This document shows positions 1 through 64,000 of a stretch of DNA of 64,000 nucleotides, in pieces; the stretch's first letter is position 1; every line of letters starts with the position of its first letter. Made by a program: the position numbers and the translations under genes. The notes beneath the pieces are model-generated. The model saw nothing but the letters and a program-made list of their open reading frames with translations. It ran no database searches and was not told where the DNA came from. This stretch comes from an uncultured Negativicutes bacterium. Lineage in GTDB: Bacteria > Bacillota > Negativicutes > JBAXTZ01. The stretch spans positions 22,781 through 86,780 of the forward strand of contig CAVRJL010000016.1 of NCBI GenBank assembly GCA_963721525.1, given 5' to 3'.

Positions 1-627
1 GTAAATACTTTGAAAACTATGGGAATTAGCTGCATTCGATATATTGTTTTTTTTATAGCCACGGTAAGCATACTACAAGAAATAGGAATAAATACAACCT
101 CACTTTTAGCTGGAGCTTCTATGTTTGGGTTAGTAGTAGGTATAGGTTCGCAAAGTTTAATAAGGGATTTTATTACAGGTTTTTTTATCATATTAGAGAA
201 CCAATATGATGTGAGTGATTATATTACAGTTGGAGAAATATCTGGAACAGTTGAAGCAATTAATTTAAAAATCACTAAATTAAGAACAGATGAAGGTATC
301 CAATATACTATACCCAATAGTACTATAACTAAAGTTGCAAATTATTCTCGTAATGAAACTACACTTAATGTAACAGCTATTTTTAGTACTGATATTAATG
401 TTAAAGAAATAGAAAATTTACTAAGAACGGTTTGTATTAAAGCACAAGCCGAAAATAAGAAGATTTTAGAAGGCCCTAGTGTTGTAGGAATAACTGCGAT
501 GGATAGAGAAAGTATAACCTTTACTATTACTGCAAAAGCTAAAAAATATAATCAAATTAATATCGAAGCATATTTGCGATCAAAGATACAAACAATAGTT
601 TTTGAATCAAAAAATAAATTAAGTTAA
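1..627 (+). CDS. MscS-family mechanosensitive channel, C-terminal part (5' end outside window)
   Basis: Frame is open from base 1. Contains the pore-helix/beta-domain motif GASMFGLVVGIGSQSLIRDFITGFFIILENQYDVSDYITVG. Confidence 0.8.
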   Translation, partial: VNTLKTMGISCIRYIVFFIATVSILQEIGINTTSLLAGASMFGLVVGIGSQSLIRDFITGFFIILENQYDVSDYITVGEISGTVEAINLKITKLRTDEGIQYTIPNSTITKVANYSRNETTLNVTAIFSTDINVKEIENLLRTVCIKAQAENKKILEGPSVVGITAMDRESITFTITAKAKKYNQINIEAYLRSKIQTIVFESKNKLS

Positions 628-676
628 AATAAAATTGATGAATAAAATAAATTAAAAATGGAGAATATATATATAT

Positions 677-1774
677 ATGAGTACTAACTTAGAAATTGGT
701 ATATTGGGATTACCTAAAACAGGTAAAACAACTCTTTTTAATGCTTTAATAAAGTCTATACAGGTTACAAATGCGTATACTACATATTCTATAGAGCCAA
801 ATATAGGGGTAGTGTCAGTGCCTGATGAGAGATTAGAAATATTAGCGAAAATTTTTAAAGCTAAAAAAACTACGCCTGCGTCAATGAAATTTGTAGATAT
901 AGTAGGGTTAGCTAAAGGAGCTTCTACGGGGTCAGGATTAGGAAATAAGTTTTTATCTCATATACGTACTTCTGATGCAATAATACAGGTAATACGTTGT
1001 TTTAAAAGTAAAAATTCATTAATGAAAGAAAATTCTCTTACACAAATAGATATTTTAAATACAGAATTATGTCTAACTGATTTAGATGGGGTTGAGCGAA
1101 GGATGGAACGTATAAAAAAAATGAGTAAAAGTGGCGATTTCAAAGCAAAAGCAGAAATGAACATTTTAGGAAAAATAAAGGAAAATCTAGAAGATGGAAA
1201 ACCAATACGTAGATTAAATTTATCGCTAGTGGAAATAGAAAATATAAAAGAATTATCTCTTTTAACTTTAAAGCCAATTTTATATGTGGCAAATATTAAT
1301 GAAGAAGCTATATTAAATCCTGAAGAAAATAATGATGTAAAAGCGGTTATAAAAAATGCACAGGAGGAAGGCACTTTAGCTATAGTTGTTGCTGCAAAAT
1401 TAGAAGCAGAAATAAGCCAATTACTGGATAAAGAAGCAATTATTTTTGCTGAAGAAATGGGAATAAAACAAATGGGACTTACGAAACTAATTAAAGCGAG
1501 TTATAAAATTTTAGGATTAATTTCTTTCCTTACAGCAGGGGAAAGGGAAGTGAAGGCTTGGACTATAAAAGAAGGATATAAAGCTTCAAAAGCTGCAGGG
1601 AAAATACATAGTGATATTGAAAGAGGATTTATTCGTGCAGAAGTAATAGCATATGATGATTTGGTTACCTGTGGAACAATGAATATAGCTAAAGATAAAG
1701 GTAAAGTCAGGCTTGAAGGGAAAGAATATGTAGTAAAAGATGGAGATATTATCAACTTTAGGTTTAATGTTTAA
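677..1774 (+). CDS. ychF: Ribosome-binding ATPase YchF (Obg-like GTPase family)
   Basis: P-loop GLPKTGKTTLFNA. C-terminal segment AWTIKEGYKASKAAGKIHSDIERGFIRAEV. SD GGAGA lies upstream. Confidence 0.9.
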   Translation: MSTNLEIGILGLPKTGKTTLFNALIKSIQVTNAYTTYSIEPNIGVVSVPDERLEILAKIFKAKKTTPASMKFVDIVGLAKGASTGSGLGNKFLSHIRTSDAIIQVIRCFKSKNSLMKENSLTQIDILNTELCLTDLDGVERRMERIKKMSKSGDFKAKAEMNILGKIKENLEDGKPIRRLNLSLVEIENIKELSLLTLKPILYVANINEEAILNPEENNDVKAVIKNAQEEGTLAIVVAAKLEAEISQLLDKEAIIFAEEMGIKQMGLTKLIKASYKILGLISFLTAGEREVKAWTIKEGYKASKAAGKIHSDIERGFIRAEVIAYDDLVTCGTMNIAKDKGKVRLEGKEYVVKDGDIINFRFNV

Positions 1775-1810
1775 TAATATAATATTGTAAGAAGTATAAA
1801 AAACACAAAT

Positions 1811-2527
1811 ATGTTTAAAATTTATTTATTTATTATGGGGATGGTTGATGAAAAAGTTAATATTAACAAATATAAAAAAGTTTTTAATAGTTATTATTTA
1901 AATAAATTGCAAAAATGTAATAGTAAAAAAACTAGACAACAAGTTTTAAGTGCTGCTTTACTTTTGTCTTATATTACAGAAAAATATTTGGATATTTCGT
2001 TACAAAAAATGAAGATTAGTTTAAATAAACATGGAAAACCTTTTTTTGTAAATTATTCTAATATATTTTTTAATATTTCTCATTCGGGGAAGTGGGTAGC
2101 ATGTGCTATTTCAAAGTATCCTGTGGGAGTAGATATACAAAAAATAAGAAAGCTAAATTTAATGAAACTTGCAAATAGATTTTTTTCGCAATCTGAAGTA
2201 AGCAAAATACATGAATTAAAGTCAGATTTGATATCGGATTATTTTTATAGTCTTTGGGTATTAAAAGAAAGCTATTTAAAAGCTACAGGTACAAGATTAG
2301 TATTTGCTTTAAATAATATTTCATTTCAACTAGCTTATAATGTAAACAAGAAAAATTTTAATGAAATTATTCAACTAAAATGCAATAAAAGTAACCAGTT
2401 TAACTATAAATTATATAATTTTAATAAAAATTATAAATTAGCATTATGTGTAAAGTGTGCAAAAAAGGTTGAATTACCTAAGTTTTTCCAAATAATAAAT
2501 TATAGAAATAAAAAATTTTTATGGTAG
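1811..2527 (+). CDS. Sfp-type 4'-phosphopantetheinyl transferase
   Basis: Motifs HGKPFF, FNISHSGKWVACAIS..VGVDIQ and WVLKESYLKATG. The start codon is uncertain (alternative ATG at 1838). Confidence 0.7.
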   Translation: MFKIYLFIMGMVDEKVNINKYKKVFNSYYLNKLQKCNSKKTRQQVLSAALLLSYITEKYLDISLQKMKISLNKHGKPFFVNYSNIFFNISHSGKWVACAISKYPVGVDIQKIRKLNLMKLANRFFSQSEVSKIHELKSDLISDYFYSLWVLKESYLKATGTRLVFALNNISFQLAYNVNKKNFNEIIQLKCNKSNQFNYKLYNFNKNYKLALCVKCAKKVELPKFFQIINYRNKKFLW

Positions 2528-2556
2528 AAATTGAATATACACGTTAAAATTTTTAG

Positions 2557-2588
2557 TTTGAACTCATTTTATTTTGAACTCATTTTAT
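2557..2588. repeat. Perfect 16-bp tandem duplication (TTTGAACTCATTTTAT x2)
   Basis: Copy 1 is 2557-2572 and copy 2 is 2573-2588. They are identical and lie in intergenic DNA. Confidence 0.9.
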
Positions 2589-2782
2589 AAAGTTGCAAAA
2601 AATCATTATTAATTATATATTATATTAAAGATAAAATCATGCCGGATATAGGTTAGATAATTATTTAATTTCAGGAATATATAATAATAATTTTTTTAAA
2701 AGTTAAAGTTATGGGGGTAAAATATTTTGGTTATAGTTCGAGTATAGTTTAGAGTAGCGTTTGTTATCTATTAGGAGTATGT

Positions 2783-4168
2783 ATGTGGAAAAAGATTTTT
2801 AGAACCAAAAATTTGATGGACTTAACAAAAGAACAAAAACTAGCAAAAGTTTTGTCATCTTGGGATTTGATTGCTTTAGGAATAGGTTCTACTTTGGGGA
2901 CAGGTGTTTTTGTTTTAACAGGAATGGAAGCGGCTAAAAATGCCGGACCTGCAGTTGCTATTTCATTCATTTTTGCCGGTATTACAGCAGGTCTGGCAGC
3001 TTTAAGTTATGCGGAATTGGCATCAATGATACCGGTTTCCGGAAGTTCTTATACTTATGCTTATATTATAATCGGCGAATTCATTGCTTGGTTAGTTGGA
3101 TGGAATCTAATATTAGAATATGCTGTTAGTTTAGCTGCTGTTGCAACAGGATGGTCGGCTTATGTGCGAGAGTTACTTAGTAGCTGTGGAATGATTGTGC
3201 CATCTTGTTTTGCGAGTTGCCCCAATATTTTTGGAGGTAAAATTGGAGGCGGGATAGATTTTTTTGCTGCCTTAATTACAATAATTGCTGGATGGCTATT
3301 ATCTCACGGTGTTAAAAATGGGGCAAAAAGCAATAACTTTATGGTACTTGTTAAAATTACAACTATTCTCTTTTTTGTTGTTTTGGCAGCCCCAAGCATT
3401 GATATAACAAAGTGGCACCCTTTTATGCCATTTGGATTTAAAGGTGTTATTACAGCTGCATCTATTCTATTTTTCTCTTATTTAGGATTCGATACTGTCT
3501 CAACATCTGCAGAAGAATGTAAAAATCCACAAAAATCTTTACCTATAGGGATTTTGGGAACTTTAATTATTTGTTCCTTGTTATATGTTTGTGTATCATT
3601 AATTTTAACTGGAGTAGTACCATATACGCAATTAAATACAGCGGCGCCTGTTGGATTTGCATTAAATTATTTAGGATATAAATTTGGATCTACAATTATT
3701 ATTATTGGTATTTTATTTGGTTTAACGTCAATTATTTTAGCTACTTTATATGGACAAACAAGAATTTTTTTTGCTATGGCTAGAGATGGATTGATTCCTA
3801 AAAGGTTATGCACTGTTAATGAGAAATATAAAACCCCAAATTTAATAACATGGATAACTTCTATATTTATTGCTTTGCTGGCAGCCTTAGCACCCATTGA
3901 TAAAATAGTAGAAATGTCTAATATAGGTACTTATTTTGCTTTTATAACTACTTCTATAGCGGTACTTGGTTTAAGAATAAAAAGGCCAGATATTAAAAGA
4001 GGTTTTCGTTGCCCTGGTGTATGGGTCGTTTCTATCTTAGCAATTGCTATGTGTTTTTATTTTTCGGGACAATTAGTTTGGGAAACATGGATTAGATTTA
4101 TATTATGGTCTATTATAGGTATAATTATTTATTTTTCATATGGATACACTCATAGCGAAGGTGTGTAA
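2783..4168 (+). CDS. APC-superfamily amino acid permease
   Basis: About 12 predicted TM segments. N-terminal motif LIALGIGSTLGTGVFVLTG and FSYLGFDTVSTSAEECKNPQKSLP. Confidence 0.85.
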   Translation: MWKKIFRTKNLMDLTKEQKLAKVLSSWDLIALGIGSTLGTGVFVLTGMEAAKNAGPAVAISFIFAGITAGLAALSYAELASMIPVSGSSYTYAYIIIGEFIAWLVGWNLILEYAVSLAAVATGWSAYVRELLSSCGMIVPSCFASCPNIFGGKIGGGIDFFAALITIIAGWLLSHGVKNGAKSNNFMVLVKITTILFFVVLAAPSIDITKWHPFMPFGFKGVITAASILFFSYLGFDTVSTSAEECKNPQKSLPIGILGTLIICSLLYVCVSLILTGVVPYTQLNTAAPVGFALNYLGYKFGSTIIIIGILFGLTSIILATLYGQTRIFFAMARDGLIPKRLCTVNEKYKTPNLITWITSIFIALLAALAPIDKIVEMSNIGTYFAFITTSIAVLGLRIKRPDIKRGFRCPGVWVVSILAIAMCFYFSGQLVWETWIRFILWSIIGIIIYFSYGYTHSEGV

Positions 4169-4211
4169 GCATAAGTTATAACGTATAAAAATACTGACTG
4201 AAGAGGAAATA

Positions 4212-4655
4212 ATGGGTAGAATATGGTTAGGGATAAGTTTAATGTTTTTTGCCTTCTTTCGTAAATATCTTAATCGTAAAATAATTTTTTTATTTTTATA
4301 TTTTTTCTTAGTTTTAACAATTATTACTATAGCAATAATTGTTAAAACTCAATTTTTTGATATAAAAATAAATTCACAACAATTAATTAATGCTTTAAAA
4401 AAAACTGACTACTTAATTATAAATTATTATAGGCAAAAAGGTAATTATCCTTCAAAGATAGAAGATTTGTTATATGCTGGATATAAAATTCCTTTATTGC
4501 CTAAAGGGTATAAAATAAGAGAAGGATTTAATCTTACTGCTAATGAAATTATTTATATAAATAAAATAACTAATTTTAGTACTGCGCATAAAGCAGCAGT
4601 CATGATTAATTTTCAAGCTTATGATATCGATCATCTGACAAAAATTATTGAATAG
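4212..4655 (+). CDS. Hypothetical membrane-anchored protein (weak pseudopilin-like core)
   Basis: N-terminal hydrophobic helix followed by YYRQKGNYPSKIEDLLYAGY, which resembles the pseudopilin globular-domain start. No G/FTLIE prepilin cleavage motif. Confidence 0.45.
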   Translation: MGRIWLGISLMFFAFFRKYLNRKIIFLFLYFFLVLTIITIAIIVKTQFFDIKINSQQLINALKKTDYLIINYYRQKGNYPSKIEDLLYAGYKIPLLPKGYKIREGFNLTANEIIYINKITNFSTAHKAAVMINFQAYDIDHLTKIIE

Positions 4656-4693
4656 GGAAACAGTTTTAAAAACATTTAAGGGATAATTTATTT

Positions 4694-6577
4694 ATGCATA
4701 ATAAATATGATGTTGTTATTATAGGAGCAGGGCATGCAGGAGTAGAAGCAAGTTTGGCATCAGCACGTCTAGGATGTAAAACTCTTTTGGCTACTTTAAA
4801 TGCTGATTTTATTGCACAAATGCCTTGTAATCCTGCGATTGGTGGATCTGCTAAAAGTCATATAGTTAGAGAAATCGACGCTTTAGGTGGACAAATGGGC
4901 TCTAGTGCAGATAGAGCTTGTATACAAATGCGAATGTTAAATACTGGCAAAGGTTCGGCAGTTCATTCTCTGCGAGCACAAGTAGATAAATTTATATACA
5001 GTCGTATTATGAAAGAAATTGTTGAAAATACGACTAACTTGTATTTGAAGCAAGTTTCCATTGAAGAAATATTGATTAGCGAAAAGTCAGTTTATGGTGT
5101 ACGCTTTGAGACAGGTGAAATTATTGAAGCAAGCTCAATAGTTATATGTGTTGGGACGTTTTTGCGTGGACGGATTATAATTGGGAATTTAATTTATAAT
5201 TCAGGCCCTAATGGGCAAAGAAATGCTATAAAATTGGCAAATAATCTCGAAAACCTAGGAATTATTTTAAAACGGTTTAAAACTGGAACTCCAGCTCGTA
5301 TTGATAAACGTAGTTTAAATTTTTCAAAGATGATTATTCAGCAAAGTGAAAAGGAAGGTAATTGGTTTTCTTTTTTAACTCCTTTTTTACAAGAAAAGAA
5401 TAAAAGTTCATTTTTAAAAAAAAGAAAACCTTGTTGGCTCACGTATACTAATTTCAATACACATAATATTATAAAAGCAAATCTGCATAAGTCGCCGCTT
5501 TTTACAGGTATTATTGAAGGAATAGGTCCGCGTTATTGTCCCTCAATAGAAGATAAAGTAATTCGATTTAGCGGTAAAGAACGTCATCAATTATTTATTG
5601 AGCCTGAAGGATTACTTACTAATGAGATGTATGTTCAAGGTATGTCTACAAGTTTGCCTGCTAATGTTCAATTGGCTTTTTTACGAACTATTAAAGGATT
5701 AGAAAATGTAGAGTTGATAAGACCAGGTTATGCAATTGAATATGATTGCATAGATTCATTGCAGTTAAATTCGTCATTAGAGTGCAAGAACATAAAAGGA
5801 TTGTTTTCAGCAGGGCAATTCAACGGAACCTCAGGCTATGAAGAGGCAGCTGCACAAGGATTAATTGCTGGAATAAATGCTGCACTTAAAGTACAAAATA
5901 AAAAACCTTTTATTTTGCGTAGAACAGAAGCTTATATTGGAACATTAATTGACGATTTAGTTACTAAAGGTACGAATGAGCCTTATAGAATGATGACTTC
6001 GCGTTCAGAATTTCGTTTAGTTCTAAGACAGGATAATGCTGATATACGTTTAACAGAAAAAGGGCGTATTATCAAAATAGTTGACGATTTACGTTGGAAA
6101 CTTTTCTCAAAAAAAAAATATCAAATAGATAATTGTTTAAGTTTACTTAAGAACAGTAAAGTAAATCCTACTGTAGAAGTTCAAAGAAAACTAACTTCTA
6201 TGGGAACAACTGCTTTGACTAATAGTTTAATTCTTTATGATTTATTGAGAAGACCTGAAACTAAATATGATGATTTAGTTACTTATTTTAATATGCCAAA
6301 TGTTTCCCTAGATGTGAAAAAGCAAGTAGAAATAATTGCTAAGTACGAAGGTTATATTAATAAACAAAATGATCATGTAGAAAAACAAAAAAGATTAGAA
6401 AATAAAATAATTCCTAATAATATTGATTATAATGTTATTCCCCATTTATCAATAGAAGGGAGACAAAAGTTAGAGTTAATTAAACCTTTTTCTATAGGGC
6501 AAGCATCAAGAATAAGCGGAGTAAGCGTTGCAGATGTATCTATTTTATTGATTTATATTGAAAATAAAGTGAAGTAA
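4694..6577 (+). CDS. mnmG: tRNA uridine 5-carboxymethylaminomethyl modification enzyme MnmG (GidA)
   Basis: FAD motif YDVVIIGAGHAGVEA. Full-length 627 aa with conserved GPRYCPSIEDK. Confidence 0.95.
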   Translation: MHNKYDVVIIGAGHAGVEASLASARLGCKTLLATLNADFIAQMPCNPAIGGSAKSHIVREIDALGGQMGSSADRACIQMRMLNTGKGSAVHSLRAQVDKFIYSRIMKEIVENTTNLYLKQVSIEEILISEKSVYGVRFETGEIIEASSIVICVGTFLRGRIIIGNLIYNSGPNGQRNAIKLANNLENLGIILKRFKTGTPARIDKRSLNFSKMIIQQSEKEGNWFSFLTPFLQEKNKSSFLKKRKPCWLTYTNFNTHNIIKANLHKSPLFTGIIEGIGPRYCPSIEDKVIRFSGKERHQLFIEPEGLLTNEMYVQGMSTSLPANVQLAFLRTIKGLENVELIRPGYAIEYDCIDSLQLNSSLECKNIKGLFSAGQFNGTSGYEEAAAQGLIAGINAALKVQNKKPFILRRTEAYIGTLIDDLVTKGTNEPYRMMTSRSEFRLVLRQDNADIRLTEKGRIIKIVDDLRWKLFSKKKYQIDNCLSLLKNSKVNPTVEVQRKLTSMGTTALTNSLILYDLLRRPETKYDDLVTYFNMPNVSLDVKKQVEIIAKYEGYINKQNDHVEKQKRLENKIIPNNIDYNVIPHLSIEGRQKLELIKPFSIGQASRISGVSVADVSILLIYIENKVK

Positions 6578-6604
6578 GGAATATTTATGCATATTTTTTG
6601 GCAA

Positions 6605-6840
6605 CGTTGAAGAAAGCTTTTGTGAATTTAAATATAACAACAAATAGAACAAATTAATTATTATTATTAACCCTACTGACATTACTTAAGTTTTATGTTA
6701 TTAAAAAGTATAGATCTTATTCATGCGCATGCAGTAGCTTTCCTGATTATTTTAAGGGAGTTATTTTGTTAACACGAGAGATGTTTTTATTGTGAGCCAA
6801 GAAATATTTTTCTTAAAAGAAGCAGTAAAATATTAAATAA
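6605..6840 (+). pseudogene. rsmG: Possible relic of 16S rRNA m7G methyltransferase RsmG (GidB)
   Basis: Fragments in different frames with stops: AFVNLNITT (cf. W-N-x-x-INLTSI), SIDLIHAHAVAF / SSFPDYF (cf. IDVGxGAGFPG) and VILLTREMFLL. It sits in the canonical position downstream of mnmG. Confidence 0.35.
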
Positions 6841-7026
6841 GTAACAATGTTTTGTACCTAATTATAATGATATACAGTTTAATATATATATATATTTGCG
6901 ACGCAGTAACTCGAACTAATAAATTACTCATTTGTAGTTATAAAGTTATACAAATAGTTTTTTAAATAGATAGGTTGTTTTATTTAATGTAAATGCTAAT
7001 GATTGAAGGAGTAAAAACTAAATAAA

Positions 7027-8409
7027 ATGGTTAATAATAGTACGATAGCAGCTATCTGTACAGGGTTAGGAGAAGGCAGTATAGGAATAGTTCGTGTTTC
7101 TGGGAAAGATACTATAAATACTGTTGATAAAATATTCAAAAGTAAAAAATATTTATCTGTTTTGCATATACCTGTTCGTTATGCTGTTTTAGGCAAAGTA
7201 ATTGATGATAAAGGAGAAATTGATGAGGTTTTATTATTAAAATTCATTGCCCCAAACAGTTATACTGGAGAGAATGTTATAGAAATTCATTGTCATGGTG
7301 GGCAAATTGTTTTGAGACGTATTTTGAATGTTTTATTGAGAAATGGAGCGTATTTGGCGCAGCCCGGAGAATTTACAAAAAGAGCCTTTTTGAATGGTAA
7401 AATTGATTTGATACAAGCAGAGTCAGTAATAGATATTATTAATGCAAAAACTGACGCGGCACTTCAAGCAGCAAATCGAGGTTTATCAGGAATTTTGTCT
7501 TCCAAGGTACATACTATTAGAAATGAAATACTTTTTACGGTTGCTCACATAGAGGCAACTATTGATTATCCTGAAGATGGTATTGAAAATATTCAACACG
7601 AAGAAATTTTATCATATGTTACAAAATGGGATAAACAACTAAATGATATTTTAGTGTCAGCAAATCGGGGAAACGTTTTACGAAATGGTCTATTAACAAT
7701 TATATTAGGTCGGCCTAATGTAGGAAAATCAAGTTTATTAAATTTTTTACTGGGGCAAGAAAGAGCTATTGTTACTAAGATACCAGGTACAACAAGAGAT
7801 ATAATTGAAGAATATATTGATATAGAGGGTATACCCATAAAATTAATTGACACAGCAGGGATTAGAAAAACTTCTAATCCTATAGAACAAATAGGTATTG
7901 AACGAGCACTAAAGGTAAGCAATGAAGCAGATTTAATATTATATATATTAGACTATTCTGAGAATATTCATAAGGATGATATTAGAAATTTGAAAAACTT
8001 AGAAAAAAAAAATATTCTGTATATAGTAAACAAAATAGATTTGCCGAAAAAATTAAATTTTTTTGATTTAACTAAAAGTTTATCAAATAAACATTCAGTT
8101 GTTTATTGTTCAGCACAAACTGGATACGGTTTAGATACATTGATAAAATCAATTAAAAAAACGATTGAAAATATAAAGGGAGCTTTCAATGATGAAGAGA
8201 TAATGGCTACAGATAGACAGCTAGAAAAAATATATTTAGCAAAAAAAAGTCTAAAAAATATTATTCAAACCATTCATTCTAAAATTCCTTTAGATTGTAT
8301 AACAATTGATTTACAAGATGGATGTGAGCTTTTAGGCGAAATTACTGGTGAAAGCATACAAGAAGATTTAATTGAGACTATTTTTAAAGAATTTTGCGTA
8401 GGTAAATAA
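7027..8409 (+). CDS. mnmE: tRNA modification GTPase MnmE (TrmE)
   Basis: G-domain GRPNVGKSSLLN, DTAGIR, NKIDL, and the C-terminal FCVGK motif. Confidence 0.95.
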   Translation: MVNNSTIAAICTGLGEGSIGIVRVSGKDTINTVDKIFKSKKYLSVLHIPVRYAVLGKVIDDKGEIDEVLLLKFIAPNSYTGENVIEIHCHGGQIVLRRILNVLLRNGAYLAQPGEFTKRAFLNGKIDLIQAESVIDIINAKTDAALQAANRGLSGILSSKVHTIRNEILFTVAHIEATIDYPEDGIENIQHEEILSYVTKWDKQLNDILVSANRGNVLRNGLLTIILGRPNVGKSSLLNFLLGQERAIVTKIPGTTRDIIEEYIDIEGIPIKLIDTAGIRKTSNPIEQIGIERALKVSNEADLILYILDYSENIHKDDIRNLKNLEKKNILYIVNKIDLPKKLNFFDLTKSLSNKHSVVYCSAQTGYGLDTLIKSIKKTIENIKGAFNDEEIMATDRQLEKIYLAKKSLKNIIQTIHSKIPLDCITIDLQDGCELLGEITGESIQEDLIETIFKEFCVGK

Positions 8410-8432
8410 AGAATTTTGCGTAGGTAAATAAA
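8389..8432. repeat. Perfect 22-bp tandem duplication spanning the mnmE stop codon
   Basis: GAATTTTGCGTAGGTAAATAAA occurs at 8389-8410 and again at 8411-8432. Confidence 0.95.
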
Positions 8433-8577
8433 TAAAATAAAAAAATAAATATTATAACAAATTTAGTGTATTTTTTTATTTGCTTATCTTTGGCACAATA
8501 CTCAGTCGAAAGAAAAATTAATAGGCATTTAACTTTGATTTTTTTATAAAGACAGTATTATCTTATGGAATGAATTT

Positions 8578-8838
8578 ATGAAAAAAATTAGTAATAATGA
8601 CTGGACTAATTTTGGTTCTGTAAAAAATAAAACTATTTGCTAATGGTGCAATTATAAATTTGTGAAATAATTTAAAAATTAAAGATCAAATTAGAATTGA
8701 AAATAAATTAAGTGGGGAATTTAATAATTGTAACAAAGTTATAATTGGAGATCCTATTTTAGTTAAAAATGGGGAAATAGTTTAAGATCTAATGATGTAA
8801 CTAAATAATATACTTTCAGGACAGCTATAGGAGTGTAA
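8578..8838 (+). pseudogene. Relic of a phosphodiester glycosidase (NAGPA/DUF2233-like) gene
   Basis: Motifs in shifting frames with stops: ANGAIINL*, NKVIIGDPILVKNGEIV* and RTAIGV*. Confidence 0.35.
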
Positions 8839-9026
8839 AACAATATATTAAGCTAAATATAGCGGGGAATTTTATTTAGCTTAGTTTACTTATTATTTGC
8901 GAAGCTTGAGATATATAAATGAGTTGAAAATAAAAAGAATAAATTCTGCGACACTGTAAAACAAAAAATATACAGTTGATTTGATTATATTAAATTAGGA
9001 AAATAAACTTAAGAGGTTCTTGTATT

Positions 9027-9926
9027 ATGAAAAAAAAAGATATATTTTTTGTTTTATTTGTAGTTTTTATATGGGGATTTGGTTATGCTGTTATTAAGTT
9101 AGGAATAAAAGGAGTGCCTCCATTATTTTTAGGAACTATTCGTTTTACACTTTCATCTATTCCTGCTATTTTTTTCGTTAAACGTCCTCCTATAAGTTGG
9201 AAATGGATAATTATTTTAGGGTTAACAATTAATGTAGGGCACTTCGCTTTACTTTTTACAGCTATAAAGTTAGGTATATTTGCTGGATTATCTGCTGTAA
9301 TTATGCAAACACAAGTCCTTTTTACAATGTCAATGTCTGTGATATTCTTAAAAGAAAAATGGGATTGGAATAATATAGTTGGATTGATTTTAGGAATATG
9401 TGGGATAGCTAGTATAGGTTCTTGTTGCTTTAGTAGGGAAATGATAGGCCCCTTTTTGTTAACTTTATTAGCTGCTTTTTGTTGGGCGTTAGGGAATATA
9501 GTTATAAGCTACTGCAGTCAAAATATGGAAAATTTTTCGATGTTTTCTCTAATAACTTGGTCAGGAGCTATAGCAATCTTACCTTTTGCTTTATTATCTT
9601 TATATTTAGAAGGCTTCTCTTCATGGGTTTTTACAATAACTACTCATCCATTATCTTTTGCTTTTTCAGTTATTTATTTGTCTAGTTTAGCTACTATGAT
9701 AGGTTTTGGATTATGGGGTCAGTTACTTAAAAAATATTCTTCTCTTTTAATAACTCCTTTTGCTCTTTTAATACCAATCGTTAGTATAATTAGCTGTAAA
9801 GTAATTTTTAGAGAAAAATTACTTTTTTGGCAAAATATTGGCTGTTTGTTTATATTTTTTGCCTTATTGATAAATATTTTTGGCAGGAAAATAGTAAAGA
9901 TAATAATAAAAAATAAAAATTTATAG
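9027..9926 (+). CDS. EamA/DMT-family transporter
   Basis: 10-TM profile with two EamA-like halves (FIWGFGYAVIKLG..., CWALGNIVISY...). Confidence 0.8.
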   Translation: MKKKDIFFVLFVVFIWGFGYAVIKLGIKGVPPLFLGTIRFTLSSIPAIFFVKRPPISWKWIIILGLTINVGHFALLFTAIKLGIFAGLSAVIMQTQVLFTMSMSVIFLKEKWDWNNIVGLILGICGIASIGSCCFSREMIGPFLLTLLAAFCWALGNIVISYCSQNMENFSMFSLITWSGAIAILPFALLSLYLEGFSSWVFTITTHPLSFAFSVIYLSSLATMIGFGLWGQLLKKYSSLLITPFALLIPIVSIISCKVIFREKLLFWQNIGCLFIFFALLINIFGRKIVKIIIKNKNL

Positions 9927-11307
9927 TTATTCGAAAAAATAATTTTGAAACTTAGTCTTTTCCCCATAGTGAATATTTACTATTAGGTAGTAAATACTCA
10001 GTATATAACTACCTCTATTTCTTCAGGTATTGATCTATTTATAGGAACAGATCTTGGTTGAAGTTTTCAACTGCTGGTAGTTGCTACAGACGATAATATG
10101 CCGATGGAGTCATAAATGAATATAAAGGATAGTCTCTTATCCTTGAATATTGGCGCTTATGTCCAACTTTTCCTCATCTACAAGTTAATGCTGACACAAT
10201 TTTTAGTAATGCTCAAAATAATAAAATCCATATTAAAATCCGCTATAATTTAGGGGCCTTACTACAACCAGCGATAGTGATAGAAAATTAACAAAATAAA
10301 GCAGTTCCGGTAAATTTAAAAAACATTAGCTATAAAATGATACAATCTGTACAACGTAACAATTTAATAAATGTGCTATACACCTTCCTAATAATTAATA
10401 TATTTTTACTACAATAAAAAAGGATCTACTTCTTTTTTTTATCTCAACTAATTATTGTAACTAGATCAATAGTAAATATTAATGTTATTATAGAAGGAGT
10501 ATAAAACTATAAGGTAACAATGAAGCTAAAATTCAATTATTATGAGAAAAATGAGGAATAAACACAAGTTAAGTATACATATATTTATAAATGTATATAC
10601 TTATTAATATATATTGTAAGAGGAGTTCTTGTATATTCAGACATATATTTAAAAATTAGTATTTGCATTAAGACGTATTATAAGCTATAAGATTAGCATA
10701 AATTCAAGTTCTACTAATAAGTACTTTGCCGAAGTGGAACTTATTTTTAGTAGTATTTTTATATACTTTATTCACTTAAAAAAGATGTAATTTTATCTTA
10801 TTATTCACTTTGCTGAGAAAGTACTCATAAGAAATACAAACACGATACAAAATTTTTGGGATTAGGAAATAAATTAAAAGCTTTAGAATAAATTCCCTTA
10901 AAATAGGTTTTTTAAATTAAACACAGTCTTTGAAAATATGTTAAATTTATCCAAAATAAAAATAAAACAGAAAAATTAATAAATGAATTATCTAAAATTA
11001 AAATAAATTATTTTATGAAAACTATGGCAAAGGAATATAAAAATCCGAACGAAGCATTAAAAAATAATAGAGTATAATTTCACTATAATGTACAAGAGAT
11101 TATAGAAGATATAAAAATGAAGTAATAGATAAATGTAATTAAATAAAAGAAAACTATCTGCTACAAAATTCAATAAAATGGTATATGCACGAATTTATAC
11201 TAGAAGCTGAATTATTCTCTTTAAATAAGATAATTAGAATAGATGATAAAAACCGTAATGTATAATATGTGTTTAATTTGATTTTTTATAAAAACTTCTA
11301 AAATATA

Positions 11308-11335
11308 TTGAAAATCGTTGTTAAAGTAGTATAAT
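11308..11335 (+). promoter_or_regulatory. Sigma-70-type promoter for the downstream small RNA
   Basis: TTGAAA (11308-11313), a 16-nt spacer, then TATAAT (11330-11335). The RNA closing helix starts about 7 nt downstream. Confidence 0.6.
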
Positions 11336-11341
11336 AAAGTT

Positions 11342-11545
11342 GAGCCTGACAGAAAGCTTAGGAGAGAGTCCGATGACACAGAATAACTCAAAACTAACAT
11401 AGTTAGACCAACTCAATGTGTTTGTAAAATAAACGAGAAGCAATATTAAGAATGGATACTGATGAATGTGTTTAAGAGTGTGGCTGAATAAGCGAGGTTG
11501 ATGATCGAAATTAAATATCTTAGTCAAGTTTTCTGTTAGGCTATT
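11342..11545 (+). ncRNA. Unclassified ~200-nt structured small RNA
   Basis: A 13-bp closing helix pairs AGCCUGACAGAAA (11343-11355) with UUUCUGUUAGGCU (11530-11542). Internal hairpin CUAAC-AUA-GUUAG. No credible ORF. Bounded by a promoter and a terminator. Confidence 0.5.
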
Positions 11546-11563
11546 TTAAGTGAATTATTAATA

Positions 11564-11604
11564 ATAGTCCAGATGATAAAAGCTGTTTTTATCGTCTGGA
11601 CTAT
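11564..11604 (+). terminator. Rho-independent terminator-like hairpin
   Basis: An 18-bp stem pairs 11564-11581 with 11587-11604 (one G-U pair). The loop is GCUGU and UAAAUAUUU follows. Confidence 0.65.
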
Positions 11605-12119
11605 TAAATATTTAGAGTAATACTAAACAGTATATATATTGATTTGTTAGGGATATAATTAAGTTCGGAATAGCAGCGCAAGCTCCTGGCGATGTACTAT
11701 GGATAGTCACGCAAGATGAAATCAGTAAGACTAGGACTTGAGCGGACTGACAAGCAATATAAAAGCAATAGCAAAGCATGCAAATTCAGAGGAGCATTTC
11801 GAGATAGGCAAAACAATCATTAGGTAAATTAGAATACAACCCTCGTGCTAACTTGTTTAATGGTTATGGGTTAAATAGACAAGAGACGTCGCTAATTTTA
11901 AAATTAAGAAATAAAATTGAGACTAGAAATACGATACAGATAATGATTTTTGCTATGAGTAAGTATTACTGGGCTTACGGATTATCTATTGACAAAACGT
12001 TACACAAATCAATGTTCTAAAACGACCTATATATGCACCTATATACGCGTTATCGAAAGATTAACTACCAAAACAGTTATGGATAGATCGTTGATTATAC
12101 GAATGAAGGATGGTTAATG

Positions 12120-12620
12120 CTGACAAATACCTATAGGTTAGATTATACATTCGAAGAAATATCTTTAGCAATGAGAATTCAAGAAGGTGGTTTGATTTCA
12201 AATTGGTTAACTTTTGGAGATGTTGCTTATGAGTTTCTAAAAGCGACAGACTTTCGCGAACACTTAGCGAATCTCGTTAACTTCTAGCTTATATGATTGT
12301 GTGTGAAAAACATGATAATATGCGCGGTATTGTACCAATTGAAGCTGAACTGTTAGCTGTTGACGTAGATAGTACAGCTCAACGATTTTTATTAGGCCAT
12401 TAGAGTATGAGGCGAACGGTTAACAAGTTGGATGAATTATGGTTATTGCAAAACTTAGAACGAAATAAGAGAATTAATTGTCGATAGTTATTTCCCTAAT
12501 AAGAACGGAGAAGCACATTCAGTAGCTTTGTGTTTTATTGATTCCGGCTTTCGCACTAGACGAAGTATGTGACTTTTTTTATGTACTCAGACGTTTACTA
12601 TCTATCTAAAGAAGCGCTCA
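12120..12620 (+). pseudogene. Relic of a phage terminase large subunit (GpA/lambda-A family)
   Basis: Colinear fragments broken by stops and frameshifts: SNWLTFGDVAYEFLKA...HLANLVNF, VPIEAELLAVDVDSTAQRF (cf. lambda VPDRVAYLTAGIDSQLDRY), IRV*GERLTSW and NGEAHSVALCFIDSGFRT (cf. ICWDTGGIDPT). Confidence 0.55.
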
Positions 12621-12958
12621 TCCGTTAAGATAACGATTATTTAGCACATCGAATATCGATAGAATGCTATATACGGAATTAAACTGTATATAATTAATAT
12701 TTATGTGTTTAAAGATTTCATTAATGGAAGATGATATGTTGCTGTAGATTGCGAACAATGAGTAAATGCACAAAATGAAAAAATTATGCCAAAAAATAGA
12801 CAGAATAAGGGATTAATTAATATCAATATTTAATATTTTTTTAATTCATCAGGTTTAATACTTTTTTAATCATATAAAAAATTTTTTAAGATGATTTCCT
12901 GCTTAACTTTATTTTTCTCTGTTTTATTAAAAACTTTTATAATCTTTTATTTTATTTC

Positions 12959-15607
12959 TTATAAAGATTTTTCTTTACTAAGCACTGCTTGTGCTGCTGC
13001 TAATTTTGCTATGGGAATTCTAAAAGGGGAACAAGATATAGAATCTAAGCCAATATCATGACAAAATTGAATTGAATTTGGATCTCCACCATGTTCTCCA
13101 CAAATTCCTATTTGTAAATTAGGACGGGTTTTTTTCCCTTTTTCAGTTGCTATTTTCATTAATTGGCCAACCCCTTTACGATCTAAGGTTATGAAGGGAT
13201 TTTCTTTAAATATTTTTTTATTTATGTAATCATTCATGAATTTTCCTTCAGCATCGTCTCTACTAAATCCTAAAGTTGTTTGTGTTAAATCATTTGTACC
13301 AAAACTAAAAAAATCGGAAACTTCAGCGAGTTCATCTGCTAAAAGTGCAGCTCTAGGTAATTCAATCATTGTACCTACTTTATAAGTAAATTTAATTGAG
13401 TTTTCTTCTTGAATTTTTTTTGCAATAATATTGATTTTTTCTTTAAAAAAAATCATTTCATTAATGTCAATAGTTAAAGGTATTTCGATTTCAGGATAAG
13501 GATAAAATCCTTCTTTTTTTAAAAGTGCTGTAGCATTAAAAATAGCTTGAACTTGCATTTCATAAATTTCAGGCCAACTGATTCCTAAGCGACATCCCCT
13601 ATGGCCTAACATTGGATTATTTTCTTGTATAGATTGTATTTTCTCCCATAATTTTTCTAAAATGGGTAATTTTTCTTTGTTTTTACTTGTTTCACGAATT
13701 AAAGCGATTTCTATTATAACATCATCATAGCGAGGTAAAAATTCGTGTAATGGGGGATCCAGTAACCTTATACATACAGGATAACCGTCCATTATCTTTA
13801 GTATATTATAAAAATCATTTTCTTGAAAAGATAAAAGCTTTGCTAGCGCTTGTAAACGTTGTGTTGAGTTTTCGGCCAGTATCATTTCTTGAATATAAGG
13901 TAGACGCTCTGCTCCTAAAAACATGTGCTCAGTACGAGTAAGCCCAATACCTATAGCACCAAATTCACGAGCTTTTAAAGCATCTTCAGGTGTATCCGCA
14001 TTAGCTCGTATTTGTAGAGTTCTTATACTATCTGCCCAACTGAGAATTTTTAAACATTCAGGAGAAAACTTAGATTTGATTAAAGGTAAATTTCCCATAA
14101 TAACTTTTCCGCTAGTACCATCAATGGTTAGCATTTCCCCTTCTTTTATTATATAATTACCTATATATAATACCTTTTTTTCTATATCTATGGATAATGA
14201 TTCGCAACCGCATACACAAGGTTTTCCCATACCTCTTGCCACCACTGCTGCATGTGAAGTCATTCCCCCATGAATAGTAAGTATTCCTTCGGCTGCATGC
14301 ATCCCATGTATATCATCCGGATTTGTTTCTTTGCTTACAAATATTGTTTTTATATCTCTTTCAGCCATAATTTTTGCCTCATCAGCAGAAAAAATAACTT
14401 TACCACATGCGGATCCTGGAGAAGCTGGCAATCCTATTGCAATAGGATTTATTTTTACTGAAGGGTCAAGTTGAGGATGTAAGAGCTGGTCAAGTTGATT
14501 AGGTTTAATTGAAAGTAAGGCTTCTTCTTTTGTAATTATTCCTTCTTTTTGTAAATCGTAAGCAGTTTTAATAGTAGCATGAGCACTCATTTTTCCATTT
14601 CTTGTTTGTAAAAGAAAAAGATTTCCTTTTTCTATTGTAAATTCAATATCTTGAACATTTTTATAATATTTTTCCAATTTTTTTGCAATTTCCAAAAGTT
14701 CTTCATAAATTTGTGGCATATCTATATTTAAGTCATTTATTTTTTTAGGAGTTCGTATACCAGCAACAACGTCTTCACCTTGAGCATTAAATAAGTATTC
14801 TCCATATAATGTGTTTTGTCCGTTGGATGGATTACGAGTAAAAGCAACTCCTGTGCCGGAATCGTTTCCCATATTACCAAATACCATTGTTTGTATATTT
14901 ATTGCTGTACCTAAATTGTGATCGATTTTATTAAGATTACGGTATATAATTGCTCGTTCATTATTCCAAGAATCAAATACTGCCTCAATTGCTAATTTTA
15001 ATTGTTCTATAGGGTCATTAGGAAAATGTTTCCCCGTACATTTAAAAACGTGATTTTTGTAAATTTTTATTATTTTGCATAATGCTTTTTCGCTTAATTG
15101 TTGATCATAAGTTACGTTTTCTTGTTTTTTTGTATTCTCTAGTATATTTTCGAAATCATTTTTTGATATATTAAAAACAATATTAGAAAACATTTGAATA
15201 AATCTTCTATAGCAATCTAACGCAAACCAACGATTGTTAGTTTGTTTTATTAAGCCTTTCACTGTTTTAGAGTTTATACCCAAATTTAAAATAGTATCCA
15301 TCATACCCGGCATTGAAAAAACAGATCCCGAGCGTACGGACAATAATAAAGGATTTTCAAAGTCGCCAAATACCTTATTAGTTTGTTTTTCAATAATTTG
15401 TAAATTTGCTTTAATTTCTGAAAGCAAATCAGCCGATAACTTGCAGTTCATAGAGTTATACTTATGGCAAGCTTCAGTAGTAACTATAAATCCAGGAGGT
15501 ACTGGCAAACCGATTTTAGTCATTTCTGCCAAATTAGCTCCTTTGCTGCCCAATAAAGTTCGCATTTTTTTATTCCCTTCACGAAATAGATAAACATGTT
15601 TTGCCAT
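12959..15607 (-). CDS. ppdK: Pyruvate, phosphate dikinase
   Basis: 882 aa with the phosphohistidine motif GGMTSHAAVVARGMGKPCV and the C-terminal PEP-utilising domain FFSFGTNDLTQ. Confidence 0.95.
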   Translation of the reverse strand: MAKHVYLFREGNKKMRTLLGSKGANLAEMTKIGLPVPPGFIVTTEACHKYNSMNCKLSADLLSEIKANLQIIEKQTNKVFGDFENPLLLSVRSGSVFSMPGMMDTILNLGINSKTVKGLIKQTNNRWFALDCYRRFIQMFSNIVFNISKNDFENILENTKKQENVTYDQQLSEKALCKIIKIYKNHVFKCTGKHFPNDPIEQLKLAIEAVFDSWNNERAIIYRNLNKIDHNLGTAINIQTMVFGNMGNDSGTGVAFTRNPSNGQNTLYGEYLFNAQGEDVVAGIRTPKKINDLNIDMPQIYEELLEIAKKLEKYYKNVQDIEFTIEKGNLFLLQTRNGKMSAHATIKTAYDLQKEGIITKEEALLSIKPNQLDQLLHPQLDPSVKINPIAIGLPASPGSACGKVIFSADEAKIMAERDIKTIFVSKETNPDDIHGMHAAEGILTIHGGMTSHAAVVARGMGKPCVCGCESLSIDIEKKVLYIGNYIIKEGEMLTIDGTSGKVIMGNLPLIKSKFSPECLKILSWADSIRTLQIRANADTPEDALKAREFGAIGIGLTRTEHMFLGAERLPYIQEMILAENSTQRLQALAKLLSFQENDFYNILKIMDGYPVCIRLLDPPLHEFLPRYDDVIIEIALIRETSKNKEKLPILEKLWEKIQSIQENNPMLGHRGCRLGISWPEIYEMQVQAIFNATALLKKEGFYPYPEIEIPLTIDINEMIFFKEKINIIAKKIQEENSIKFTYKVGTMIELPRAALLADELAEVSDFFSFGTNDLTQTTLGFSRDDAEGKFMNDYINKKIFKENPFITLDRKGVGQLMKIATEKGKKTRPNLQIGICGEHGGDPNSIQFCHDIGLDSISCSPFRIPIAKLAAAQAVLSKEKSL

Positions 15608-15768
15608 TTCTTAACCCCTTTATATTTTTACAAATTTTAAATGATATAAGTTAGTTGTAATTATATATAAAAAAATATTTGTATAGCAAGTTTTTATTGA
15701 AATTATCTTCCCCTATATTAAAAATAAAAAAATATATTTATAAATTAATTAATGATAGCACAACGTTT

Positions 15769-15822
15769 AAATTTTACATTATAGGCAAATAGAAAACTTA
15801 TTGTGCTTATAATGTAAAATTT
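15769..15822. repeat. 15-bp perfect inverted repeat in the divergent ppdK/skp intergenic region
   Basis: AAATTTTACATTATA (15769-15783) and TATAATGTAAAATTT (15808-15822), separated by a 24-nt spacer. Confidence 0.8.
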
Positions 15823-16376
15823 CCATATGATTTTGAAAAAAATAAAATAAGCTATCATACGGATATAGGTTTTATAAAAAAGTTCTTTATGATTAATTTG
15901 GAAACTCTAATTTATTTTAGAAAGAAACTCGGACATTTCGGATATTAATGTTGATAAACGTAAACTTCCTTCTATTTTCTATTGTCAAAAAAGACCTTTT
16001 ATCACATATTGAAATTGAAGTACCCATACTTTTTTAAGAGTTAAAAATAAAAATTGCCGGTACAAATAATATAATGGCATTTTCAAATATTTGATATTTT
16101 GTAGTATATTAAATCGTTGAAATAGTGAAGCAATTCTGTTAAAATAACAAGAGGTAAAAATGTTTTTAAAAAAACTATACTTTGAAAAATAATTAAAATT
16201 TATAGATTTTAGCGTAGTATTTATTGAAAATTGTAGAAAAATAGGATATTATTTATAAATCATAATTTTTAATAAGTATTATAGTTTGCTAATTATTTAT
16301 TTATCGTTGCTGTGTATGTCAAAAAACATTTTATCGTACATTTGGTTTTTATTTTTAAATTATTCTAAAATAGGAG

Positions 16377-16865
16377 TTGTTTATGAAAAAAATATCATTG
16401 GTTTTACTAAGTTTCATATTTATTTTTACCGTTGCTGGTTGTGGGAAAACACAAGTAGGAATAGTTGACCAAGGAAAAATAATGAAAAATAGTGAGCACA
16501 TGAAGCGAATTGGAGAGGAATTTAGAAAAAAAGCTACAGATTTACAGGAAGAAGAATATAAAGCACGCCAAATGATAAAAGATGAAATTTCTAAACAGAA
16601 GAAAAATCAGGAAATTAGAAGTAAATGGGAAAAATTACAGAGCGAGACACAACAAAAAGTATTTACAGAATTAAAAGCAGCTGTACAAACTATTGCTAAA
16701 GAAAAGGGGTTAGACATAGTTGCTGAAAACATGGTTATTTATACAACTGGAACAGATATCACAGACGAGGTTGTTAAAAGACTAGATGTAAATATTCAAT
16801 CACAATTTCAATCTAAAGTTAAACCTAAAGAAGTACTCCCCGAAGGGAAAAAAGAGGAGATCTAA
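16377..16865 (+). CDS. Skp/OmpH-family periplasmic chaperone, lipoprotein form
   Basis: Signal peptide with lipobox TVAGC. Coiled, Lys/Glu-rich body GIVDQGKIMKNSEHMKRIGEEFRKKATDLQ typical of OmpH. Confidence 0.75.
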   Translation: MFMKKISLVLLSFIFIFTVAGCGKTQVGIVDQGKIMKNSEHMKRIGEEFRKKATDLQEEEYKARQMIKDEISKQKKNQEIRSKWEKLQSETQQKVFTELKAAVQTIAKEKGLDIVAENMVIYTTGTDITDEVVKRLDVNIQSQFQSKVKPKEVLPEGKKEEI

Positions 16866-16935
16866 GCAGAATAAAAAGTAATTATAATAAATAAAGTTGT
16901 TTATAGTGCTGTTTGTGGTAACAAGAAGAGATTAA

Positions 16936-17262
16936 GCAGAGGATATTAGTTGAGTAAAATTAGGAATGCGCAGTAAGCTGAGAATATTTAAAGTTTCAAT
17001 TACAGTGGGGTTTTCGAAATTTAGAGTAGTTATTTGATTTAACTTTACCGTAAAATTGAATTGTATGACAGCTGTTGATTAAAAAAACGAAAGGCAATAG
17101 GTAATAATTTAAGAATCTTATTCAGTAATTAGTTTTAATGTTTGAATAGGAAATAATATGATAATGAAACTTCATATGTAATTTTCTCAGGATTCGGGGT
17201 TTATTATGGTAGACAATAAAGTTGTAATCGGAAGTTTTACAAGTATTCATCAATTATATTAA
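16936..17262 (+). pseudogene. lpxD: Relic of a hexapeptide-repeat acyltransferase, LpxD-like
   Basis: One frame with 7 internal stops reads AEDIS*VKLG...ESYSVISFNV*IGNNMIM...VDNKVVIGSFTSIH (cf. E. coli LpxD APSAVIDATAKLGNNVSIG). It sits directly downstream of skp, where lpxD normally lies. Confidence 0.35.
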
Positions 17263-17467
17263 CAAAATCCATAATAAATGATGTTTAGTAAAAAATAAAG
17301 GGCTTGTGTTGTTGCGTTATTTTTAAATGATGTAATAATGCTGAGCACTTTATTTTTTTGTATTATACCTCTCAGATAAATATCTATAATTAAGAGAAGT
17401 AAAGAGGGCTTTCACAAACTTTAAGTTTGTGAAAATAGAGAAAAAAGTGGAATTGGAGGTAAAATTT

Positions 17468-18880
17468 ATGGGATTAATTATTGAAGAAAAACAGCTTAGG
17501 CGAGGATTAAAAAACCGTCATATTCAATTTATAGCTTTAGGATTCATTATTGATAGCGGGTACTTTCTTGGTAATAGTTATGCTATTGAAAAAGCAGGAC
17601 CGTTATCTATTTTAGGGTATTTACTCGGAGGAATAATTGTCATGATGGTTATGCTTTGCTATCGTGAGCTTATGATATACAAACCTATTACTGGTTCATT
17701 TATCACTTATACTAAGGAATTGGTATCGTCAACATGGGCGTGTGGTATTGGTTGGTGCTATTGGTTACAATGCGTTACCCCGTCTGAACCAATAGCTGCC
17801 GGTATGATTATGAACTTATTTATGCCTCGAATTGGAACGGTATGGTGGGCTGTATTTTTTTGTTTATTTGTTACAATTTTAAATTTATTTAAAGTGGAAG
17901 CTTTTGGAGAAGCTGAATTTTGGCTTTCTTTAACAAAAGTTGGAGCAATTATAGTTTTTAGTATTCTATCTGTATTTATTGGTTTAGGCTGGATTGGGGC
18001 TCAAGGTTATATAGGTATAAAATTACTTTTAGGAGACGGTGGTTTTGCTCCTAAAGGTTGGTTTTCTGTTTTTCTTGTTATGATGATAGTATTAGGAAAT
18101 TATCAAGGAGCTGAAACTATAGGATTAACTGCAGGCGAAAGTAAAAATCCACAAAAATCCTTACCAAAAGCTATTAAAAATGTAACTAATACTATTATAG
18201 GATTATATACCATACCTATATTTTTATTATTAGTCATTTTCCCTTGGAGACAAGCTGCAATTTCAGAAAACGCTTTTAGTGAAGCGCTTGTAATTCATGG
18301 TTTCAGGTGGTTGGGTAGCGGTATTTCTTTTATTATTTTGATTACAGCTTTATCTGCAGCAAATAGTGATATGTATGCTTGTTCAAGGATATTATATTCT
18401 TTGCAAAAAGAAGGATTTGCTCCAAAATTTTTAGGGAAATTAAATATTAAAAATGTTCCACAAAATGCTACTATTATGTCTAATATAATAGCTTGGGTTT
18501 TTTTGGTGTTTTATGTATTAGATAAAAGTGGATTATTTTATGAACATCTCCTTTTATTAAGTGGATTTGCTGGAGAAATTGTGTGGATAAGCATTTGCAT
18601 TGCCCAATTTCGTTTTCGTAAGAAGTACATAGCTTCAGGGCACAATATAGAAAAATTAAGAAACAAAACTCCCTATTTCCCATATCTTACATGGTTAGCA
18701 ATACTAACACAGGCTGTTTGTTTATTAGCTATGCTTTTTTCTCAAGAAATGAGAGATACTTTAATTTTTGGAATGCTTACTATTTTATTAAGTTCATTAA
18801 TTTATTATGGATACAAAAAAAAATGGGGAACTAGATTAGCGGCCATCATCAATACTATACTATTTTTTAATTTTAATTAA
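17468..18880 (+). CDS. Amino acid permease (AAT/APC family)
   Basis: RGLKNRHIQFIALG motif and a 12-TM profile. The preferred start is ATG 17468, preceded by GGAGG. The track ORF starts at an upstream GTG. Confidence 0.85.
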   Translation: MGLIIEEKQLRRGLKNRHIQFIALGFIIDSGYFLGNSYAIEKAGPLSILGYLLGGIIVMMVMLCYRELMIYKPITGSFITYTKELVSSTWACGIGWCYWLQCVTPSEPIAAGMIMNLFMPRIGTVWWAVFFCLFVTILNLFKVEAFGEAEFWLSLTKVGAIIVFSILSVFIGLGWIGAQGYIGIKLLLGDGGFAPKGWFSVFLVMMIVLGNYQGAETIGLTAGESKNPQKSLPKAIKNVTNTIIGLYTIPIFLLLVIFPWRQAAISENAFSEALVIHGFRWLGSGISFIILITALSAANSDMYACSRILYSLQKEGFAPKFLGKLNIKNVPQNATIMSNIIAWVFLVFYVLDKSGLFYEHLLLLSGFAGEIVWISICIAQFRFRKKYIASGHNIEKLRNKTPYFPYLTWLAILTQAVCLLAMLFSQEMRDTLIFGMLTILLSSLIYYGYKKKWGTRLAAIINTILFFNFN

Positions 18881-18927
18881 TAATTTAGTGTAAGCTATAT
18901 AGAAACTATAAAATATAGAATTAATAG

Positions 18928-19488
18928 TTAGTTTTTATTAAATTTATGCATGTTTTTTTGGATATCATTTTCAAGCCAAAAAAAAGCTATTTCTGTAGAA
19001 AGTTTTAAGGTGGGTTGTAATTTTTTCCACTCTTCTTTGTTAAAGCGACTTAATACCCAATTAGAGGTATTCCACTCTAAAGGAGCTTTCCCTATACCTA
19101 TTTTCAGGCGTGGAAATTGGTCGCCAATATGTGAAATAATTGATTTTAAACCATTATGTCCGCCTGAAGAACCATGCGAACGAATTTTTATTTTACCTAA
19201 AGGTAAATCAAGATCATCATAAATGATTAATACATCTTGAGATTTAATTTTATAAAAATTCATAATGTCATTAACGGCTTCCCCACTATAATTCATAAAT
19301 GTTTGTGGTTTCAATAGTAAAACTTTTTCATTTCTGTTAAATATTTCTGCAACTAGGCTTTTATTTTTTTTAATCCAATTAACACAAAGATTATCAATAA
19401 TTAAGTCAAGCACTATGAATCCTAAATTATGTTTTGTATATTTATAATGTATTCCAGGATTACCAAGTCCGACTATTAACTTTGGCAT
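18928..19488 (-). CDS. pth: Peptidyl-tRNA hydrolase
   Basis: LIVGLGNPG...YKYTKHNLGF and GSSGGHNGLKSI motifs. Confidence 0.9.
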   Translation of the reverse strand: MPKLIVGLGNPGIHYKYTKHNLGFIVLDLIIDNLCVNWIKKNKSLVAEIFNRNEKVLLLKPQTFMNYSGEAVNDIMNFYKIKSQDVLIIYDDLDLPLGKIKIRSHGSSGGHNGLKSIISHIGDQFPRLKIGIGKAPLEWNTSNWVLSRFNKEEWKKLQPTLKLSTEIAFFWLENDIQKNMHKFNKN

Positions 19489-19516
19489 ATTTATACCTCT
19501 TAATAAAAATTGAAAA

Positions 19517-20485
19517 TTAGGCTTTGTTTTTAAATAATGCTTTAAAAAGAAAATTTACTATTTTTTTTTCATATTTTTTTGAGTACAATATGTAAGCTTT
19601 GGTATGCTCACAATTGAATACATGCCAAATTTTTTTTGGTTTTTTTGCTGCTTTTATTAATTTATCTCCTTGTCCCAATCCAACAATAGTGTCGTTTTCG
19701 GGCTGAATGATGAAAATAGGTCGAGGTGAAATTAAATGTATTTTTTTCATAGCTGAAACATCTTCTACTTTAAACCCTATGATTTTTTCAGCATTTTTTT
19801 TTATAGGATTTACTAATTTTTTAGCTAAAAATTTTGGAATATTGGCAAAGTTTATTAATCCTAATTCAATTGTTACTTTTAATGAAGAATAAGGGCTATC
19901 CGCAATACAAGCTTTTATTTGTTTAAAACTTGCAGTAGCTAATATTGCTATAACACTACCCATGCTATTCCCCATGATAGCAATTTTGTTTTTATCAATA
20001 TCGTTCAACGTGTTTAAATAATTTAAACAAGCTTTTACGTCTTTAACTTCTTCTTTCCCAAAGGTAATCATATTTCCCTGGCTATGTCCATGGTGACGAA
20101 AATCAGCCATTAATACTGAAAATCCATGGTTGTTGAGAAATTTTGCTATTGGTAACATTTCCTCCCGATGATATTTATAGCCATGCTGCAAAATAACAAC
20201 TGCTCTATTTGTTCCTGGGATATACCAAGTTGCAAGTTGGAGATTATCATCTGTTACTAAAGTTATTGCTTTAAAGTTTATACCAAATTCAAAAGGAGTA
20301 AGTTTAGGTGTAGATCTAAGATTTTTTTTTGTTATCCAAAATTGCCACCAGTGTTTACTATCTATTTGTTTTATAACATTAAGGGTTATATGCATAATAA
20401 ATAAATTTTTTACTAAATTAAATATTTTATTTATTATTAAAAATAGAATAGGTAATGTTATGGATAGTGTTAATAATATTTTCAT
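19517..20485 (-). CDS. Membrane-anchored alpha/beta-fold hydrolase
   Basis: N-terminal TM helix, HGY oxyanion region and the nucleophile elbow GNSMGS. Confidence 0.7.
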   Translation of the reverse strand: MKILLTLSITLPILFLIINKIFNLVKNLFIMHITLNVIKQIDSKHWWQFWITKKNLRSTPKLTPFEFGINFKAITLVTDDNLQLATWYIPGTNRAVVILQHGYKYHREEMLPIAKFLNNHGFSVLMADFRHHGHSQGNMITFGKEEVKDVKACLNYLNTLNDIDKNKIAIMGNSMGSVIAILATASFKQIKACIADSPYSSLKVTIELGLINFANIPKFLAKKLVNPIKKNAEKIIGFKVEDVSAMKKIHLISPRPIFIIQPENDTIVGLGQGDKLIKAAKKPKKIWHVFNCEHTKAYILYSKKYEKKIVNFLFKALFKNKA

Positions 20486-21336
20486 TTTTGTTTTATTTTT
20501 AAAGAAAAATCAAAAGCTCTTACAGAATGAGTTAAAGAACCGACAGATATGTAATCTACACCTGTAGAGGCTATTCTTGGTATTTTCTTTAAAGTCACGT
20601 TACCTGAAACTTCTATTTTAGTTTCTCCGTTAATTAAATTAACCGCTTGATTTAATGTTGTAGATTGCATATTATCGAGTAATATGCAATCTACTTTAGC
20701 AAAAAGAGCTTGGTGTACTTCTTTTATCGTTCTGGCCTCTAGTTCAATTTTAAATTTATTTTTCCACTTGGTGCGTATTGCTTCTACTGTTTTTAATATT
20801 CCGCCGCCACTATCAATATGATTATCTTTAAGTAGCACCATATCGTATAGTCCCATTCTGTGATTTTGTCCACCCCCGCAACGTACTGCGTATTTTGATA
20901 AAGAGCGCCATCCAGGTAAAGTTTTTCGAGTGTCAAGAATTTTAGCTTTACCGAAATTTTTTGCAATCTTTACAAATTTATTTGTTTGTGTGGCTATTCC
21001 TGATAAAAAAGCTATAATATTTAGCAATGAGCGCTCGGCTTTAAAAATTTCATCTGTTTGTCCTATGAAATCGGCTATAAGATCCCCTTTATTAATAATA
21101 TCGCTATCTTTTTTATAAATCTTTATTTGCACATTCTTAAAAAAATGGGAAGAAAAAAATCGGGAAATTACTTTAGAACCGACAAAAATTCCTTTATCTT
21201 TACTTACTAATATAGCATTAGTTTTATCATCAGGATTAAAAAGAGGAATTGTTGAAATGTCTCCAATATTCTTAAGATCTTCTTTTAATGATATTGTAAT
21301 TAGATTTTGCAATTCTAAGTAAGGAAAATTTTTCAT
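20482..21336 (-). CDS. nadC: Nicotinate-nucleotide pyrophosphorylase (quinolinate phosphoribosyltransferase)
   Basis: ILDTRKTLPGWRSLSKYAVRCGGGQNHRMGLYD and LLDNM motifs. Confidence 0.9.
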   Translation of the reverse strand: MKNFPYLELQNLITISLKEDLKNIGDISTIPLFNPDDKTNAILVSKDKGIFVGSKVISRFFSSHFFKNVQIKIYKKDSDIINKGDLIADFIGQTDEIFKAERSLLNIIAFLSGIATQTNKFVKIAKNFGKAKILDTRKTLPGWRSLSKYAVRCGGGQNHRMGLYDMVLLKDNHIDSGGGILKTVEAIRTKWKNKFKIELEARTIKEVHQALFAKVDCILLDNMQSTTLNQAVNLINGETKIEVSGNVTLKKIPRIASTGVDYISVGSLTHSVRAFDFSLKIKQK

Positions 21337-21524
21337 ATTTAGCCTCGCTTATATTTTAAATAAAAATTTATTTATTTAAAAATACGTTAATATTTAGTAA
21401 TTATTTTACAATAAATTAAACATGTTTAAAATTGTTTAGATAGATTATTAGTAACCATTGTAATATTTGTTTATAAAAATTTTAGGTATATCAGAATGTA
21501 AGATAAAATAAAGATATAAAAGGG

Positions 21525-21568
21525 AAAAATAAAATAAACCTATAATATTATAGGTTTATTTTATTTTT
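21525..21568. terminator. 44-bp perfect palindrome, likely terminator of the tRNA-Ser pair
   Basis: Arm 21525-21546 pairs with 21547-21568 (AAAAATAAAATAAACCTATAAT|ATTATAGGTTTATTTTATTTTT). It lies 20 nt downstream of the tRNA on the minus strand. Confidence 0.6.
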
Positions 21569-21588
21569 TGCTAATCTGTTAATTAGAA

Positions 21589-21679
21589 TGGCGGAGTGGA
21601 GAGGATTTGAACCTCCGTACGCCTTTCAACGTCTAACGGTTTAGCAAACCGTCCTCTTCAGCCACTTGAGTACCACTCC
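21589..21679 (-). tRNA. tRNA-Ser (anticodon GCU)
   Basis: The reverse complement gives acceptor GGAGTGG/CCACTCC, anticodon loop TTGCTAA, a long variable arm, T-loop GGTTCAAATCC and an encoded CCA. Confidence 0.9.
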
Positions 21680-21689
21680 ACTTATAATT

Positions 21690-21779
21690 TGGCGGAGAGA
21701 GTGGGATTCGAACCCACGGCTCTATTTTAGAGTCACCGGTTTTCAAGACCGGCTCCTTAAACCACTCGGACACCTCTCC
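21690..21779 (-). tRNA. tRNA-Ser (anticodon UGA)
   Basis: The reverse complement is GGAGAGGTGTCCGAGTGG...CTTGAAA...GGGTTCGAATCCCACTCTCTCCGCCA. It is a class II tRNA with an encoded CCA. Confidence 0.9.
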
Positions 21780-21794
21780 TTCCTACCAAGAAAA

Positions 21795-21823
21795 ATTATA
21801 TTAAGATATTTATTATTTGTCAA
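21795..21823 (-). promoter_or_regulatory. Consensus sigma-70 promoter for the tRNA-Ser genes
   Basis: On the minus strand: TTGACA (21823-21818), a 17-nt spacer, then TATAAT (21800-21795), about 15 nt upstream of the tRNA 5' end. Confidence 0.65.
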
Positions 21824-22096
21824 TCAAATTACAATTAATAATTAATATTTGAAATTGTGTTATACTTATGTAATATATTGGAGGTATTTATTTAAAATAC
21901 GTTAAATATGTAAATAATTTATTTTCTTATAAAGAGAATAATATAGTTATATTAATAAAGATAAGAATTTATATTAAATATAATAATTTTTTACGAAAAA
22001 AATTGCCAAAATTGAATGGTTTGTAGTAATATATACTCGAGGTTGTAGTCAATATTTCAAGATAAGTATTAATTTTATCGATTAAGTGGAGGAAAT

Positions 22097-23689
22097 ATGA
22101 AAAAAAAAATAATAGCGGCAATATTAAGTGTTACTTTTACGATGAGCTTCAATTTAGTAGGTTGTGCTTATGCTTTAACAACTATAAGCCCCTTCAGTGA
22201 TGTACCGAAAAGTAATTGGGCGTATAGTGCAGTAGAGGAGTTAGTAAAAAAGGGAATCATAGAAGTGGGTCCTGATAAAATGTTTCGAGGGAACCAAAAT
22301 GTTACAAGATATGAACTAGCAGCCATAATTGTTAGGGCGGTTAGTTCTTACAAAGGAGCAGATAATCACAGTATCTCTCTATTAGAAAAACTTGTTAGAG
22401 AGTTTGCAGTAGAACTAAGAGATATTGAAATTCAGTCAAACAATTCACAAGTGCAAGTGAAAATGAAAGTGAAAAATTTAGAAAAAAAAGTGAATACACT
22501 ACCTAAAGTCAGCGGAACTTTTTCGGTATTAAATTATACTACAATGAGTCAATTGGTTGACCTTTACGGAAGAACTGTTATAAATCCTAAGTGTGATGAG
22601 ACCTTTTTTTCAACTAATAAATTTAGGACAAATTTACAATTTAATGGAAACATTGATACAAAATGGAACTATATTGGCGAATTACAACTCGAATTACCTA
22701 TGAACTATAAGGACTATGAAAATAACTCTAATGTGAACGCGCAGATGCGTAGTATTTGTGCAAACGGTAACTTTTGTAATGGATGTAAAGTGAATATAGG
22801 ACGTTTTGGAGCTTCATCTACTTTATTAAGTAATGGAGTACAAGGTTTACTGTATGGTGATAATCGTATTAACGGAGCGCGTTTAGTATATGAAAATAAA
22901 GGATTTAAAGCTGATATTTTTGGCGGATTTTCTGATGTTGGTATGCCTAGATATTATAGTATAGGAGGAATGGAGCGAGGAGCATTGGGTACAGGTTTTA
23001 TGTTAGGTTATAGTGTTAACGATATTGTTAATATATATGCAGGAATCAAGGAACATATAGGACATAATGCGCCACGTAAAAACAATCCTTACAGCAAAGA
23101 AACGTGGTCTCCTATTCAGCATATAACATTTGCAGAGGGAGGTTTTGATATCAAACCAATTGAAAATGTTAAAATAAGCTCTTTGTTTGGCTGGTCCCCT
23201 AATATGAAAGACGAATATATTTATTTGTGGAATGGAAAACCACACGGCTTTTTTCAAGCTCCTTTCCTTGAAAATCGTGGTTTTTATGATAATATAGCAT
23301 GTATTGCACGTATAGATGTGGGGGATTTTGATTTACAAAAAAGATGGTCCTTAAACGCATATGGTCAATTTCATTACGCTGGGAAATATGCCATAATAAA
23401 CAAGTATATACCTCTTAGCGTAGACGTAGATGGTTACGATTATGGTCATGGCAATGATGGAATTTGTTTAGGAAAAGAGGGGCGAGAAGCAGGTATGAAC
23501 TTCGTTTTATTCAAAAATGTAAATTGGCATACTTTTGTAACTCAGACAAGTATGGAACCGACGCTAAATAGAATGGTGAGAGTGCCTTATTTAGTTACAA
23601 GAAAGGGCAAACTATCTTGGGATAGATTACACTATTGGGAAAGAGACCCTATTGTAACTGTAGGCTCGGAACTTAGTTTTTCTTTCTAA
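22097..23689 (+). CDS. SLH-domain outer-membrane porin (OmpM-like)
   Basis: Signal peptide, then the SLH domain FSDVPKSNWAYSAVEELVKKGIIEVGPDKMFRGNQNVTRYELAAIIVRAV and a coiled linker. The C-terminal part is rich in aromatic/Gly alternating beta-strands and ends in SF. Confidence 0.8.
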   Translation: MKKKIIAAILSVTFTMSFNLVGCAYALTTISPFSDVPKSNWAYSAVEELVKKGIIEVGPDKMFRGNQNVTRYELAAIIVRAVSSYKGADNHSISLLEKLVREFAVELRDIEIQSNNSQVQVKMKVKNLEKKVNTLPKVSGTFSVLNYTTMSQLVDLYGRTVINPKCDETFFSTNKFRTNLQFNGNIDTKWNYIGELQLELPMNYKDYENNSNVNAQMRSICANGNFCNGCKVNIGRFGASSTLLSNGVQGLLYGDNRINGARLVYENKGFKADIFGGFSDVGMPRYYSIGGMERGALGTGFMLGYSVNDIVNIYAGIKEHIGHNAPRKNNPYSKETWSPIQHITFAEGGFDIKPIENVKISSLFGWSPNMKDEYIYLWNGKPHGFFQAPFLENRGFYDNIACIARIDVGDFDLQKRWSLNAYGQFHYAGKYAIINKYIPLSVDVDGYDYGHGNDGICLGKEGREAGMNFVLFKNVNWHTFVTQTSMEPTLNRMVRVPYLVTRKGKLSWDRLHYWERDPIVTVGSELSFSF

Positions 23690-23715
23690 CATTCGCTAAT
23701 TGTTAACAAAAAAGT

Positions 23716-23762
23716 AAGCGTACGTTCATTTATTGTACCTGATGAATGAGTGTGCGCTTTTT
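23716..23762 (+). terminator. Rho-independent terminator after the porin gene
   Basis: A 15-bp stem pairs 23716-23730 with 23745-23759 (three G-U pairs), followed by a T5 run. Confidence 0.6.
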
Positions 23763-23938
23763 ACCGTATTATTATGATATACTTATGCTTATAAATGTTA
23801 GGAAAACAATAAAGGTTAGAAATTATTTTATTAACTTTTTGTTAATCCAATTATTCGAGTTGAATTAACTTATTAATATATTGATTACCACCTTAATATT
23901 TTATTACACTGATTAAGTAAATTTTTTGAGAGGTAAAA

Positions 23939-24169
23939 ATGGTTACTTTTTTAGAAATAATAGTTTTTTTGTTGTCTATAACGTTAATTTTATCTATTAT
24001 ACTCCAGTCCGGGAAATCTGCCGGTCTTTCTGGTTCTGTGAGTGGAGGGGCAGCGATTTTATTTGGAGGTAAAAGGCGCGGGTTGGATGAGATTTTAGTG
24101 AAATTTACGATAATTTGCAGTATTTTGTTTACTATTGCTATTGTTGTTTTAGAAAAAAAACTAAGTTGA
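23939..24169 (+). CDS. secG: Preprotein translocase subunit SecG
   Basis: 76 aa with two TM helices and the motif ILQSGKSAGLSGSVSGG. Confidence 0.8.
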   Translation: MVTFLEIIVFLLSITLILSIILQSGKSAGLSGSVSGGAAILFGGKRRGLDEILVKFTIICSILFTIAIVVLEKKLS

Positions 24170-24238
24170 GGTATAAATTAGAAACAATTTTTATAAACCT
24201 ATTTGGGTAATTCTTATTATGGGGAGGTTTAAGTAATA

Positions 24239-26254
24239 ATGTCTCAGTCAATGACTTTATATATTGCTCCTTTCGCAGGAGTAATTTCTTTATTGTTTGC
24301 ACTAATTATGATGATATCTATTTTAAAAGAATCAAAAGGCAATATTCGTATGCAAGAAATTTCGCAGGCTATCTATGAGGGAGCTATGGCTTTTTTAAAT
24401 AGACAATATCGTACTTTAATACCATTTACTTTAGTAATCGCAATAGTTTTATATATTAAAATAAGCACTCCTATGGCAATATCTTTTCTAGTTGGTGCGA
24501 TATGTTCTGCATTATCAGGATATATAGGAATGAATGCTACAACTAAAGCTAATAGTAGGACATGCGAAGCTGCCAGGAATAGCTTAAATAAAGCACTAAG
24601 TATTTCTTTTCGTGCGGGTACAGTAATGGGTATGTCAGTAGCGGGTTTAGGATTGCTTGGTGTTTCAGTTCTATATTTAATTTATAGAAATCCTTCGATA
24701 ATAAATAGTTTTGCTTTTGGAGCTTCGGCAATAGCATTTTTCGCACGTGTAGGTGGGGGTATTTATACTAAAGCAGCTGATATAGGAGCTGATTTAGTAG
24801 GAAAAGTAGAAATAGGAATCCCTGAAGATGACCCCAGGAATCCTGCTGTTATTGCCGATAATGTAGGTGATAATGTTGGTGATACTGCTGGCATGGGGGC
24901 AGATTTATTTGAATCTTATGGAGCTACTACCATTGCAGCAATGTTATTAGGTAATAATCTTTTTGGTATAAACGGAGTGTTATTTCCTTTATTACTTGGT
25001 TCAGCAGGAATTTTTGCTTCAATGATCAGTATGATTTTAGTTCGTACGAATGAAAATGGGAATCCTCAAAATGCTCTTAATAAAGGTATAGTGTCGACAA
25101 ATATTATATTGATGATAGTTGCTTATTTTTTAAGTAACAAGTTGTTTATAGGTTTTAATTCTAGGGGAATATTTATAGCTGCTGTCAGTGGACTGGTTGT
25201 CAATATTGCTATTGGAAAATTGACGGAATATTATACTTCACATGAATTTGCGCCAACACGTAAAATAGCTTATTCTTCTTCGACGGGCGAAGCTACAACT
25301 ATAATCGCTGGTATAGCAAATGGGCTTAAAAGTACAGGCTGGATAATGTCTGTACTTGTTATTGCTATTGGAGTATCTTATTATAGCGGAGGCGGTATAT
25401 ATGGAATCTCTGTAGCTGCTATGGCAATGTTATCAACATCAGGAATGGTGGTTGCAGTTGATTCTTTTGGGCCAGTAGTAGATAATGCCGGCGGTATAGC
25501 TGAAATGGCAAAACTTGGATCAGAAGTTCGAAAACGAACTGATAGGCTTGATGCTGTAGGAAATACTACTGCTGCTATGGCGAAAGGATTTGCCATAGGG
25601 TCTGCAGCTTTAACTGCATTAGCGTTATTCAGCGCTTATTCTGAAGAGATAATAAAAAACCATAAATTATCTTTTTTATTAACTAATGGACATATGTATA
25701 TTAGTATTACAGATACATTTGTATTAATTGGGATGTTTATTGGATCTACCGTGCCATTTTTAGTTTGTGCGCAAACAATGGAAGCAGTTAGCAGAGCAGC
25801 TGTCCATATGATTAATGAAGTACGTAGGCAATTTAAGGAAATTCCTGGCATTATGAAAGGGGAAGGAAAACCGAATTATGCTCGTTGTGTAGATATAAGT
25901 ACTAAATCTGCACTTACTGAGATGACTATACCTGGATTACTTGCAGTTTTTATTCCTTTATTAGTAGGATTTATATTAGGTGCAAAAGCATTAGCTGGGT
26001 TTTTAGCTGGGATTACTTCTACAGGAATCTTGTTGGCAATATTTATGGCTAATTCTGGTGGATCATGGGATAATGCAAAGAAATTTATTGAAAAAGGTAA
26101 CCTTGGAGGAAAAGGAACTAAAGCACATGCTGCTGCAGTAGTTGGCGATACTGTCGGTGATCCTTTTAAAGATACAGCAGGACCAGCAATGAACCCTCTT
26201 ATTAAAGTTGCTGGAACAATAGCTTTACTTATAGCACCGTTGTTATTTCATTAA
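24239..26254 (+). CDS. hppA: Membrane-bound ion-translocating pyrophosphatase (K+-dependent type)
   Basis: [22 protein letters not shown] and [21 protein letters not shown]. The Ala in GNTTAA marks the K+-dependent subfamily. Confidence 0.95.
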
Positions 26255-26449
26255 GTAGTCGATTGTTTAATATATTTTAACTACTATTTATATCTTTTTT
26301 TAAGAGTAGTTTTTGTTATTTTTTTAATTTTATTAATATAATTAATGATATAAAAACTATCGGGGAATATTGCAACTAATAATAAATTGCTTTTTTAATG
26401 AAATAGAAATTTTTTATTATATAATATAATAATATTTTTGGAGAAAATA

Positions 26450-27580
26450 ATGGATAAGACAATAATACAAATGATAAAAACTTTTTTATTATTTGTTATT
26501 ATAGTTTCTTTAGCGCATACTTCATTTGCAAAAGAAATAAACTTTAAAAAAGTAAATTCAATAAAATTAGAAACTACTAAAATTAAACCTGTACAAATTG
26601 TTAAAATTCGTTGGTCTGTTATATCGAGAGTTAGTAGCATGAAGAAAATTCGCATAGTATGTGATTTATCAGGAACATATAGTTCCTGTGTAAATATAAT
26701 TGGTAAAATAAATGAATTAAATAATGTTTTAGAGGTACATTTAAATAATAGTGTTTTATCTCCAAAAATTTATTCTAAAATTATACTTAATTCGCAAATA
26801 GTTACTAGTTTTAGGTTTATTGAAAATAAAAAAGATTTAATAATGAGAATACTTTTAACAAAAAAAATACAAAAAAATGATTATACTTTTTTTATTTTAA
26901 AAGAGGATCAACTACTAAAAAAACCTTGTCGTTTAGTAGTTGATATTACTAAACTAATTCCTCAAACTAAACTTATGTTCAACTCACGTCTCGAAGGGAA
27001 ATCTATTTGTATTGATCCTGGCCATGGAGGTAGTGATTGCGGAGCTATAGGTATAGACAAAACTTTTGAAAAAGATATCACCCTTCCAATTTGTTTAGAA
27101 CTAAAAAATATTTTAGAACAGCAAGGCATAAATGTTATTATGACTCGTGAAATAGATAAGGATGTTTTTTCTCTTAACTCTGTGGGCATCGATGAGCTAC
27201 AGTCAAGGGTTAATATTGCGAATAATAACAAAACAGATTTATTTATCTGTGTTCATGCCAATTCTTATATAGATACTAATGTACATGGAGTTTCGACCTT
27301 TTATTATCCAAAAACAAATTTAGATAGTATTTTAGCAGGATATGTTCAAAAAGAATTTATAAATATTCCCCAATTAAGCGATCGAGGTATTAATAGAGCA
27401 AACTTTTATGTATTGAGATATAGCAAGATGCCAGCTATTTTATTAGAAACAGGATTTATAAGTAATAAAAATGATTGCAAACAATTAATAACTAAAAATT
27501 TCCAAAAAATAATAGCACTAAGTATTATGAAAGGCGTAGTAAAGTTTTTTTATGATATATCGGATACAATTAAAAGTTAA
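26450..27580 (+). CDS. N-acetylmuramoyl-L-alanine amidase with AMIN-like N-terminal domain
   Basis: Amidase_3 motifs IDPGHGGSDCGAIG, HANS and LLETGFISN. ATG 26450 follows GGAGA; the track ORF begins at TTG 26438. Confidence 0.85.
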   Translation: MDKTIIQMIKTFLLFVIIVSLAHTSFAKEINFKKVNSIKLETTKIKPVQIVKIRWSVISRVSSMKKIRIVCDLSGTYSSCVNIIGKINELNNVLEVHLNNSVLSPKIYSKIILNSQIVTSFRFIENKKDLIMRILLTKKIQKNDYTFFILKEDQLLKKPCRLVVDITKLIPQTKLMFNSRLEGKSICIDPGHGGSDCGAIGIDKTFEKDITLPICLELKNILEQQGINVIMTREIDKDVFSLNSVGIDELQSRVNIANNNKTDLFICVHANSYIDTNVHGVSTFYYPKTNLDSILAGYVQKEFINIPQLSDRGINRANFYVLRYSKMPAILLETGFISNKNDCKQLITKNFQKIIALSIMKGVVKFFYDISDTIKS

Positions 27581-27619
27581 TAGCAATATATGTGTCTTGA
27601 TGTGTAAGGTTAGTTTGAG

Positions 27620-28045
27620 ATGAGTAAAAAAATATATAAAATAACTTGCATAAAAGAAATGTTCAAATTGGGAGAAAAAATAGGAAAAAGGCTTATCAAC
27701 AAAAATATAGTTTTGTTAAATGGGGAAATAGGCGCTGGAAAAACTACTTTAACAAAAGGAATAGCTTTAGGGCTAGATATTAAGAAAAATATAACGAGTC
27801 CGACTTTCAATTTATTGAACGTTTATTCTGGAAAATATATTTTATATCATTTTGATTTATATAGAATAGAATCTCATTTTGAATTAGAAGACATTGGATT
27901 TTATCAATTTATTAAAAACAAAGGTATTGCAGTTATAGAATGGGGAAAAAACTTTATTTGCCATATACCTGGAAAAACTATAATGATAGAAATAAATGTT
28001 AAAAACGGGTTGCGTTTAGTTAAAATAGAAGGAATCAAGATTTGA
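27620..28045 (+). CDS. tsaE: tRNA t6A37 biosynthesis ATPase TsaE
   Basis: P-loop LNGEIGAGKTTLTKG and SPTFNL motif. Confidence 0.85.
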   Translation: MSKKIYKITCIKEMFKLGEKIGKRLINKNIVLLNGEIGAGKTTLTKGIALGLDIKKNITSPTFNLLNVYSGKYILYHFDLYRIESHFELEDIGFYQFIKNKGIAVIEWGKNFICHIPGKTIMIEINVKNGLRLVKIEGIKI

Positions 28046-28046
28046 A

Positions 28047-28721
28047 ATGACAATATTGGGCATTGAAACTGCTACTTTAGCTTGTAGTGTATGTTTATTA
28101 AATAATAATAGGATTATTAGAGAAATTACTGATCAAAATAATTTAAATCATTCGGTAAAGCTAGTTCCGAATATTGTACAATTATTCGATAAAATCGATT
28201 ATAAAAAAAATAAATTAAATGCAGTAGCGATTAGCAAAGGACCTGGTTCATTTACAGGGTTAAGGATTGGAATGGCTGTAGCAAAAAGTTTAGCTTATGC
28301 ATTGAACATACCTATTTTGGCTGTACCTACTATGCGGGGGATGGCCATGCAATGTAGACATCGTGGAAAATATATTATCCCAATTATTAACGCTCAACAA
28401 AATACTATATATGCACAAATTTATGGAGCAGCAGGAGAATGTAGTGATACATATATGTTACCAATAAAAGATATACCAAAACTTATAAAGAATTCAGACA
28501 AATATGTTTTTTGTGGAGAAATTTCATCTGAAGAAATCGACATCATAAAGACAATTCCAAATGCAAGTATTGTAGAAAAAAAATTATTGCTTCCGCGAGC
28601 AAAATATGTAGCATTTATAGGTAAAAGATATTTAGAATGTGGAATGGAAGAGGAACAGTTTTTTTTAGAACCAATGTATATAAGAAAACCAGCAGCAGAA
28701 GAAAAACTTAATGTAAAATGA
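28047..28721 (+). CDS. tsaB: tRNA t6A37 biosynthesis protein TsaB
   Basis: ILGIETAT...GPGSFTGLRIGMAVAKSLA. Confidence 0.85.
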   Translation: MTILGIETATLACSVCLLNNNRIIREITDQNNLNHSVKLVPNIVQLFDKIDYKKNKLNAVAISKGPGSFTGLRIGMAVAKSLAYALNIPILAVPTMRGMAMQCRHRGKYIIPIINAQQNTIYAQIYGAAGECSDTYMLPIKDIPKLIKNSDKYVFCGEISSEEIDIIKTIPNASIVEKKLLLPRAKYVAFIGKRYLECGMEEEQFFLEPMYIRKPAAEEKLNVK

Positions 28722-28776
28722 TATAATTGAAACGAAAAATAAGATTAAGTTTAGGAGCTAATTATTACTAGAAATA

Positions 28777-29232
28777 ATGTTTAAAATACGCAGAATGTTT
28801 TTCTATGAAGCCGAAGAAGTATATAGAATAGAAAAGCAATGTTTTAATGTTTCTATAGGGTCTTTAGATGTGATTATTAATAAAGCGTGTGGTGAAAGCA
28901 CTATATATCTTGTTGCAGTTGCGAAAAATAAAATAGTAGGTTATTGTGAATTTTGGGTTATCGTTGATGAAATTCATATGAATAATATTGCTGTTTTACC
29001 TGAATTTAGAAGAAAAGGAATTGCTAATGCTTTATTAAAAGAAACTATAAACTATGGAATGAGTCACAGTGCAATATCGATGACTTTAGAAGTTAATGTT
29101 AATAACATACGAGCTCTTAATTTATATTATTCTTTAGGTTTTATTAGTGAAGGGCGAAGAATTGATTATTATGCTAAAGACCAAGATGCCCTTATTTTAT
29201 GGAACCGTAAATTATCAGAAAGCAGTTTTTAA
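28777..29232 (+). CDS. rimI: Ribosomal-protein-alanine N-acetyltransferase RimI (GNAT)
   Basis: GNAT motif IAVLPEFRRKGIANALL. It sits between tsaB and tsaD as in many Firmicutes. Confidence 0.8.
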   Translation: MFKIRRMFFYEAEEVYRIEKQCFNVSIGSLDVIINKACGESTIYLVAVAKNKIVGYCEFWVIVDEIHMNNIAVLPEFRRKGIANALLKETINYGMSHSAISMTLEVNVNNIRALNLYYSLGFISEGRRIDYYAKDQDALILWNRKLSESSF

Positions 29233-29233
29233 A

Positions 29234-30265
29234 ATGAATAAGAAAAAAAATATATTGATTTTGGCTATAGAAACAAGTTGTGATGAAACATGTGCTTCGG
29301 TCGTTGCAAATGGACGCAAAATATTATCAAATGTGATCTCATCACAAATTAATACGCATGCATTATATGGAGGAGTAGTACCTGAAATTGCTTCACGTAA
29401 GCATATCCAAATCATAACTTTTATAATAGATGAAGCTATAAATCAAGCCAAAGTAACATTAGATGATCTAGATGCCATTGCTGTAACTTATGGGCCAGGA
29501 CTTATTAGCTCATTATTAGTTGGAGTTTCTGTTGCCAAAGGTTTGAGTTTTGCAAAAAATAAACCGCTTATAGCAGTAAACCATATAGAAAGTCATATTT
29601 TTGCTGCTTTTTTAGAGTACGAAGATTTAACCCCTCCGTTTTTGTCTCTTATAGTATCAGGTGGACATACTTCATTGATTAAAGTATATAATTACAATAA
29701 ATTTGAAGTAGTAGGCCAAACAAGAGATGATGCTGCAGGGGAGATATTTGATAAGGTTGCACGCGTAATGAGCTTAGCCTACCCTGGCGGCCCTGAAATT
29801 GAAAAAAAAGCGAAAAACTGTTACAATATAACAATTAGCTTTCCTAAACCAAAATTTAAAAAGAATTGTAGGGAATATTCTAATAATTATGATTTCAGTT
29901 TTAGCGGAATAAAATCAGCAGTTATTAGTTTTTTTAGGAATAGAAATGAAAAAGAATTAAATATTAACGACGAAGAAATAGCGGCTGCTTTTCAACAAAC
30001 TGTTTGTGAATATTTAGCTGAAAATACTATGAAAGCAGCTATTGAGTTTAGTAGTACTAAATTAGTCTTAGCGGGAGGAGTAGCTTCTAATGAAAAATTA
30101 CGTAGTACAATAAAGAGCTTATGTAATAAAATGAATATAAAGTTATATATACCCACTCCTATTTTATGTACTGATAATGCTGCTATGGTTGCAGCACGTG
30201 CATATCGAAAATTTCTTTCAGAAGAATATGCAAATTTAGATTTAGATGCGAAATCAATTTTATAG
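29234..30265 (+). CDS. tsaD: tRNA N6-adenosine threonylcarbamoyltransferase TsaD
   Basis: ILAIETSCDETCASV, HIESHIFA and GGVASN. Start is placed at ATG 29234, just after the rimI stop; the track ORF extends upstream into rimI. Confidence 0.95.
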   Translation: MNKKKNILILAIETSCDETCASVVANGRKILSNVISSQINTHALYGGVVPEIASRKHIQIITFIIDEAINQAKVTLDDLDAIAVTYGPGLISSLLVGVSVAKGLSFAKNKPLIAVNHIESHIFAAFLEYEDLTPPFLSLIVSGGHTSLIKVYNYNKFEVVGQTRDDAAGEIFDKVARVMSLAYPGGPEIEKKAKNCYNITISFPKPKFKKNCREYSNNYDFSFSGIKSAVISFFRNRNEKELNINDEEIAAAFQQTVCEYLAENTMKAAIEFSSTKLVLAGGVASNEKLRSTIKSLCNKMNIKLYIPTPILCTDNAAMVAARAYRKFLSEEYANLDLDAKSIL

Positions 30266-30311
30266 ATTTTTATGATTGCAAAAATTATAATTATGTTTTT
30301 AGGAGTAATCT

Positions 30312-31850
30312 GTGTATAACAAAGAAAAAATTTTTATTATGGATTTTGGTGGTCAATATGCGCAATTGATAGCCCGGAGAATACGCGAATGCGGCGCATA
30401 TTCAGAAACAGTTTCATATAAAATAGATGTAAATAAAATAAAGGAGGAAAACCCAAAAGGAATTATTTTTTCTGGTGGTCCATTGAGCGTATATGCAGAA
30501 AATGCACCTAAATGTGATAAGAAATTGTTTAAAATAGGAATTCCTATTTTAGGTATTTGTTACGGTATGCAACTTATAGCGCATATGCTTGGAGGTCAAG
30601 TAGAACGCCCTAATTGTCGAGAATACGGAAATGCCTTAATTAATATTGATAAGAATGATAATTTATTTAAGGGAACGAATAAAAGCCAAACTGTATGGAT
30701 GAGTCATGGAGACCATATATCTATTGCACCAAAGGATTTTGTTATTAGTGCACAAACAGGCTCGACACCTATTGCTGCTTTTTCAAACTATAAAAAGAAA
30801 ATATATGGTGTTCAATTTCATCCTGAAGTTACGCATACTTCTTATGGTATGCATATTATTAAAAATTTTTTATTTGATATTTGTAAATGTGCTAATACTT
30901 GGAATTTAGGTAATTTTATTGATATTTATGTAAAAAAAATAAAAGCAAAAATAGGATCTAAACAACAAGCTATATGTGCTTTTTCAGGTGGAGTTGACTC
31001 TGCTGTTGCAGCAACATTAGTGCATAAAGCTATAGGAAGACAGCTGACATGTATATATGTTAATCATGGGTTTATGCGTAAAAATGAATCTGAAGAAGTA
31101 ATAAAAATTTTTCGCGACGAACTTAAAATAAATTTGATATATATCGATGCTACAAAAAGATTTATAGAAAAACTAAAAAATATAGTTGACCCTGAGAATA
31201 AACGTAAGCTAATAGGAAAAGAGTTTATAAAAATATTTGAAGAAGAAGCTAAAAAATTAGGACATATTAAATTTTTAGTGCAGGGAACTTTATATACTGA
31301 TATTATAGAAAGCGGAACAGGTATGGCAGCAGTAATTAAAAGCCATCATAATGTAGGTGGTTTGCCTAAAAATATAGATTTTAAACTCATAGAACCTCTT
31401 AAAGAATTGTTTAAGGACGAAGTACGCCTATTGGGAATAAAATTAGGACTATCTAAAGAAATAATAGATAGACAACCTTTTCCAGGACCAGGTTTAGCTA
31501 TACGTATAATTGGAGATGTTACAGTCGAACGCTTAGAAATTTTACGTGAAGCGGATGCTATTGTTCGCGAAGAATTGGAAAGAGCACATGAATATGTTAA
31601 TGTTTGGCAGGCTTTTGCTGTTTTACTTGTATCTCAAAGCGTTGGCGTAATGGGAGATAAGCGTATTTATGGATACACAATTTGTATACGTTCTGTATCA
31701 AGCGAAGATGGTATGACTGCTGATTGGTCACGTATTCCCTATGAAGTATTAGAAATTATGTCAAAAAGAATTGTAAATGAGGTGCATAGTGTTAATAGAG
31801 TTGTATATGATATTACATCTAAGCCACCTGCAACAATTGAGTGGGAATAA
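30312..31850 (+). CDS. guaA: GMP synthase (glutamine-hydrolysing)
   Basis: GATase ILGICYGMQ, the PP-loop SGGVDSAV and the C-terminal KPPATIEWE. Confidence 0.95.
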
Positions 31851-31874
31851 ATAAGGGGATATGAAAATCAGTAT

Positions 31875-32297
31875 ATAGTAAATGGACTAAATGTTTTAAA
31901 AGTAAAAAATACAGCTAAAATAGCACGGAGGATTATGATTTCTATTAAAAATGGTGGAAATAATTTAGGTATAAGTGTGAGATTAAAATTAGATTTACAA
32001 GAAGTTAAAGAAAATAATATTCTAAAAGAGAATATCAATTCAGATATCCAGAGAAAACTAGGAGGACTGGAAGAAGAAAATATAAGTGCTATTATGTATG
32101 AAAAGTACGGTCTGACTGGGGTAGCAGTATTAATAGAAGCTATAACTGATAATAGAAATATTACTGTTGCGGATATGCGCCATCTTTTTACAAAGTTTGG
32201 TGAAAAATTAGGCGAGATAGTTTGCGTAAATTGGATGTTTAAAAATAAAGGTCAATTTACTATTAAAAAAATAAAAAAATTGATGAAGATAAAATAA
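31875..32297 (+). pseudogene. yebC: Truncated, divergent YebC/PmpR-family gene
   Basis: The central part is colinear with YebC (YEKYGLTGVAVLIEAITDNRNITVADMRHLFTKFGEKLGE...VNWMFKNKG). The N-terminus is interrupted by TAG TAA and roughly the last 100 residues are missing. It has the classical position upstream of ruvC. Confidence 0.6.
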
Positions 32298-32453
32298 CTT
32301 GTCTTGTATATCTCTAGAAGTAGGAAAGGCATTTAAAAAAACAAGCTAGAATCAATTTAAACGAACATAATGATTTAAATTTGAAAGAAATAGTCTTTTT
32401 TAGTAAAACGATTAAGTAATAAATTTAATCTAAAAATTTAATTGGTAGGTGTT

Positions 32454-32951
32454 ATGTTGATTTTAGGAATTGATCCTGGTATGGCTATTTGTGGATATGG
32501 GTTAGTTTGTCAAAAAGCTAATAAATTATTGGCTGTTACTTATGGGGCGATCTCTACAAAATCTACATATTCAATGAGTAAACGTTTAAATATAATTTAT
32601 CATGAATTAGGACAGATAATTCATGAATATCGTCCGGATGCAGTTGCAGTTGAACAATTATTTTTCTCTAAAAACGTAAAAACAGCATTAAATGTTGGAC
32701 AAGCTAGAGGGGTGATAATGTTAGCTGTTGAAAGAATAGGGGAAATATCTATACTTGAATATACTCCATTACAAGTTAAGCAAGCAGTTGTAGGTTATGG
32801 TAACGCTGATAAGAAACAGGTAGCATTTATGATTATGAGAATTCTAAATATAAAAAAATGTCCAAAACCGGATGATGTTACGGATGCTTTAGCTTTAGCT
32901 ATTTGTGGTATAAATAGTTCTATTAATTGTTTGCGATGGAATAAAAAATGA
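32454..32951 (+). CDS. ruvC: Holliday junction resolvase RuvC
   Basis: ILGIDPG, AVEQLFF and the DVTDALALAIC catalytic motif. The track ORF begins at TTG 32442. Confidence 0.9.
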   Translation: MLILGIDPGMAICGYGLVCQKANKLLAVTYGAISTKSTYSMSKRLNIIYHELGQIIHEYRPDAVAVEQLFFSKNVKTALNVGQARGVIMLAVERIGEISILEYTPLQVKQAVVGYGNADKKQVAFMIMRILNIKKCPKPDDVTDALALAICGINSSINCLRWNKK

Positions 32952-33550
32952 TCGGATTTATACGCGGTATTGTGGATACAGTTTTTGACGAATATTGTTT
33001 TATGGACTGCAATGGAATAGGTTATAAAGTCTTTATACCAGCTTCCACAAAACTAAAAATAAAACAGGGTGATAATATTCGTTTATATACTTATTTTCAC
33101 GTACGTAAAGATGCTATGATTCTTTATGGTTTTTTAACAAAAGAGGAGTATGATTTATATTTATTATTAATTAGTATAAATGGGATAGGTGGGAAAGCTG
33201 CTGTAGCTATTTTATCTGCTTGCAGCGTAAATAATGTTCGATTAGCTATAATTAATAAAGATATTCTATTTTTCACAAAAATTGTAGGTATAGGTAAAAA
33301 AACAGCGGAAAGGATTATTTTAGAGTTAAAGGATAAAATAATAAATTTTGTTGATATTACAGATTTGTCAAAACAAAAATCTTCTGAAGTTAATAACCTG
33401 CACAGTGATCAAAATGAAATTATTCAAGCTCTTAAAGAATTAGGATATACTAAATTGGAAATTATGCAGGCAATGAAAAGGATATCCCAAAAGATAACAG
33501 GTAAAGAATTGATGAAAGCTGTGTTAAAAGAATGTGGAAAAAACCAATAA
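32948..33550 (+). CDS. ruvA: Holliday junction DNA helicase subunit RuvA
   Basis: MIGFIRG..., with HhH motifs INGIGGKAAVAIL and IVGIGKKTAERI. Confidence 0.9.
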   Translation: MIGFIRGIVDTVFDEYCFMDCNGIGYKVFIPASTKLKIKQGDNIRLYTYFHVRKDAMILYGFLTKEEYDLYLLLISINGIGGKAAVAILSACSVNNVRLAIINKDILFFTKIVGIGKKTAERIILELKDKIINFVDITDLSKQKSSEVNNLHSDQNEIIQALKELGYTKLEIMQAMKRISQKITGKELMKAVLKECGKNQ

Positions 33551-33630
33551 TAAAAAATAGATAATTTGTTAAAATAAATACAACATATGTATCAAATAAA
33601 AATATAAAGCCTATAGAATATGGAGACTAT

Positions 33631-34635
33631 ATGGAAAATAGAATAATAGCTTTAAATGAAGGGGAAGGAGATACTTGGCAATATTCTTTACGTCCAAAGC
33701 GTTTAAAAGAATATATAGGCCAACCCCAATTGAAAAGAAATCTTGAAATCTTTATTAAAGCTGCTTTAAATAGAAAAGAAACACTTGATCACGTATTATT
33801 ATATGGACAACCTGGACTTGGTAAAACTACATTAGCTGGAATTATAGCAAATGAATTAAATGTTAATATAAGAATAACTTCTGGTCCAGCAATTGAAAGG
33901 CCAGGAGATTTAGCTGCAATAATTACTAATCTCGGGGAATATGATGTATTATTTGTTGATGAAATTCATCGTTTAAGTAGAAGTGTAGAAGAGATTTTAT
34001 ATTCTGCTATGGAGGATTTTGTTCTAGATATTGTTATTGGTAAAGGGCCGAGCGCACGGACAATGCGCATTGATTTACCACCGTTTACTCTTGTGGGTGC
34101 AACAACAAAGGCAGGCGCATTATCAGCCCCTCTACGTGATCGTTTTGGCATAGTAGCTCGCCTTGAATATTATTCTTACCAAGACTTAATACATATAATT
34201 AATAGATCAGCTGACGTTTTACAAATAGATTTGGACACTCAAGGGACGAAAGTGTTAGCTAAACGTTCACGAGGAACTCCTCGCATCGCTAATAGGCTTC
34301 TCAAGCGTGTAAGAGATTTTGCTCAAGTAGAAGGGGAAGGAATAATAACAAAGAACATAGCAAATAAAGCTCTAACATTATTAGAAGTAGATGAGTTAGG
34401 ACTTGATCAAAATGATCGAAGATTATTAGAAACAGTTATGAAAAAATTTGAAGGTGGACCTGTTGGGTTGGATACTTTAGCTGCTTGTATAGGAGAGGAA
34501 GTAGAAACAATTGCGGATGTTGTTGAACCTTTTTTATTACAATTAGGCTTTATCCAAAGAACGCCGCGCGGTAGGATTACGACTCGCGCAGCATACGAAC
34601 ATTTGAAAATAAATTATATTAATAATAAATATTAG
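33631..34635 (+). CDS. ruvB: Holliday junction DNA helicase RuvB
   Basis: [12 protein letters not shown], Walker [12 protein letters not shown], Walker [10 protein letters not shown] and [16 protein letters not shown]. Confidence 0.95.
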
Positions 34636-34900
34636 CAAAAAAATCTATTACCACCGGATATTATAAAAATTTATTTTTCAATTTAGTTTATATAATTAAT
34701 TATATAGGGATAATTATTTTGTATTTTTCTGTACTTTCTGTTACTGCTGTTTGCTCAAAAAACGTCCTTTTGTAATTATGTTTTGATCTTTTCACTTTTT
34801 TTGTAGCATAATAACCTCTAAATATTTAGTATTTTTAGAGCAAAGAAAAAGTTGTTAAAGAATCGGTAAACTTACTTTCTATTTAGAGGAAATTTAACTT

Positions 34901-36211
34901 ATGAGAATAATTAGGGTTCAATCTAATTTGAAAATTTTATTAGGTTTATCGTCAATAGAGTTTTGGGAGCGGTTCAGTTTTTATACTCTTTCTTATTTAT
35001 TACCATTTTATATGGTTGATAAAATTATAAATGGTGGAATGGGTTTTTCGGAAACAAGAGCACTGTTCTGGGTAGGGATTTATGGGTTTTGTGCATGGTC
35101 TTCTCCTGTACTTGGCGGAATTATTATTGATCGATATCTAGGACTTTTTAACTCTATTTTATTTGGTGGAATGTTAATTATTTGTGGACATTTAACTTTA
35201 TTTTTTATAAATGTTAATAACTTTCTAATGTTGTTTTTAGGCTTATTGTTAATATGTATCGGTACAGGCTTATTTAAGCCATCCATTACAGGATTAGTTG
35301 GACAAGTATATGACAATAGTCCTTTTTATCGAGAAAGAGCATATTCATTTTATTATTCGATTATTAATTTAGGCATATTATTAAGTGGTATGATAAATGG
35401 GTTAGTAGTAGCGAAACTTGGTTATAAATGGGGGTTTTCAATAGCAGGAATAGGTATGATTGTAGCGATGTTTTGGATTATAGTTCAATTTTCAGCATTT
35501 AGAGAAAAAATTTACTTTATCGATAAAGTAAATAAGCGTGAAACTATCTTAAAATCTCATAAAAATAAATCTTTCATTAGTAAAATAGTTTTACTTTTCA
35601 GTTATTTATGTTCTTGGCTATGGGCTTGCGGTTATTTTTTAGGTATAGGTGGGTTTATCATGTTTCTTATAAAACAATACACTAATCGGAGTATAGGTTT
35701 TTTTAAGATTCCAATTTTTTGGTTTCCATCGCTTAGTCCTTTGTTGTTAATATTATTTACTTTTATGCTTAACTTTATATGGAAAAGGCTAGACAATATT
35801 TATATGGAACCTTCGACCTTTCGTAAACTTGCTTTTGGGCAATTAATATGCGGTATAAATTTAGGTATATTAGTTATTTTATTGTTAAGTATAAAAAATA
35901 TTTCTCCAAACGCGCATATATTGAAACTCGATTTCTTTATTATTTTTTATATTATTGGAGTTATCGGAGAAATTTTAACATGTCCAATAAGTTATTCATT
36001 AATAAGTTCTGTAAGCAAAACAAAAAACATTGGTTTAAATCAAGCAGTTTGTTTTGCATGCTATGGTTTAGGCTCTATTACGGCGGGAAGTATAGCATCA
36101 TTATTTTATTTAAATTATTCTATAAACTGGATAGTATTTTTTATGATCTGTTCATTTATTACAGCTTTTTCAATGATTTATATTGAAAAAAAATTAAATT
36201 TACAGAATTAA
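34901..36211 (+). CDS. Proton-dependent oligopeptide transporter (POT/PTR2) family protein
   Basis: FWERFSFYTLSYLL and GGIIIDRYLG motifs with a multi-TM profile. Confidence 0.8.
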   Translation: MRIIRVQSNLKILLGLSSIEFWERFSFYTLSYLLPFYMVDKIINGGMGFSETRALFWVGIYGFCAWSSPVLGGIIIDRYLGLFNSILFGGMLIICGHLTLFFINVNNFLMLFLGLLLICIGTGLFKPSITGLVGQVYDNSPFYRERAYSFYYSIINLGILLSGMINGLVVAKLGYKWGFSIAGIGMIVAMFWIIVQFSAFREKIYFIDKVNKRETILKSHKNKSFISKIVLLFSYLCSWLWACGYFLGIGGFIMFLIKQYTNRSIGFFKIPIFWFPSLSPLLLILFTFMLNFIWKRLDNIYMEPSTFRKLAFGQLICGINLGILVILLLSIKNISPNAHILKLDFFIIFYIIGVIGEILTCPISYSLISSVSKTKNIGLNQAVCFACYGLGSITAGSIASLFYLNYSINWIVFFMICSFITAFSMIYIEKKLNLQN

Positions 36212-36641
36212 ATTAAGAACATTAAAGTGCAATATATATATATTTTTTTGCTTTTAACATTTATTTGAATAAAGAATTAATTCGTCGTTTAAATAAAGGA
36301 AAACAACTTATACAAGATGAAAAATTATTCCTTTATTTATACTGACAAAATTTGTTTGGCAAAAAACTTTTATTTTAAATATAAATTAAAATAAGTTACT
36401 GATTCTTCAATAAAAAATGTATGTTAGAAATTTATGACAACTTTATTGTAATTGTATTTTTAGTAAAAAAGGCAGTAGACTTTTTTAAAATTTATGATAC
36501 AACATATATGGGTTATGTCAAGAGTATCAATGAAAGAAGATTTTTAAGTAAGTATTGACGTGGAGAGTTTTGTGAGGATTCAAGGTAAAAAGTGGGAAGA
36601 AAGGAAGGTGATTCCAATGATAAATTTTATTTATAATGCTT

Positions 36642-37259
36642 CTAATCTAACAAATCCTTTATTACTTCTCCTGCAATTATTAATCCTGCTATTGCCGGAA
36701 GAAATGAAATGCTTCCAGGAGAAGTTTTTCCTGAAGATGATTTTATAAAGCATTTTTTTGGTGTTTCCGTTGAGTATACTACTTTTAAATTTTTAATATT
36801 TTTTTTACGTAGTTCCTTTCTTATTATTCTAGAGAAAGGACAATTTTGGGTTTCAAAAATATTTCCTATTTTAAATTTTGTAGGATCAAGTCTATTACCT
36901 ACTCCCATAGAATTTATAATAGGTATTTTTAAATCTATGGCATTATGTATTAAACACACTTTTGCTTTTATTGTATCTATAGCATCTATTATATAATTAC
37001 AATGGTGTAATAGCATGCTTTTTATATTAATAAACCATGATAGAGTATGTTCTACAAATATAAATCGGCAGATACATGCTACTTACGAAACAATTAATAT
37101 AAAGTTTCCTATGTCTGCCCGCGCTAACGATTCTACTGCGTATGAACCCACTCCCCCAATTCCGAATACACCAATAGTACTGGCTTGTAATTTTTGTAGC
37201 CCATTATTACCAATAAGAAGTTCAGTTCTAGAAAATTGATTTATAAAATTTTTATTCAT
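36642..37259 (-). pseudogene. tcdA: tRNA threonylcarbamoyladenosine dehydratase TcdA (ThiF/E1-like), disrupted by an internal inverted segment
   Basis: The minus-strand N-terminal part reads ...GVFGIGGVGSYAVESLARADIGNFILIVS*. The C-terminal ORF is MLLHHCNYIIDAIDTIKAK.... The missing NINRQIHA core is encoded on the plus strand at 37032-37092. Confidence 0.7.
37021..37103. repeat. 11-bp perfect inverted repeats flanking a 61-bp inverted coding segment
   Basis: TTTATATTAAT (37021-37031) and ATTAATATAAA (37093-37103). Confidence 0.85.
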
Positions 37260-38181
37260 TGTTTTGTTCTATATATTGTTCCACCATTTTTGCAGCTATA
37301 GCTCCATCTGATGTTGCTGTAACTATTTGTTTTAATAGTTTTTTTCGACAATCACCTGCGGTAAATATCCCATTTATATTTGTTTTTGTTGTTTCGTTAG
37401 CAATTATATATCCTTCTTCATCAATATTTAACAAATTAGAAAAAATTTCGGTGTTTGGTATCATACCAAGATAAATAAATATTCCTTCGGTATTATGAAT
37501 ACTTTTTTCGCCGGTAACAGTATTTTTTATTGTTATACTTTCTACAATTTCTGTACCATTGATTGATTCAATGACACTATTAAAACAAAAATTTATTTTC
37601 GGATTATTGAAAGCTCTATCTTGTAAAAACTTTGTAGCTCGTAACTTATTGCGACGGTGTACTATTGTTACTATTTGAGCAAATTTTGTAAGATTAAGAG
37701 CTTCTTGAATTGCTGAGTTCCCACCGCCTACAAAAACAATATTTTTTGCATTATTATAAAATGCGCTATCACAAATTGCACAATAAGATACTCCCATACC
37801 TCGAAATTCTTTTTCTCCAGGACAATTTAAGGTTCGAGCTCTAGCACCTGTAGCTATTATTATAGTTTTGGAATTAAAACTTTTGTTAGTTATAGTCTGA
37901 ACACTTTTAATTTTATTATCTAAAATTAATTTTGTAGCTTTTACAGTAATTTTTTGAATATTATCAAAATGCTTAATTTGATTTTCCATATAATTACTTA
38001 GACTATATCCTGAAATATTACCGGGGGTACCCGGATAGTTTTCAATGTTATTTGTAACAAGCATTTGTCCACCTATAGAACCTTGCTCAATTAATAATAT
38101 ATTTAATTTCGCTCTACCGCAATACAGGGCTGCAGTTATTCCTGCTGGTCCACCACCTATAATTATTGTATCATATATCAT
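37252..38181 (-). CDS. trxB: Thioredoxin-disulfide reductase
   Basis: IIIGGGPAGITAA, redox-active CAICD and the GGGNSAIQEA NADPH motif. Confidence 0.9.
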   Translation of the reverse strand: MIYDTIIIGGGPAGITAALYCGRAKLNILLIEQGSIGGQMLVTNNIENYPGTPGNISGYSLSNYMENQIKHFDNIQKITVKATKLILDNKIKSVQTITNKSFNSKTIIIATGARARTLNCPGEKEFRGMGVSYCAICDSAFYNNAKNIVFVGGGNSAIQEALNLTKFAQIVTIVHRRNKLRATKFLQDRAFNNPKINFCFNSVIESINGTEIVESITIKNTVTGEKSIHNTEGIFIYLGMIPNTEIFSNLLNIDEEGYIIANETTKTNINGIFTAGDCRKKLLKQIVTATSDGAIAAKMVEQYIEQNNE

Positions 38182-38486
38182 AGAAATCTCCTTAATAATG
38201 GTTAATAGAAATATTTATATAATTGCATAATATAAGGTAATTATAAAACAATATATAATATTACGCAATTTAAAATAAACGTAGTGAAATAACAAAAGCA
38301 TGTATGTTAAAGGATAGAACTTAAGAATGTACTTGTTATCCTAAATTTAGCAAAAAAATAAATTATATACATATATAAATAAAAAATTGTAATACGGGTA
38401 TAATAGTAAAAAATTCTTTTAAAATTACAACAATTTTAAAAGAGGAATCAACATCCTTAGATTAATTTTATTACTATAAAAAGCTC

Positions 38487-38515
38487 TTGCTTATTTATAC
38501 TTAATTTGATATAAT
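38487..38515 (+). promoter_or_regulatory. Promoter upstream of rplS with extended -10
   Basis: TTGCTT (38487-38492), a 17-nt spacer, then TGaTATAAT (38507-38515). Confidence 0.5.
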
Positions 38516-38593
38516 ACACAGTTGTTTATAAAGATGGTCCTATATATAAATTAAATACTTTGGTAAGAACATCTATGTTTCAGGAGGAGAAAA

Positions 38594-38941
38594 ATGAATT
38601 TAATTGAATTAATTAATCAGGATCAACTACGTTCGAATATTCCTGAATTTCGACCAGGGGATACTCTAAAGGTGATGGTCAAAATTGTTGAGGGAAGTCA
38701 CGAGCGTTTACAAGCTTTTGAAGGTGTTTGTATTAAACGTAATGGTGGAACAAGGATACAAGCAACATTTACTGTTCGAAGAATGACTTATGGAGTTGGA
38801 ATTGAGAGAACTTTTCCTCTTCATTCTCCTCGTATTGATAATATAAATATTATTCGTAGAGGTGTTGTTCGTCGAGCACGATTGTATTATTTACGTAATC
38901 TTACAGGAAAAGCAGCACGTATTCGTGAAAAAAGATCATAA
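38594..38941 (+). CDS. rplS: 50S ribosomal protein L19
   Basis: [28 protein letters not shown]...RRAKLYYLR-type sequence. Confidence 0.95.
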
Positions 38942-38990
38942 CTATCCAAAAAGAGCCATATGGCTCTTTTTGGATAGTTATGATCTTTTT
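38929..38990. terminator. 62-bp perfect palindrome overlapping the rplS stop codon (probable bidirectional terminator)
   Basis: Arm 38929-38959 is the exact reverse complement of 38960-38990, centred on CATATG. Confidence 0.6.
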
Positions 38991-39091
38991 ATTGTTACGG
39001 TTAAAATTTAAAAAGAAAATAAATAATACTATATCAAGATAGAAATTAATTTTTATAGCTGTTGGGCAAAAAATCGACAAGTATAATTTAA

Positions 39092-39119
39092 TTGATCTTA
39101 AAATATTGATCTTAAAATA
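39092..39119. repeat. Perfect 14-bp tandem duplication (TTGATCTTAAAATA x2) upstream of uppS
   Basis: Copy 1 is 39092-39105 and copy 2 is 39106-39119. Confidence 0.9.
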
Positions 39120-39127
39120 AGGAATTT

Positions 39128-39889
39128 ATGTTTCAATTTTTTCAAAAAAGAAAAAATCCTGTCAATTTAAATATTAATAATTTAGATAAAAACAATCTTC
39201 CTAAACATATAGCAATAATTATGGACGGTAATGGGCGCTGGGCAAAAAAAAAAGGCCTAATTCGTTCTCAGGGACATAAGAAAGGTTCAGAGGTTTTACG
39301 TACTATTATAAAAACTTCTGCTGATTTAAAGATAAGAATGTTAACTGTATATGCTTTTTCTACCGAAAATTGGAAAAGACCCAAAAACGAAATAAATTTT
39401 TTGATGAATTTACTTTCCTATTATCTTGAAAATGAATTAAATGAATTAATAAAAAATAATATACAAATGAGGTTTATTGGTAATTTAGAAGTTTTAAAAG
39501 AAACAATCAAAAAGAAGTTAGAGACAAACACTAAGTTGTTATCAAAAAACACTGGACTGATTGTAAATGTTGCATTAAATTACGGTGGCCGTTCGGAAAT
39601 TATAAAAATAACAAAAGAATTAGTGAAAAAAGTTGTTTATGGTAAATTAAATCTTGACGATATCGATGAGCAAATATTTAATGAAAATTTATTTACTTTT
39701 CCATTATCTGATGTTGATTTATTAATAAGAACTGGCTCTAATTATAGAATAAGCAATTTTCTTTTATGGCAAATAGCTTATACAGAATTATATTTTTCAG
39801 ATTGTTTTTGGCCAGATTTTTCAGTTGAAAAATTTATTGAAGCAATAATAAATTATCAAACACGAGATCGTAGGTTTGGTGGATTATAA
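39128..39889 (+). CDS. uppS: Undecaprenyl diphosphate synthase
   Basis: HIAIIMDGNGRWA, FSTENWKRP and RTGSNYRISNFLLWQ. Confidence 0.9.
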   Translation: MFQFFQKRKNPVNLNINNLDKNNLPKHIAIIMDGNGRWAKKKGLIRSQGHKKGSEVLRTIIKTSADLKIRMLTVYAFSTENWKRPKNEINFLMNLLSYYLENELNELIKNNIQMRFIGNLEVLKETIKKKLETNTKLLSKNTGLIVNVALNYGGRSEIIKITKELVKKVVYGKLNLDDIDEQIFNENLFTFPLSDVDLLIRTGSNYRISNFLLWQIAYTELYFSDCFWPDFSVEKFIEAIINYQTRDRRFGGL

Positions 39890-39902
39890 TTTTGGAGGGA
39901 AA

Positions 39903-40733
39903 ATGCTTATTATAAGAACTATAAGCTCAATTGTGGGAATATTTTTGTTGGCTGTTTTAATAATCTGTGGTGGATACTTATATAGTTTAGCTATAGTTTT
40001 TTTAGCGTTAATTTCTTGGCTGGAATTAAGTTCATTGTTTCGAAAAGTTGGAGTAAATATAGAAATGACTGTTGGTTTTTTACTTATAGTTTTAAACATG
40101 ACTTTCGTGCGATACGCTAATTCTACTGAGTGTGATTTTTTTATTTTTATAGGATTTGTTTGGTTGCTCACCAAGGTAATTATTACTAAAGGAAAATTTA
40201 ATATCGGAGATTGTTTAGGAAACATTTTTTGTTTTTTTTATATTTCTTTTTTATTTTCTCATTTTATTGAATTACGTTTTATAGACGAAGATACTATTTA
40301 CAAATATAAATACTTTTCTTTATCGTTTGGATCATTGTATTTATCGCTTGCACTGATTGGAACGTGGATAAATGATTCTTTTGCTTATTTGGTCGGGTCA
40401 AGCATTGGGAAATATAAAATTAATAGTAAAATAAGTCCTAAAAAAACTTGGGAGGGATTTATTTGTGGAACAATAGGTACGATATTATTTTTAATAATAT
40501 CCGTTTATTTATTAGGGTTTCCTATATGGCAAGGGATAAGTATTGGATTGATCGTTACTATTTTTGCTTTTTTAGGAGATATGGCAGAATCAGCACTTAA
40601 AAGATTTTGTGGTGTAAAAGATTCCGGGAAATTTGTGCCTGGGCATGGGGGTATACTTGATCGTTTTGATAGTATGCTTTTTGTTGTTCCGGCTATTTAT
40701 TATTTTGTTGTAATTGTTATTTTAAACTGTTAA
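39903..40733 (+). CDS. cdsA: Phosphatidate cytidylyltransferase
   Basis: Signature SALKRFCGVKDSGKFVPGHGGILDRFDS. ATG 39903 follows GGAGGG; the track ORF starts earlier at 39876. Confidence 0.85.
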   Translation: MLIIRTISSIVGIFLLAVLIICGGYLYSLAIVFLALISWLELSSLFRKVGVNIEMTVGFLLIVLNMTFVRYANSTECDFFIFIGFVWLLTKVIITKGKFNIGDCLGNIFCFFYISFLFSHFIELRFIDEDTIYKYKYFSLSFGSLYLSLALIGTWINDSFAYLVGSSIGKYKINSKISPKKTWEGFICGTIGTILFLIISVYLLGFPIWQGISIGLIVTIFAFLGDMAESALKRFCGVKDSGKFVPGHGGILDRFDSMLFVVPAIYYFVVIVILNC

Positions 40734-40753
40734 TTAAAATTAAATTATAAAAA

Positions 40754-41905
40754 ATGAAAAAATTAACTATATTTGGCAGTACAGGTTCTATTGGACAACA
40801 AACGCTTGATGTTATCAGAAGTCATAAAAATTTATTTTCTGTTGTTGCTATTTCAGGGCAAAAAAATATCGACCTACTTGAGAAACAGATTAATGAATTT
40901 AAACCTAAAATTGCAGTTGTTTGCGATAATGAAAAAGGAAATATTTTACGTTCTCGTTATAGTGGGGATACTAAAATTTTTATTGGAAAACAACATTTAA
41001 CAGATGATGCTGTTATAGGTAAAGCAGATATTGTCTTAAATGCATTAACAGGTTTTGCTGGTTTTAAACCCACATTAGCAGCAATAGAAGCAAAGAAAAG
41101 AATTGCGTTAGCCAATAAAGAAACACTTGTTGTTGCAGGGGATATTGTAATGAAGTTGGCGCATGAAAAAAAAGTAGAAATTATTCCAATAGACAGCGAG
41201 CATAGCGCCATTTTTCAATGTTTAAATGGTGAAAATAAAAAAAATATGAAGAAAATATTACTAATAGCTTCAGGAGGACCATTTTTTGGTAAAAGTAAAG
41301 ATGAACTTGAATATATTTCAGTAGAAGAAGCACTTAAACATCCAAATTGGAATATGGGTATGAAAATAAGTATTGACTCTGCTACTTTAGCTAATAAAGG
41401 ATTAGAAGTTATCGAAGCTAAACATTTATTTGATATGCCTGTTCATGATATAATCGTTTTAGTTCATAAGCAAAGTATTGTTCATTCAATGGTAGAATTT
41501 AAAGATAATAATATTATTGCCCAACTAGGATTACCTGATATGCGTATACCTATTCAATATGCACTTACTTACCCCAAGAGGATTTCCGTTAATTATAATT
41601 CCGTAGATTTTTTTATTTTCAATAATTTAACTTTTGAGAAGCCTGATTTAGAAACCTTTCGTTGTTTAAAGCTTGCTTATGAATGTGGAGCAGTTGGAGA
41701 AAATTATCCTTGTATTTTTAACGCTGTTAACGAAGTAGCGGTGGAGGCATTCTTAAATAAGAAAGTGAAATTTTTAGATATTCCTAATATTATTGAAACG
41801 ATTTTAAATAAAAGTGAATTTACAAGGATAAATAATATAAACGAAATATTTTTAATTGATAATAAAGCAAGAATCGATGCTAAAAATTATATAAAAAAAA
41901 TATAA
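40754..41905 (+). CDS. dxr: 1-deoxy-D-xylulose 5-phosphate reductoisomerase
   Basis: IFGSTGSIGQQTLDV, LANKETLV, PIDSEHSAIFQC and HPNWNMG. Confidence 0.95.
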   Translation: MKKLTIFGSTGSIGQQTLDVIRSHKNLFSVVAISGQKNIDLLEKQINEFKPKIAVVCDNEKGNILRSRYSGDTKIFIGKQHLTDDAVIGKADIVLNALTGFAGFKPTLAAIEAKKRIALANKETLVVAGDIVMKLAHEKKVEIIPIDSEHSAIFQCLNGENKKNMKKILLIASGGPFFGKSKDELEYISVEEALKHPNWNMGMKISIDSATLANKGLEVIEAKHLFDMPVHDIIVLVHKQSIVHSMVEFKDNNIIAQLGLPDMRIPIQYALTYPKRISVNYNSVDFFIFNNLTFEKPDLETFRCLKLAYECGAVGENYPCIFNAVNEVAVEAFLNKKVKFLDIPNIIETILNKSEFTRINNINEIFLIDNKARIDAKNYIKKI

Positions 41906-41929
41906 AGTATTAACTTTATTGGAGTATAA

Positions 41930-42949
41930 ATGATTATTATAGGAATAATATCTGTTTTTTTTATTTTGGTTTTTTTTCATGAATTGGGACATTTCATTAT
42001 GGCAAAGATTACAGGGATGAAAGTAGAAGAATTTGCTATCGGTATGGGTCCTAAATTGATTTCTTTTAAAATTGGTGAAACAAAATATTCTATAGGTATT
42101 ATACCTATAGGTGGGTATAATAAAATTGTAGGGATGGGTCCAGAAGAACAAAATGAAGAAAGAGGTTTTACTAAAAAATCTCTAGGAGCTCGTTTACTTG
42201 TTATTGCATCAGGAGGAGCAATGAATATTGTCTTGCCTATATTTTTATTGTTTACAATATATTTCTTAAATGGTATAGAAAAAATTGAAAATAAACCGAT
42301 CATAGGTAGTGTGGCGAACAATTCTCCAGCTTATCACGCTGGTATATATGTAAATGATAAAATATTAAAAATAAATAATATTGAAATAAAAACATGGAAT
42401 AAAGTTATAGATGTTATAAAAAACAACCATGATAAAGAAATAGTATTTTTAATAGAACGCTATAATAAAGAAGTTAATATTAAGATTCACCCTATATATA
42501 ATAAAGAAATAAAAAAAATAACTCTAGGTATCACACAGAAAACTTATAGACAAAAATTAGGCTGTTTAGATTCTTTTAAGCTTGCGATAATACGCACGTA
42601 TAAAATAGCAAAATTTATTATTTTTTCTTTATTCAGTATTATTTTAGGAAAAAATAAAGCGGAATTTGCAGGTCCCATTGGATTAATTGCTATGACGAGA
42701 GATGCCGTAAAAATAGGTTGGCTTTATCTACTTGAATTTCTTGCTTCATTCAGTATTAATTTAGGAATAATAAATTTAATCCCTATACCTGTTTTAGATG
42801 GAGGATATATTGTAATTTTACTAATTGAGGCAATTAGAAGAAAATCTTTTTCTACAAATATTTTATATAAAATACAAATAGTTGGATTTTTCCTTTTAAC
42901 TTCTTTGTTATTATTTGCTACAATACAAGATTTGTTAAGAATAAGTTAA
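41930..42949 (+). CDS. rseP: RIP zinc metalloprotease RseP/YluC family
   Basis: HELGHF motif, a PDZ-like central region and NLIPIPVLDGG. Confidence 0.9.
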   Translation: MIIIGIISVFFILVFFHELGHFIMAKITGMKVEEFAIGMGPKLISFKIGETKYSIGIIPIGGYNKIVGMGPEEQNEERGFTKKSLGARLLVIASGGAMNIVLPIFLLFTIYFLNGIEKIENKPIIGSVANNSPAYHAGIYVNDKILKINNIEIKTWNKVIDVIKNNHDKEIVFLIERYNKEVNIKIHPIYNKEIKKITLGITQKTYRQKLGCLDSFKLAIIRTYKIAKFIIFSLFSIILGKNKAEFAGPIGLIAMTRDAVKIGWLYLLEFLASFSINLGIINLIPIPVLDGGYIVILLIEAIRRKSFSTNILYKIQIVGFFLLTSLLLFATIQDLLRIS

Positions 42950-42972
42950 AAGGAAACTTAAGAGAAGAGAAA

Positions 42973-44055
42973 ATGTATGAAATAATTCGTCGACAAACTA
43001 AAAAAATTAAAGTTGGTAATATAAGTATAGGTAATAAATCACCTATAAGTATTCAATCAATGTGTACCACTAAAACTTATGATATTGACTCAACAGTAAA
43101 CCAAATTAACGATTTAAAAGCTATAGGATGTGATATTATTCGTGTAGCTGTACCCGATATTGCTTCAGCTGAAGCAATTGAAAAAATTAAAAAAAGAATA
43201 AATATTCCTCTTATAGCAGATATACATTTTGATTACCGGTTAGCTTTAAAAGCTTTAGAACAAGGTATAGATGGATTAAGGATAAATCCTGGAAATATTG
43301 GAAATGTGGAAAATGTAAAGATTGTTGCCAGAGAAGCGAAAAGACGTAATGTTCCGATAAGAATAGGTATAAATAGTGGATCGATAGAAAAAGATTTATT
43401 AGAAAAATATGGAAATTTTCCAACTGCAGAAGCGATGGTGCAAAGTGCTATACGCCATATAATAATACTAGAACAATGTGATTTTTATAATATTAAAGTT
43501 TCTTTAAAAGCAAATAGCGTTCCTCTGACTATTGAGGCTTATCGTTTATTAGCAAGTCAATATAATTATCCTTTGCATATTGGAATAACTGAAGCAGGAA
43601 CTATAAAATCTGGAATAGTCAAATCTGCTATAGGCATAGGAATTTTATTAGCGCAAGGAATAGGAGATACAATTAGAGTATCTCTTACAGACGATCCTAA
43701 AAAAGAAGTTAAAGCAGGAATTGAAATCCTAAAAGTGTTAGGTTTAAAAAAATATGGAGTAGAATTAATATCTTGTCCTACATGCGCAAGAACAGAGATA
43801 GATCTAATAAATCTTTGCAAACGAATAGAAAAAAGAATGCAATGTATAATTGAACCTTTATCAGTAGCAATAATGGGATGTGTTGTTAATGGGCCAGGAG
43901 AAGCTAAACAAGCTGATATAGGAATAGCAGGGGGAAAAGGGGAAGGAGTATTATTTATAAAAGGGGAAATAATAAAAAAAGTACCAGAAAATAAGTTAGA
44001 AGAAGCTCTTTTTATAGGAATAAACGATATTTTAAAAAATAAAATAATTTATTAG
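42973..44055 (+). CDS. ispG: 4-hydroxy-3-methylbut-2-en-1-yl diphosphate synthase
   Basis: QSMCTTKT, RINPGNIG, ISCPTCART and GCVVNGPGEA. Confidence 0.95.
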   Translation: MYEIIRRQTKKIKVGNISIGNKSPISIQSMCTTKTYDIDSTVNQINDLKAIGCDIIRVAVPDIASAEAIEKIKKRINIPLIADIHFDYRLALKALEQGIDGLRINPGNIGNVENVKIVAREAKRRNVPIRIGINSGSIEKDLLEKYGNFPTAEAMVQSAIRHIIILEQCDFYNIKVSLKANSVPLTIEAYRLLASQYNYPLHIGITEAGTIKSGIVKSAIGIGILLAQGIGDTIRVSLTDDPKKEVKAGIEILKVLGLKKYGVELISCPTCARTEIDLINLCKRIEKRMQCIIEPLSVAIMGCVVNGPGEAKQADIGIAGGKGEGVLFIKGEIIKKVPENKLEEALFIGINDILKNKIIY

Positions 44056-44123
44056 GCTTATGTTTCTGTGAAAACAAAAAATTTTTATCGAATCTTATTC
44101 AGGGAGAAATTATTTAAAATTAT

Positions 44124-44152
44124 TTGCAAGGTTATAGAAGTTATGCTATAGT
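44124..44152 (+). promoter_or_regulatory. Candidate promoter of the S10 ribosomal operon
   Basis: TTGCAA (44124-44129), a 17-nt spacer, then TATAGT (44147-44152). Confidence 0.5.
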
Positions 44153-44279
44153 ATTTTGGTATTTGGTAAGAGATATTTTCTAGCATTCATATGATACGCC
44201 CGGAAGCGTTTACATAAAATTTTTAGTATTTACAACTTAACTGTATAATTTTAGCTGAATAAGGAGGATATAATTATTT

Positions 44280-44591
44280 ATGGGGAAACAACAAAAAATT
44301 AGAATTAGATTGAAAGCATATGATCACAAGGCATTAGATATGTGTGCACAACGAATAATTGATACTGTAAAAAGAACTAATGCGTTGGTTGCAGGACCTA
44401 TACCTCTACCTACAGAAAAAAATACATATACTATTCTTCGTTCACCACACGTTAATAAAGATTCGCGCGAACAATTTGAAATGCGTACACATAAGCGCTT
44501 AATTGACATTGTTGAACCTACAAAAAAGACGGTAGATGCTTTAAAAAGACTTGATCTGCCAGCAGGTGTAGATATAGAAATTAAGCTCTAG
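44280..44591 (+). CDS. rpsJ: 30S ribosomal protein S10
   Basis: [15 protein letters not shown]...[24 protein letters not shown]. Confidence 0.95.
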
Positions 44592-44599
44592 GAGGAAAT

Positions 44600-45235
44600 A
44601 TGCAAAAAGGTTTATTAGGTAAAAAGTTGGGAATGACTCAAGTTTTTTCTCAAGATGGCACGTTATTACCAGTGACGGTTGTAGAAGTTACAGATAATGT
44701 TGTTTTACAAAATAAGACTATTGAAAATGATGGATATAATGCGGTACAAATTGGTTTTGGAGCAGTTAACGAAAAAAAACTAACTAAACCAGCTATAGGA
44801 TTTTTTAAAAAAATAAATAAAAAGCCTGTACGATATATTCGCGAAATTCGTTTAAAAGAACCTTCTATTTACACTCCAGGTACTTTATTAGGACCAGATA
44901 TTCTCAGCATAGGCGAATCAGTTGATATCACAGGTATTTCTAAGGGAAAAGGATTTTCAGGAGGCATTAAACGGCATAATTTTGCACGTGGACCCATGAG
45001 TCATGGTTCTAAATCCCATAGAGAACCGGGATCCATGGGGCCAAGAATGTCAGGTGGCGGCGGTAGAGTTTTTAAAGGCAAAAAATTACCTGGACAAATG
45101 GGTTTTGAAAAAGTTACTGTCCAAAATTTAACAATAGCAAGAATAGATAAACCTCGTAACTTGCTTCTTATAAAAGGTGCGGTCCCTGGATCTAAAGGGG
45201 CTTTAGTTTTAATACGTAGAGCGAAAAAATGCTGA
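44600..45235 (+). CDS. rplC: 50S ribosomal protein L3
   Basis: GLLGKKLGMTQVF...GKGFSGGIKRHNF. Confidence 0.95.
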   Translation: MQKGLLGKKLGMTQVFSQDGTLLPVTVVEVTDNVVLQNKTIENDGYNAVQIGFGAVNEKKLTKPAIGFFKKINKKPVRYIREIRLKEPSIYTPGTLLGPDILSIGESVDITGISKGKGFSGGIKRHNFARGPMSHGSKSHREPGSMGPRMSGGGGRVFKGKKLPGQMGFEKVTVQNLTIARIDKPRNLLLIKGAVPGSKGALVLIRRAKKC

Positions 45236-45275
45236 TAAACAATAAAGATTAGGGGAATAAGGAGGATTAGTTATT

Positions 45276-45899
45276 GTGCCTATAGTTAAGGTATATAATA
45301 TGCAAGGTTCTCAAACTGATGAAATAGATTTAAAAGAGTCTGTTTTTGGAATTAAAGCCAATGAAGCGCTAGTTCATCAGGCAGTAAAAATATATTTAGC
45401 TAGTAAAAGATTAGGAACTCACAAGACAAAAAAACGTGATGAAGTGAGAGGAGGAGGCAAAAAACCTTGGCGACAAAAAGGTACAGGGCGTGCACGAGCT
45501 GGTTCGATTCGTTCGCCTCTTTGGGTAGGCGGAGGAACGATTTTTGGTCCACACCCACGCAGTTATACTTTTACAATGCCGCGTAAAGCTAGGAGAATAG
45601 CTATAAAATCTGCTCTTAGCAGCAAGATAGAATCTTCAGAAATAATAGTTATTGATGAAATAAAATTAGCCGAAATAAAAACAAAGCAAATTGTTGAATT
45701 TTTAAAAAATTTTGATAGTCCAAAAAAGGCTTTAATAATAACTGCAGTAAAAAATGAAAATATACTGAAGTCAAGTTTAAATATAACTGGAGTTAAGTCA
45801 ATAATTTCTGTAGGTATAAATGTTTTCGATTTATTGTACCATGATAAGATTTTTGTTGAAAGAGCAGCAATTTCTAAAATTCAAGAGGTGTGTATATAG
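45276..45899 (+). CDS. rplD: 50S ribosomal protein L4
   Basis: RGGGKKPWRQKGTGRARAGSIRSPLWVGGG. GTG start. Confidence 0.95.
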   Translation: MPIVKVYNMQGSQTDEIDLKESVFGIKANEALVHQAVKIYLASKRLGTHKTKKRDEVRGGGKKPWRQKGTGRARAGSIRSPLWVGGGTIFGPHPRSYTFTMPRKARRIAIKSALSSKIESSEIIVIDEIKLAEIKTKQIVEFLKNFDSPKKALIITAVKNENILKSSLNITGVKSIISVGINVFDLLYHDKIFVERAAISKIQEVCI

Positions 45900-46186
45900 T
45901 GGATAATTTGCATAATATGGTAATTAAACCTCGTATAACTGAAAAATCAAATGATATGATAACTGAGAATAAATATGTGTTTAAAATCCCACTCACTGTA
46001 AATAAAATTGAGATTAAAATAGTTATAGAAAAAATTTTTAAAGTAAAAATAGTTAATGTTAATATAATTAGAGTTTATGGAAAAATAAAACGTATGGGTA
46101 AAACTGTAGGTCGTCGTTCTGATTTTAAAAAAGCTATTGTTAAGCTCGCACCGGGTAATCGTATAGAAGCATTAGAAAGTATTTAA
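45890..46186 (+). CDS. rplW: 50S ribosomal protein L23
   Basis: IKPRITEKS...KKAIVKL. The true start may be GTG 45899 or ATG 45917. Confidence 0.85.
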   Translation: MYIVDNLHNMVIKPRITEKSNDMITENKYVFKIPLTVNKIEIKIVIEKIFKVKIVNVNIIRVYGKIKRMGKTVGRRSDFKKAIVKLAPGNRIEALESI

Positions 46187-46225
46187 GCTTTTATTTGATT
46201 TTGAAATAATTAGGAGGGGAAAAAG

Positions 46226-47055
46226 ATGATGGCTCTTAAAACTTTTAAACCAACATCTAAAGGTAGACGTTTTATGAGTGTTGCTGATTTTTCCGATATT
46301 ACTGCAACAAAGCCGGAACGTTCTTTAGTAGTTAAATTAGATAAACATGGTGGGAGAAATCACCAGGGGCGTTTAACTGTGCGTCATCAGGGTGGAGGCG
46401 CTAAAAGAAAATATAGAATTATTGATTGGAAAAGGAATAAGGAAAATATAATTGCTAAAATAGCAACTATTGAATACGATCCTAATCGTTCCGCCTATAT
46501 TGCTTTATTGCATTATATGGATGGAGAAAAGCGTTATATTTTAGCGCCTAATGGAATAAGAGTCGGAGACATTGTATTAAGTGGAAACGAAGTTGATATT
46601 AAGATAGGAAATTGTTTACCTCTTAAAAATATTCCTGTAGGTAGTACTGTCACAATATGGAAATGAAAATAGGCAAGGGGGCTGAAATGGTACGTTCTGC
46701 AGGGTCTTTTGCTCAACTTATGGCGAAAGAAGGGAAATATGCTTTATTGCGTTTGCCTTCAGGAGAACAACGTAAAGTTCACTTTAATTGTAGAGCGACT
46801 ATTGGACAAGTGAGTAACATTAATCATGAAAATATTACTATTGGGAAAGCTGGACGAAATCGTTGGTTGGGGAAAAGACCTGAAAATCGCGGAACCTCAA
46901 TGAATCCTTGCGATCATCCTCATGGTGGGGGAGAAGGGCGTTCTCCAATAGGTCGGAAACATCCCGTTACTCCTTGGGGAAAATGCGCAATGGGAGCGAA
47001 AACTCGGCATAAAAAACTTTCTGATAAGATGATAGTGTCTCGACGTGTAAAATAA
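46226..47055 (+). pseudogene. rplB: 50S ribosomal protein L2 gene interrupted by a 1-nt deletion
   Basis: ...NIPVGSTV in frame 1 stops at 46664-46666. [18 protein letters not shown]... continues in the -1 frame from 46651. Total length is 830 nt, i.e. 3n-1. Confidence 0.85.
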
Positions 47056-47072
47056 ATAAATAGGAGGGAATA

Positions 47073-47357
47073 ATGTCAAGATCGACAAAAAAAGGACCTT
47101 ACGTCCATTCAAGTATATTAAAAAAAATAAACATCATGAATGAAAAAAATGAAAGAAAAGTATTTAAAACATGGTCAAGGACTTCCACAATTTTGCCTAG
47201 CTTTGTAGGCCATACTATAGCAGTACACGATGGTCGTAAACATGTTCCTATATATATGACTGAAGATATGGTTGGGCATAAGCTGGGAGAATTTGTGCCA
47301 ACAAGAACTTTTAAAGGTCACGGGTCTCATACAGAGCGTTCAACATCGTTGAAATAA
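47073..47357 (+). CDS. rpsS: 30S ribosomal protein S19
   Basis: [10 protein letters not shown]...[29 protein letters not shown]. Confidence 0.95.
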
Positions 47358-47369
47358 TGGGAGGATTGA

Positions 47370-47702
47370 ATGGAAGCTATAGCTAAAGCAAAATATATAC
47401 GAATTGCGCCTAGGAAAGCACGTATAGTAATTGATTTAATTCGTGGTAAAAATATTGATGAAGCCATTGCAATTTTGAAGTTCACTCCAAAAATCGGGGC
47501 ACTGATTGTTGAAAAAGTTTTAAAATCTACTATTGCAAACGCTGAACATAATTATAATATGAATACTTCAAAGTTATACGTATCAAAGGCTTTAGTAGAT
47601 CAAGGACCAACGTTGAAAAGAATTCATCCAAGATCTCGAGGTCAGGCATTTAAAATTTTGAAAAAAACAAGCCATATCACTATGGTTGTTGCTGAAAGGT
47701 AG
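47370..47702 (+). CDS. rplV: 50S ribosomal protein L22
   Basis: [18 protein letters not shown]...[26 protein letters not shown]. Confidence 0.95.
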
Positions 47703-47714
47703 TAGGAGGGGATT

Positions 47715-48377
47715 GTGGGGCAAAAGGTAAATCCGCATGGATTAAGAATAGGAATTATAAAATCTTGGGATGCTAAATGGTACGCAGATAAAGATTTTGC
47801 GAAATATTTGCATGAAGATATAAAGATTCGTAATTTATTAAAGAAGAAATTATATACTGCTGGAATTTCTCGCGTTATTATAGAACGTAATGGAAATCGT
47901 CTTAAAGCCACTATTTTCACAAATAAACCAGGTATAATTATAGGACGAAGCGGTGCAGGTATAGAAGAAATAAAAAAAAATATAGGTCAATTTACTGACC
48001 ATAATATAGAAGTGCAAATTCAAGAAATAAAACAAATTGACTTGGATGCAGTGTTAGTAGCACAGTTTATTGCTGCTCAATTGGAAAAAAGAATAGCATT
48101 TCGTCGTGCTATGAAACAAGCTGTGATACGAACTATGCGTGCTGGTGCTAAGGGAATAAAAGTTATGGTAAGTGGTCGTTTGGGAGGAGCAGAGATAGCT
48201 CGAAATGAGCTATATAGAGAAGGAAGTATTCCTCTTCACACGTTGCGTGCAAATATCGACTATGCTATTGCACAAGCGCATACTACTTATGGTATTATTG
48301 GCGTAAAAGTATGGATATATAAAGGTGAAATTTTGCCTCAAAAAAAAATTCTTTCTGCTGAAGGAGGCAAACAATAA
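47715..48377 (+). CDS. rpsC: 30S ribosomal protein S3
   Basis: [13 protein letters not shown]...[13 protein letters not shown] start. Confidence 0.95.
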
Positions 48378-48988
48378 TGCTTGTTCCAAAAAGAAGTAAA
48401 TTTCGAAAACAATTTCGTGGTAGAATGGTTGGTAAAGCAAATAAAGGAAATAAAGTCTCTCATGGCGAATTTGGATTAACGGCTTTAGAACCGTCTTGGA
48501 TCACAAATAGACAAATTGAAGCTGCTCGTATTGCGATGACACGTTATATTAAGCGTGGAGGACAAGTTTGGATAAAAATTTTTCCAGATAAACCTGTAAC
48601 TGCAAAGCCAGCTGAAACTCGTATGGGTAGCGGTAAAGGTTCTCCAGAATATTGGGTTGCTGTGGTGAAACCAGGTAGGGTTATGTTTGAAATTGCTGGA
48701 GTGTCTGAAGAGGTTGCAAAAGAAGCATTTCGTTTAGCTGGTCATAAATTACCTATTAAAACAGGTTTTATTAAAAAAGAAACGGAAGGTGAAGTAGTGA
48801 AACAAATGAAAGTTAAAGAGATCCGTGAAATGAACGATAATGAATTATTAGGAAAGTTGAATAAATTAAAAGAAGATCTTTTCAACTTACGTTTCCAACT
48901 TGCTATTGGGCAATTAGAAAACTTTTCGCGAATACGTGAAGTAAAAAAAAGTATTGCTAGAATAAAAACTGTACAGCGTGAACAGTGA
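48377..48988 (+). CDS. rplP: 50S ribosomal protein L16, no stop codon, reading in frame into L29
   Basis: The first 143 aa are L16 ([17 protein letters not shown]...[13 protein letters not shown]). The ORF then continues directly into the L29 sequence. Confidence 0.85.
48806..48988 (+). CDS. rpmC: 50S ribosomal protein L29 (in frame within the rplP ORF)
   Basis: [39 protein letters not shown]. Confidence 0.85.
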
Positions 48989-49023
48989 ACTGAAACGCGC
49001 TTAGGAAAGGAAGAGGTAAAAAA

Positions 49024-49272
49024 GTGGAAAGAAATGAACGCAAAGTACGTATTGGTAAAGTCGTAAGCAATAAGATGAAAAAAACTGTGGTTATTTCTAT
49101 CGACCGTATCGTTTCTCATCCAATGTATAAGAAGTTGGTAAACCATACAAAAAAATTTAAAGCTCATGATGAAAAGAATGAATGTTCTATAGGCGATACA
49201 GTTAAGATTATGGAAACACGTCCATTATCTAAAAATAAATATTTTAGAGTAGTAAAATTACTGAAAAAGTAA
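49024..49272 (+). CDS. rpsQ: 30S ribosomal protein S17
   Basis: [23 protein letters not shown]...[26 protein letters not shown] start. Confidence 0.95.
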
Positions 49273-49316
49273 AATAAAACAATTTAGTTGTTTTATGAGC
49301 TGAAGGAGATAATTTA

Positions 49317-49685
49317 ATGATTCAGCAAGAAACAAGATTGAATATTGCGGATAATACCGGAGCAAAAGAAATATTATGTATTCGTGTATTGGGAGGATCT
49401 TTCCGTAGATATGCTAATATTGGAGATGTTATTGTTGGTTCTGTCAAAGAGGCATCCCCCGGAGGCGTTGTTAAGAAAGGGGAAGTTGTAAAAGCGGTAA
49501 TTGTTCGTTCTGCTAAAGGACTGAAACGTTCGGATGGATCGTATATTAAATTTGATGATAATGCGGCTGTTATTATAAAAGATGATAAGTCTCCTAAAGG
49601 CACTCGTGTATTTGGCCCAGTAGCGAGAGAGTTGCGTGAAAAAGATTTTATGAAGATAATTTCGCTTGCGCCAGAAGTAATTTAG
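49317..49685 (+). CDS. rplN: 50S ribosomal protein L14
   Basis: [18 protein letters not shown]...FGPVARELR. Confidence 0.95.
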
Positions 49686-49710
49686 GAAGTAATTTAGGCG
49701 GAGGTTTGGA

Positions 49711-50050
49711 ATGGTTAGGGGAAAAAAAATACATATAAAAAAAGGCGACAATGTTATAGTTTTATCAGGAAAGGATAAAGGGAAAAAGGAAAGATTATAG
49801 AAGTTATTACCTAACAGTGGAAAAGTTATAATAGAAGGGATAAACAAAGTATACAAACATATGCGTTCTACTCACAAAAAATCCTCAAGGCGGTATTATA
49901 CTTAAAGAAGCTCCGATTTATGGGTGTAAAGTTATGTTATTATGTCCAAGTTGTAATAAACCGACTAGAATTAGTAAGACGGTTTTATCAGATGGGGAAA
50001 AAACTCGTGTTTGTAAAAACTGTGAGGAAATAGTTGATAGCAGAAAATAA
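49711..50050 (+). pseudogene. rplX: 50S ribosomal protein L24 gene with three frameshifts
   Basis: The conserved sequence is spread over three frames: MVRGKKIHIKKGDNVIVLSGKDKGKK | GKIIEV | [22 protein letters not shown] | [31 protein letters not shown].... Length is 340 nt, i.e. 3n+1. Confidence 0.85.
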
Positions 50051-50071
50051 CGCGTAGAAAGGAGTAAAAAA

Positions 50072-50633
50072 ATGGCATCAAGGCTAAAAGAAAAATATTT
50101 TAAAGAGATTGCCGATATTTTAAAGGCAAAATTTAATTACAAAAATATTATGCAAATCCCAAAAATTGAAAAAGTAGTAATTAATGTCGGTATTGGAGAA
50201 GCGGTCGGAACTCCTAAAACGATAGATGTCAGCTATGCAAGATATAATGACTATTTCCGGACAAAAGCCTGTTATTACTAAAGCTAAAAAATCAATTGCG
50301 GCATTTAAAGTCCGTCAAGGTATGAATTTAGGAATAAAAGTAACTCTTCGCAATGAGAGAATGTATTATTTTTTAGATAAATTAATTAATGTAGCATTGC
50401 CAAGAGTACGTGACTTCCGTGGAGTAAGTTCAACGTCTTTTGATGGACGAGGAAATTATAACTATGGGTGTTAAGGAACAACTTATTTTTCCTGAGATAG
50501 AATATGATAAAGTTGATGAAATTCGTGGCATGGATATTGCGATTATAACTACGTGCAGAAAATGATGAAGAAGCGCGTGAATTATTAAAATTATCGGCAT
50601 GCCATTCAGCGTAAAGAAAGGGGAAATAGATAA
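50072..50633 (+). pseudogene. rplE: 50S ribosomal protein L5 gene with four to five frameshifts
   Basis: Segments [10 protein letters not shown]...PKTID | [26 protein letters not shown]...GRGNYNY | [29 protein letters not shown] | [12 protein letters not shown] | GMPFS lie in successive frames. Confidence 0.85.
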
Positions 50634-50819
50634 TGGCAAAAAAATCAATGATAGAAAAATGGAAAAGCGAACCGAAATTTCCAACTCGTAAATATAACAG
50701 ATGCGAAATTTGTGGGCGTCCACATGGATATTTGAGAAAATTTAAAATGTGTAGAATTTGTTTTCGGAATTCAGTGCTATAAAGGTGCTATTCCGGGTGT
50801 AACTAAAGCAAGTTGGTAA
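50633..50819 (+). pseudogene. rpsN: 30S ribosomal protein S14 (Zn-ribbon short form) gene with one frameshift
   Basis: [46 protein letters not shown], then a +1 nt shift into [13 protein letters not shown]. Length is 187 nt. Confidence 0.85.
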
Positions 50820-50845
50820 GCTTTTTATAAAGGGGGTTAACAATA

Positions 50846-51247
50846 ATGGTAATGACCGATCCTATTGCTGATATGCTTACTCGAATTCGTAATGCTAATT
50901 CGGTTTATCATGCTAAAGTTGAAATACCGGCGTCAAAAATAAAAGAGGCAATTGCTCATATTCTAAAAGCAGAGGGATTTATAACGGATTATAAATTTAT
51001 CGGAAATAATAAACAAGGTATTTGAAAGGTTCGATTACGTTATAATATAGATAAACAGAAAGTAATTTCACTGGAATTAAACGTATTTCTAAACCCGGAT
51101 TACGCGTTTATGCCAAACAGCGAGGAAATACCACGTGTATTTGGGGGCTTAGGTATTGCCATTATATCGACTTCGCAGGGGCTTATGTCTGATAAGCATG
51201 CACGTAAAGCTAGTCTCGGTGGTGAAGTTATAGCTTATGTTTGGTAA
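50846..51247 (+). pseudogene. rpsH: 30S ribosomal protein S8 gene with an in-frame TGA and a compensating -1/+1 indel pair
   Basis: [18 protein letters not shown]...NKQGI*KVRLRY, with the TGA at 51023. [17 protein letters not shown] is readable only in another frame (about 51070-51120). Then [19 protein letters not shown] follows in the original frame. Confidence 0.85.
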
Positions 51248-51276
51248 TAAGCGAATAAGCGGAGGTGAATATAAAT

Positions 51277-51825
51277 ATGTCAAGAATTGGTAGAAAACCA
51301 ATTATTATACCCAAAGATATTAATTTAGAAATTAATAATAATTTTATTACAATACAAGGACCTAAAGGGCAATTAAGTAGACAAATTAATATAAAAATAA
51401 AGATTGAAGTAAATAATAATGAATTAATTGTAAGACGTCTAAATGATGATAAAATACAAAAAAGTATGCACGGATTATCCAGAACATTAATTGCTAATAT
51501 GATTGAAGGAGTAACTAAAGGTTTTAGTAAAACTCTAGAAATAGTAGGTATAGGTTATCGTGCTGCTAAAACTGAAAATAATTTAACTTTAACTTTAGGG
51601 TTTTCTCATCCTATAGTAGAAGTACCACCAAAAGGAATAAGTATTGATGTGCCAACTCAAAATAAAATTGTAATTAATGGTATTGATAAAGAAGCGGTAG
51701 GTGCTTTTGCCGCAAAAATTCGGGGGTATCGTGCACCTGAACCTTATAAGGGGAAAGGAATTAAGTATGAGGGCGAATTAATACGTCGTAAAGCCGGAAA
51801 AACTGGAGCTAAAGGTAAAAAATAA
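51277..51825 (+). CDS. rplF: 50S ribosomal protein L6
   Basis: [15 protein letters not shown]...GYRA.... ATG 51277 follows GGAGGTG; the track ORF starts at 51265. Confidence 0.95.
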
Positions 51826-51850
51826 CACTATTATTAAAGGAGTAAACGTC

Positions 51851-52213
51851 ATGCTCAAAAAAGTAGATAAGAACCTTTCCAGAAAAAACCGTCATCTAAA
51901 AATACGTAAAGTAGTTATCGGGACACCGGAAAAGCCACGTTTAAGCATTTTCCGAAGCTTGAAAAATATTTATGCTCAAATTATAGATGACGAAAACGGT
52001 AAAACTTTAGTGGCCGCTAATAATATAATAAAAGAATTAAGAGGAAGATACGGTGGTAATATCGAGATAGCAAAAGCTATAGGAAGTATGATAGGTAAAC
52101 GTGCTTTAGAAAAAGGTATTAAGAAAGTGGTGTTTGATCGTAACGGATACCTTTATCATGGTCGTGTTGAAGCCGTAGCTGTTGGTGCCCGTGAAGCAGG
52201 ACTAGAATTCTAA
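51851..52213 (+). CDS. rplR: 50S ribosomal protein L18
   Basis: [23 protein letters not shown]...[23 protein letters not shown]. Confidence 0.95.
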
Positions 52214-52226
52214 ATTGGAGGAATAG

Positions 52227-52739
52227 ATGACAAGGATTGATTATTCGACATTAGAGTTGAAAGAAAAGGTTGTATATATTAACCGTGTTGCAAAAGTTGT
52301 AAAGGGAGGCCGTAGATTTTCTTTTTCTGCCTTAGTGGTTGTTGGGGATGGAAGTGGATATGTAGGTGTTGGCTTAGGCAAAGCTTCTGAAGTTCCTGAA
52401 GCAATTCGTAAGGGCGTTCAAGATGGAAAGAAAAATTTAATAAATGTGCCGATTGTAAACACTACTATTCCTCATGAAATAATAGGATTTTTTGGAGCTG
52501 GTAAGGTTTTATTAAAACCGGCAACGCAAGGTACGGGAGTTATAGCCGGTGGTCCTGTTCGCGCGGTCTTAGAATTAGCGGGAGTTAGGAACATCTTGAC
52601 AAAATCTTTGGGTTCTTCAAACTCTGCCAATATGATAAAGGCTACATTAAATGGATTAGGAATGCTAAAGAAAGTTGATGAAGTTGCTTTATTAAGAGGG
52701 CGAAGTATTTCAGATATTTTGGGAGGTAGAAGAATATAA
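52227..52739 (+). CDS. rpsE: 30S ribosomal protein S5
   Basis: [35 protein letters not shown]. Confidence 0.95.
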
Positions 52740-52921
52740 TGGCAAAGTTAAAAATTACTTTGAAAAAAAGTTTAATTGGTAGACCAAAAACACAAATAAA
52801 AATTGTAGCAGCTTTAGGTTTAAAAAAAACAAATAGTTCTGTAATAAAAAATAGTGAGGATACTATTTTAGGAATGCTTAAAAAAGTAAACCATTTAGTT
52901 TGTATCGAAAATGTGGAATAA
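52739..52921 (+). CDS. rpmD: 50S ribosomal protein L30
   Basis: [28 protein letters not shown]. Confidence 0.9.
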
Positions 52922-52938
52922 GTTAGAGGAGAATTGAC

Positions 52939-53379
52939 ATGAAACTACATGAATTATCTCCAGCAATGGGCTCAATTAAGAGTCGTGTGCGTGTAGGACG
53001 CGGTTTGGGATCTGGTGTAGGAAAAACATCAGGGCGAGGGCAAAAAGGACAAAAAGCTCGTGCGGGAGGAGGTGTAAGAATCGGGTTTGAAGGGGGACAG
53101 ATGCCTTTGTATAGGCGTTTACCCAAACGTGGATTTCATAATAAATGGGGAACAGAGATAGTTATAATCAATGTAGGATTATTAGAAAAATTTAAATCTA
53201 ATACAATAATTGATCCTGTAATGTTAATACGGACAGGAATAATAAAAAAGGTCAAAGATGGAATAAAAATTTTAGGTAGCGGCGAAATAACAAAGCCTTT
53301 TATTGTGAAGGCACAAGCTTTTTCTAAATCTGCCAGAGAAAAAATAGAATCTGTAGGCGGAAAAGCTGAGGTGATTTAA
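52939..53379 (+). CDS. rplO: 50S ribosomal protein L15
   Basis: [12 protein letters not shown]...[35 protein letters not shown]. Confidence 0.95.
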
Positions 53380-54639
53380 TTGATTTCGGAATTAAAAAGT
53401 ATTTGGTCAGCAATGGAATTAAGACGAAAAATAAAGTTTACTTTATTTATGTTTTTAATTTTTCGCTTTGGTTCTCATTTAACGGTCCCTGGAATAGATA
53501 TAAGCAAATTGGCTAAAATGTTTGGAAAAAATAGCTTATTTGACTTGATGGATTTATTCGCTGGTGGTTCGTTTTCTAAGTTTTCCATATTTGCTATGAG
53601 TATCACGCCTTATATTAACGCATCTATCATTATGCAGTTGCTTGGAATTTTGATACCTACAATCCACCGTTGGGGTAAAGATGAGGGGGATGAAGGTCAA
53701 AAAAAACTTATACAATGTATACGTTATGGCACTGTAGTTCTTGCCTTTATTCAAGGAATAGGATTATCTTACGGATTTTCTGCCGCTCTAGTTAATGAAG
53801 GGATAAATTTACATCTGTTGATTGCTACAATTTTGACGGCTGGGACAGTATTTTTAATGTGGATTGGGGAACAAATTACTGACAAAGGCATAGGCAATGG
53901 TATATCTTTGATTATTTTTGTTGGAATTATATCCGGATTGCCAAGTGGAATAAGTACTATCATAAAGTATGTTTCTGCTGGCACGATTAATATTTTATCG
54001 GTTTTATTGTTTATGTTTTTAGCAATATTAATGATAATATTTGTTATTTTTATTCAGCAAGGGCAAAGAAAAATTCCTGTTCAGTATGCTAAACGAATGG
54101 TTGGCCGTAAAGTTTATGGAGGACATTCAACATATATACCTTTGAAGGTAAATCAATCAGGAGTCATACCAATTATATTCGCTTCTTCTATTTTAATGTT
54201 TCCGCTTACTTTAGTTCAATTTATAAATGTTGCTTGGATAAAAACAATAGCAACTTATATTTCTTGGGGAACGTTTATACATAGTTTTTTTTATGTTATT
54301 TTGATAATTATGTTTACTTATTTTTATACAAGTGTTACTTTTAATACTGAAGATATTGCTGATAATATGAGAAAATATGGAGGATTTATTCCAGGGTTAA
54401 GACCTGGTAAGTCCACAGCAGAATATTTGTACAAAGTTATGTTTCGCATAACTTTACCGGGAGCTGTTTTTTTGGCAATAATTGCAGTATTACCAAATTT
54501 TATGGGTTGGATTAGTGGAATTCCAGGGATATACTTTGGCGGAACAGCATTATTGATTATTGTAGGCGTAGCACTAGATACTATGAAACAAATTGAATCA
54601 ATAATATTACAACGTCAATATAAAGGATTTATGAAATAA
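53380..54639 (+). CDS. secY: Preprotein translocase subunit SecY
   Basis: LRRKIKFTLFMFLIFRFGSHLTVPGID...ITPYINASIIMQLL...GIGNGISLIIF. TTG start. Confidence 0.95.
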   Translation: MISELKSIWSAMELRRKIKFTLFMFLIFRFGSHLTVPGIDISKLAKMFGKNSLFDLMDLFAGGSFSKFSIFAMSITPYINASIIMQLLGILIPTIHRWGKDEGDEGQKKLIQCIRYGTVVLAFIQGIGLSYGFSAALVNEGINLHLLIATILTAGTVFLMWIGEQITDKGIGNGISLIIFVGIISGLPSGISTIIKYVSAGTINILSVLLFMFLAILMIIFVIFIQQGQRKIPVQYAKRMVGRKVYGGHSTYIPLKVNQSGVIPIIFASSILMFPLTLVQFINVAWIKTIATYISWGTFIHSFFYVILIIMFTYFYTSVTFNTEDIADNMRKYGGFIPGLRPGKSTAEYLYKVMFRITLPGAVFLAIIAVLPNFMGWISGIPGIYFGGTALLIIVGVALDTMKQIESIILQRQYKGFMK

Positions 54640-54655
54640 AAGGCGGAATAATATA

Positions 54656-55297
54656 ATGTATTTAATTCTTATAGGAGCACCAGGATCGGGAAAAGGGACT
54701 CAGGGGCAAAAGCTTTCTGAATATTATAAGATACCACAAATTTCTACTGGTGCTATGTTTCGAGAAGCTATAGAAAGAAGGACATCGGTTGGATTAAAAG
54801 TTAAAGAATATATGGGTTCTGGAAAATTAATTCCTAATGAGTTTGTTTTAGAAATAACTAAAGAAAGATTAAATCAGCAAGACTGCAAAAAAGGATGTAT
54901 ACTTGATGGGGTCCCACGAACTATAACCCAAGCTGAAAATTTGGAAAAAGTTTTTTTTCAAAAACAATTAAAACTTATAAAAGCTTTACATATAATTGTA
55001 TCAGAAGAAAAATTGATCGAAAGAGCTATTGGGAGACGATTTTGCAAAATTTGTCAAACTACTTATCATATATTATTTAATCCGCCAAAAATTGAAGGAG
55101 TTTGTAACCTTGATTCTGGAAAATTATTTCAACGGTATGATGATAAAGAAGAAACGATAAAAAATAGAATTTTAGAATATAGAAATTTAACTTATCCGTT
55201 AGTAGATTATTATAAGAAAAAAAATATATATTATGCTTTAAATGGTTTACAATCAATTGATAAAGTTTTTTTAGATATTCTTTCAGTTTTGAAATAG
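54656..55297 (+). CDS. adk: Adenylate kinase
   Basis: LIGAPGSGKGTQG. The lid CKICQTTYH...CNLDSG has a partly degenerate Zn site. Confidence 0.95.
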   Translation: MYLILIGAPGSGKGTQGQKLSEYYKIPQISTGAMFREAIERRTSVGLKVKEYMGSGKLIPNEFVLEITKERLNQQDCKKGCILDGVPRTITQAENLEKVFFQKQLKLIKALHIIVSEEKLIERAIGRRFCKICQTTYHILFNPPKIEGVCNLDSGKLFQRYDDKEETIKNRILEYRNLTYPLVDYYKKKNIYYALNGLQSIDKVFLDILSVLK

Positions 55298-55315
55298 AGT
55301 GGTATAAAATAATAA

Positions 55316-56062
55316 ATGATAATTATAAAAAATATTAAAGAAATAGGATATATGCGTAATGTTGGGAAATTAGCAGCAGAGACTCTAAAGCTAGTAGGTT
55401 CGTTTGTTAAGGTAGGTACTACTACGAATAAACTTAATTTTTTAGCAGAAGAATTTATATTGAAAAAAGGAGCTTTGCCTTCTTTTAAAGGATATAATGG
55501 ATTTCCGGCGATTATATGTACATCGATTAATGAAGAAGTTGTACATGGAATACCAAGTGAGCGTGAATTGGTTGAGGGAGATATAGTTAGTATAGATGTA
55601 GGAGTGTATTTAAATGGATTTCACGCCGACGTTTCTGCTACATTTGCTGTTGGTGAAATACCGTTTTGCACAAAACAGTTATTACAAGTTACGAAAAAGT
55701 CTTTATATAAGGGAATTTATTCGGCGACCGCGGGGAATAGAATAGGAGATATATCTTATTCTATTCAATCTTATTGTGAATCTTTCGGTTATGGAATTGT
55801 AAAAGATATGTGCGGACATGGCATAGGAAGAAATTTACATGAAGAACCTGAAGTTCCTAATTTTGGTAAGTGCAAAACAGGAGTAAAACTTATACCAGGT
55901 ATGACTTTAGCAATTGAACCTATGGTAAATATGGGAAAAGATGAGATAGAAGTTTTAGATGATAATTGGACAGTAGTAACAAAAGATTATATGATATCAG
56001 CGCATTTTGAACATACTATATTGATTACCGAAAATGAACCAGAAATTTTAACCATTAGTTAA
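55316..56062 (+). CDS. map: Type I methionine aminopeptidase
   Basis: VVHGIP, DIVSIDVG, GHGIGRNLHEEP and EPMVN..FEHT. Confidence 0.95.
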   Translation: MIIIKNIKEIGYMRNVGKLAAETLKLVGSFVKVGTTTNKLNFLAEEFILKKGALPSFKGYNGFPAIICTSINEEVVHGIPSERELVEGDIVSIDVGVYLNGFHADVSATFAVGEIPFCTKQLLQVTKKSLYKGIYSATAGNRIGDISYSIQSYCESFGYGIVKDMCGHGIGRNLHEEPEVPNFGKCKTGVKLIPGMTLAIEPMVNMGKDEIEVLDDNWTVVTKDYMISAHFEHTILITENEPEILTIS

Positions 56063-56086
56063 GGCGTAAACGAGGAGGATTTATCT

Positions 56087-56305
56087 ATGTCTAAGCAAGA
56101 TATAATCGAGATAGAAGGAATTGTAATGGAATCATTGCCTAATGCTATGTTTAAAGTTAAAATAGAAAATGGTCATATTATTTTAGCACATGTCTCAGGC
56201 AAAATTAGAACAAATTTTATTAGAATTTTATCTGGAGATAAAGTTCTTGTAGAACTTACGCCTTATGATTTAACACGTGGCCGTATTACTTATCGGTTTA
56301 AATAG
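56087..56305 (+). CDS. infA: Translation initiation factor IF-1
   Basis: [35 protein letters not shown]... Confidence 0.95.
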
Positions 56306-56318
56306 GGAGGAATTTTGA

Positions 56319-56432
56319 ATGAAAATTAGATCGTCCGTAAAACCAATATGTGAAAAATGTAAAATTATTAAACGTAAGGGTAAAATAATGGTTATTTGTG
56401 AAAATCCAAAACATAAACAAAAACAAGGATAA
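56319..56432 (+). CDS. rpmJ: 50S ribosomal protein L36 (Zn form)
   Basis: 37-codon [40 protein letters not shown]. It is absent from the track because of its size. GGAGG lies upstream. Confidence 0.9.
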
Positions 56433-56449
56433 GGGGGAATAAAATAGTT

Positions 56450-56821
56450 ATGGCGCGTATTGCCGGCGTTGATTTACCAAGAAATAAGAGAATGGAATAT
56501 GCTTTACCATATATTTATGGAATTGGTTTGATTTTATCTCAAGAAATATTAAAATCTATAGCTATTAATTTTAATACTCGTGTTAAAGATTTAACAGAAG
56601 AAGAAGTAGCTAAATTACGTGAATATATTGATAAGAATTATAAGGTGGAAGGAGATTTACGTCGTGAAGAACAATTAAATATTAAGAGATTAATTGAAAT
56701 AGGTTCATATCGTGGACGTCGTCACCGCATGAGTCTGCCTACTAGAGGACAAAGGTCGAAAACTAATGCACGTACTTGTAAAGGTCCACGACGTACTACA
56801 GGTGCTAAGCGAAAAAAATAA
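56450..56821 (+). CDS. rpsM: 30S ribosomal protein S13
   Basis: [26 protein letters not shown]...GSYRGRRHR. Confidence 0.95.
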
Positions 56822-56839
56822 TAAAAGGAGGAGAAAATT

Positions 56840-57231
56840 TTGGCAATCAAAAAGTCGATGAAAACGAAAAAAAAGAATATAAAAATATTGATCATGGAGA
56901 TGCACATATTCATTCTACTTTTAATAATACTATAGTAACAATTACCGATAAAGTAGGTAATTGTATTGCTTGGTCAAGTGCTGGTATTTTGGGATTTAAA
57001 GGTTCAAGGAAAAGCACTCCTTTTGCTGCGGGTATTGTTGCCGAAAAAGCAAGTAGGACAGCTATAGAACACGGCTTAAAGATAGTGGATGTTTTTGTTA
57101 ATGGACCGGGTGCAGGACGCGAAGCAGCAATACGTTCATTACAAATGACGGGTTTGGATGTTTCTTCTATAAAAGATGTAACTCCTATTCCACATAATGG
57201 TTGTCGTCCACCTAAACGTAGAAGAGTATAA
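56840..57231 (+). pseudogene. rpsK: 30S ribosomal protein S11 gene with a 1-nt deletion in an A5 run
   Basis: TTG start after AAGGAGGAG gives (M)[14 protein letters not shown] in frame 1. [22 protein letters not shown]...[13 protein letters not shown] continues in the -1 frame from 56884. Length is 392 nt, i.e. 3n-1. Confidence 0.8.
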
Positions 57232-57250
57232 ATGGAGGAAATAGAAACAA

Positions 57251-57883
57251 ATGGCAAGATATATTGGAGCGTTATGTAGATTATGTCGTCGTGAAGGAGG
57301 TAAGCTATTTCTGAAAGGTGATAAATGTTATAGTGTTAAATGTCCAATTTTAAGGAGAACTTATGCTCCTGGACAGCACGGATTAGGAAGGAAAAAGAAA
57401 CTTTCAGAATATGGTATTCAATTACGCGAAAAACAAAAAGCTCGTCGTATATATGGACTTACTGAAAATCAATTTAGGCTTACTTTTGGTAAAGCTGAAA
57501 GAATGAAAGGAATAACAGGAGAAAATCTACTAATAACCTTAGAAAGAAGGTTAGATAATGTTATTTATAGGATGGGTATGGCTGATAATAGAAATCAAGC
57601 ACGCCAAATGGTTCGGCATGGGTTTTTTTTAGTAAAAAATACAAGAGTAAATATACCGTCTTATCTTGTAAAAATAAATGATGACATTACGGTGGCTGAA
57701 GATCGTAAAGAGTCGTCTTTAATCAAAGCCATAGCAGATGCTTTGCCTCGTAGAGGAACTTTAGCCCAATGGATGGAAATAGACACAAATAATTTAAATG
57801 CTCGTATTTCTCGTTTTCCTAATCGGGATGAAATAATAATTCCATTACAAGAACAATTAATAGTGGAATTATATTCCCGATAA
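57251..57883 (+). CDS. rpsD: 30S ribosomal protein S4
   Basis: [25 protein letters not shown]... Confidence 0.95.
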
Positions 57884-57928
57884 CATACGCTACAATTGCT
57901 ACAATAGAAAAATTGGGAGAAATGTAAC

Positions 57929-58903
57929 ATGGTAGAAAGTAAGCAATCTAAAATAAGTTTGATTGATTCTAACGATTCTAACGTAAAGAATACATATGGG
58001 CGTTTTGTATGGGAGCCATTACCACGTGGGCATGGAATTACATTAGGTAATAGTTTACGAAGAATTTTGATGTCTAGTCTTCCGGGAGCAGCAGTTACCT
58101 CAATAAACATAGAAGGAATTTTACACGAGTTTTCAACTGTAGTTGGAGTACGAGAAGATGTAACAGATATAGTATTGAATATAAAGTCTTTACGCTTACG
58201 TATTGATTCGAAAGAGCCATGTAAAATTAAAATAGATTATAAAGGACAAGGTATAATAAAAGCGAGTGATATAATTTGTCCACCAGAAGTCAGTATCCTT
58301 AATCCTGAATTATATATCGCCTCTTTAGAAAAAGAGGGAGAGTTAAAAATTACTATGAACGTACAAACTGGTATAGGATATGTGTCGGCAGAGAAAAATA
58401 AAAATTCAAGTGTATCCATTGGAGAAATATACGTTGATTCAATATTTACTCCTATTATAAGAGTAAATTATGATATTTCGGATACACGTGTAGGAAATGT
58501 TACAAATTTTGATAAATTAACGCTTGATATTTGGACAGATGGAAGCATAACTCCGAGTTACGCTCTTGGAAAGACAGCAGGAATATTTATTGAATATATG
58601 CAACAAGTTACTAATTTAGCAGGTATTGAGGTTGTTCATGAAAATATAGGCAATTTTAATCAAGTTAGTAGGTTAGATAATGATCACCAATTGATTCCTA
58701 TAGATGATGTTGAATTTTCTGTCAGGGCAAAAAATTGTTTAGCACGTACAGGTGTTAAATATTTACATGAAATAAGTAATTTAACTGAAATGGAACTAAA
58801 TAATATTAAAAACGCGGGTAAAAAAACAATTGATGAAATTAAAGCTAAATTAATTTCATCAGGAATGAGTTTACGAACAACTACTAAAGGAGGCATTCTA
58901 TAG
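57929..58903 (+). CDS. rpoA: DNA-directed RNA polymerase alpha subunit
   Basis: GRFVWEPLPRGHGITLGNSLRRILMSSLPGAAVTS. The C-terminal domain has VRAKNCLARTGVKYLHE. Confidence 0.95.
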   Translation: MVESKQSKISLIDSNDSNVKNTYGRFVWEPLPRGHGITLGNSLRRILMSSLPGAAVTSINIEGILHEFSTVVGVREDVTDIVLNIKSLRLRIDSKEPCKIKIDYKGQGIIKASDIICPPEVSILNPELYIASLEKEGELKITMNVQTGIGYVSAEKNKNSSVSIGEIYVDSIFTPIIRVNYDISDTRVGNVTNFDKLTLDIWTDGSITPSYALGKTAGIFIEYMQQVTNLAGIEVVHENIGNFNQVSRLDNDHQLIPIDDVEFSVRAKNCLARTGVKYLHEISNLTEMELNNIKNAGKKTIDEIKAKLISSGMSLRTTTKGGIL

Positions 58904-59242
58904 ATGGTACGAAGAAGGCTTGGCAGAGATAGCAGTGCATTGCGTGCTTTACTGAGGGGAATTACGACTTCTTTTTTGTTACACGGAAAAATTAAAACAA
59001 CAGCAGCGAAAGCTAAGGAATTAGTTAGGTGTGCATCAAAAATGATAACTTTGGCTAAACGCGGCGATTTGCACGCTCATAGACAAATTCTAGCATTTAT
59101 AACAGACAAAAAAGTTGCAAAAAAATTATTGGAAGAAATAGCCCCAAAATATGTTGATCGTAATGGTGGATATACTAGAATATACAAGTTAGGTACTCGT
59201 CGTGGTGATTGTGCTCCACTTACGTTTATTGAGTTAGTGTAA
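58904..59242 (+). CDS. rplQ: 50S ribosomal protein L17
   Basis: [34 protein letters not shown]...[15 protein letters not shown]. Confidence 0.95.
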
Positions 59243-59365
59243 GGTATATTTTTAATAAATACAAATAAGTATTTTAAAAGAAATTTATTTTAAGTTAGGA
59301 CTTGATTTTTTTTATTTTTTATTAAATAATTTAAAATATAAATTTAGTATATTAAAAAAACATTT

Positions 59366-59400
59366 ACCCTTTCCCTGCGGAGAGGGTTTCTAAGTTTTTG
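59366..59400 (+). terminator. Terminator-like hairpin after rplQ
   Basis: ACCCUUUC (59366-59373) pairs with GAGAGGGU (59380-59387). A U-rich tract UUCUAAGUUUUU follows. Confidence 0.45.
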
Positions 59401-59408
59401 AGGGTAAA

Positions 59409-60245
59409 ATGGATTTTATAAAATGCGAAAACTTAAATTATGTATATAAAGAAAAATACAAAGAAGGAAAAGCTATCATAGCCTTAAATAATATAAACTT
59501 AACTGTAAAAGAAAACGAATTTATCGTCATTTTAGGAGGAAATGGATCTGGAAAATCATCTTTAGCAAAACATTTTAATGCTTTATTAACGCCTAGTGCA
59601 GGAAAATGCTTTATTAAGGGCAAAGATACTTCTGATTTAGAGGAAATTTGGAATATTAGGCAACTTGTAGGTATGGTATTTCAAAATCCTGATAATCAAA
59701 TTGTTGCTACAATTGTTGAGGAAGATGTTGCTTTCGGCCCAGAAAATATTGGAATGGAATCTACAGAAATCCGCAAAAAAGTAAATGAAGTGTTAAAAAT
59801 TGTAGGAATGAGCGACTATAAACTCCATAAAATTCACCATTTATCAGGGGGGCAAAAACAAAGAATAGCAATAGCAGGAGCGCTTGCTTTAGATGCACAA
59901 TGTCTTGTTTTAGATGAACCAACGGCAATGCTTGATCCTAAAGGACGTAATGAGGTATTGGATACTTTAATAAAATTAAATACAAAAAAAAATAAAACTA
60001 TCATCCACATTACACATTATATGGAAGAAGCCTTAATAGCAGATAGAATTATTGTTATGTCTAAAGGTAAAATTTTGATTGATGATTTACCCATAAATAT
60101 TTTTTCAAATACCGAGCTTGTTGAATATGCTAAGCTTGATGTTCCCTTAGCAATTGATTTGGCAAATAAAATTCGTTTGTTAGGAATATCTATGCCGAAA
60201 GGGATAATAAATAAAGAACAATTATTGGAGTTTTTATGTCCATAG
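59409..60245 (+). CDS. ecfA1: ECF transporter ATPase component EcfA1
   Basis: Walker A GGNGSGKSS, signature LSGGQKQR and Walker B LVLDEPT. Confidence 0.9.
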   Translation: MDFIKCENLNYVYKEKYKEGKAIIALNNINLTVKENEFIVILGGNGSGKSSLAKHFNALLTPSAGKCFIKGKDTSDLEEIWNIRQLVGMVFQNPDNQIVATIVEEDVAFGPENIGMESTEIRKKVNEVLKIVGMSDYKLHKIHHLSGGQKQRIAIAGALALDAQCLVLDEPTAMLDPKGRNEVLDTLIKLNTKKNKTIIHITHYMEEALIADRIIVMSKGKILIDDLPINIFSNTELVEYAKLDVPLAIDLANKIRLLGISMPKGIINKEQLLEFLCP

Positions 60246-61102
60246 TTATAGAAAATGTTAATTTCACTTATATGAAAAAAACTCCTTTTGAAAAACGAGT
60301 TTTGGCAGATATAAATATTACTATTGAAAAAGGAGAAATTATAGGACTTATTGGACATACAGGTTCTGGAAAATCAACTCTTATTCAACATTTCAATGGT
60401 TTATTAAAACCAGATAGCGGAAATGTTTTCATAAATGGAATTAATATAAATAAACGCTCTAAAGAAGCTCTAATACAAAAACGTAAAGTCGGATTAGTAT
60501 TTCAGTACCCTGAATATCAATTATTTGAAGAAACAATAGGAGATGATATAAGGTTTGGACCAAAAAACTATGGATTAGATACGAAGGAAATAGAAAAAAG
60601 AGTGAGGTTTTCCATGGAGGTTGTAGGATTAAGCTACCATGAATATGTAAATCGTTCACCTTTTTTCTTATCGGGTGGTCAAAGGAGAAGAGTAGCATTG
60701 GCAGGAATACTGGTATTAGAGCCAGAATATTTGATTTTAGATGAACCATCTTCAGGGTTGGACCCGAATGGAAAGCGTTATATACTTGATAAAATTTCAG
60801 AAATACAAAAAAAAAGAGGTTGTACAGTAGTAATGATTTCTCATGACATGGAGGAAATAGCAAAATATACGAACAGAATAATAGTAATGAATAATAAGCG
60901 AATAATTCTTGATAATAAGAAAGAGTTTATTTTTAAAAAAATTGTAAAGTTACAAAAAATTGGGTTAGATATACCAGATATAATAAAAATAATGAGAACA
61001 GCAAAGCAAAGAGGATTAAACGTGAAAGAAAATATCTTTGATCGTCAAGAAGGTGCTGAACAATTGGCTAAAGCGTATAGAGAGAAAATAAATGTTGAAT
61101 GA
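60236..61102 (+). CDS. ecfA2: ECF transporter ATPase component EcfA2
   Basis: GHTGSGKST, LSGGQRRR and LILDEPS. It overlaps the end of ecfA1. Confidence 0.9.
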   Translation: MSIVIENVNFTYMKKTPFEKRVLADINITIEKGEIIGLIGHTGSGKSTLIQHFNGLLKPDSGNVFINGININKRSKEALIQKRKVGLVFQYPEYQLFEETIGDDIRFGPKNYGLDTKEIEKRVRFSMEVVGLSYHEYVNRSPFFLSGGQRRRVALAGILVLEPEYLILDEPSSGLDPNGKRYILDKISEIQKKRGCTVVMISHDMEEIAKYTNRIIVMNNKRIILDNKKEFIFKKIVKLQKIGLDIPDIIKIMRTAKQRGLNVKENIFDRQEGAEQLAKAYREKINVE

Positions 61103-61910
61103 CATTACAATAGGACAGTTTTTTCCTGGAAATAGTTTTATTCATAAACTGGATCCTAGAACAAAAATTGCTTTATGTGTAGCATATATAATTATTCTTT
61201 TTTTTCTTGTTAGTTCAATAGTATACACTTTTAATTTTATAGTAGTTTTTGCAATACTTTTAATAGCTAAAATTCCATTAAAAATGATAATAAAATCAAT
61301 AAAACCTCTTTATTTTATAATAGTGATAACATTTGTGTTTCAGATTTTTTCAACTAATGGCAAAAATATTATTAAGTGGCATTTTTTAACAATAACTAAA
61401 GAAGGAGTATTTAGTGGAATAACGCTATCCTCGAGATTAATTTTATTAATACTAATGTCTTCTTTATTAACTTATACTACTTCTCCGCTTGATTTTACTG
61501 ATGCTATTGAAAAATTATTAAATCCATTAAAAAAAATAAAAGTTCCAGCACACGAAATAGCTATGATTATGACAATAGCACTAAGATTTATTCCTACTTT
61601 GATAGAAGAGCTTGACCGCATAATAAAAGCACAACAATCTCGTGGCGCAAATTTTACTCAAGGTAGTTTAATAAGACGTATGCAACATATTATTCCTATA
61701 TTAGTTCCGCTTTTTATCAGTGCTTTTAGACGCGCAGATGAATTAGCAATAGCTATGGAAGCTCGTTGTTACCGCGGCGGACATGGCCGCACTAAGATGA
61801 AAAAATTGTTTTTTACTTGGAGAGATGGAATAGCTGTACTATATTTCATTTTTATAATTATTGTAATAACTTCTATTTATCATTATTCTTATACTAAAAA
61901 CTTATTCTAA
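61092..61910 (+). CDS. ecfT: ECF transporter transmembrane component EcfT
   Basis: Multi-TM protein with IKAQQSRGA and AMEARCY motifs typical of EcfT/CbiQ. Confidence 0.9.
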   Translation: MLNDITIGQFFPGNSFIHKLDPRTKIALCVAYIIILFFLVSSIVYTFNFIVVFAILLIAKIPLKMIIKSIKPLYFIIVITFVFQIFSTNGKNIIKWHFLTITKEGVFSGITLSSRLILLILMSSLLTYTTSPLDFTDAIEKLLNPLKKIKVPAHEIAMIMTIALRFIPTLIEELDRIIKAQQSRGANFTQGSLIRRMQHIIPILVPLFISAFRRADELAIAMEARCYRGGHGRTKMKKLFFTWRDGIAVLYFIFIIIVITSIYHYSYTKNLF

Positions 61911-62101
61911 AAATTTTAAAGCATATGAGTACTTTTTAATATTTAATAATTAATCAGTTAGAAATAATAAAAAGATATAAAAAAACGTGTCTGTGTTAGA
62001 ATAATTATAAAAGAAATGAAAAAGTTATATATGCTTGTAGTCGGACTAAAGTAATTTTACAGCTTCGTCACAAAAGCTTTATTTAATAAATATAAAAAAA
62101 T

Positions 62102-63328
62102 TCATATATAAAATTTTTTAAGTGTACTGTATATTGGTAATCCATTTTCCCATTTCAACATTGGGGTTCCGCTAATTAAAGGACGAGCGTATTTTATAAA
62201 GTCTTCGGTAACATATGTGCCCTCACTATTTATCATATATTTTGGGACTCTGTTCTCCAAGTTTGCTACGGTGCTTAAATCTACTGTAGTGAAATTTGCT
62301 GTGTACGGATCATTGCTTTCTCTTTTTATTGCTATCATTTTCCCATTTTTACCTTGCATAACGGCGTTAACAGCTCTTTTCCCGCAAATCCATGCTTGAA
62401 TTATATCAGTGTCACTTGCAATATGAGAAGCTGCTCTTTGAGCTGAAGCAGTTATTATAACTCTAGATTTCAAATTTAGTTCTTTATCAATAATATCTTT
62501 AAGTATATTTGCACAACCGCCAAGTCGAGAATGACCGAATTCGTCAGTTTTATTGCTTTTTGCCAATAATTTGCCGTCGTTAGTATGTATTCCTTCAGAA
62601 ACTACTATTAATACTCTACCAATTTTTTTGATTGTTTTATTCACATCTTTTATAAAATTTTGTATATTAAAATCTATTTCTGGCAAATATATAAGGTGAG
62701 GACCTTGATTTATATAATTATTTCTGTTGGCTAAAGAGCTTGCAGCAGCAAGCCATCCTGAGTTTCTTCCCATTGATTCTATTATTACTACGGGAGTTGT
62801 TGGTAAGTCTCTTTGATCTATATCAACTTCTGCAACTAATGTTGCAAGATATTTAGCAGCTGAAGGATATCCTGGACAATAATCAGTATGAGCAAGATCA
62901 TTGTCAATTGTTTTTGGAATTCCAATACAATACAGATCATAGCTCATTTCAGCAGCAATTTTATTTACTTTATTTGCAGTATCCATGGAGTCATTGCCGC
63001 CTATATAAAAGAAATAACGAATATTAAATTTTTTTAATGAATTTATCACTGTTTGAAAATCTTCGTTTAACTTAAGTTTATATCTAATGGAGCCGAGAGC
63101 GGCTCCGGGAGTATATTTGAGATTTTCGATTGATTCTTTATCTTCTTTTTTTAAGTCTATTATTTCTCCATTTATTAATCCCCGTATTCCACCTACAGCT
63201 CCGTATATATTTTCAAATAAAATTTTTTCTTTCTGTGTTTCCTGGATTATTCCACAAAGTGAAGAATTTATTACTGCTGTTGGTCCACCGCTTTGCGCTA
63301 TTAGCACATTCCCTTTTAATTTTTTCAT
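62102..63328 (-). CDS. pfp: Pyrophosphate-dependent 6-phosphofructokinase
   Basis: PFK fold (QSGGPTAVINSS). GGNDS (Asp at the E. coli Gly104 position) and PKTIDNDL (Lys at the Gly124 position) are the PPi-specificity markers. Confidence 0.85.
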   Translation of the reverse strand: MKKLKGNVLIAQSGGPTAVINSSLCGIIQETQKEKILFENIYGAVGGIRGLINGEIIDLKKEDKESIENLKYTPGAALGSIRYKLKLNEDFQTVINSLKKFNIRYFFYIGGNDSMDTANKVNKIAAEMSYDLYCIGIPKTIDNDLAHTDYCPGYPSAAKYLATLVAEVDIDQRDLPTTPVVIIESMGRNSGWLAAASSLANRNNYINQGPHLIYLPEIDFNIQNFIKDVNKTIKKIGRVLIVVSEGIHTNDGKLLAKSNKTDEFGHSRLGGCANILKDIIDKELNLKSRVIITASAQRAASHIASDTDIIQAWICGKRAVNAVMQGKNGKMIAIKRESNDPYTANFTTVDLSTVANLENRVPKYMINSEGTYVTEDFIKYARPLISGTPMLKWENGLPIYSTLKKFYI

Positions 63329-63737
63329 TTTTTCTCCTGGTTTAAATTTTTTAATTTGTTTATATAAATATACCTTAATGACGATAATCTCTTGAAAATT
63401 CTGTAGCGAATTCAGTATAGGAGTTATCTAATATATTTTTTTAGTTTTTTACGAAACCTATTAGGCTTTGTTTTCTTAGATATCAGGGTACGTTCTTGTA
63501 TTATTCCACATAATGCTTGATTTTTTTAGTATGTGCTTTAAGCAGCCTTGTGCCCAAAGAGTTATGTGTTCTACTGATTCTTTATCATAATGATAAACGC
63601 GAGAATATATTCTATTAATATCGGTAAGGTTAATTCTAATGTATGAAAATTTATTATAAGTATGTTAATTAATTAAAACTTATATGATGGATAAATAAAT
63701 ATATCTAGCGTTCTCTGTATTTCTTTTATTTCGTTTT

Positions 63738-63778
63738 CATATGTTATTGGTTAGATACATTCTAACCAATAACATATG
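63738..63778 (+). terminator. 18-bp perfect-stem hairpin followed by a T-rich tract
   Basis: CATATGTTATTGGTTAGA (63738-63755), loop TACAT, then TCTAACCAATAACATATG (63761-63778), followed by GTCTATTTTT. Confidence 0.5.
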
Positions 63779-64000
63779 GTCTATTTTTATGATTTTTTCA
63801 AATTTTGTTAATAATTGAGTTGTCAAAGTGTCCCCCGACTGTCATCGCAGTAAGAATAGATTGTCTGATATATTTTTGAATTCTCTAAAATTTGTTGCTT
63901 TAAGTATTTATCAATAAAAAGATAGTTCTTAATGGTCTAGGTATGATATTGTTATTGCTAATTCTTTAACATTGTGTATTGTGTATAAAAAGTTTATTAT

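Follow-up and report, generated by a model that had tools for sequence, protein, structure and literature searches.

A 64-kb window of DNA from an uncultured Negativicutes bacterium carries, directly downstream of an intact trxB gene, the remnant of a tcdA gene whose ATP-binding core is encoded on the wrong strand. The window here means the whole stretch that was analyzed, and all coordinates refer to it. The features of the locus are the following.

36642..37259, minus strand: whole tcdA remnant (tRNA ct6A synthase / threonylcarbamoyladenosine dehydratase pseudogene), 618 nt.
37083..37259, minus strand: N-terminal ORF fragment of 58 aa, with the P-loop GIGGVGS and beta-2 GNFILI; it ends ...GNFILIVS* inside the inverted segment.
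37093..37103, unstranded: gene-proximal repeat arm, ATTAATATAAA on the plus strand and TTTATATTAAT in gene sense, encoding F-I-L-I of the beta-2 strand.
37032..37092, plus strand: inverted 61-bp spacer encoding NHDRVCSTNINRQIHATYET, identified by alignment to E. coli TcdA, by tblastn and by the residue roles in PMC4405576; it has Asn for Asp at the ribose-binding position, and its T/N pair and Arg correspond to the E. coli ATP-phosphate contacts Thr68, Asn69 and Arg72.
37021..37031, unstranded: gene-distal repeat arm, TTTATATTAAT on the plus strand and ATTAATATAAA in gene sense, coding I77-N78-I79-K80.
37017..37028, minus strand: junction interval of a 90-bp (30-codon) in-frame deletion, from HMMER and MAFFT alignments.
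36642..37016, minus strand: C-terminal ORF fragment of 124 aa, starting MLLHHCNY, with the DAID motif and the TcdA C-terminal domain.
37252..38181, minus strand: trxB (thioredoxin-disulfide reductase), intact, directly upstream of tcdA (TIGR01292, 356 bits against a cutoff of 343).

The remnant is in frame from end to end across the segment, and in the native orientation a single TAA interrupts it. Of the two resulting fragments, the shorter is a ThiF-family gene call on an independently assembled contig, and the 124-aa fragment is intact, without more stops or frameshifts, and aligns to E. coli TcdA residues 117–187. Reverse-complementing the 61 bp between the arms produces one 205-aa ORF, or 206 codons including the stop. 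At the upstream end, the tcdA ATG (37257–37259) and the trxB stop (37252–37254) give an 8-nt overlap. A preliminary description of this DNA had placed the tcdA start at 37259 over the trxB stop, assigned the C-terminal part to a second minus-strand ORF running from 37016 to 36642, and claimed an uninterrupted 206-codon frame after the flip. All of these points were confirmed, as were its 11-bp inverted repeats around 61 bp, which form a perfect repeat, and its placement of the nucleotide-binding core on the plus strand at 37032–37092, which both translation and tblastn bear out.

The two arms are exact reverse complements of one another, TTTATATTAAT at 37021–37031 and ATTAATATAAA at 37093–37103 on the plus strand, and the match does not extend beyond 11 bp. 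Between them lie the 61 bp (37032–37092) that read as NHDRVCSTNINRQIHATYET in frame 2 of the plus strand. The present sequence can thus be written as arm1 + revcomp(arm1 + spacer) + downstream sequence. The FILI encoded by the gene-proximal arm is native and conserved, the homolog consensus being GNFILID/V.

We asked how much of this arrangement could be expected by chance. Perfect inverted repeats of at least 11 bp with loops of at most 100 bp occur 27 times in the 64-kb window, against 6.9 ± 2.6 in Markov-1 simulations, and an 11-bp all-A/T repeat by itself is no more than chance in a window of 30% GC. What goes beyond chance is the position of the arms, which coincide exactly with the two ends of a coding segment whose homology to TcdA is on the opposite strand. 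Homology is essential to this argument – a naive screen that flipped every spacer between arms of at least 8 bp and looked for ORF gain returned mostly chance mergers in intergenic spacers and is unspecific on its own. Single-stranded DNA folding of 37011–37113 found no special hairpin (z = -1.2), and the 11-bp stem was absent from the minimum-energy structure. The arm motif was also considered as a repeat family and rejected, with four copies in the window against 1.5 expected.

Four kinds of search – HMM, PDB-sequence, tblastn and fold – identify the restored frame as TcdA. Flipping the segment raised the score against the NCBIfam TcdA model (NF011696) from 78.8 to 104.9 bits (5.5e-30), with TcdA as the top family, although 104.9 bits amounts to a third of the curated whole-protein cutoff (304 bits) and so falls short of it. 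The Pfam ThiF score likewise rose from 58.3 to 80.3 bits (cutoff 28.1), and the end of the alignment moved from residue 56 to residue 78. E. coli TcdA (4d7a) was the best PDB sequence match and is colinear through the flipped segment (query 8–79 to chain 12–83). When three intact homologs were used as tblastn queries, their residues 49–74 gave a separate match on the plus strand at 37021–37098 (62–65% identity, E 3e-6 to 6e-5), and the same searches found no second tcdA copy within the 64-kb window. An AF2 model of the restored frame had a mean pLDDT of 81; in Foldseek it matched TcdA/Tcd1 with TM 0.72–0.77 (E about 1e-13) and ThiF/MoeB with TM about 0.56–0.60 (E about 1e-6). The ATP-phosphate contacts T64, N65 and R68 (E. 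coli Thr68, Asn69 and Arg72) are present only after the flip. The tcdA identity proposed in the preliminary description is therefore upheld by the top NCBIfam family, PDB sequence and fold matches, its colinearity with E. coli TcdA by the 4d7a alignment, and the native-versus-restored HMM comparison that it suggested by TcdA and ThiF scores that both rise on the flip.

The restored frame still lacks an internal part of the enzyme. In a MAFFT alignment, all 119 homologs (225–258 aa) fill with 56–57 residues an interval for which the query has 26, so that exactly 30 codons have been deleted in frame; the preliminary description had estimated that roughly 30 residues would be missing even after restoration, and the figure is exactly 30. 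The missing part is a helix and a strand, E. coli TcdA residues ~84–116, and 12 columns conserved at 90% or more were lost with it. One of these positions is the equivalent of Lys85, a column that is at least 90% Lys in the 119 homologs and falls inside the absent 30-residue segment. A tblastn search of the 64-kb window for the missing 30 residues elsewhere returned noise only. The AF2 model drops below a pLDDT of 50 exactly at residues 71–78, that is, it is disordered at the deletion junction.

These losses fall on residues with known roles. In E. coli TcdA, Arg72 and Lys85 contact the alpha and beta phosphates of ATP, and Thr68/Asn69 anchor the gamma phosphate (PMC4405576). [quoted passage not shown] In the query, Asn57 stands where the homolog column is at least 90% Asp (the E. 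coli Asp61 position, at the end of beta-2 in the nucleotide site). Besides D57N, the query departs from conserved columns at 23 further positions, whereas the homologs average 3.3 such deviations each. The homolog set is mostly Clostridia while the query is from Negativicutes, and one homolog also reaches 24 deviations; the excess may partly reflect lineage distance. With its frame disrupted by the TAA and conserved residues removed by the 30-codon deletion and D57N, the gene is a pseudogene, and even the restored frame looks dead.

We next considered whether the inversion is present in the organism. The preliminary description had listed an assembly inversion among its options, and a second assembly makes this unlikely. 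Logan contig ERR11594402_647863 (3534 bp) is 100% identical to window positions 35107–38640 and carries the same 58-aa and 124-aa genes, so that an independent assembly is identical across the locus. Logan uses a de Bruijn assembler with k near 31, and reads must therefore span the inversion junctions. An 11-bp repeat is too short to mislead an assembler, and fold-back chimeric reads are a minority class that would not win a consensus. An inversion created by assembly, polishing or library chimeras, in a gene uninterrupted at this point in vivo and otherwise still carrying the deletion, is to our minds very improbable. Support for it comes from the window consensus itself, which is imperfect elsewhere: it has 22 differences from another Logan contig, all at 46650–49790, which leave a frameshifted rplB and a fused L16–L29 where Logan has intact genes, and L24, L5, S14 and S8 are fragmented at 49.7–51.25 kb, a region without a Logan contig. 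Exact-protein look-ups also found the proteins of the locus only in run ERR11594402 and in the window's own contig of 122,776 bp, and no paper with the accession of this run was found; because the organism was seen in one run only, the two assemblies may share reads. These errors or variants, though, are substitutions and 1–2-bp indels and not rearrangements, and there are no differences at tcdA itself, where the assemblies agree base for base over the 3534 bp.

The tcdA remnant is probably still co-transcribed with trxB, given the 8-nt stop/start overlap; in a promoter and terminator scan of 36150–38650, promoter-like sites were less numerous than in shuffled sequence, and there was no useful terminator. 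In the same window tsaE, tsaB and tsaD (27620–30265) are intact with scores above their cutoffs, so t6A is presumably still made and only the optional cyclization lost. As ct6A is an optional derivative of t6A, tcdA can be dispensed with; knocking it out is not lethal but impairs decoding and growth (PMC10484737). With the t6A genes kept, loss of tcdA fits gene erosion in the lineage – a lineage, in other words, that is losing ct6A while keeping t6A. The window shows two further signs of erosion: YebC is reduced to a remnant (profile positions 34–150 of 245), and a stretch of 3 kb is free of ORFs, with a faint trace of a terminase.

The host is unusually AT-rich, at 30% GC, and SecY places it in the Negativicutes: this protein is 71% identical to that of a 'Negativicutes bacterium' MAG and 64–66% identical to those of Sporomusa and Pelosinus. 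Elsewhere in the window, one protein has an S-layer-homology (SLH) domain by eye, with a porin match only below cutoff, and another has a weak, below-cutoff match to the chaperone Skp. We looked for an ancestor or relative with which to compare the locus, and none was found as a close relative or as a syntenic or orthologous locus among GTDB genomes, JGI metagenomes and the nearest TrxB and TcdA relatives. A GTDB genome scan with the restored protein gave Clostridia and other loci only, at 41–50% identity, in none of which trxB is beside tcdA. JGI metagenomes, scanned at the DNA level with degenerate codons for ARADIGNFILI and for HHCNYIIDAID, gave no matches. The closest TcdA among the matches listed is 52–61% identical; the best TcdA homolog (P0002, GCA_016648615.1) is located after dtd, and the closest TrxB (58% identical) is flanked by smc and fusA, neither of them in synteny with the locus.

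Taken together, these results make it likely that a real 61-bp inversion, present in most of the sampled population, lies inside a tcdA that had become a pseudogene beforehand, in an AT-rich Negativicutes bacterium (30% GC). The locus is most likely a gene in ordinary decay rather than a switch, because it combines a backwards 61-bp segment with the loss of 30 codons that include the catalytic lysine. Decay was also the reading preferred in the preliminary description, and it gains support from the 30-residue loss with Lys85, from Asn57 and from the AF2 disorder at the junction. The 182 codons of this 30% GC sequence contain no other stop or frameshift, which suggests that the lesions are recent.

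The deletion and the inversion meet at the same place. MAFFT puts the deletion gap between I77 and N78, and HMMER against E. coli puts it between I79 and M82; both placements are in or at the gene-distal arm. By our own estimate, which allows for the 11 nt and some alignment slack in a gene of 618 nt, a random junction would fall at the arm roughly 2–4% of the time. Because the junction lies inside one repeat arm, the two lesions are probably linked mechanistically, and the gene-distal arm, and hence the perfect repeat, is probably no older than the deletion (ATT|AATATAAA). We propose that a 90-bp in-frame deletion would first have crippled the enzyme. The same event would have assembled the distal arm, with ATT from upstream and AATATAAA from downstream, and by chance would have made of it the 11-bp inverted-repeat counterpart of the FILI-coding sequence located 61 bp upstream. 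Inversion of the spacer may then have followed, either through a double template switch between the arms during replication (a Ripley-type 'spacer inversion') or through recombination between them. A template switch between perfect arms of at least 9–11 bp is known to invert the spacer in coding DNA (PMC8604942; mechanism in PMC5941160). In a gene already dead the inversion would be neutral, and the absence of constraint in a gene killed by deletion fits a spacer as long as 61 bp. The deletion probably came first, an order that rests on a gap placement uncertain by about 3 codons, the closest TcdA being only about 60% identical.

The same coincidence could be read as the trace of one event. 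It is possible, although we think it unlikely, that a nascent strand copied the opposite strand through the 61 bp and the 11 nt of FILI-coding sequence and rejoined the gene ~90 bp downstream; the perfect 11-bp 'repeat' would then be, just as improbably, a by-product of the event and not its cause. Such an event would leave precisely the composition observed, arm1 + revcomp(arm1 + spacer) + downstream, with the deletion abutting the copied arm exactly, as a random junction would do at the roughly 2–4% estimated above. The INIK encoded by the arm mismatches the homolog consensus IGKPK, and short template switches that yield inversions, adjoining indels and new perfect hairpins are documented (PMC5453318, PMC8794818). 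Against this, the event requires two switches on only about 3–5 nt of microhomology, and N78-I79-K80 aligns acceptably with the post-deletion homolog residues (E/T-S/T-K), so that a simple deletion fits equally well. A reversible switch is a different matter, in that the inversion would be maintained. The locus would then be a premature-stop intragenic inverton, its 61 bp flipping by a recombinase or spontaneously between a split OFF form and a 205-aa ON form, with the population mostly OFF; this we regard as quite unlikely. Its anatomy does fit the class, with the repeats and the segment wholly inside one gene and a stop in one orientation. The frame is kept in both orientations, both ORF fragments and the spacer are well conserved without additional stops or frameshifts, as in a maintained switch, and flips on perfect 11-bp arms can recur within species (PMC8604942).

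The state of the ON form weighs against a switch. Thirty conserved residues, the catalytic-site Lys among them, are absent from it and it carries D57N in addition, so that a selective benefit is hard to see; with the TcdA HMM it reaches a third of the cutoff score. As a low-complexity 11-mer made up of A and T, the arm belongs to a type that chance makes common in the window, and its other copies there flank nothing. No recombinase or invertase was recognized among the nameable genes of the 64-kb window, where ORFs were read by eye with spot checks. Both assemblies have the broken orientation only, and the Logan contig is unbroken through the site. No restored-form protein is among the best 120 matches of a 5.8-billion-protein collection, where an identical full-length protein would rank at the top; its absence counts against the restored form, although a short contig of a minor variant would not appear among these matches. 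For the switch to be functional, the 205-aa form would have to be a working minimal TcdA without the Lys85 helix–strand unit, making the locus a reversible switch of a tRNA anticodon-loop enzyme – a proposition we find very improbable. If true, it would mean phase-variable control of translation fidelity through ct6A. We therefore retain the decay of an already crippled tcdA, followed by inversion of its spacer, as our preferred account.

At the level of the protein, the remnant shares with TcdA/CsdL (E. coli 4D79, 4D7A and 4RDH; yeast Tcd1 9HMP) the GIGGVGS P-loop, the TN..NRQ and DAID motifs and the C-terminal domain. Unlike these enzymes, it is interrupted by an inversion, is 30 residues shorter (the helix and strand with Lys85) and has Asn in place of the ribose-site Asp. 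At the level of the lesion, a known parallel is the class of hairpin-associated small inversions in plastids, where loops of tens of bp flip recurrently between short inverted-repeat stems with no recombinase. These are found mostly in non-coding spacers of organelles, whereas the tcdA case is in bacterial coding sequence.

The closest mechanistic likeness is to spacer inversion by template switching in the Ripley model: the arms are perfect and at least 9–11 bp long, the spacer is exactly reverse-complemented, the DNA is coding and no recombinase is needed. Spacer inversions of this kind have been described in yeast coding sequences (Abraham & Hazkani-Covo 2021, PMC8604942), and quasipalindrome mutagenesis has been described in bacteria (PMC5941160, PMC7202029). 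The tcdA case differs in the length of its spacer, 61 bp against 2–5 bp in the documented coding-DNA cases (PMC8604942). It differs also in its effect, which is an added stop and not a few amino-acid changes, in adjoining a 90-bp deletion, and in having an un-inverted ancestor that is inferred from protein homology.

The intragenic invertons of Chanin et al., among them a 57-bp inversion in BT0375 and an 11-position repeat in thiC (bioRxiv 10.1101/2023.03.11.532203), resemble tcdA in anatomy. Those that introduce a premature stop (B. thetaiotaomicron thiC and BT3786) similarly have intragenic repeats of ~11 nt, a segment of tens of bp, and a stop with two ORFs, and the genes concerned are, like tcdA, metabolic or housekeeping genes and not surface genes. 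In the Chanin invertons both orientations were found in reads or by PCR, and the intact one is a functional enzyme; tcdA has one documented orientation, which is broken, and the other would be without catalytic residues.

The locus is a natural and clear-cut case of a micro-inversion, flanked by very short repeats, that has split a gene in two. Because the core motif is on the other strand, gene callers overlook it and report a pair of ThiF fragments that look unrelated; surveys of pseudogenes and invertons should explicitly test 'flip the spacer'. Current understanding is unchanged by it, unless reads show the segment flipping. The one instructive point is the coincidence of the deletion junction with one of the repeat arms – a clue that one lesion may supply the substrate of the next, or that a single complex template switch may make both. 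Set beside plastid small inversions, template-switch spacer inversions and intragenic invertons, the tcdA case adds a new instance, but an ordinary one, of processes already known.

The 61-bp inverted segment within the tcdA pseudogene has created an ORF on the opposite strand:

37015-37239, plus strand: spurious 74-aa ORF (MLFILINHDRVCSTNINRQIHATYETINIKFPMSARAN...)

This ORF arises because of the inversion, and it joins the flipped TcdA core (the nucleotide-binding motif encoded by the inverted segment) to the antisense of the tcdA N-terminal fragment. A gene caller could therefore annotate it by mistake.

We identified two further regions with signs of possible decay:

31935-32297: 120-aa YebC/PmpR-like ORF, partial profile match
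9927-12958: 3-kb stretch lacking any ORF of at least 90 aa

The YebC/PmpR-like ORF, closely flanked by guaA and ruvC, aligns to the YebC/PmpR profile (245 positions) over positions 34-150 only, and its score of 111 bits is below the cutoff of 243. It is probably a truncated remnant, and as such probably a second indication of gene erosion close to tcdA. Within the ORF-free stretch, GC content rises to 0.33-0.36 between 11.5 and 12.6 kb, an Rfam search returned nothing at E ≤0.1, and one frame contains a faint sub-threshold match (E 0.035) to the nuclease domain of terminase GpA. The stretch may represent a decayed prophage fragment.

Damage of another kind affects the ribosomal-protein genes:

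46650-51300: damaged ribosomal-protein genes in the window assembly

In this assembly, rplB carries a frameshift at position 46650, L16 and L29 are joined through a 2-bp insertion at 48797-48798, and L24, L5, S14, and S8 are broken into fragments between 49.7 and 51.25 kb. A Logan contig from run ERR11594402 – an independent assembly that may share reads with that of the window – encodes an intact L2 (276 aa) and separate L16 and L29 proteins, and all 22 of its differences from the window fall in 46650-49790. Positions 49790-51735 are spanned by no Logan contig. The ribosomal-protein damage looks like a local consensus error or strain mosaic rather than true pseudogenes.

Inverted repeats extend beyond those at tcdA. 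The window as a whole contains 27 perfect inverted repeats with arms of 11 bp or more and loops no longer than 100 bp, versus 6.9 in Markov-1 simulations (an approximately fourfold excess), and examples include:

38929-38990: inverted repeat with perfect 29-bp arms separated by a 4-nt loop, starting inside the final codons of rplS
21525-21568: inverted repeat with 20-bp arms
63738-63778: inverted repeat with 18-bp arms

No other hairpin in the window comes close to the 29-bp repeat in length, and this repeat may act as a terminator or regulatory hairpin ahead of uppS.

Two predicted proteins may bear on the cell envelope:

22097-23689: protein with an S-layer-homology domain, read by eye
16377-16865: small lipoprotein that matches the chaperone Skp weakly and below cutoff

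The sole family match of the former is to a porin, also below cutoff. Together, these sequence features hint at a cell envelope with two membranes, which agrees with the placement within the Negativicutes based on SecY.

Follow-up and report, generated by a model that had tools for sequence, protein, structure and literature searches.

Frame-breaking lesions in a 3-kb patch of a ribosomal protein operon very probably reflect a local assembly or consensus artefact

The locus considered here lies in the S10-spc-alpha ribosomal protein operon of a bacterium of about 30% G+C, within a 64-kb stretch of DNA that was analysed as a whole and is called the window in what follows. An SLH-domain outer-membrane protein is encoded upstream of the operon. 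Ribosomal proteins of the window are closest to those of Negativicutes and other Bacillota; L5 shares about 75% identity with proteins from "Negativicutes bacterium" MAGs. No close relative of the organism was found among GTDB species-representative genomes; the best match to rplF in that set is 58-62% identical (Selenomonadaceae, Paenibacillaceae), and these matches served as protein references, being too distant for a comparison of the locus itself. The top matches to L5 in a homology search, P0001-P0003 (ENA, other organisms), are 267-302 aa long and contain most of L5 in a slightly different tandem repeat. Judged by their sequences, they look like strain-collapse assembly artefacts in the ribosomal genes of other metagenome assemblies.

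Across positions 49711-51247, the conserved proteins L24, L5, S14 and S8 can be read only through changes of frame, as seen both in three-frame translation and in tblastn searches with Firmicutes orthologues, where the window copies give only piecewise matches spread over the frames. Alignment to intact contigs of an independent assembly, Logan, resolves the damage in rplX, rplE, rpsN and rpsH into 12 lesions, comprising 11 indels and one TTA>TGA change. The broken genes, their neighbours and the region in which the deposited contig diverges from Logan are listed here in window coordinates.

48194-51157, no strand: divergence island, deposited contig versus Logan, with 34 substitutions and 19 indel events in 2964 nt
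48377-48988, plus strand: rplP-rpmC (L16-L29) fusion ORF of 203 aa, apparently artefactual, caused by an inserted GT at 48797-48798
49024-49272, plus strand: rpsQ (S17), C-terminal frameshift from a missing T at 49252, 82 aa here versus 84 aa in Logan
49317-49685, plus strand: rplN (L14), intact, within the island, with a single synonymous difference (49658)
49711-50050, plus strand: rplX (L24), missing A at 49782 (A5 here, A6 in Logan), extra C at 49810, extra C at 49875
50072-50614, plus strand: rplE (L5), extra T at 50227, extra T at 50463 (part of a complex change at 50463-50466), extra C at 50552, missing C at 50593, missing T at 50613
50633-50819, plus strand: rpsN (S14, zinc-type, 61 aa), broken by an extra A at 50768
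50846-51247, plus strand: rpsH (S8), TTA>TGA at 51024, extra CT at 51071-51072, extra G at 51120
51277-51825, plus strand: rplF (L6), intact, with zero differences from Logan

The missing T at 50613 costs rplE its stop codon; in the intact reading the gene ends in GTA TAA. No slippery motif or context is common to the lesion sites, which combine +1, +2 and -1 changes with a nonsense codon. Only one site is a lesion in an A-run (A5 versus A6, at 49782), while another is a C inserted into an A7 run. The TGA at 51024 was considered as a reassigned codon and ruled out, since the intact allele has TTA (Leu) at this position; orthologues have L or I.

The original prediction, which held that the four proteins can be recovered only by hopping between frames and that the out-of-phase segments still encode conserved peptide, is upheld on both points by three-frame translation and tblastn. 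Its count of twelve lesions proved exact when the window was aligned to the intact Logan contigs, and its positions were correct to within a few bases; the gain of one base that it placed at 49806 is an extra C at 49809/49810. In S8, it had called a loss of one base near 51070, which has the equivalent effect on the frame, although the actual change is a gain of two. The fifth lesion that it suspected in L5 does exist, but the true stop is the TAA that the missing T removes, not a TAATG overlap with rpsN.

The comparison assembly is Logan, for public run ERR11594402, with contigs L001 and L002 found by exact-protein look-ups of intact genes neighbouring the damage. The contigs are evidently from the same organism; if the deposited contig represents another sample, they show only the intact allele in a near-identical strain. 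Three of them tile window positions 43316-60742.

43316-49787: Logan contig L001
49783-51762: Logan contig L083 (1968 nt)
51735-60742: Logan contig L002

These contigs join end to end, with overlaps of 7 nt and 28 nt, and the composite encodes uninterrupted L2, L16, L29, S17, L14, L24, L5, S14, S8 and L6. The gene order, rplN-rplX-rplE-rpsN-rpsH-rplF, is canonical. When a frame-repaired L5 was used as a homology query, a single near-identical protein came back, P0004 (180 aa, 98% identical). This intact L5 is recorded from Logan alone, is encoded on contig L083 and has a full-length Pfam match (PF00281 plus PF00673). Intact L24 is 112 aa long and matches the Pfam KOW and ribosomal_L24 models at full length (PF00467 plus PF17136, 1-65 of 65). 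The intact S14 matches PF00253 over profile positions 1-54 of 54, and S8, at 132 aa, matches PF00410 over positions 1-126 of 126. Flanks of the intact rplX, rplE, rpsN and rpsH in Logan match the window at 99.96-100%, and all 12 lesions, together with 7 further indels, appear as indel or nonsense differences from contigs L001 and L083. The original prediction had named uninterrupted ORFs in independent data as the sign of an assembly artefact, and the contigs of ERR11594402 contain them.

The two versions also separate cleanly by source. Products of the broken ORFs (L5, S8 and L2 fragments, the L16-L29 fusion and the shifted S17) are recorded from NCBI/ENA only, where they trace to one contig of 122,776 nt, and intact versions are recorded from Logan only. 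None of eight window-specific products (six broken fragments, the L16-L29 fusion and the shifted S17) was found in Logan, though the identical flanks are present there. No second copy of the affected genes occurs within the 64-kb window, and a 35-nt exact rpsH pattern had no match in a scan of JGI metagenomes. The Logan graph breaks twice inside or beside the damaged zone, at 49787, where the overlap is only 7 nt, and at 51735-51762. Both breaks are consistent with weak or heterogeneous accurate-read support in that region.

The 19 indel events of the island comprise 14 insertions and 5 deletions, none of them a multiple of three in length. Besides the inserted GT that fuses rplP to rpmC, an extra A at 48984 shifts the C-terminus of L29 in the window; in Logan contig L001, L16 (145 aa) and L29 (65 aa) are encoded by separate genes. 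The spacer between rplX and rplE holds four more indel events. Intact rplN, inside the island, is explained by no indel having happened to fall there, where about 2.4 would be expected in 369 nt at the island rate. The island ends 120 nt upstream of rplF. The sharp boundaries and clean flanks that had been placed at rplN and rplF are thus not borne out, as the damage extends over about 3 kb (48.2-51.2 kb) and also takes in rplP, rpmC and rpsQ.

Substitutions in the island carry a clear signature of selection. Those in coding sequence are 18 synonymous and 14 non-synonymous, and 18 of 32 compares with 21% synonymous expected at random (P = 1.8e-5). Third codon positions account for 20 of the same 32 (P = 7e-4). 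Amino-acid variants of the frame-repaired window allele are conservative, and at five of nine resolved differences it is the window allele that matches the majority residue among orthologues, as with D for E and T for S in L5, or K for E and T for S in S8. The synonymous and third-position bias indicates that the substitutions come from a real allele under selection in a slightly different strain. By its sequence, the window allele beneath the indels is evidently functional and under purifying selection, and the strain that contributed the island appears to be about 1% diverged. The relaxed selection typical of pseudogenes, in which changes fall at random codon positions and substitutions far outnumber indels, is not what these genes show.

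With 19 indels to 34 substitutions, the island is far too indel-rich for natural decay. The indel profile as a whole, combining that ratio with the lack of multiples of three and the 14:5 excess of insertions, fits noisy reads. It is not a textbook Nanopore error profile, given the insertion excess and the few homopolymer errors, so the source may be noise of a PacBio-like kind or a consensus in which two haplotypes were merged. A marginal sub-hypothesis is that the insertions come from both alleles having been merged into the consensus. By eye, such an origin fits the changes at GA[T][G]TCA, A[C][G]T and TCA/ACT>TCACT, but it does not fit those at 50463-50466 and 51120. A merged-haplotype consensus should also place indels beside true SNPs, and the outcome here is only marginal, as indels fall within 13 nt of a SNP in 8 of 19 cases, versus 4.4 expected (P = 0.05, with the distance threshold chosen after looking).

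Outside the island, the agreement between the two assemblies is close throughout the four intervals compared.

12158-21561: 3 differences from Logan
21690-35129: no differences, 100.000% identity over 13,440 nt
43316-48193: 2 differences from Logan
51158-60742: 2 differences from Logan

The island therefore holds 53 events in 2964 nt (18 per kb) versus 7 in 37.3 kb of flanks (0.19 per kb), a difference in density of about 100-fold; a Poisson test of the clustering, run with a count of 54, gives P of about 4e-86. Long ORFs that are intact contain about 50 A/T homopolymers of at least 8 bases. Because flank differences are so few and these long homopolymers are read in frame, the deposited contig is taken to be accurate overall. 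General homopolymer error, which the original prediction had already discounted, is rejected on the same homopolymers and on the density comparison. To all appearances, the deposited contig and Logan represent the same genome outside the island.

One isolated lesion in the flanks deserves separate mention.

46650-46657, plus strand: rplB lesion, outside the island, with a missing G at 46650 and G>A at 46657

The change splits L2 into ORFs of 146 aa and 132 aa, and both fragments are found only in NCBI/ENA. Logan contig L001 carries an intact rplB (276 aa), and the full-length protein is found in Logan only. The rplB lesion resembles a further, very small instance of the artefact that we propose for the island. 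The original prediction had counted two other lesions in the remainder of the operon. They turn out to differ in kind, as the rplB lesion is absent from Logan and the one in rpsK, described below, is present in both assemblies.

Several smaller observations were made elsewhere in the window. In and just downstream of an OmpH-like gene (16377-16865), three differences from Logan contig L085 fall within 300 nt (16760-17058), namely C/T at 16760, an extra A at 16860 and G/C at 17058. The extra A shifts the last OmpH-like codons (162 versus 165 aa), and the cluster resembles the main island in miniature. In secY, a poly-A run (53699-53706) counts A8 in the window and A5 in Logan, which adds one Lys to the window protein without a change of frame. 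In adk, position 54701 falls in a codon that is CAG (Gln) here, giving GKGTQ, and GAG (Glu) in Logan; Gln normally occupies this position in the P-loop of adenylate kinases. The secY and adk differences indicate that real strain polymorphism or errors on the Logan side also exist. On both strands, positions 9927-12958 (about 3 kb) lack ORFs of at least 90 aa in a window that is otherwise gene-dense, and Rfam and tRNA searches of this interval returned no matches. It is probably not another error patch, because the sequence from 12158 onwards is identical in Logan.

The rpsK site has a different character.

56840-57231: rpsK (S11), conserved domain reachable only through a -1 frame change, slip site at 56867-56876

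A TTG start at 56840 has a strong ribosome-binding site, but the frame that it opens runs for only 31 codons before a stop. The -1 frame contains the S11 domain in full (Pfam positions 1-110 of 110), and no start codon precedes the domain in that frame. The two frames meet at ACG AAA AAA AAG AAT (zero frame), an A8 run containing a dnaX-type A_AAA_AAG. With its one A8 site and dnaX-type heptamer, this locus resembles the class of programmed frameshifts and poly-A slippage sites, although no stimulatory RNA structure was found downstream of the slip site (z = -0.13). The slip-site sequence is identical in Logan contig L002, where the gene call is shortened to 80 aa. Because it is identical in both assemblies, unlike the lesions of the island, the rpsK site may be real. 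It would be either a genuine -1 frameshift or transcriptional slippage site, or else a homopolymer miscall common to both assemblies.

For the island itself, the continuous reading frames of all four genes in an independent assembly lead us to conclude with high confidence that its lesions arose as a local assembly or consensus artefact in the deposited contig and are not a property of the organism. An artefact should be missing from other assemblies of the same organism, as these lesions are, and should show a local error density far above that of the rest of the contig, as the island does. The contig over 48194-51157 was probably taken from poorly supported, error-prone data of a slightly different, co-occurring minor strain. 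One possible route would be a single noisy long read, or very-low-coverage noisy long reads, bridging a weak spot; another would be a long-read segment that escaped short-read polishing. The island would then consist of two layers, the first of real allelic substitutions, mostly synonymous or conservative, and the second of raw-read indel noise, mostly insertions of 1-2 nt, breaking rplP/rpmC, rpsQ, rplX, rplE, rpsN and rpsH. The specific pipeline step and platform behind the island are what we infer from these patterns. In the organism, the affected genes would be ordinary uninterrupted ribosomal protein genes. Among the three explanations offered by the original prediction (lesions of very recent origin, an artefact, or lesions bypassed when the genes are expressed), the artefact gains support, and the biological reading, bypass included, loses weight.

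The alternatives must be weighed against this evidence. The broken allele could be a real haplotype, that is, a recently inactivated copy of the operon segment, whether in a dying or complemented strain, as a decaying paralogue, or as a copy transferred to a host genome and joined to the operon by the assembler. A second haplotype must exist in some form, as the island substitutions are real allelic differences, and the visible sequence covers 64 kb of the genome, leaving room for a copy elsewhere. Such an inactivated copy is nevertheless improbable. Its ratio of 19 indels to 34 substitutions is far too high for natural decay, and its substitutions show purifying rather than relaxed selection. 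The eight window-specific products are all missing from Logan even though the identical flanks are there, and the window itself holds no second copy. An intact allele sits between exactly the same flanks and would therefore be the resident operon copy, and inactivation would mean the simultaneous loss of six to seven essential, single-copy ribosomal genes. A related reading is that the frame-broken 3-kb allele is a real molecule of the community, faithfully assembled, with the intact allele belonging to the dominant strain. It might represent a recombinant spc-operon segment of a minor strain, either hyper-mutated or inactivated very recently, or a copy integrated elsewhere; we rate this as marginally less probable again.

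Generally low accuracy of the assembly, with homopolymer and indel errors spread genome-wide and this region a chance cluster among them, would account for the isolated discrepancies at rplB (46650), the OmpH-like gene (16860) and the SecY poly-A (53699). It is highly improbable in view of the 7 events in 37.3 kb outside the island, a span that includes 13.4 kb at 100% identity, the roughly 50 homopolymers of 8 bases or more in intact ORFs, and a Poisson probability for the cluster of about 4e-86 at the background rate. Least credible of all is that the lesions are genuine and are bypassed in expression by programmed frameshifting, translational bypassing, transcriptional slippage or RNA editing. 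Each out-of-phase segment does still encode conserved peptide, and one lesion (49782) lies in an A-run. Against these points stand 12 heterogeneous sites with no shared slippery motif and plain, uninterrupted genes at the same locus in a near-identical genome. Furthermore, we know of no recoding system that acts three to five times within a gene of 100-180 codons, which also argues against bypass.

Comparison with known systems leads back to the artefact reading. Programmed frameshifting (prfB +1, dnaX -1) and the poly-A transcriptional slippage of AT-rich endosymbionts use one defined slippery site per gene, conserved among relatives. The island resembles them in needing a frame change for a conserved protein, but it has 12 heterogeneous sites, none of them kept in a near-identical assembly, and a slippery motif or long homopolymer conserved among relatives was not found at these sites. 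Translational bypassing is known from phage T4 gene 60 and from the "byp" elements of Magnusiomyces mitochondria, where each bypassed insert is tens of nucleotides long and has matched codons for take-off and landing. Many interruptions in essential genes are common to the island and to bypass systems, in which such genes are still expressed. The island interruptions, however, are 1-2-nt indels plus one nonsense substitution, and none of them is a gap of that length between such a codon pair.

Pseudogene clusters in degrading genomes share with the island several frameshifts and a premature stop in adjacent genes. They differ in that the genes affected here are essential, single-copy ribosomal genes with an intact allele between identical flanks. 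Decay also gives random changes, whereas the island substitutions are biased toward synonymous ones (18 to 14), and it gives far more substitutions than indels, whereas the island has about one indel for every two substitutions. The closest likeness is to residual indel errors that fragment ORFs in long-read or hybrid assemblies. Frameshifts that remain where short-read polishing fails are documented for such assemblies (PMC8812927, PMC9262707, bioRxiv 10.1101/2021.08.23.457338). As in residual errors of this type, the island consists of frame-breaking 1-2-nt indels in conserved genes, absent from an accurate-read assembly and confined to a patch with apparently weak accurate-read support. Unlike typical residual errors, it is not dominated by homopolymers, and insertions exceed deletions (14 to 5). 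Unlike purely unpolished sequence, it also carries what appear to be genuine strain-level SNPs, which would make it a minor-strain segment.

The main consequence is for data quality. A public contig contains a 3-kb patch that makes seven ribosomal protein genes look like pseudogenes or fusions. Such a patch would lower marker-gene completeness estimates and distort ribosomal-protein phylogenies, and it could pass for genome decay or recoding. The combination of synonymous-biased substitutions, an implausibly high ratio of indels to substitutions, and lesions missing from an independent assembly provides a recipe for telling an artefact patch from decay. For the biology of the organism the finding has little significance, as its ribosomal protein operon would be an ordinary one.
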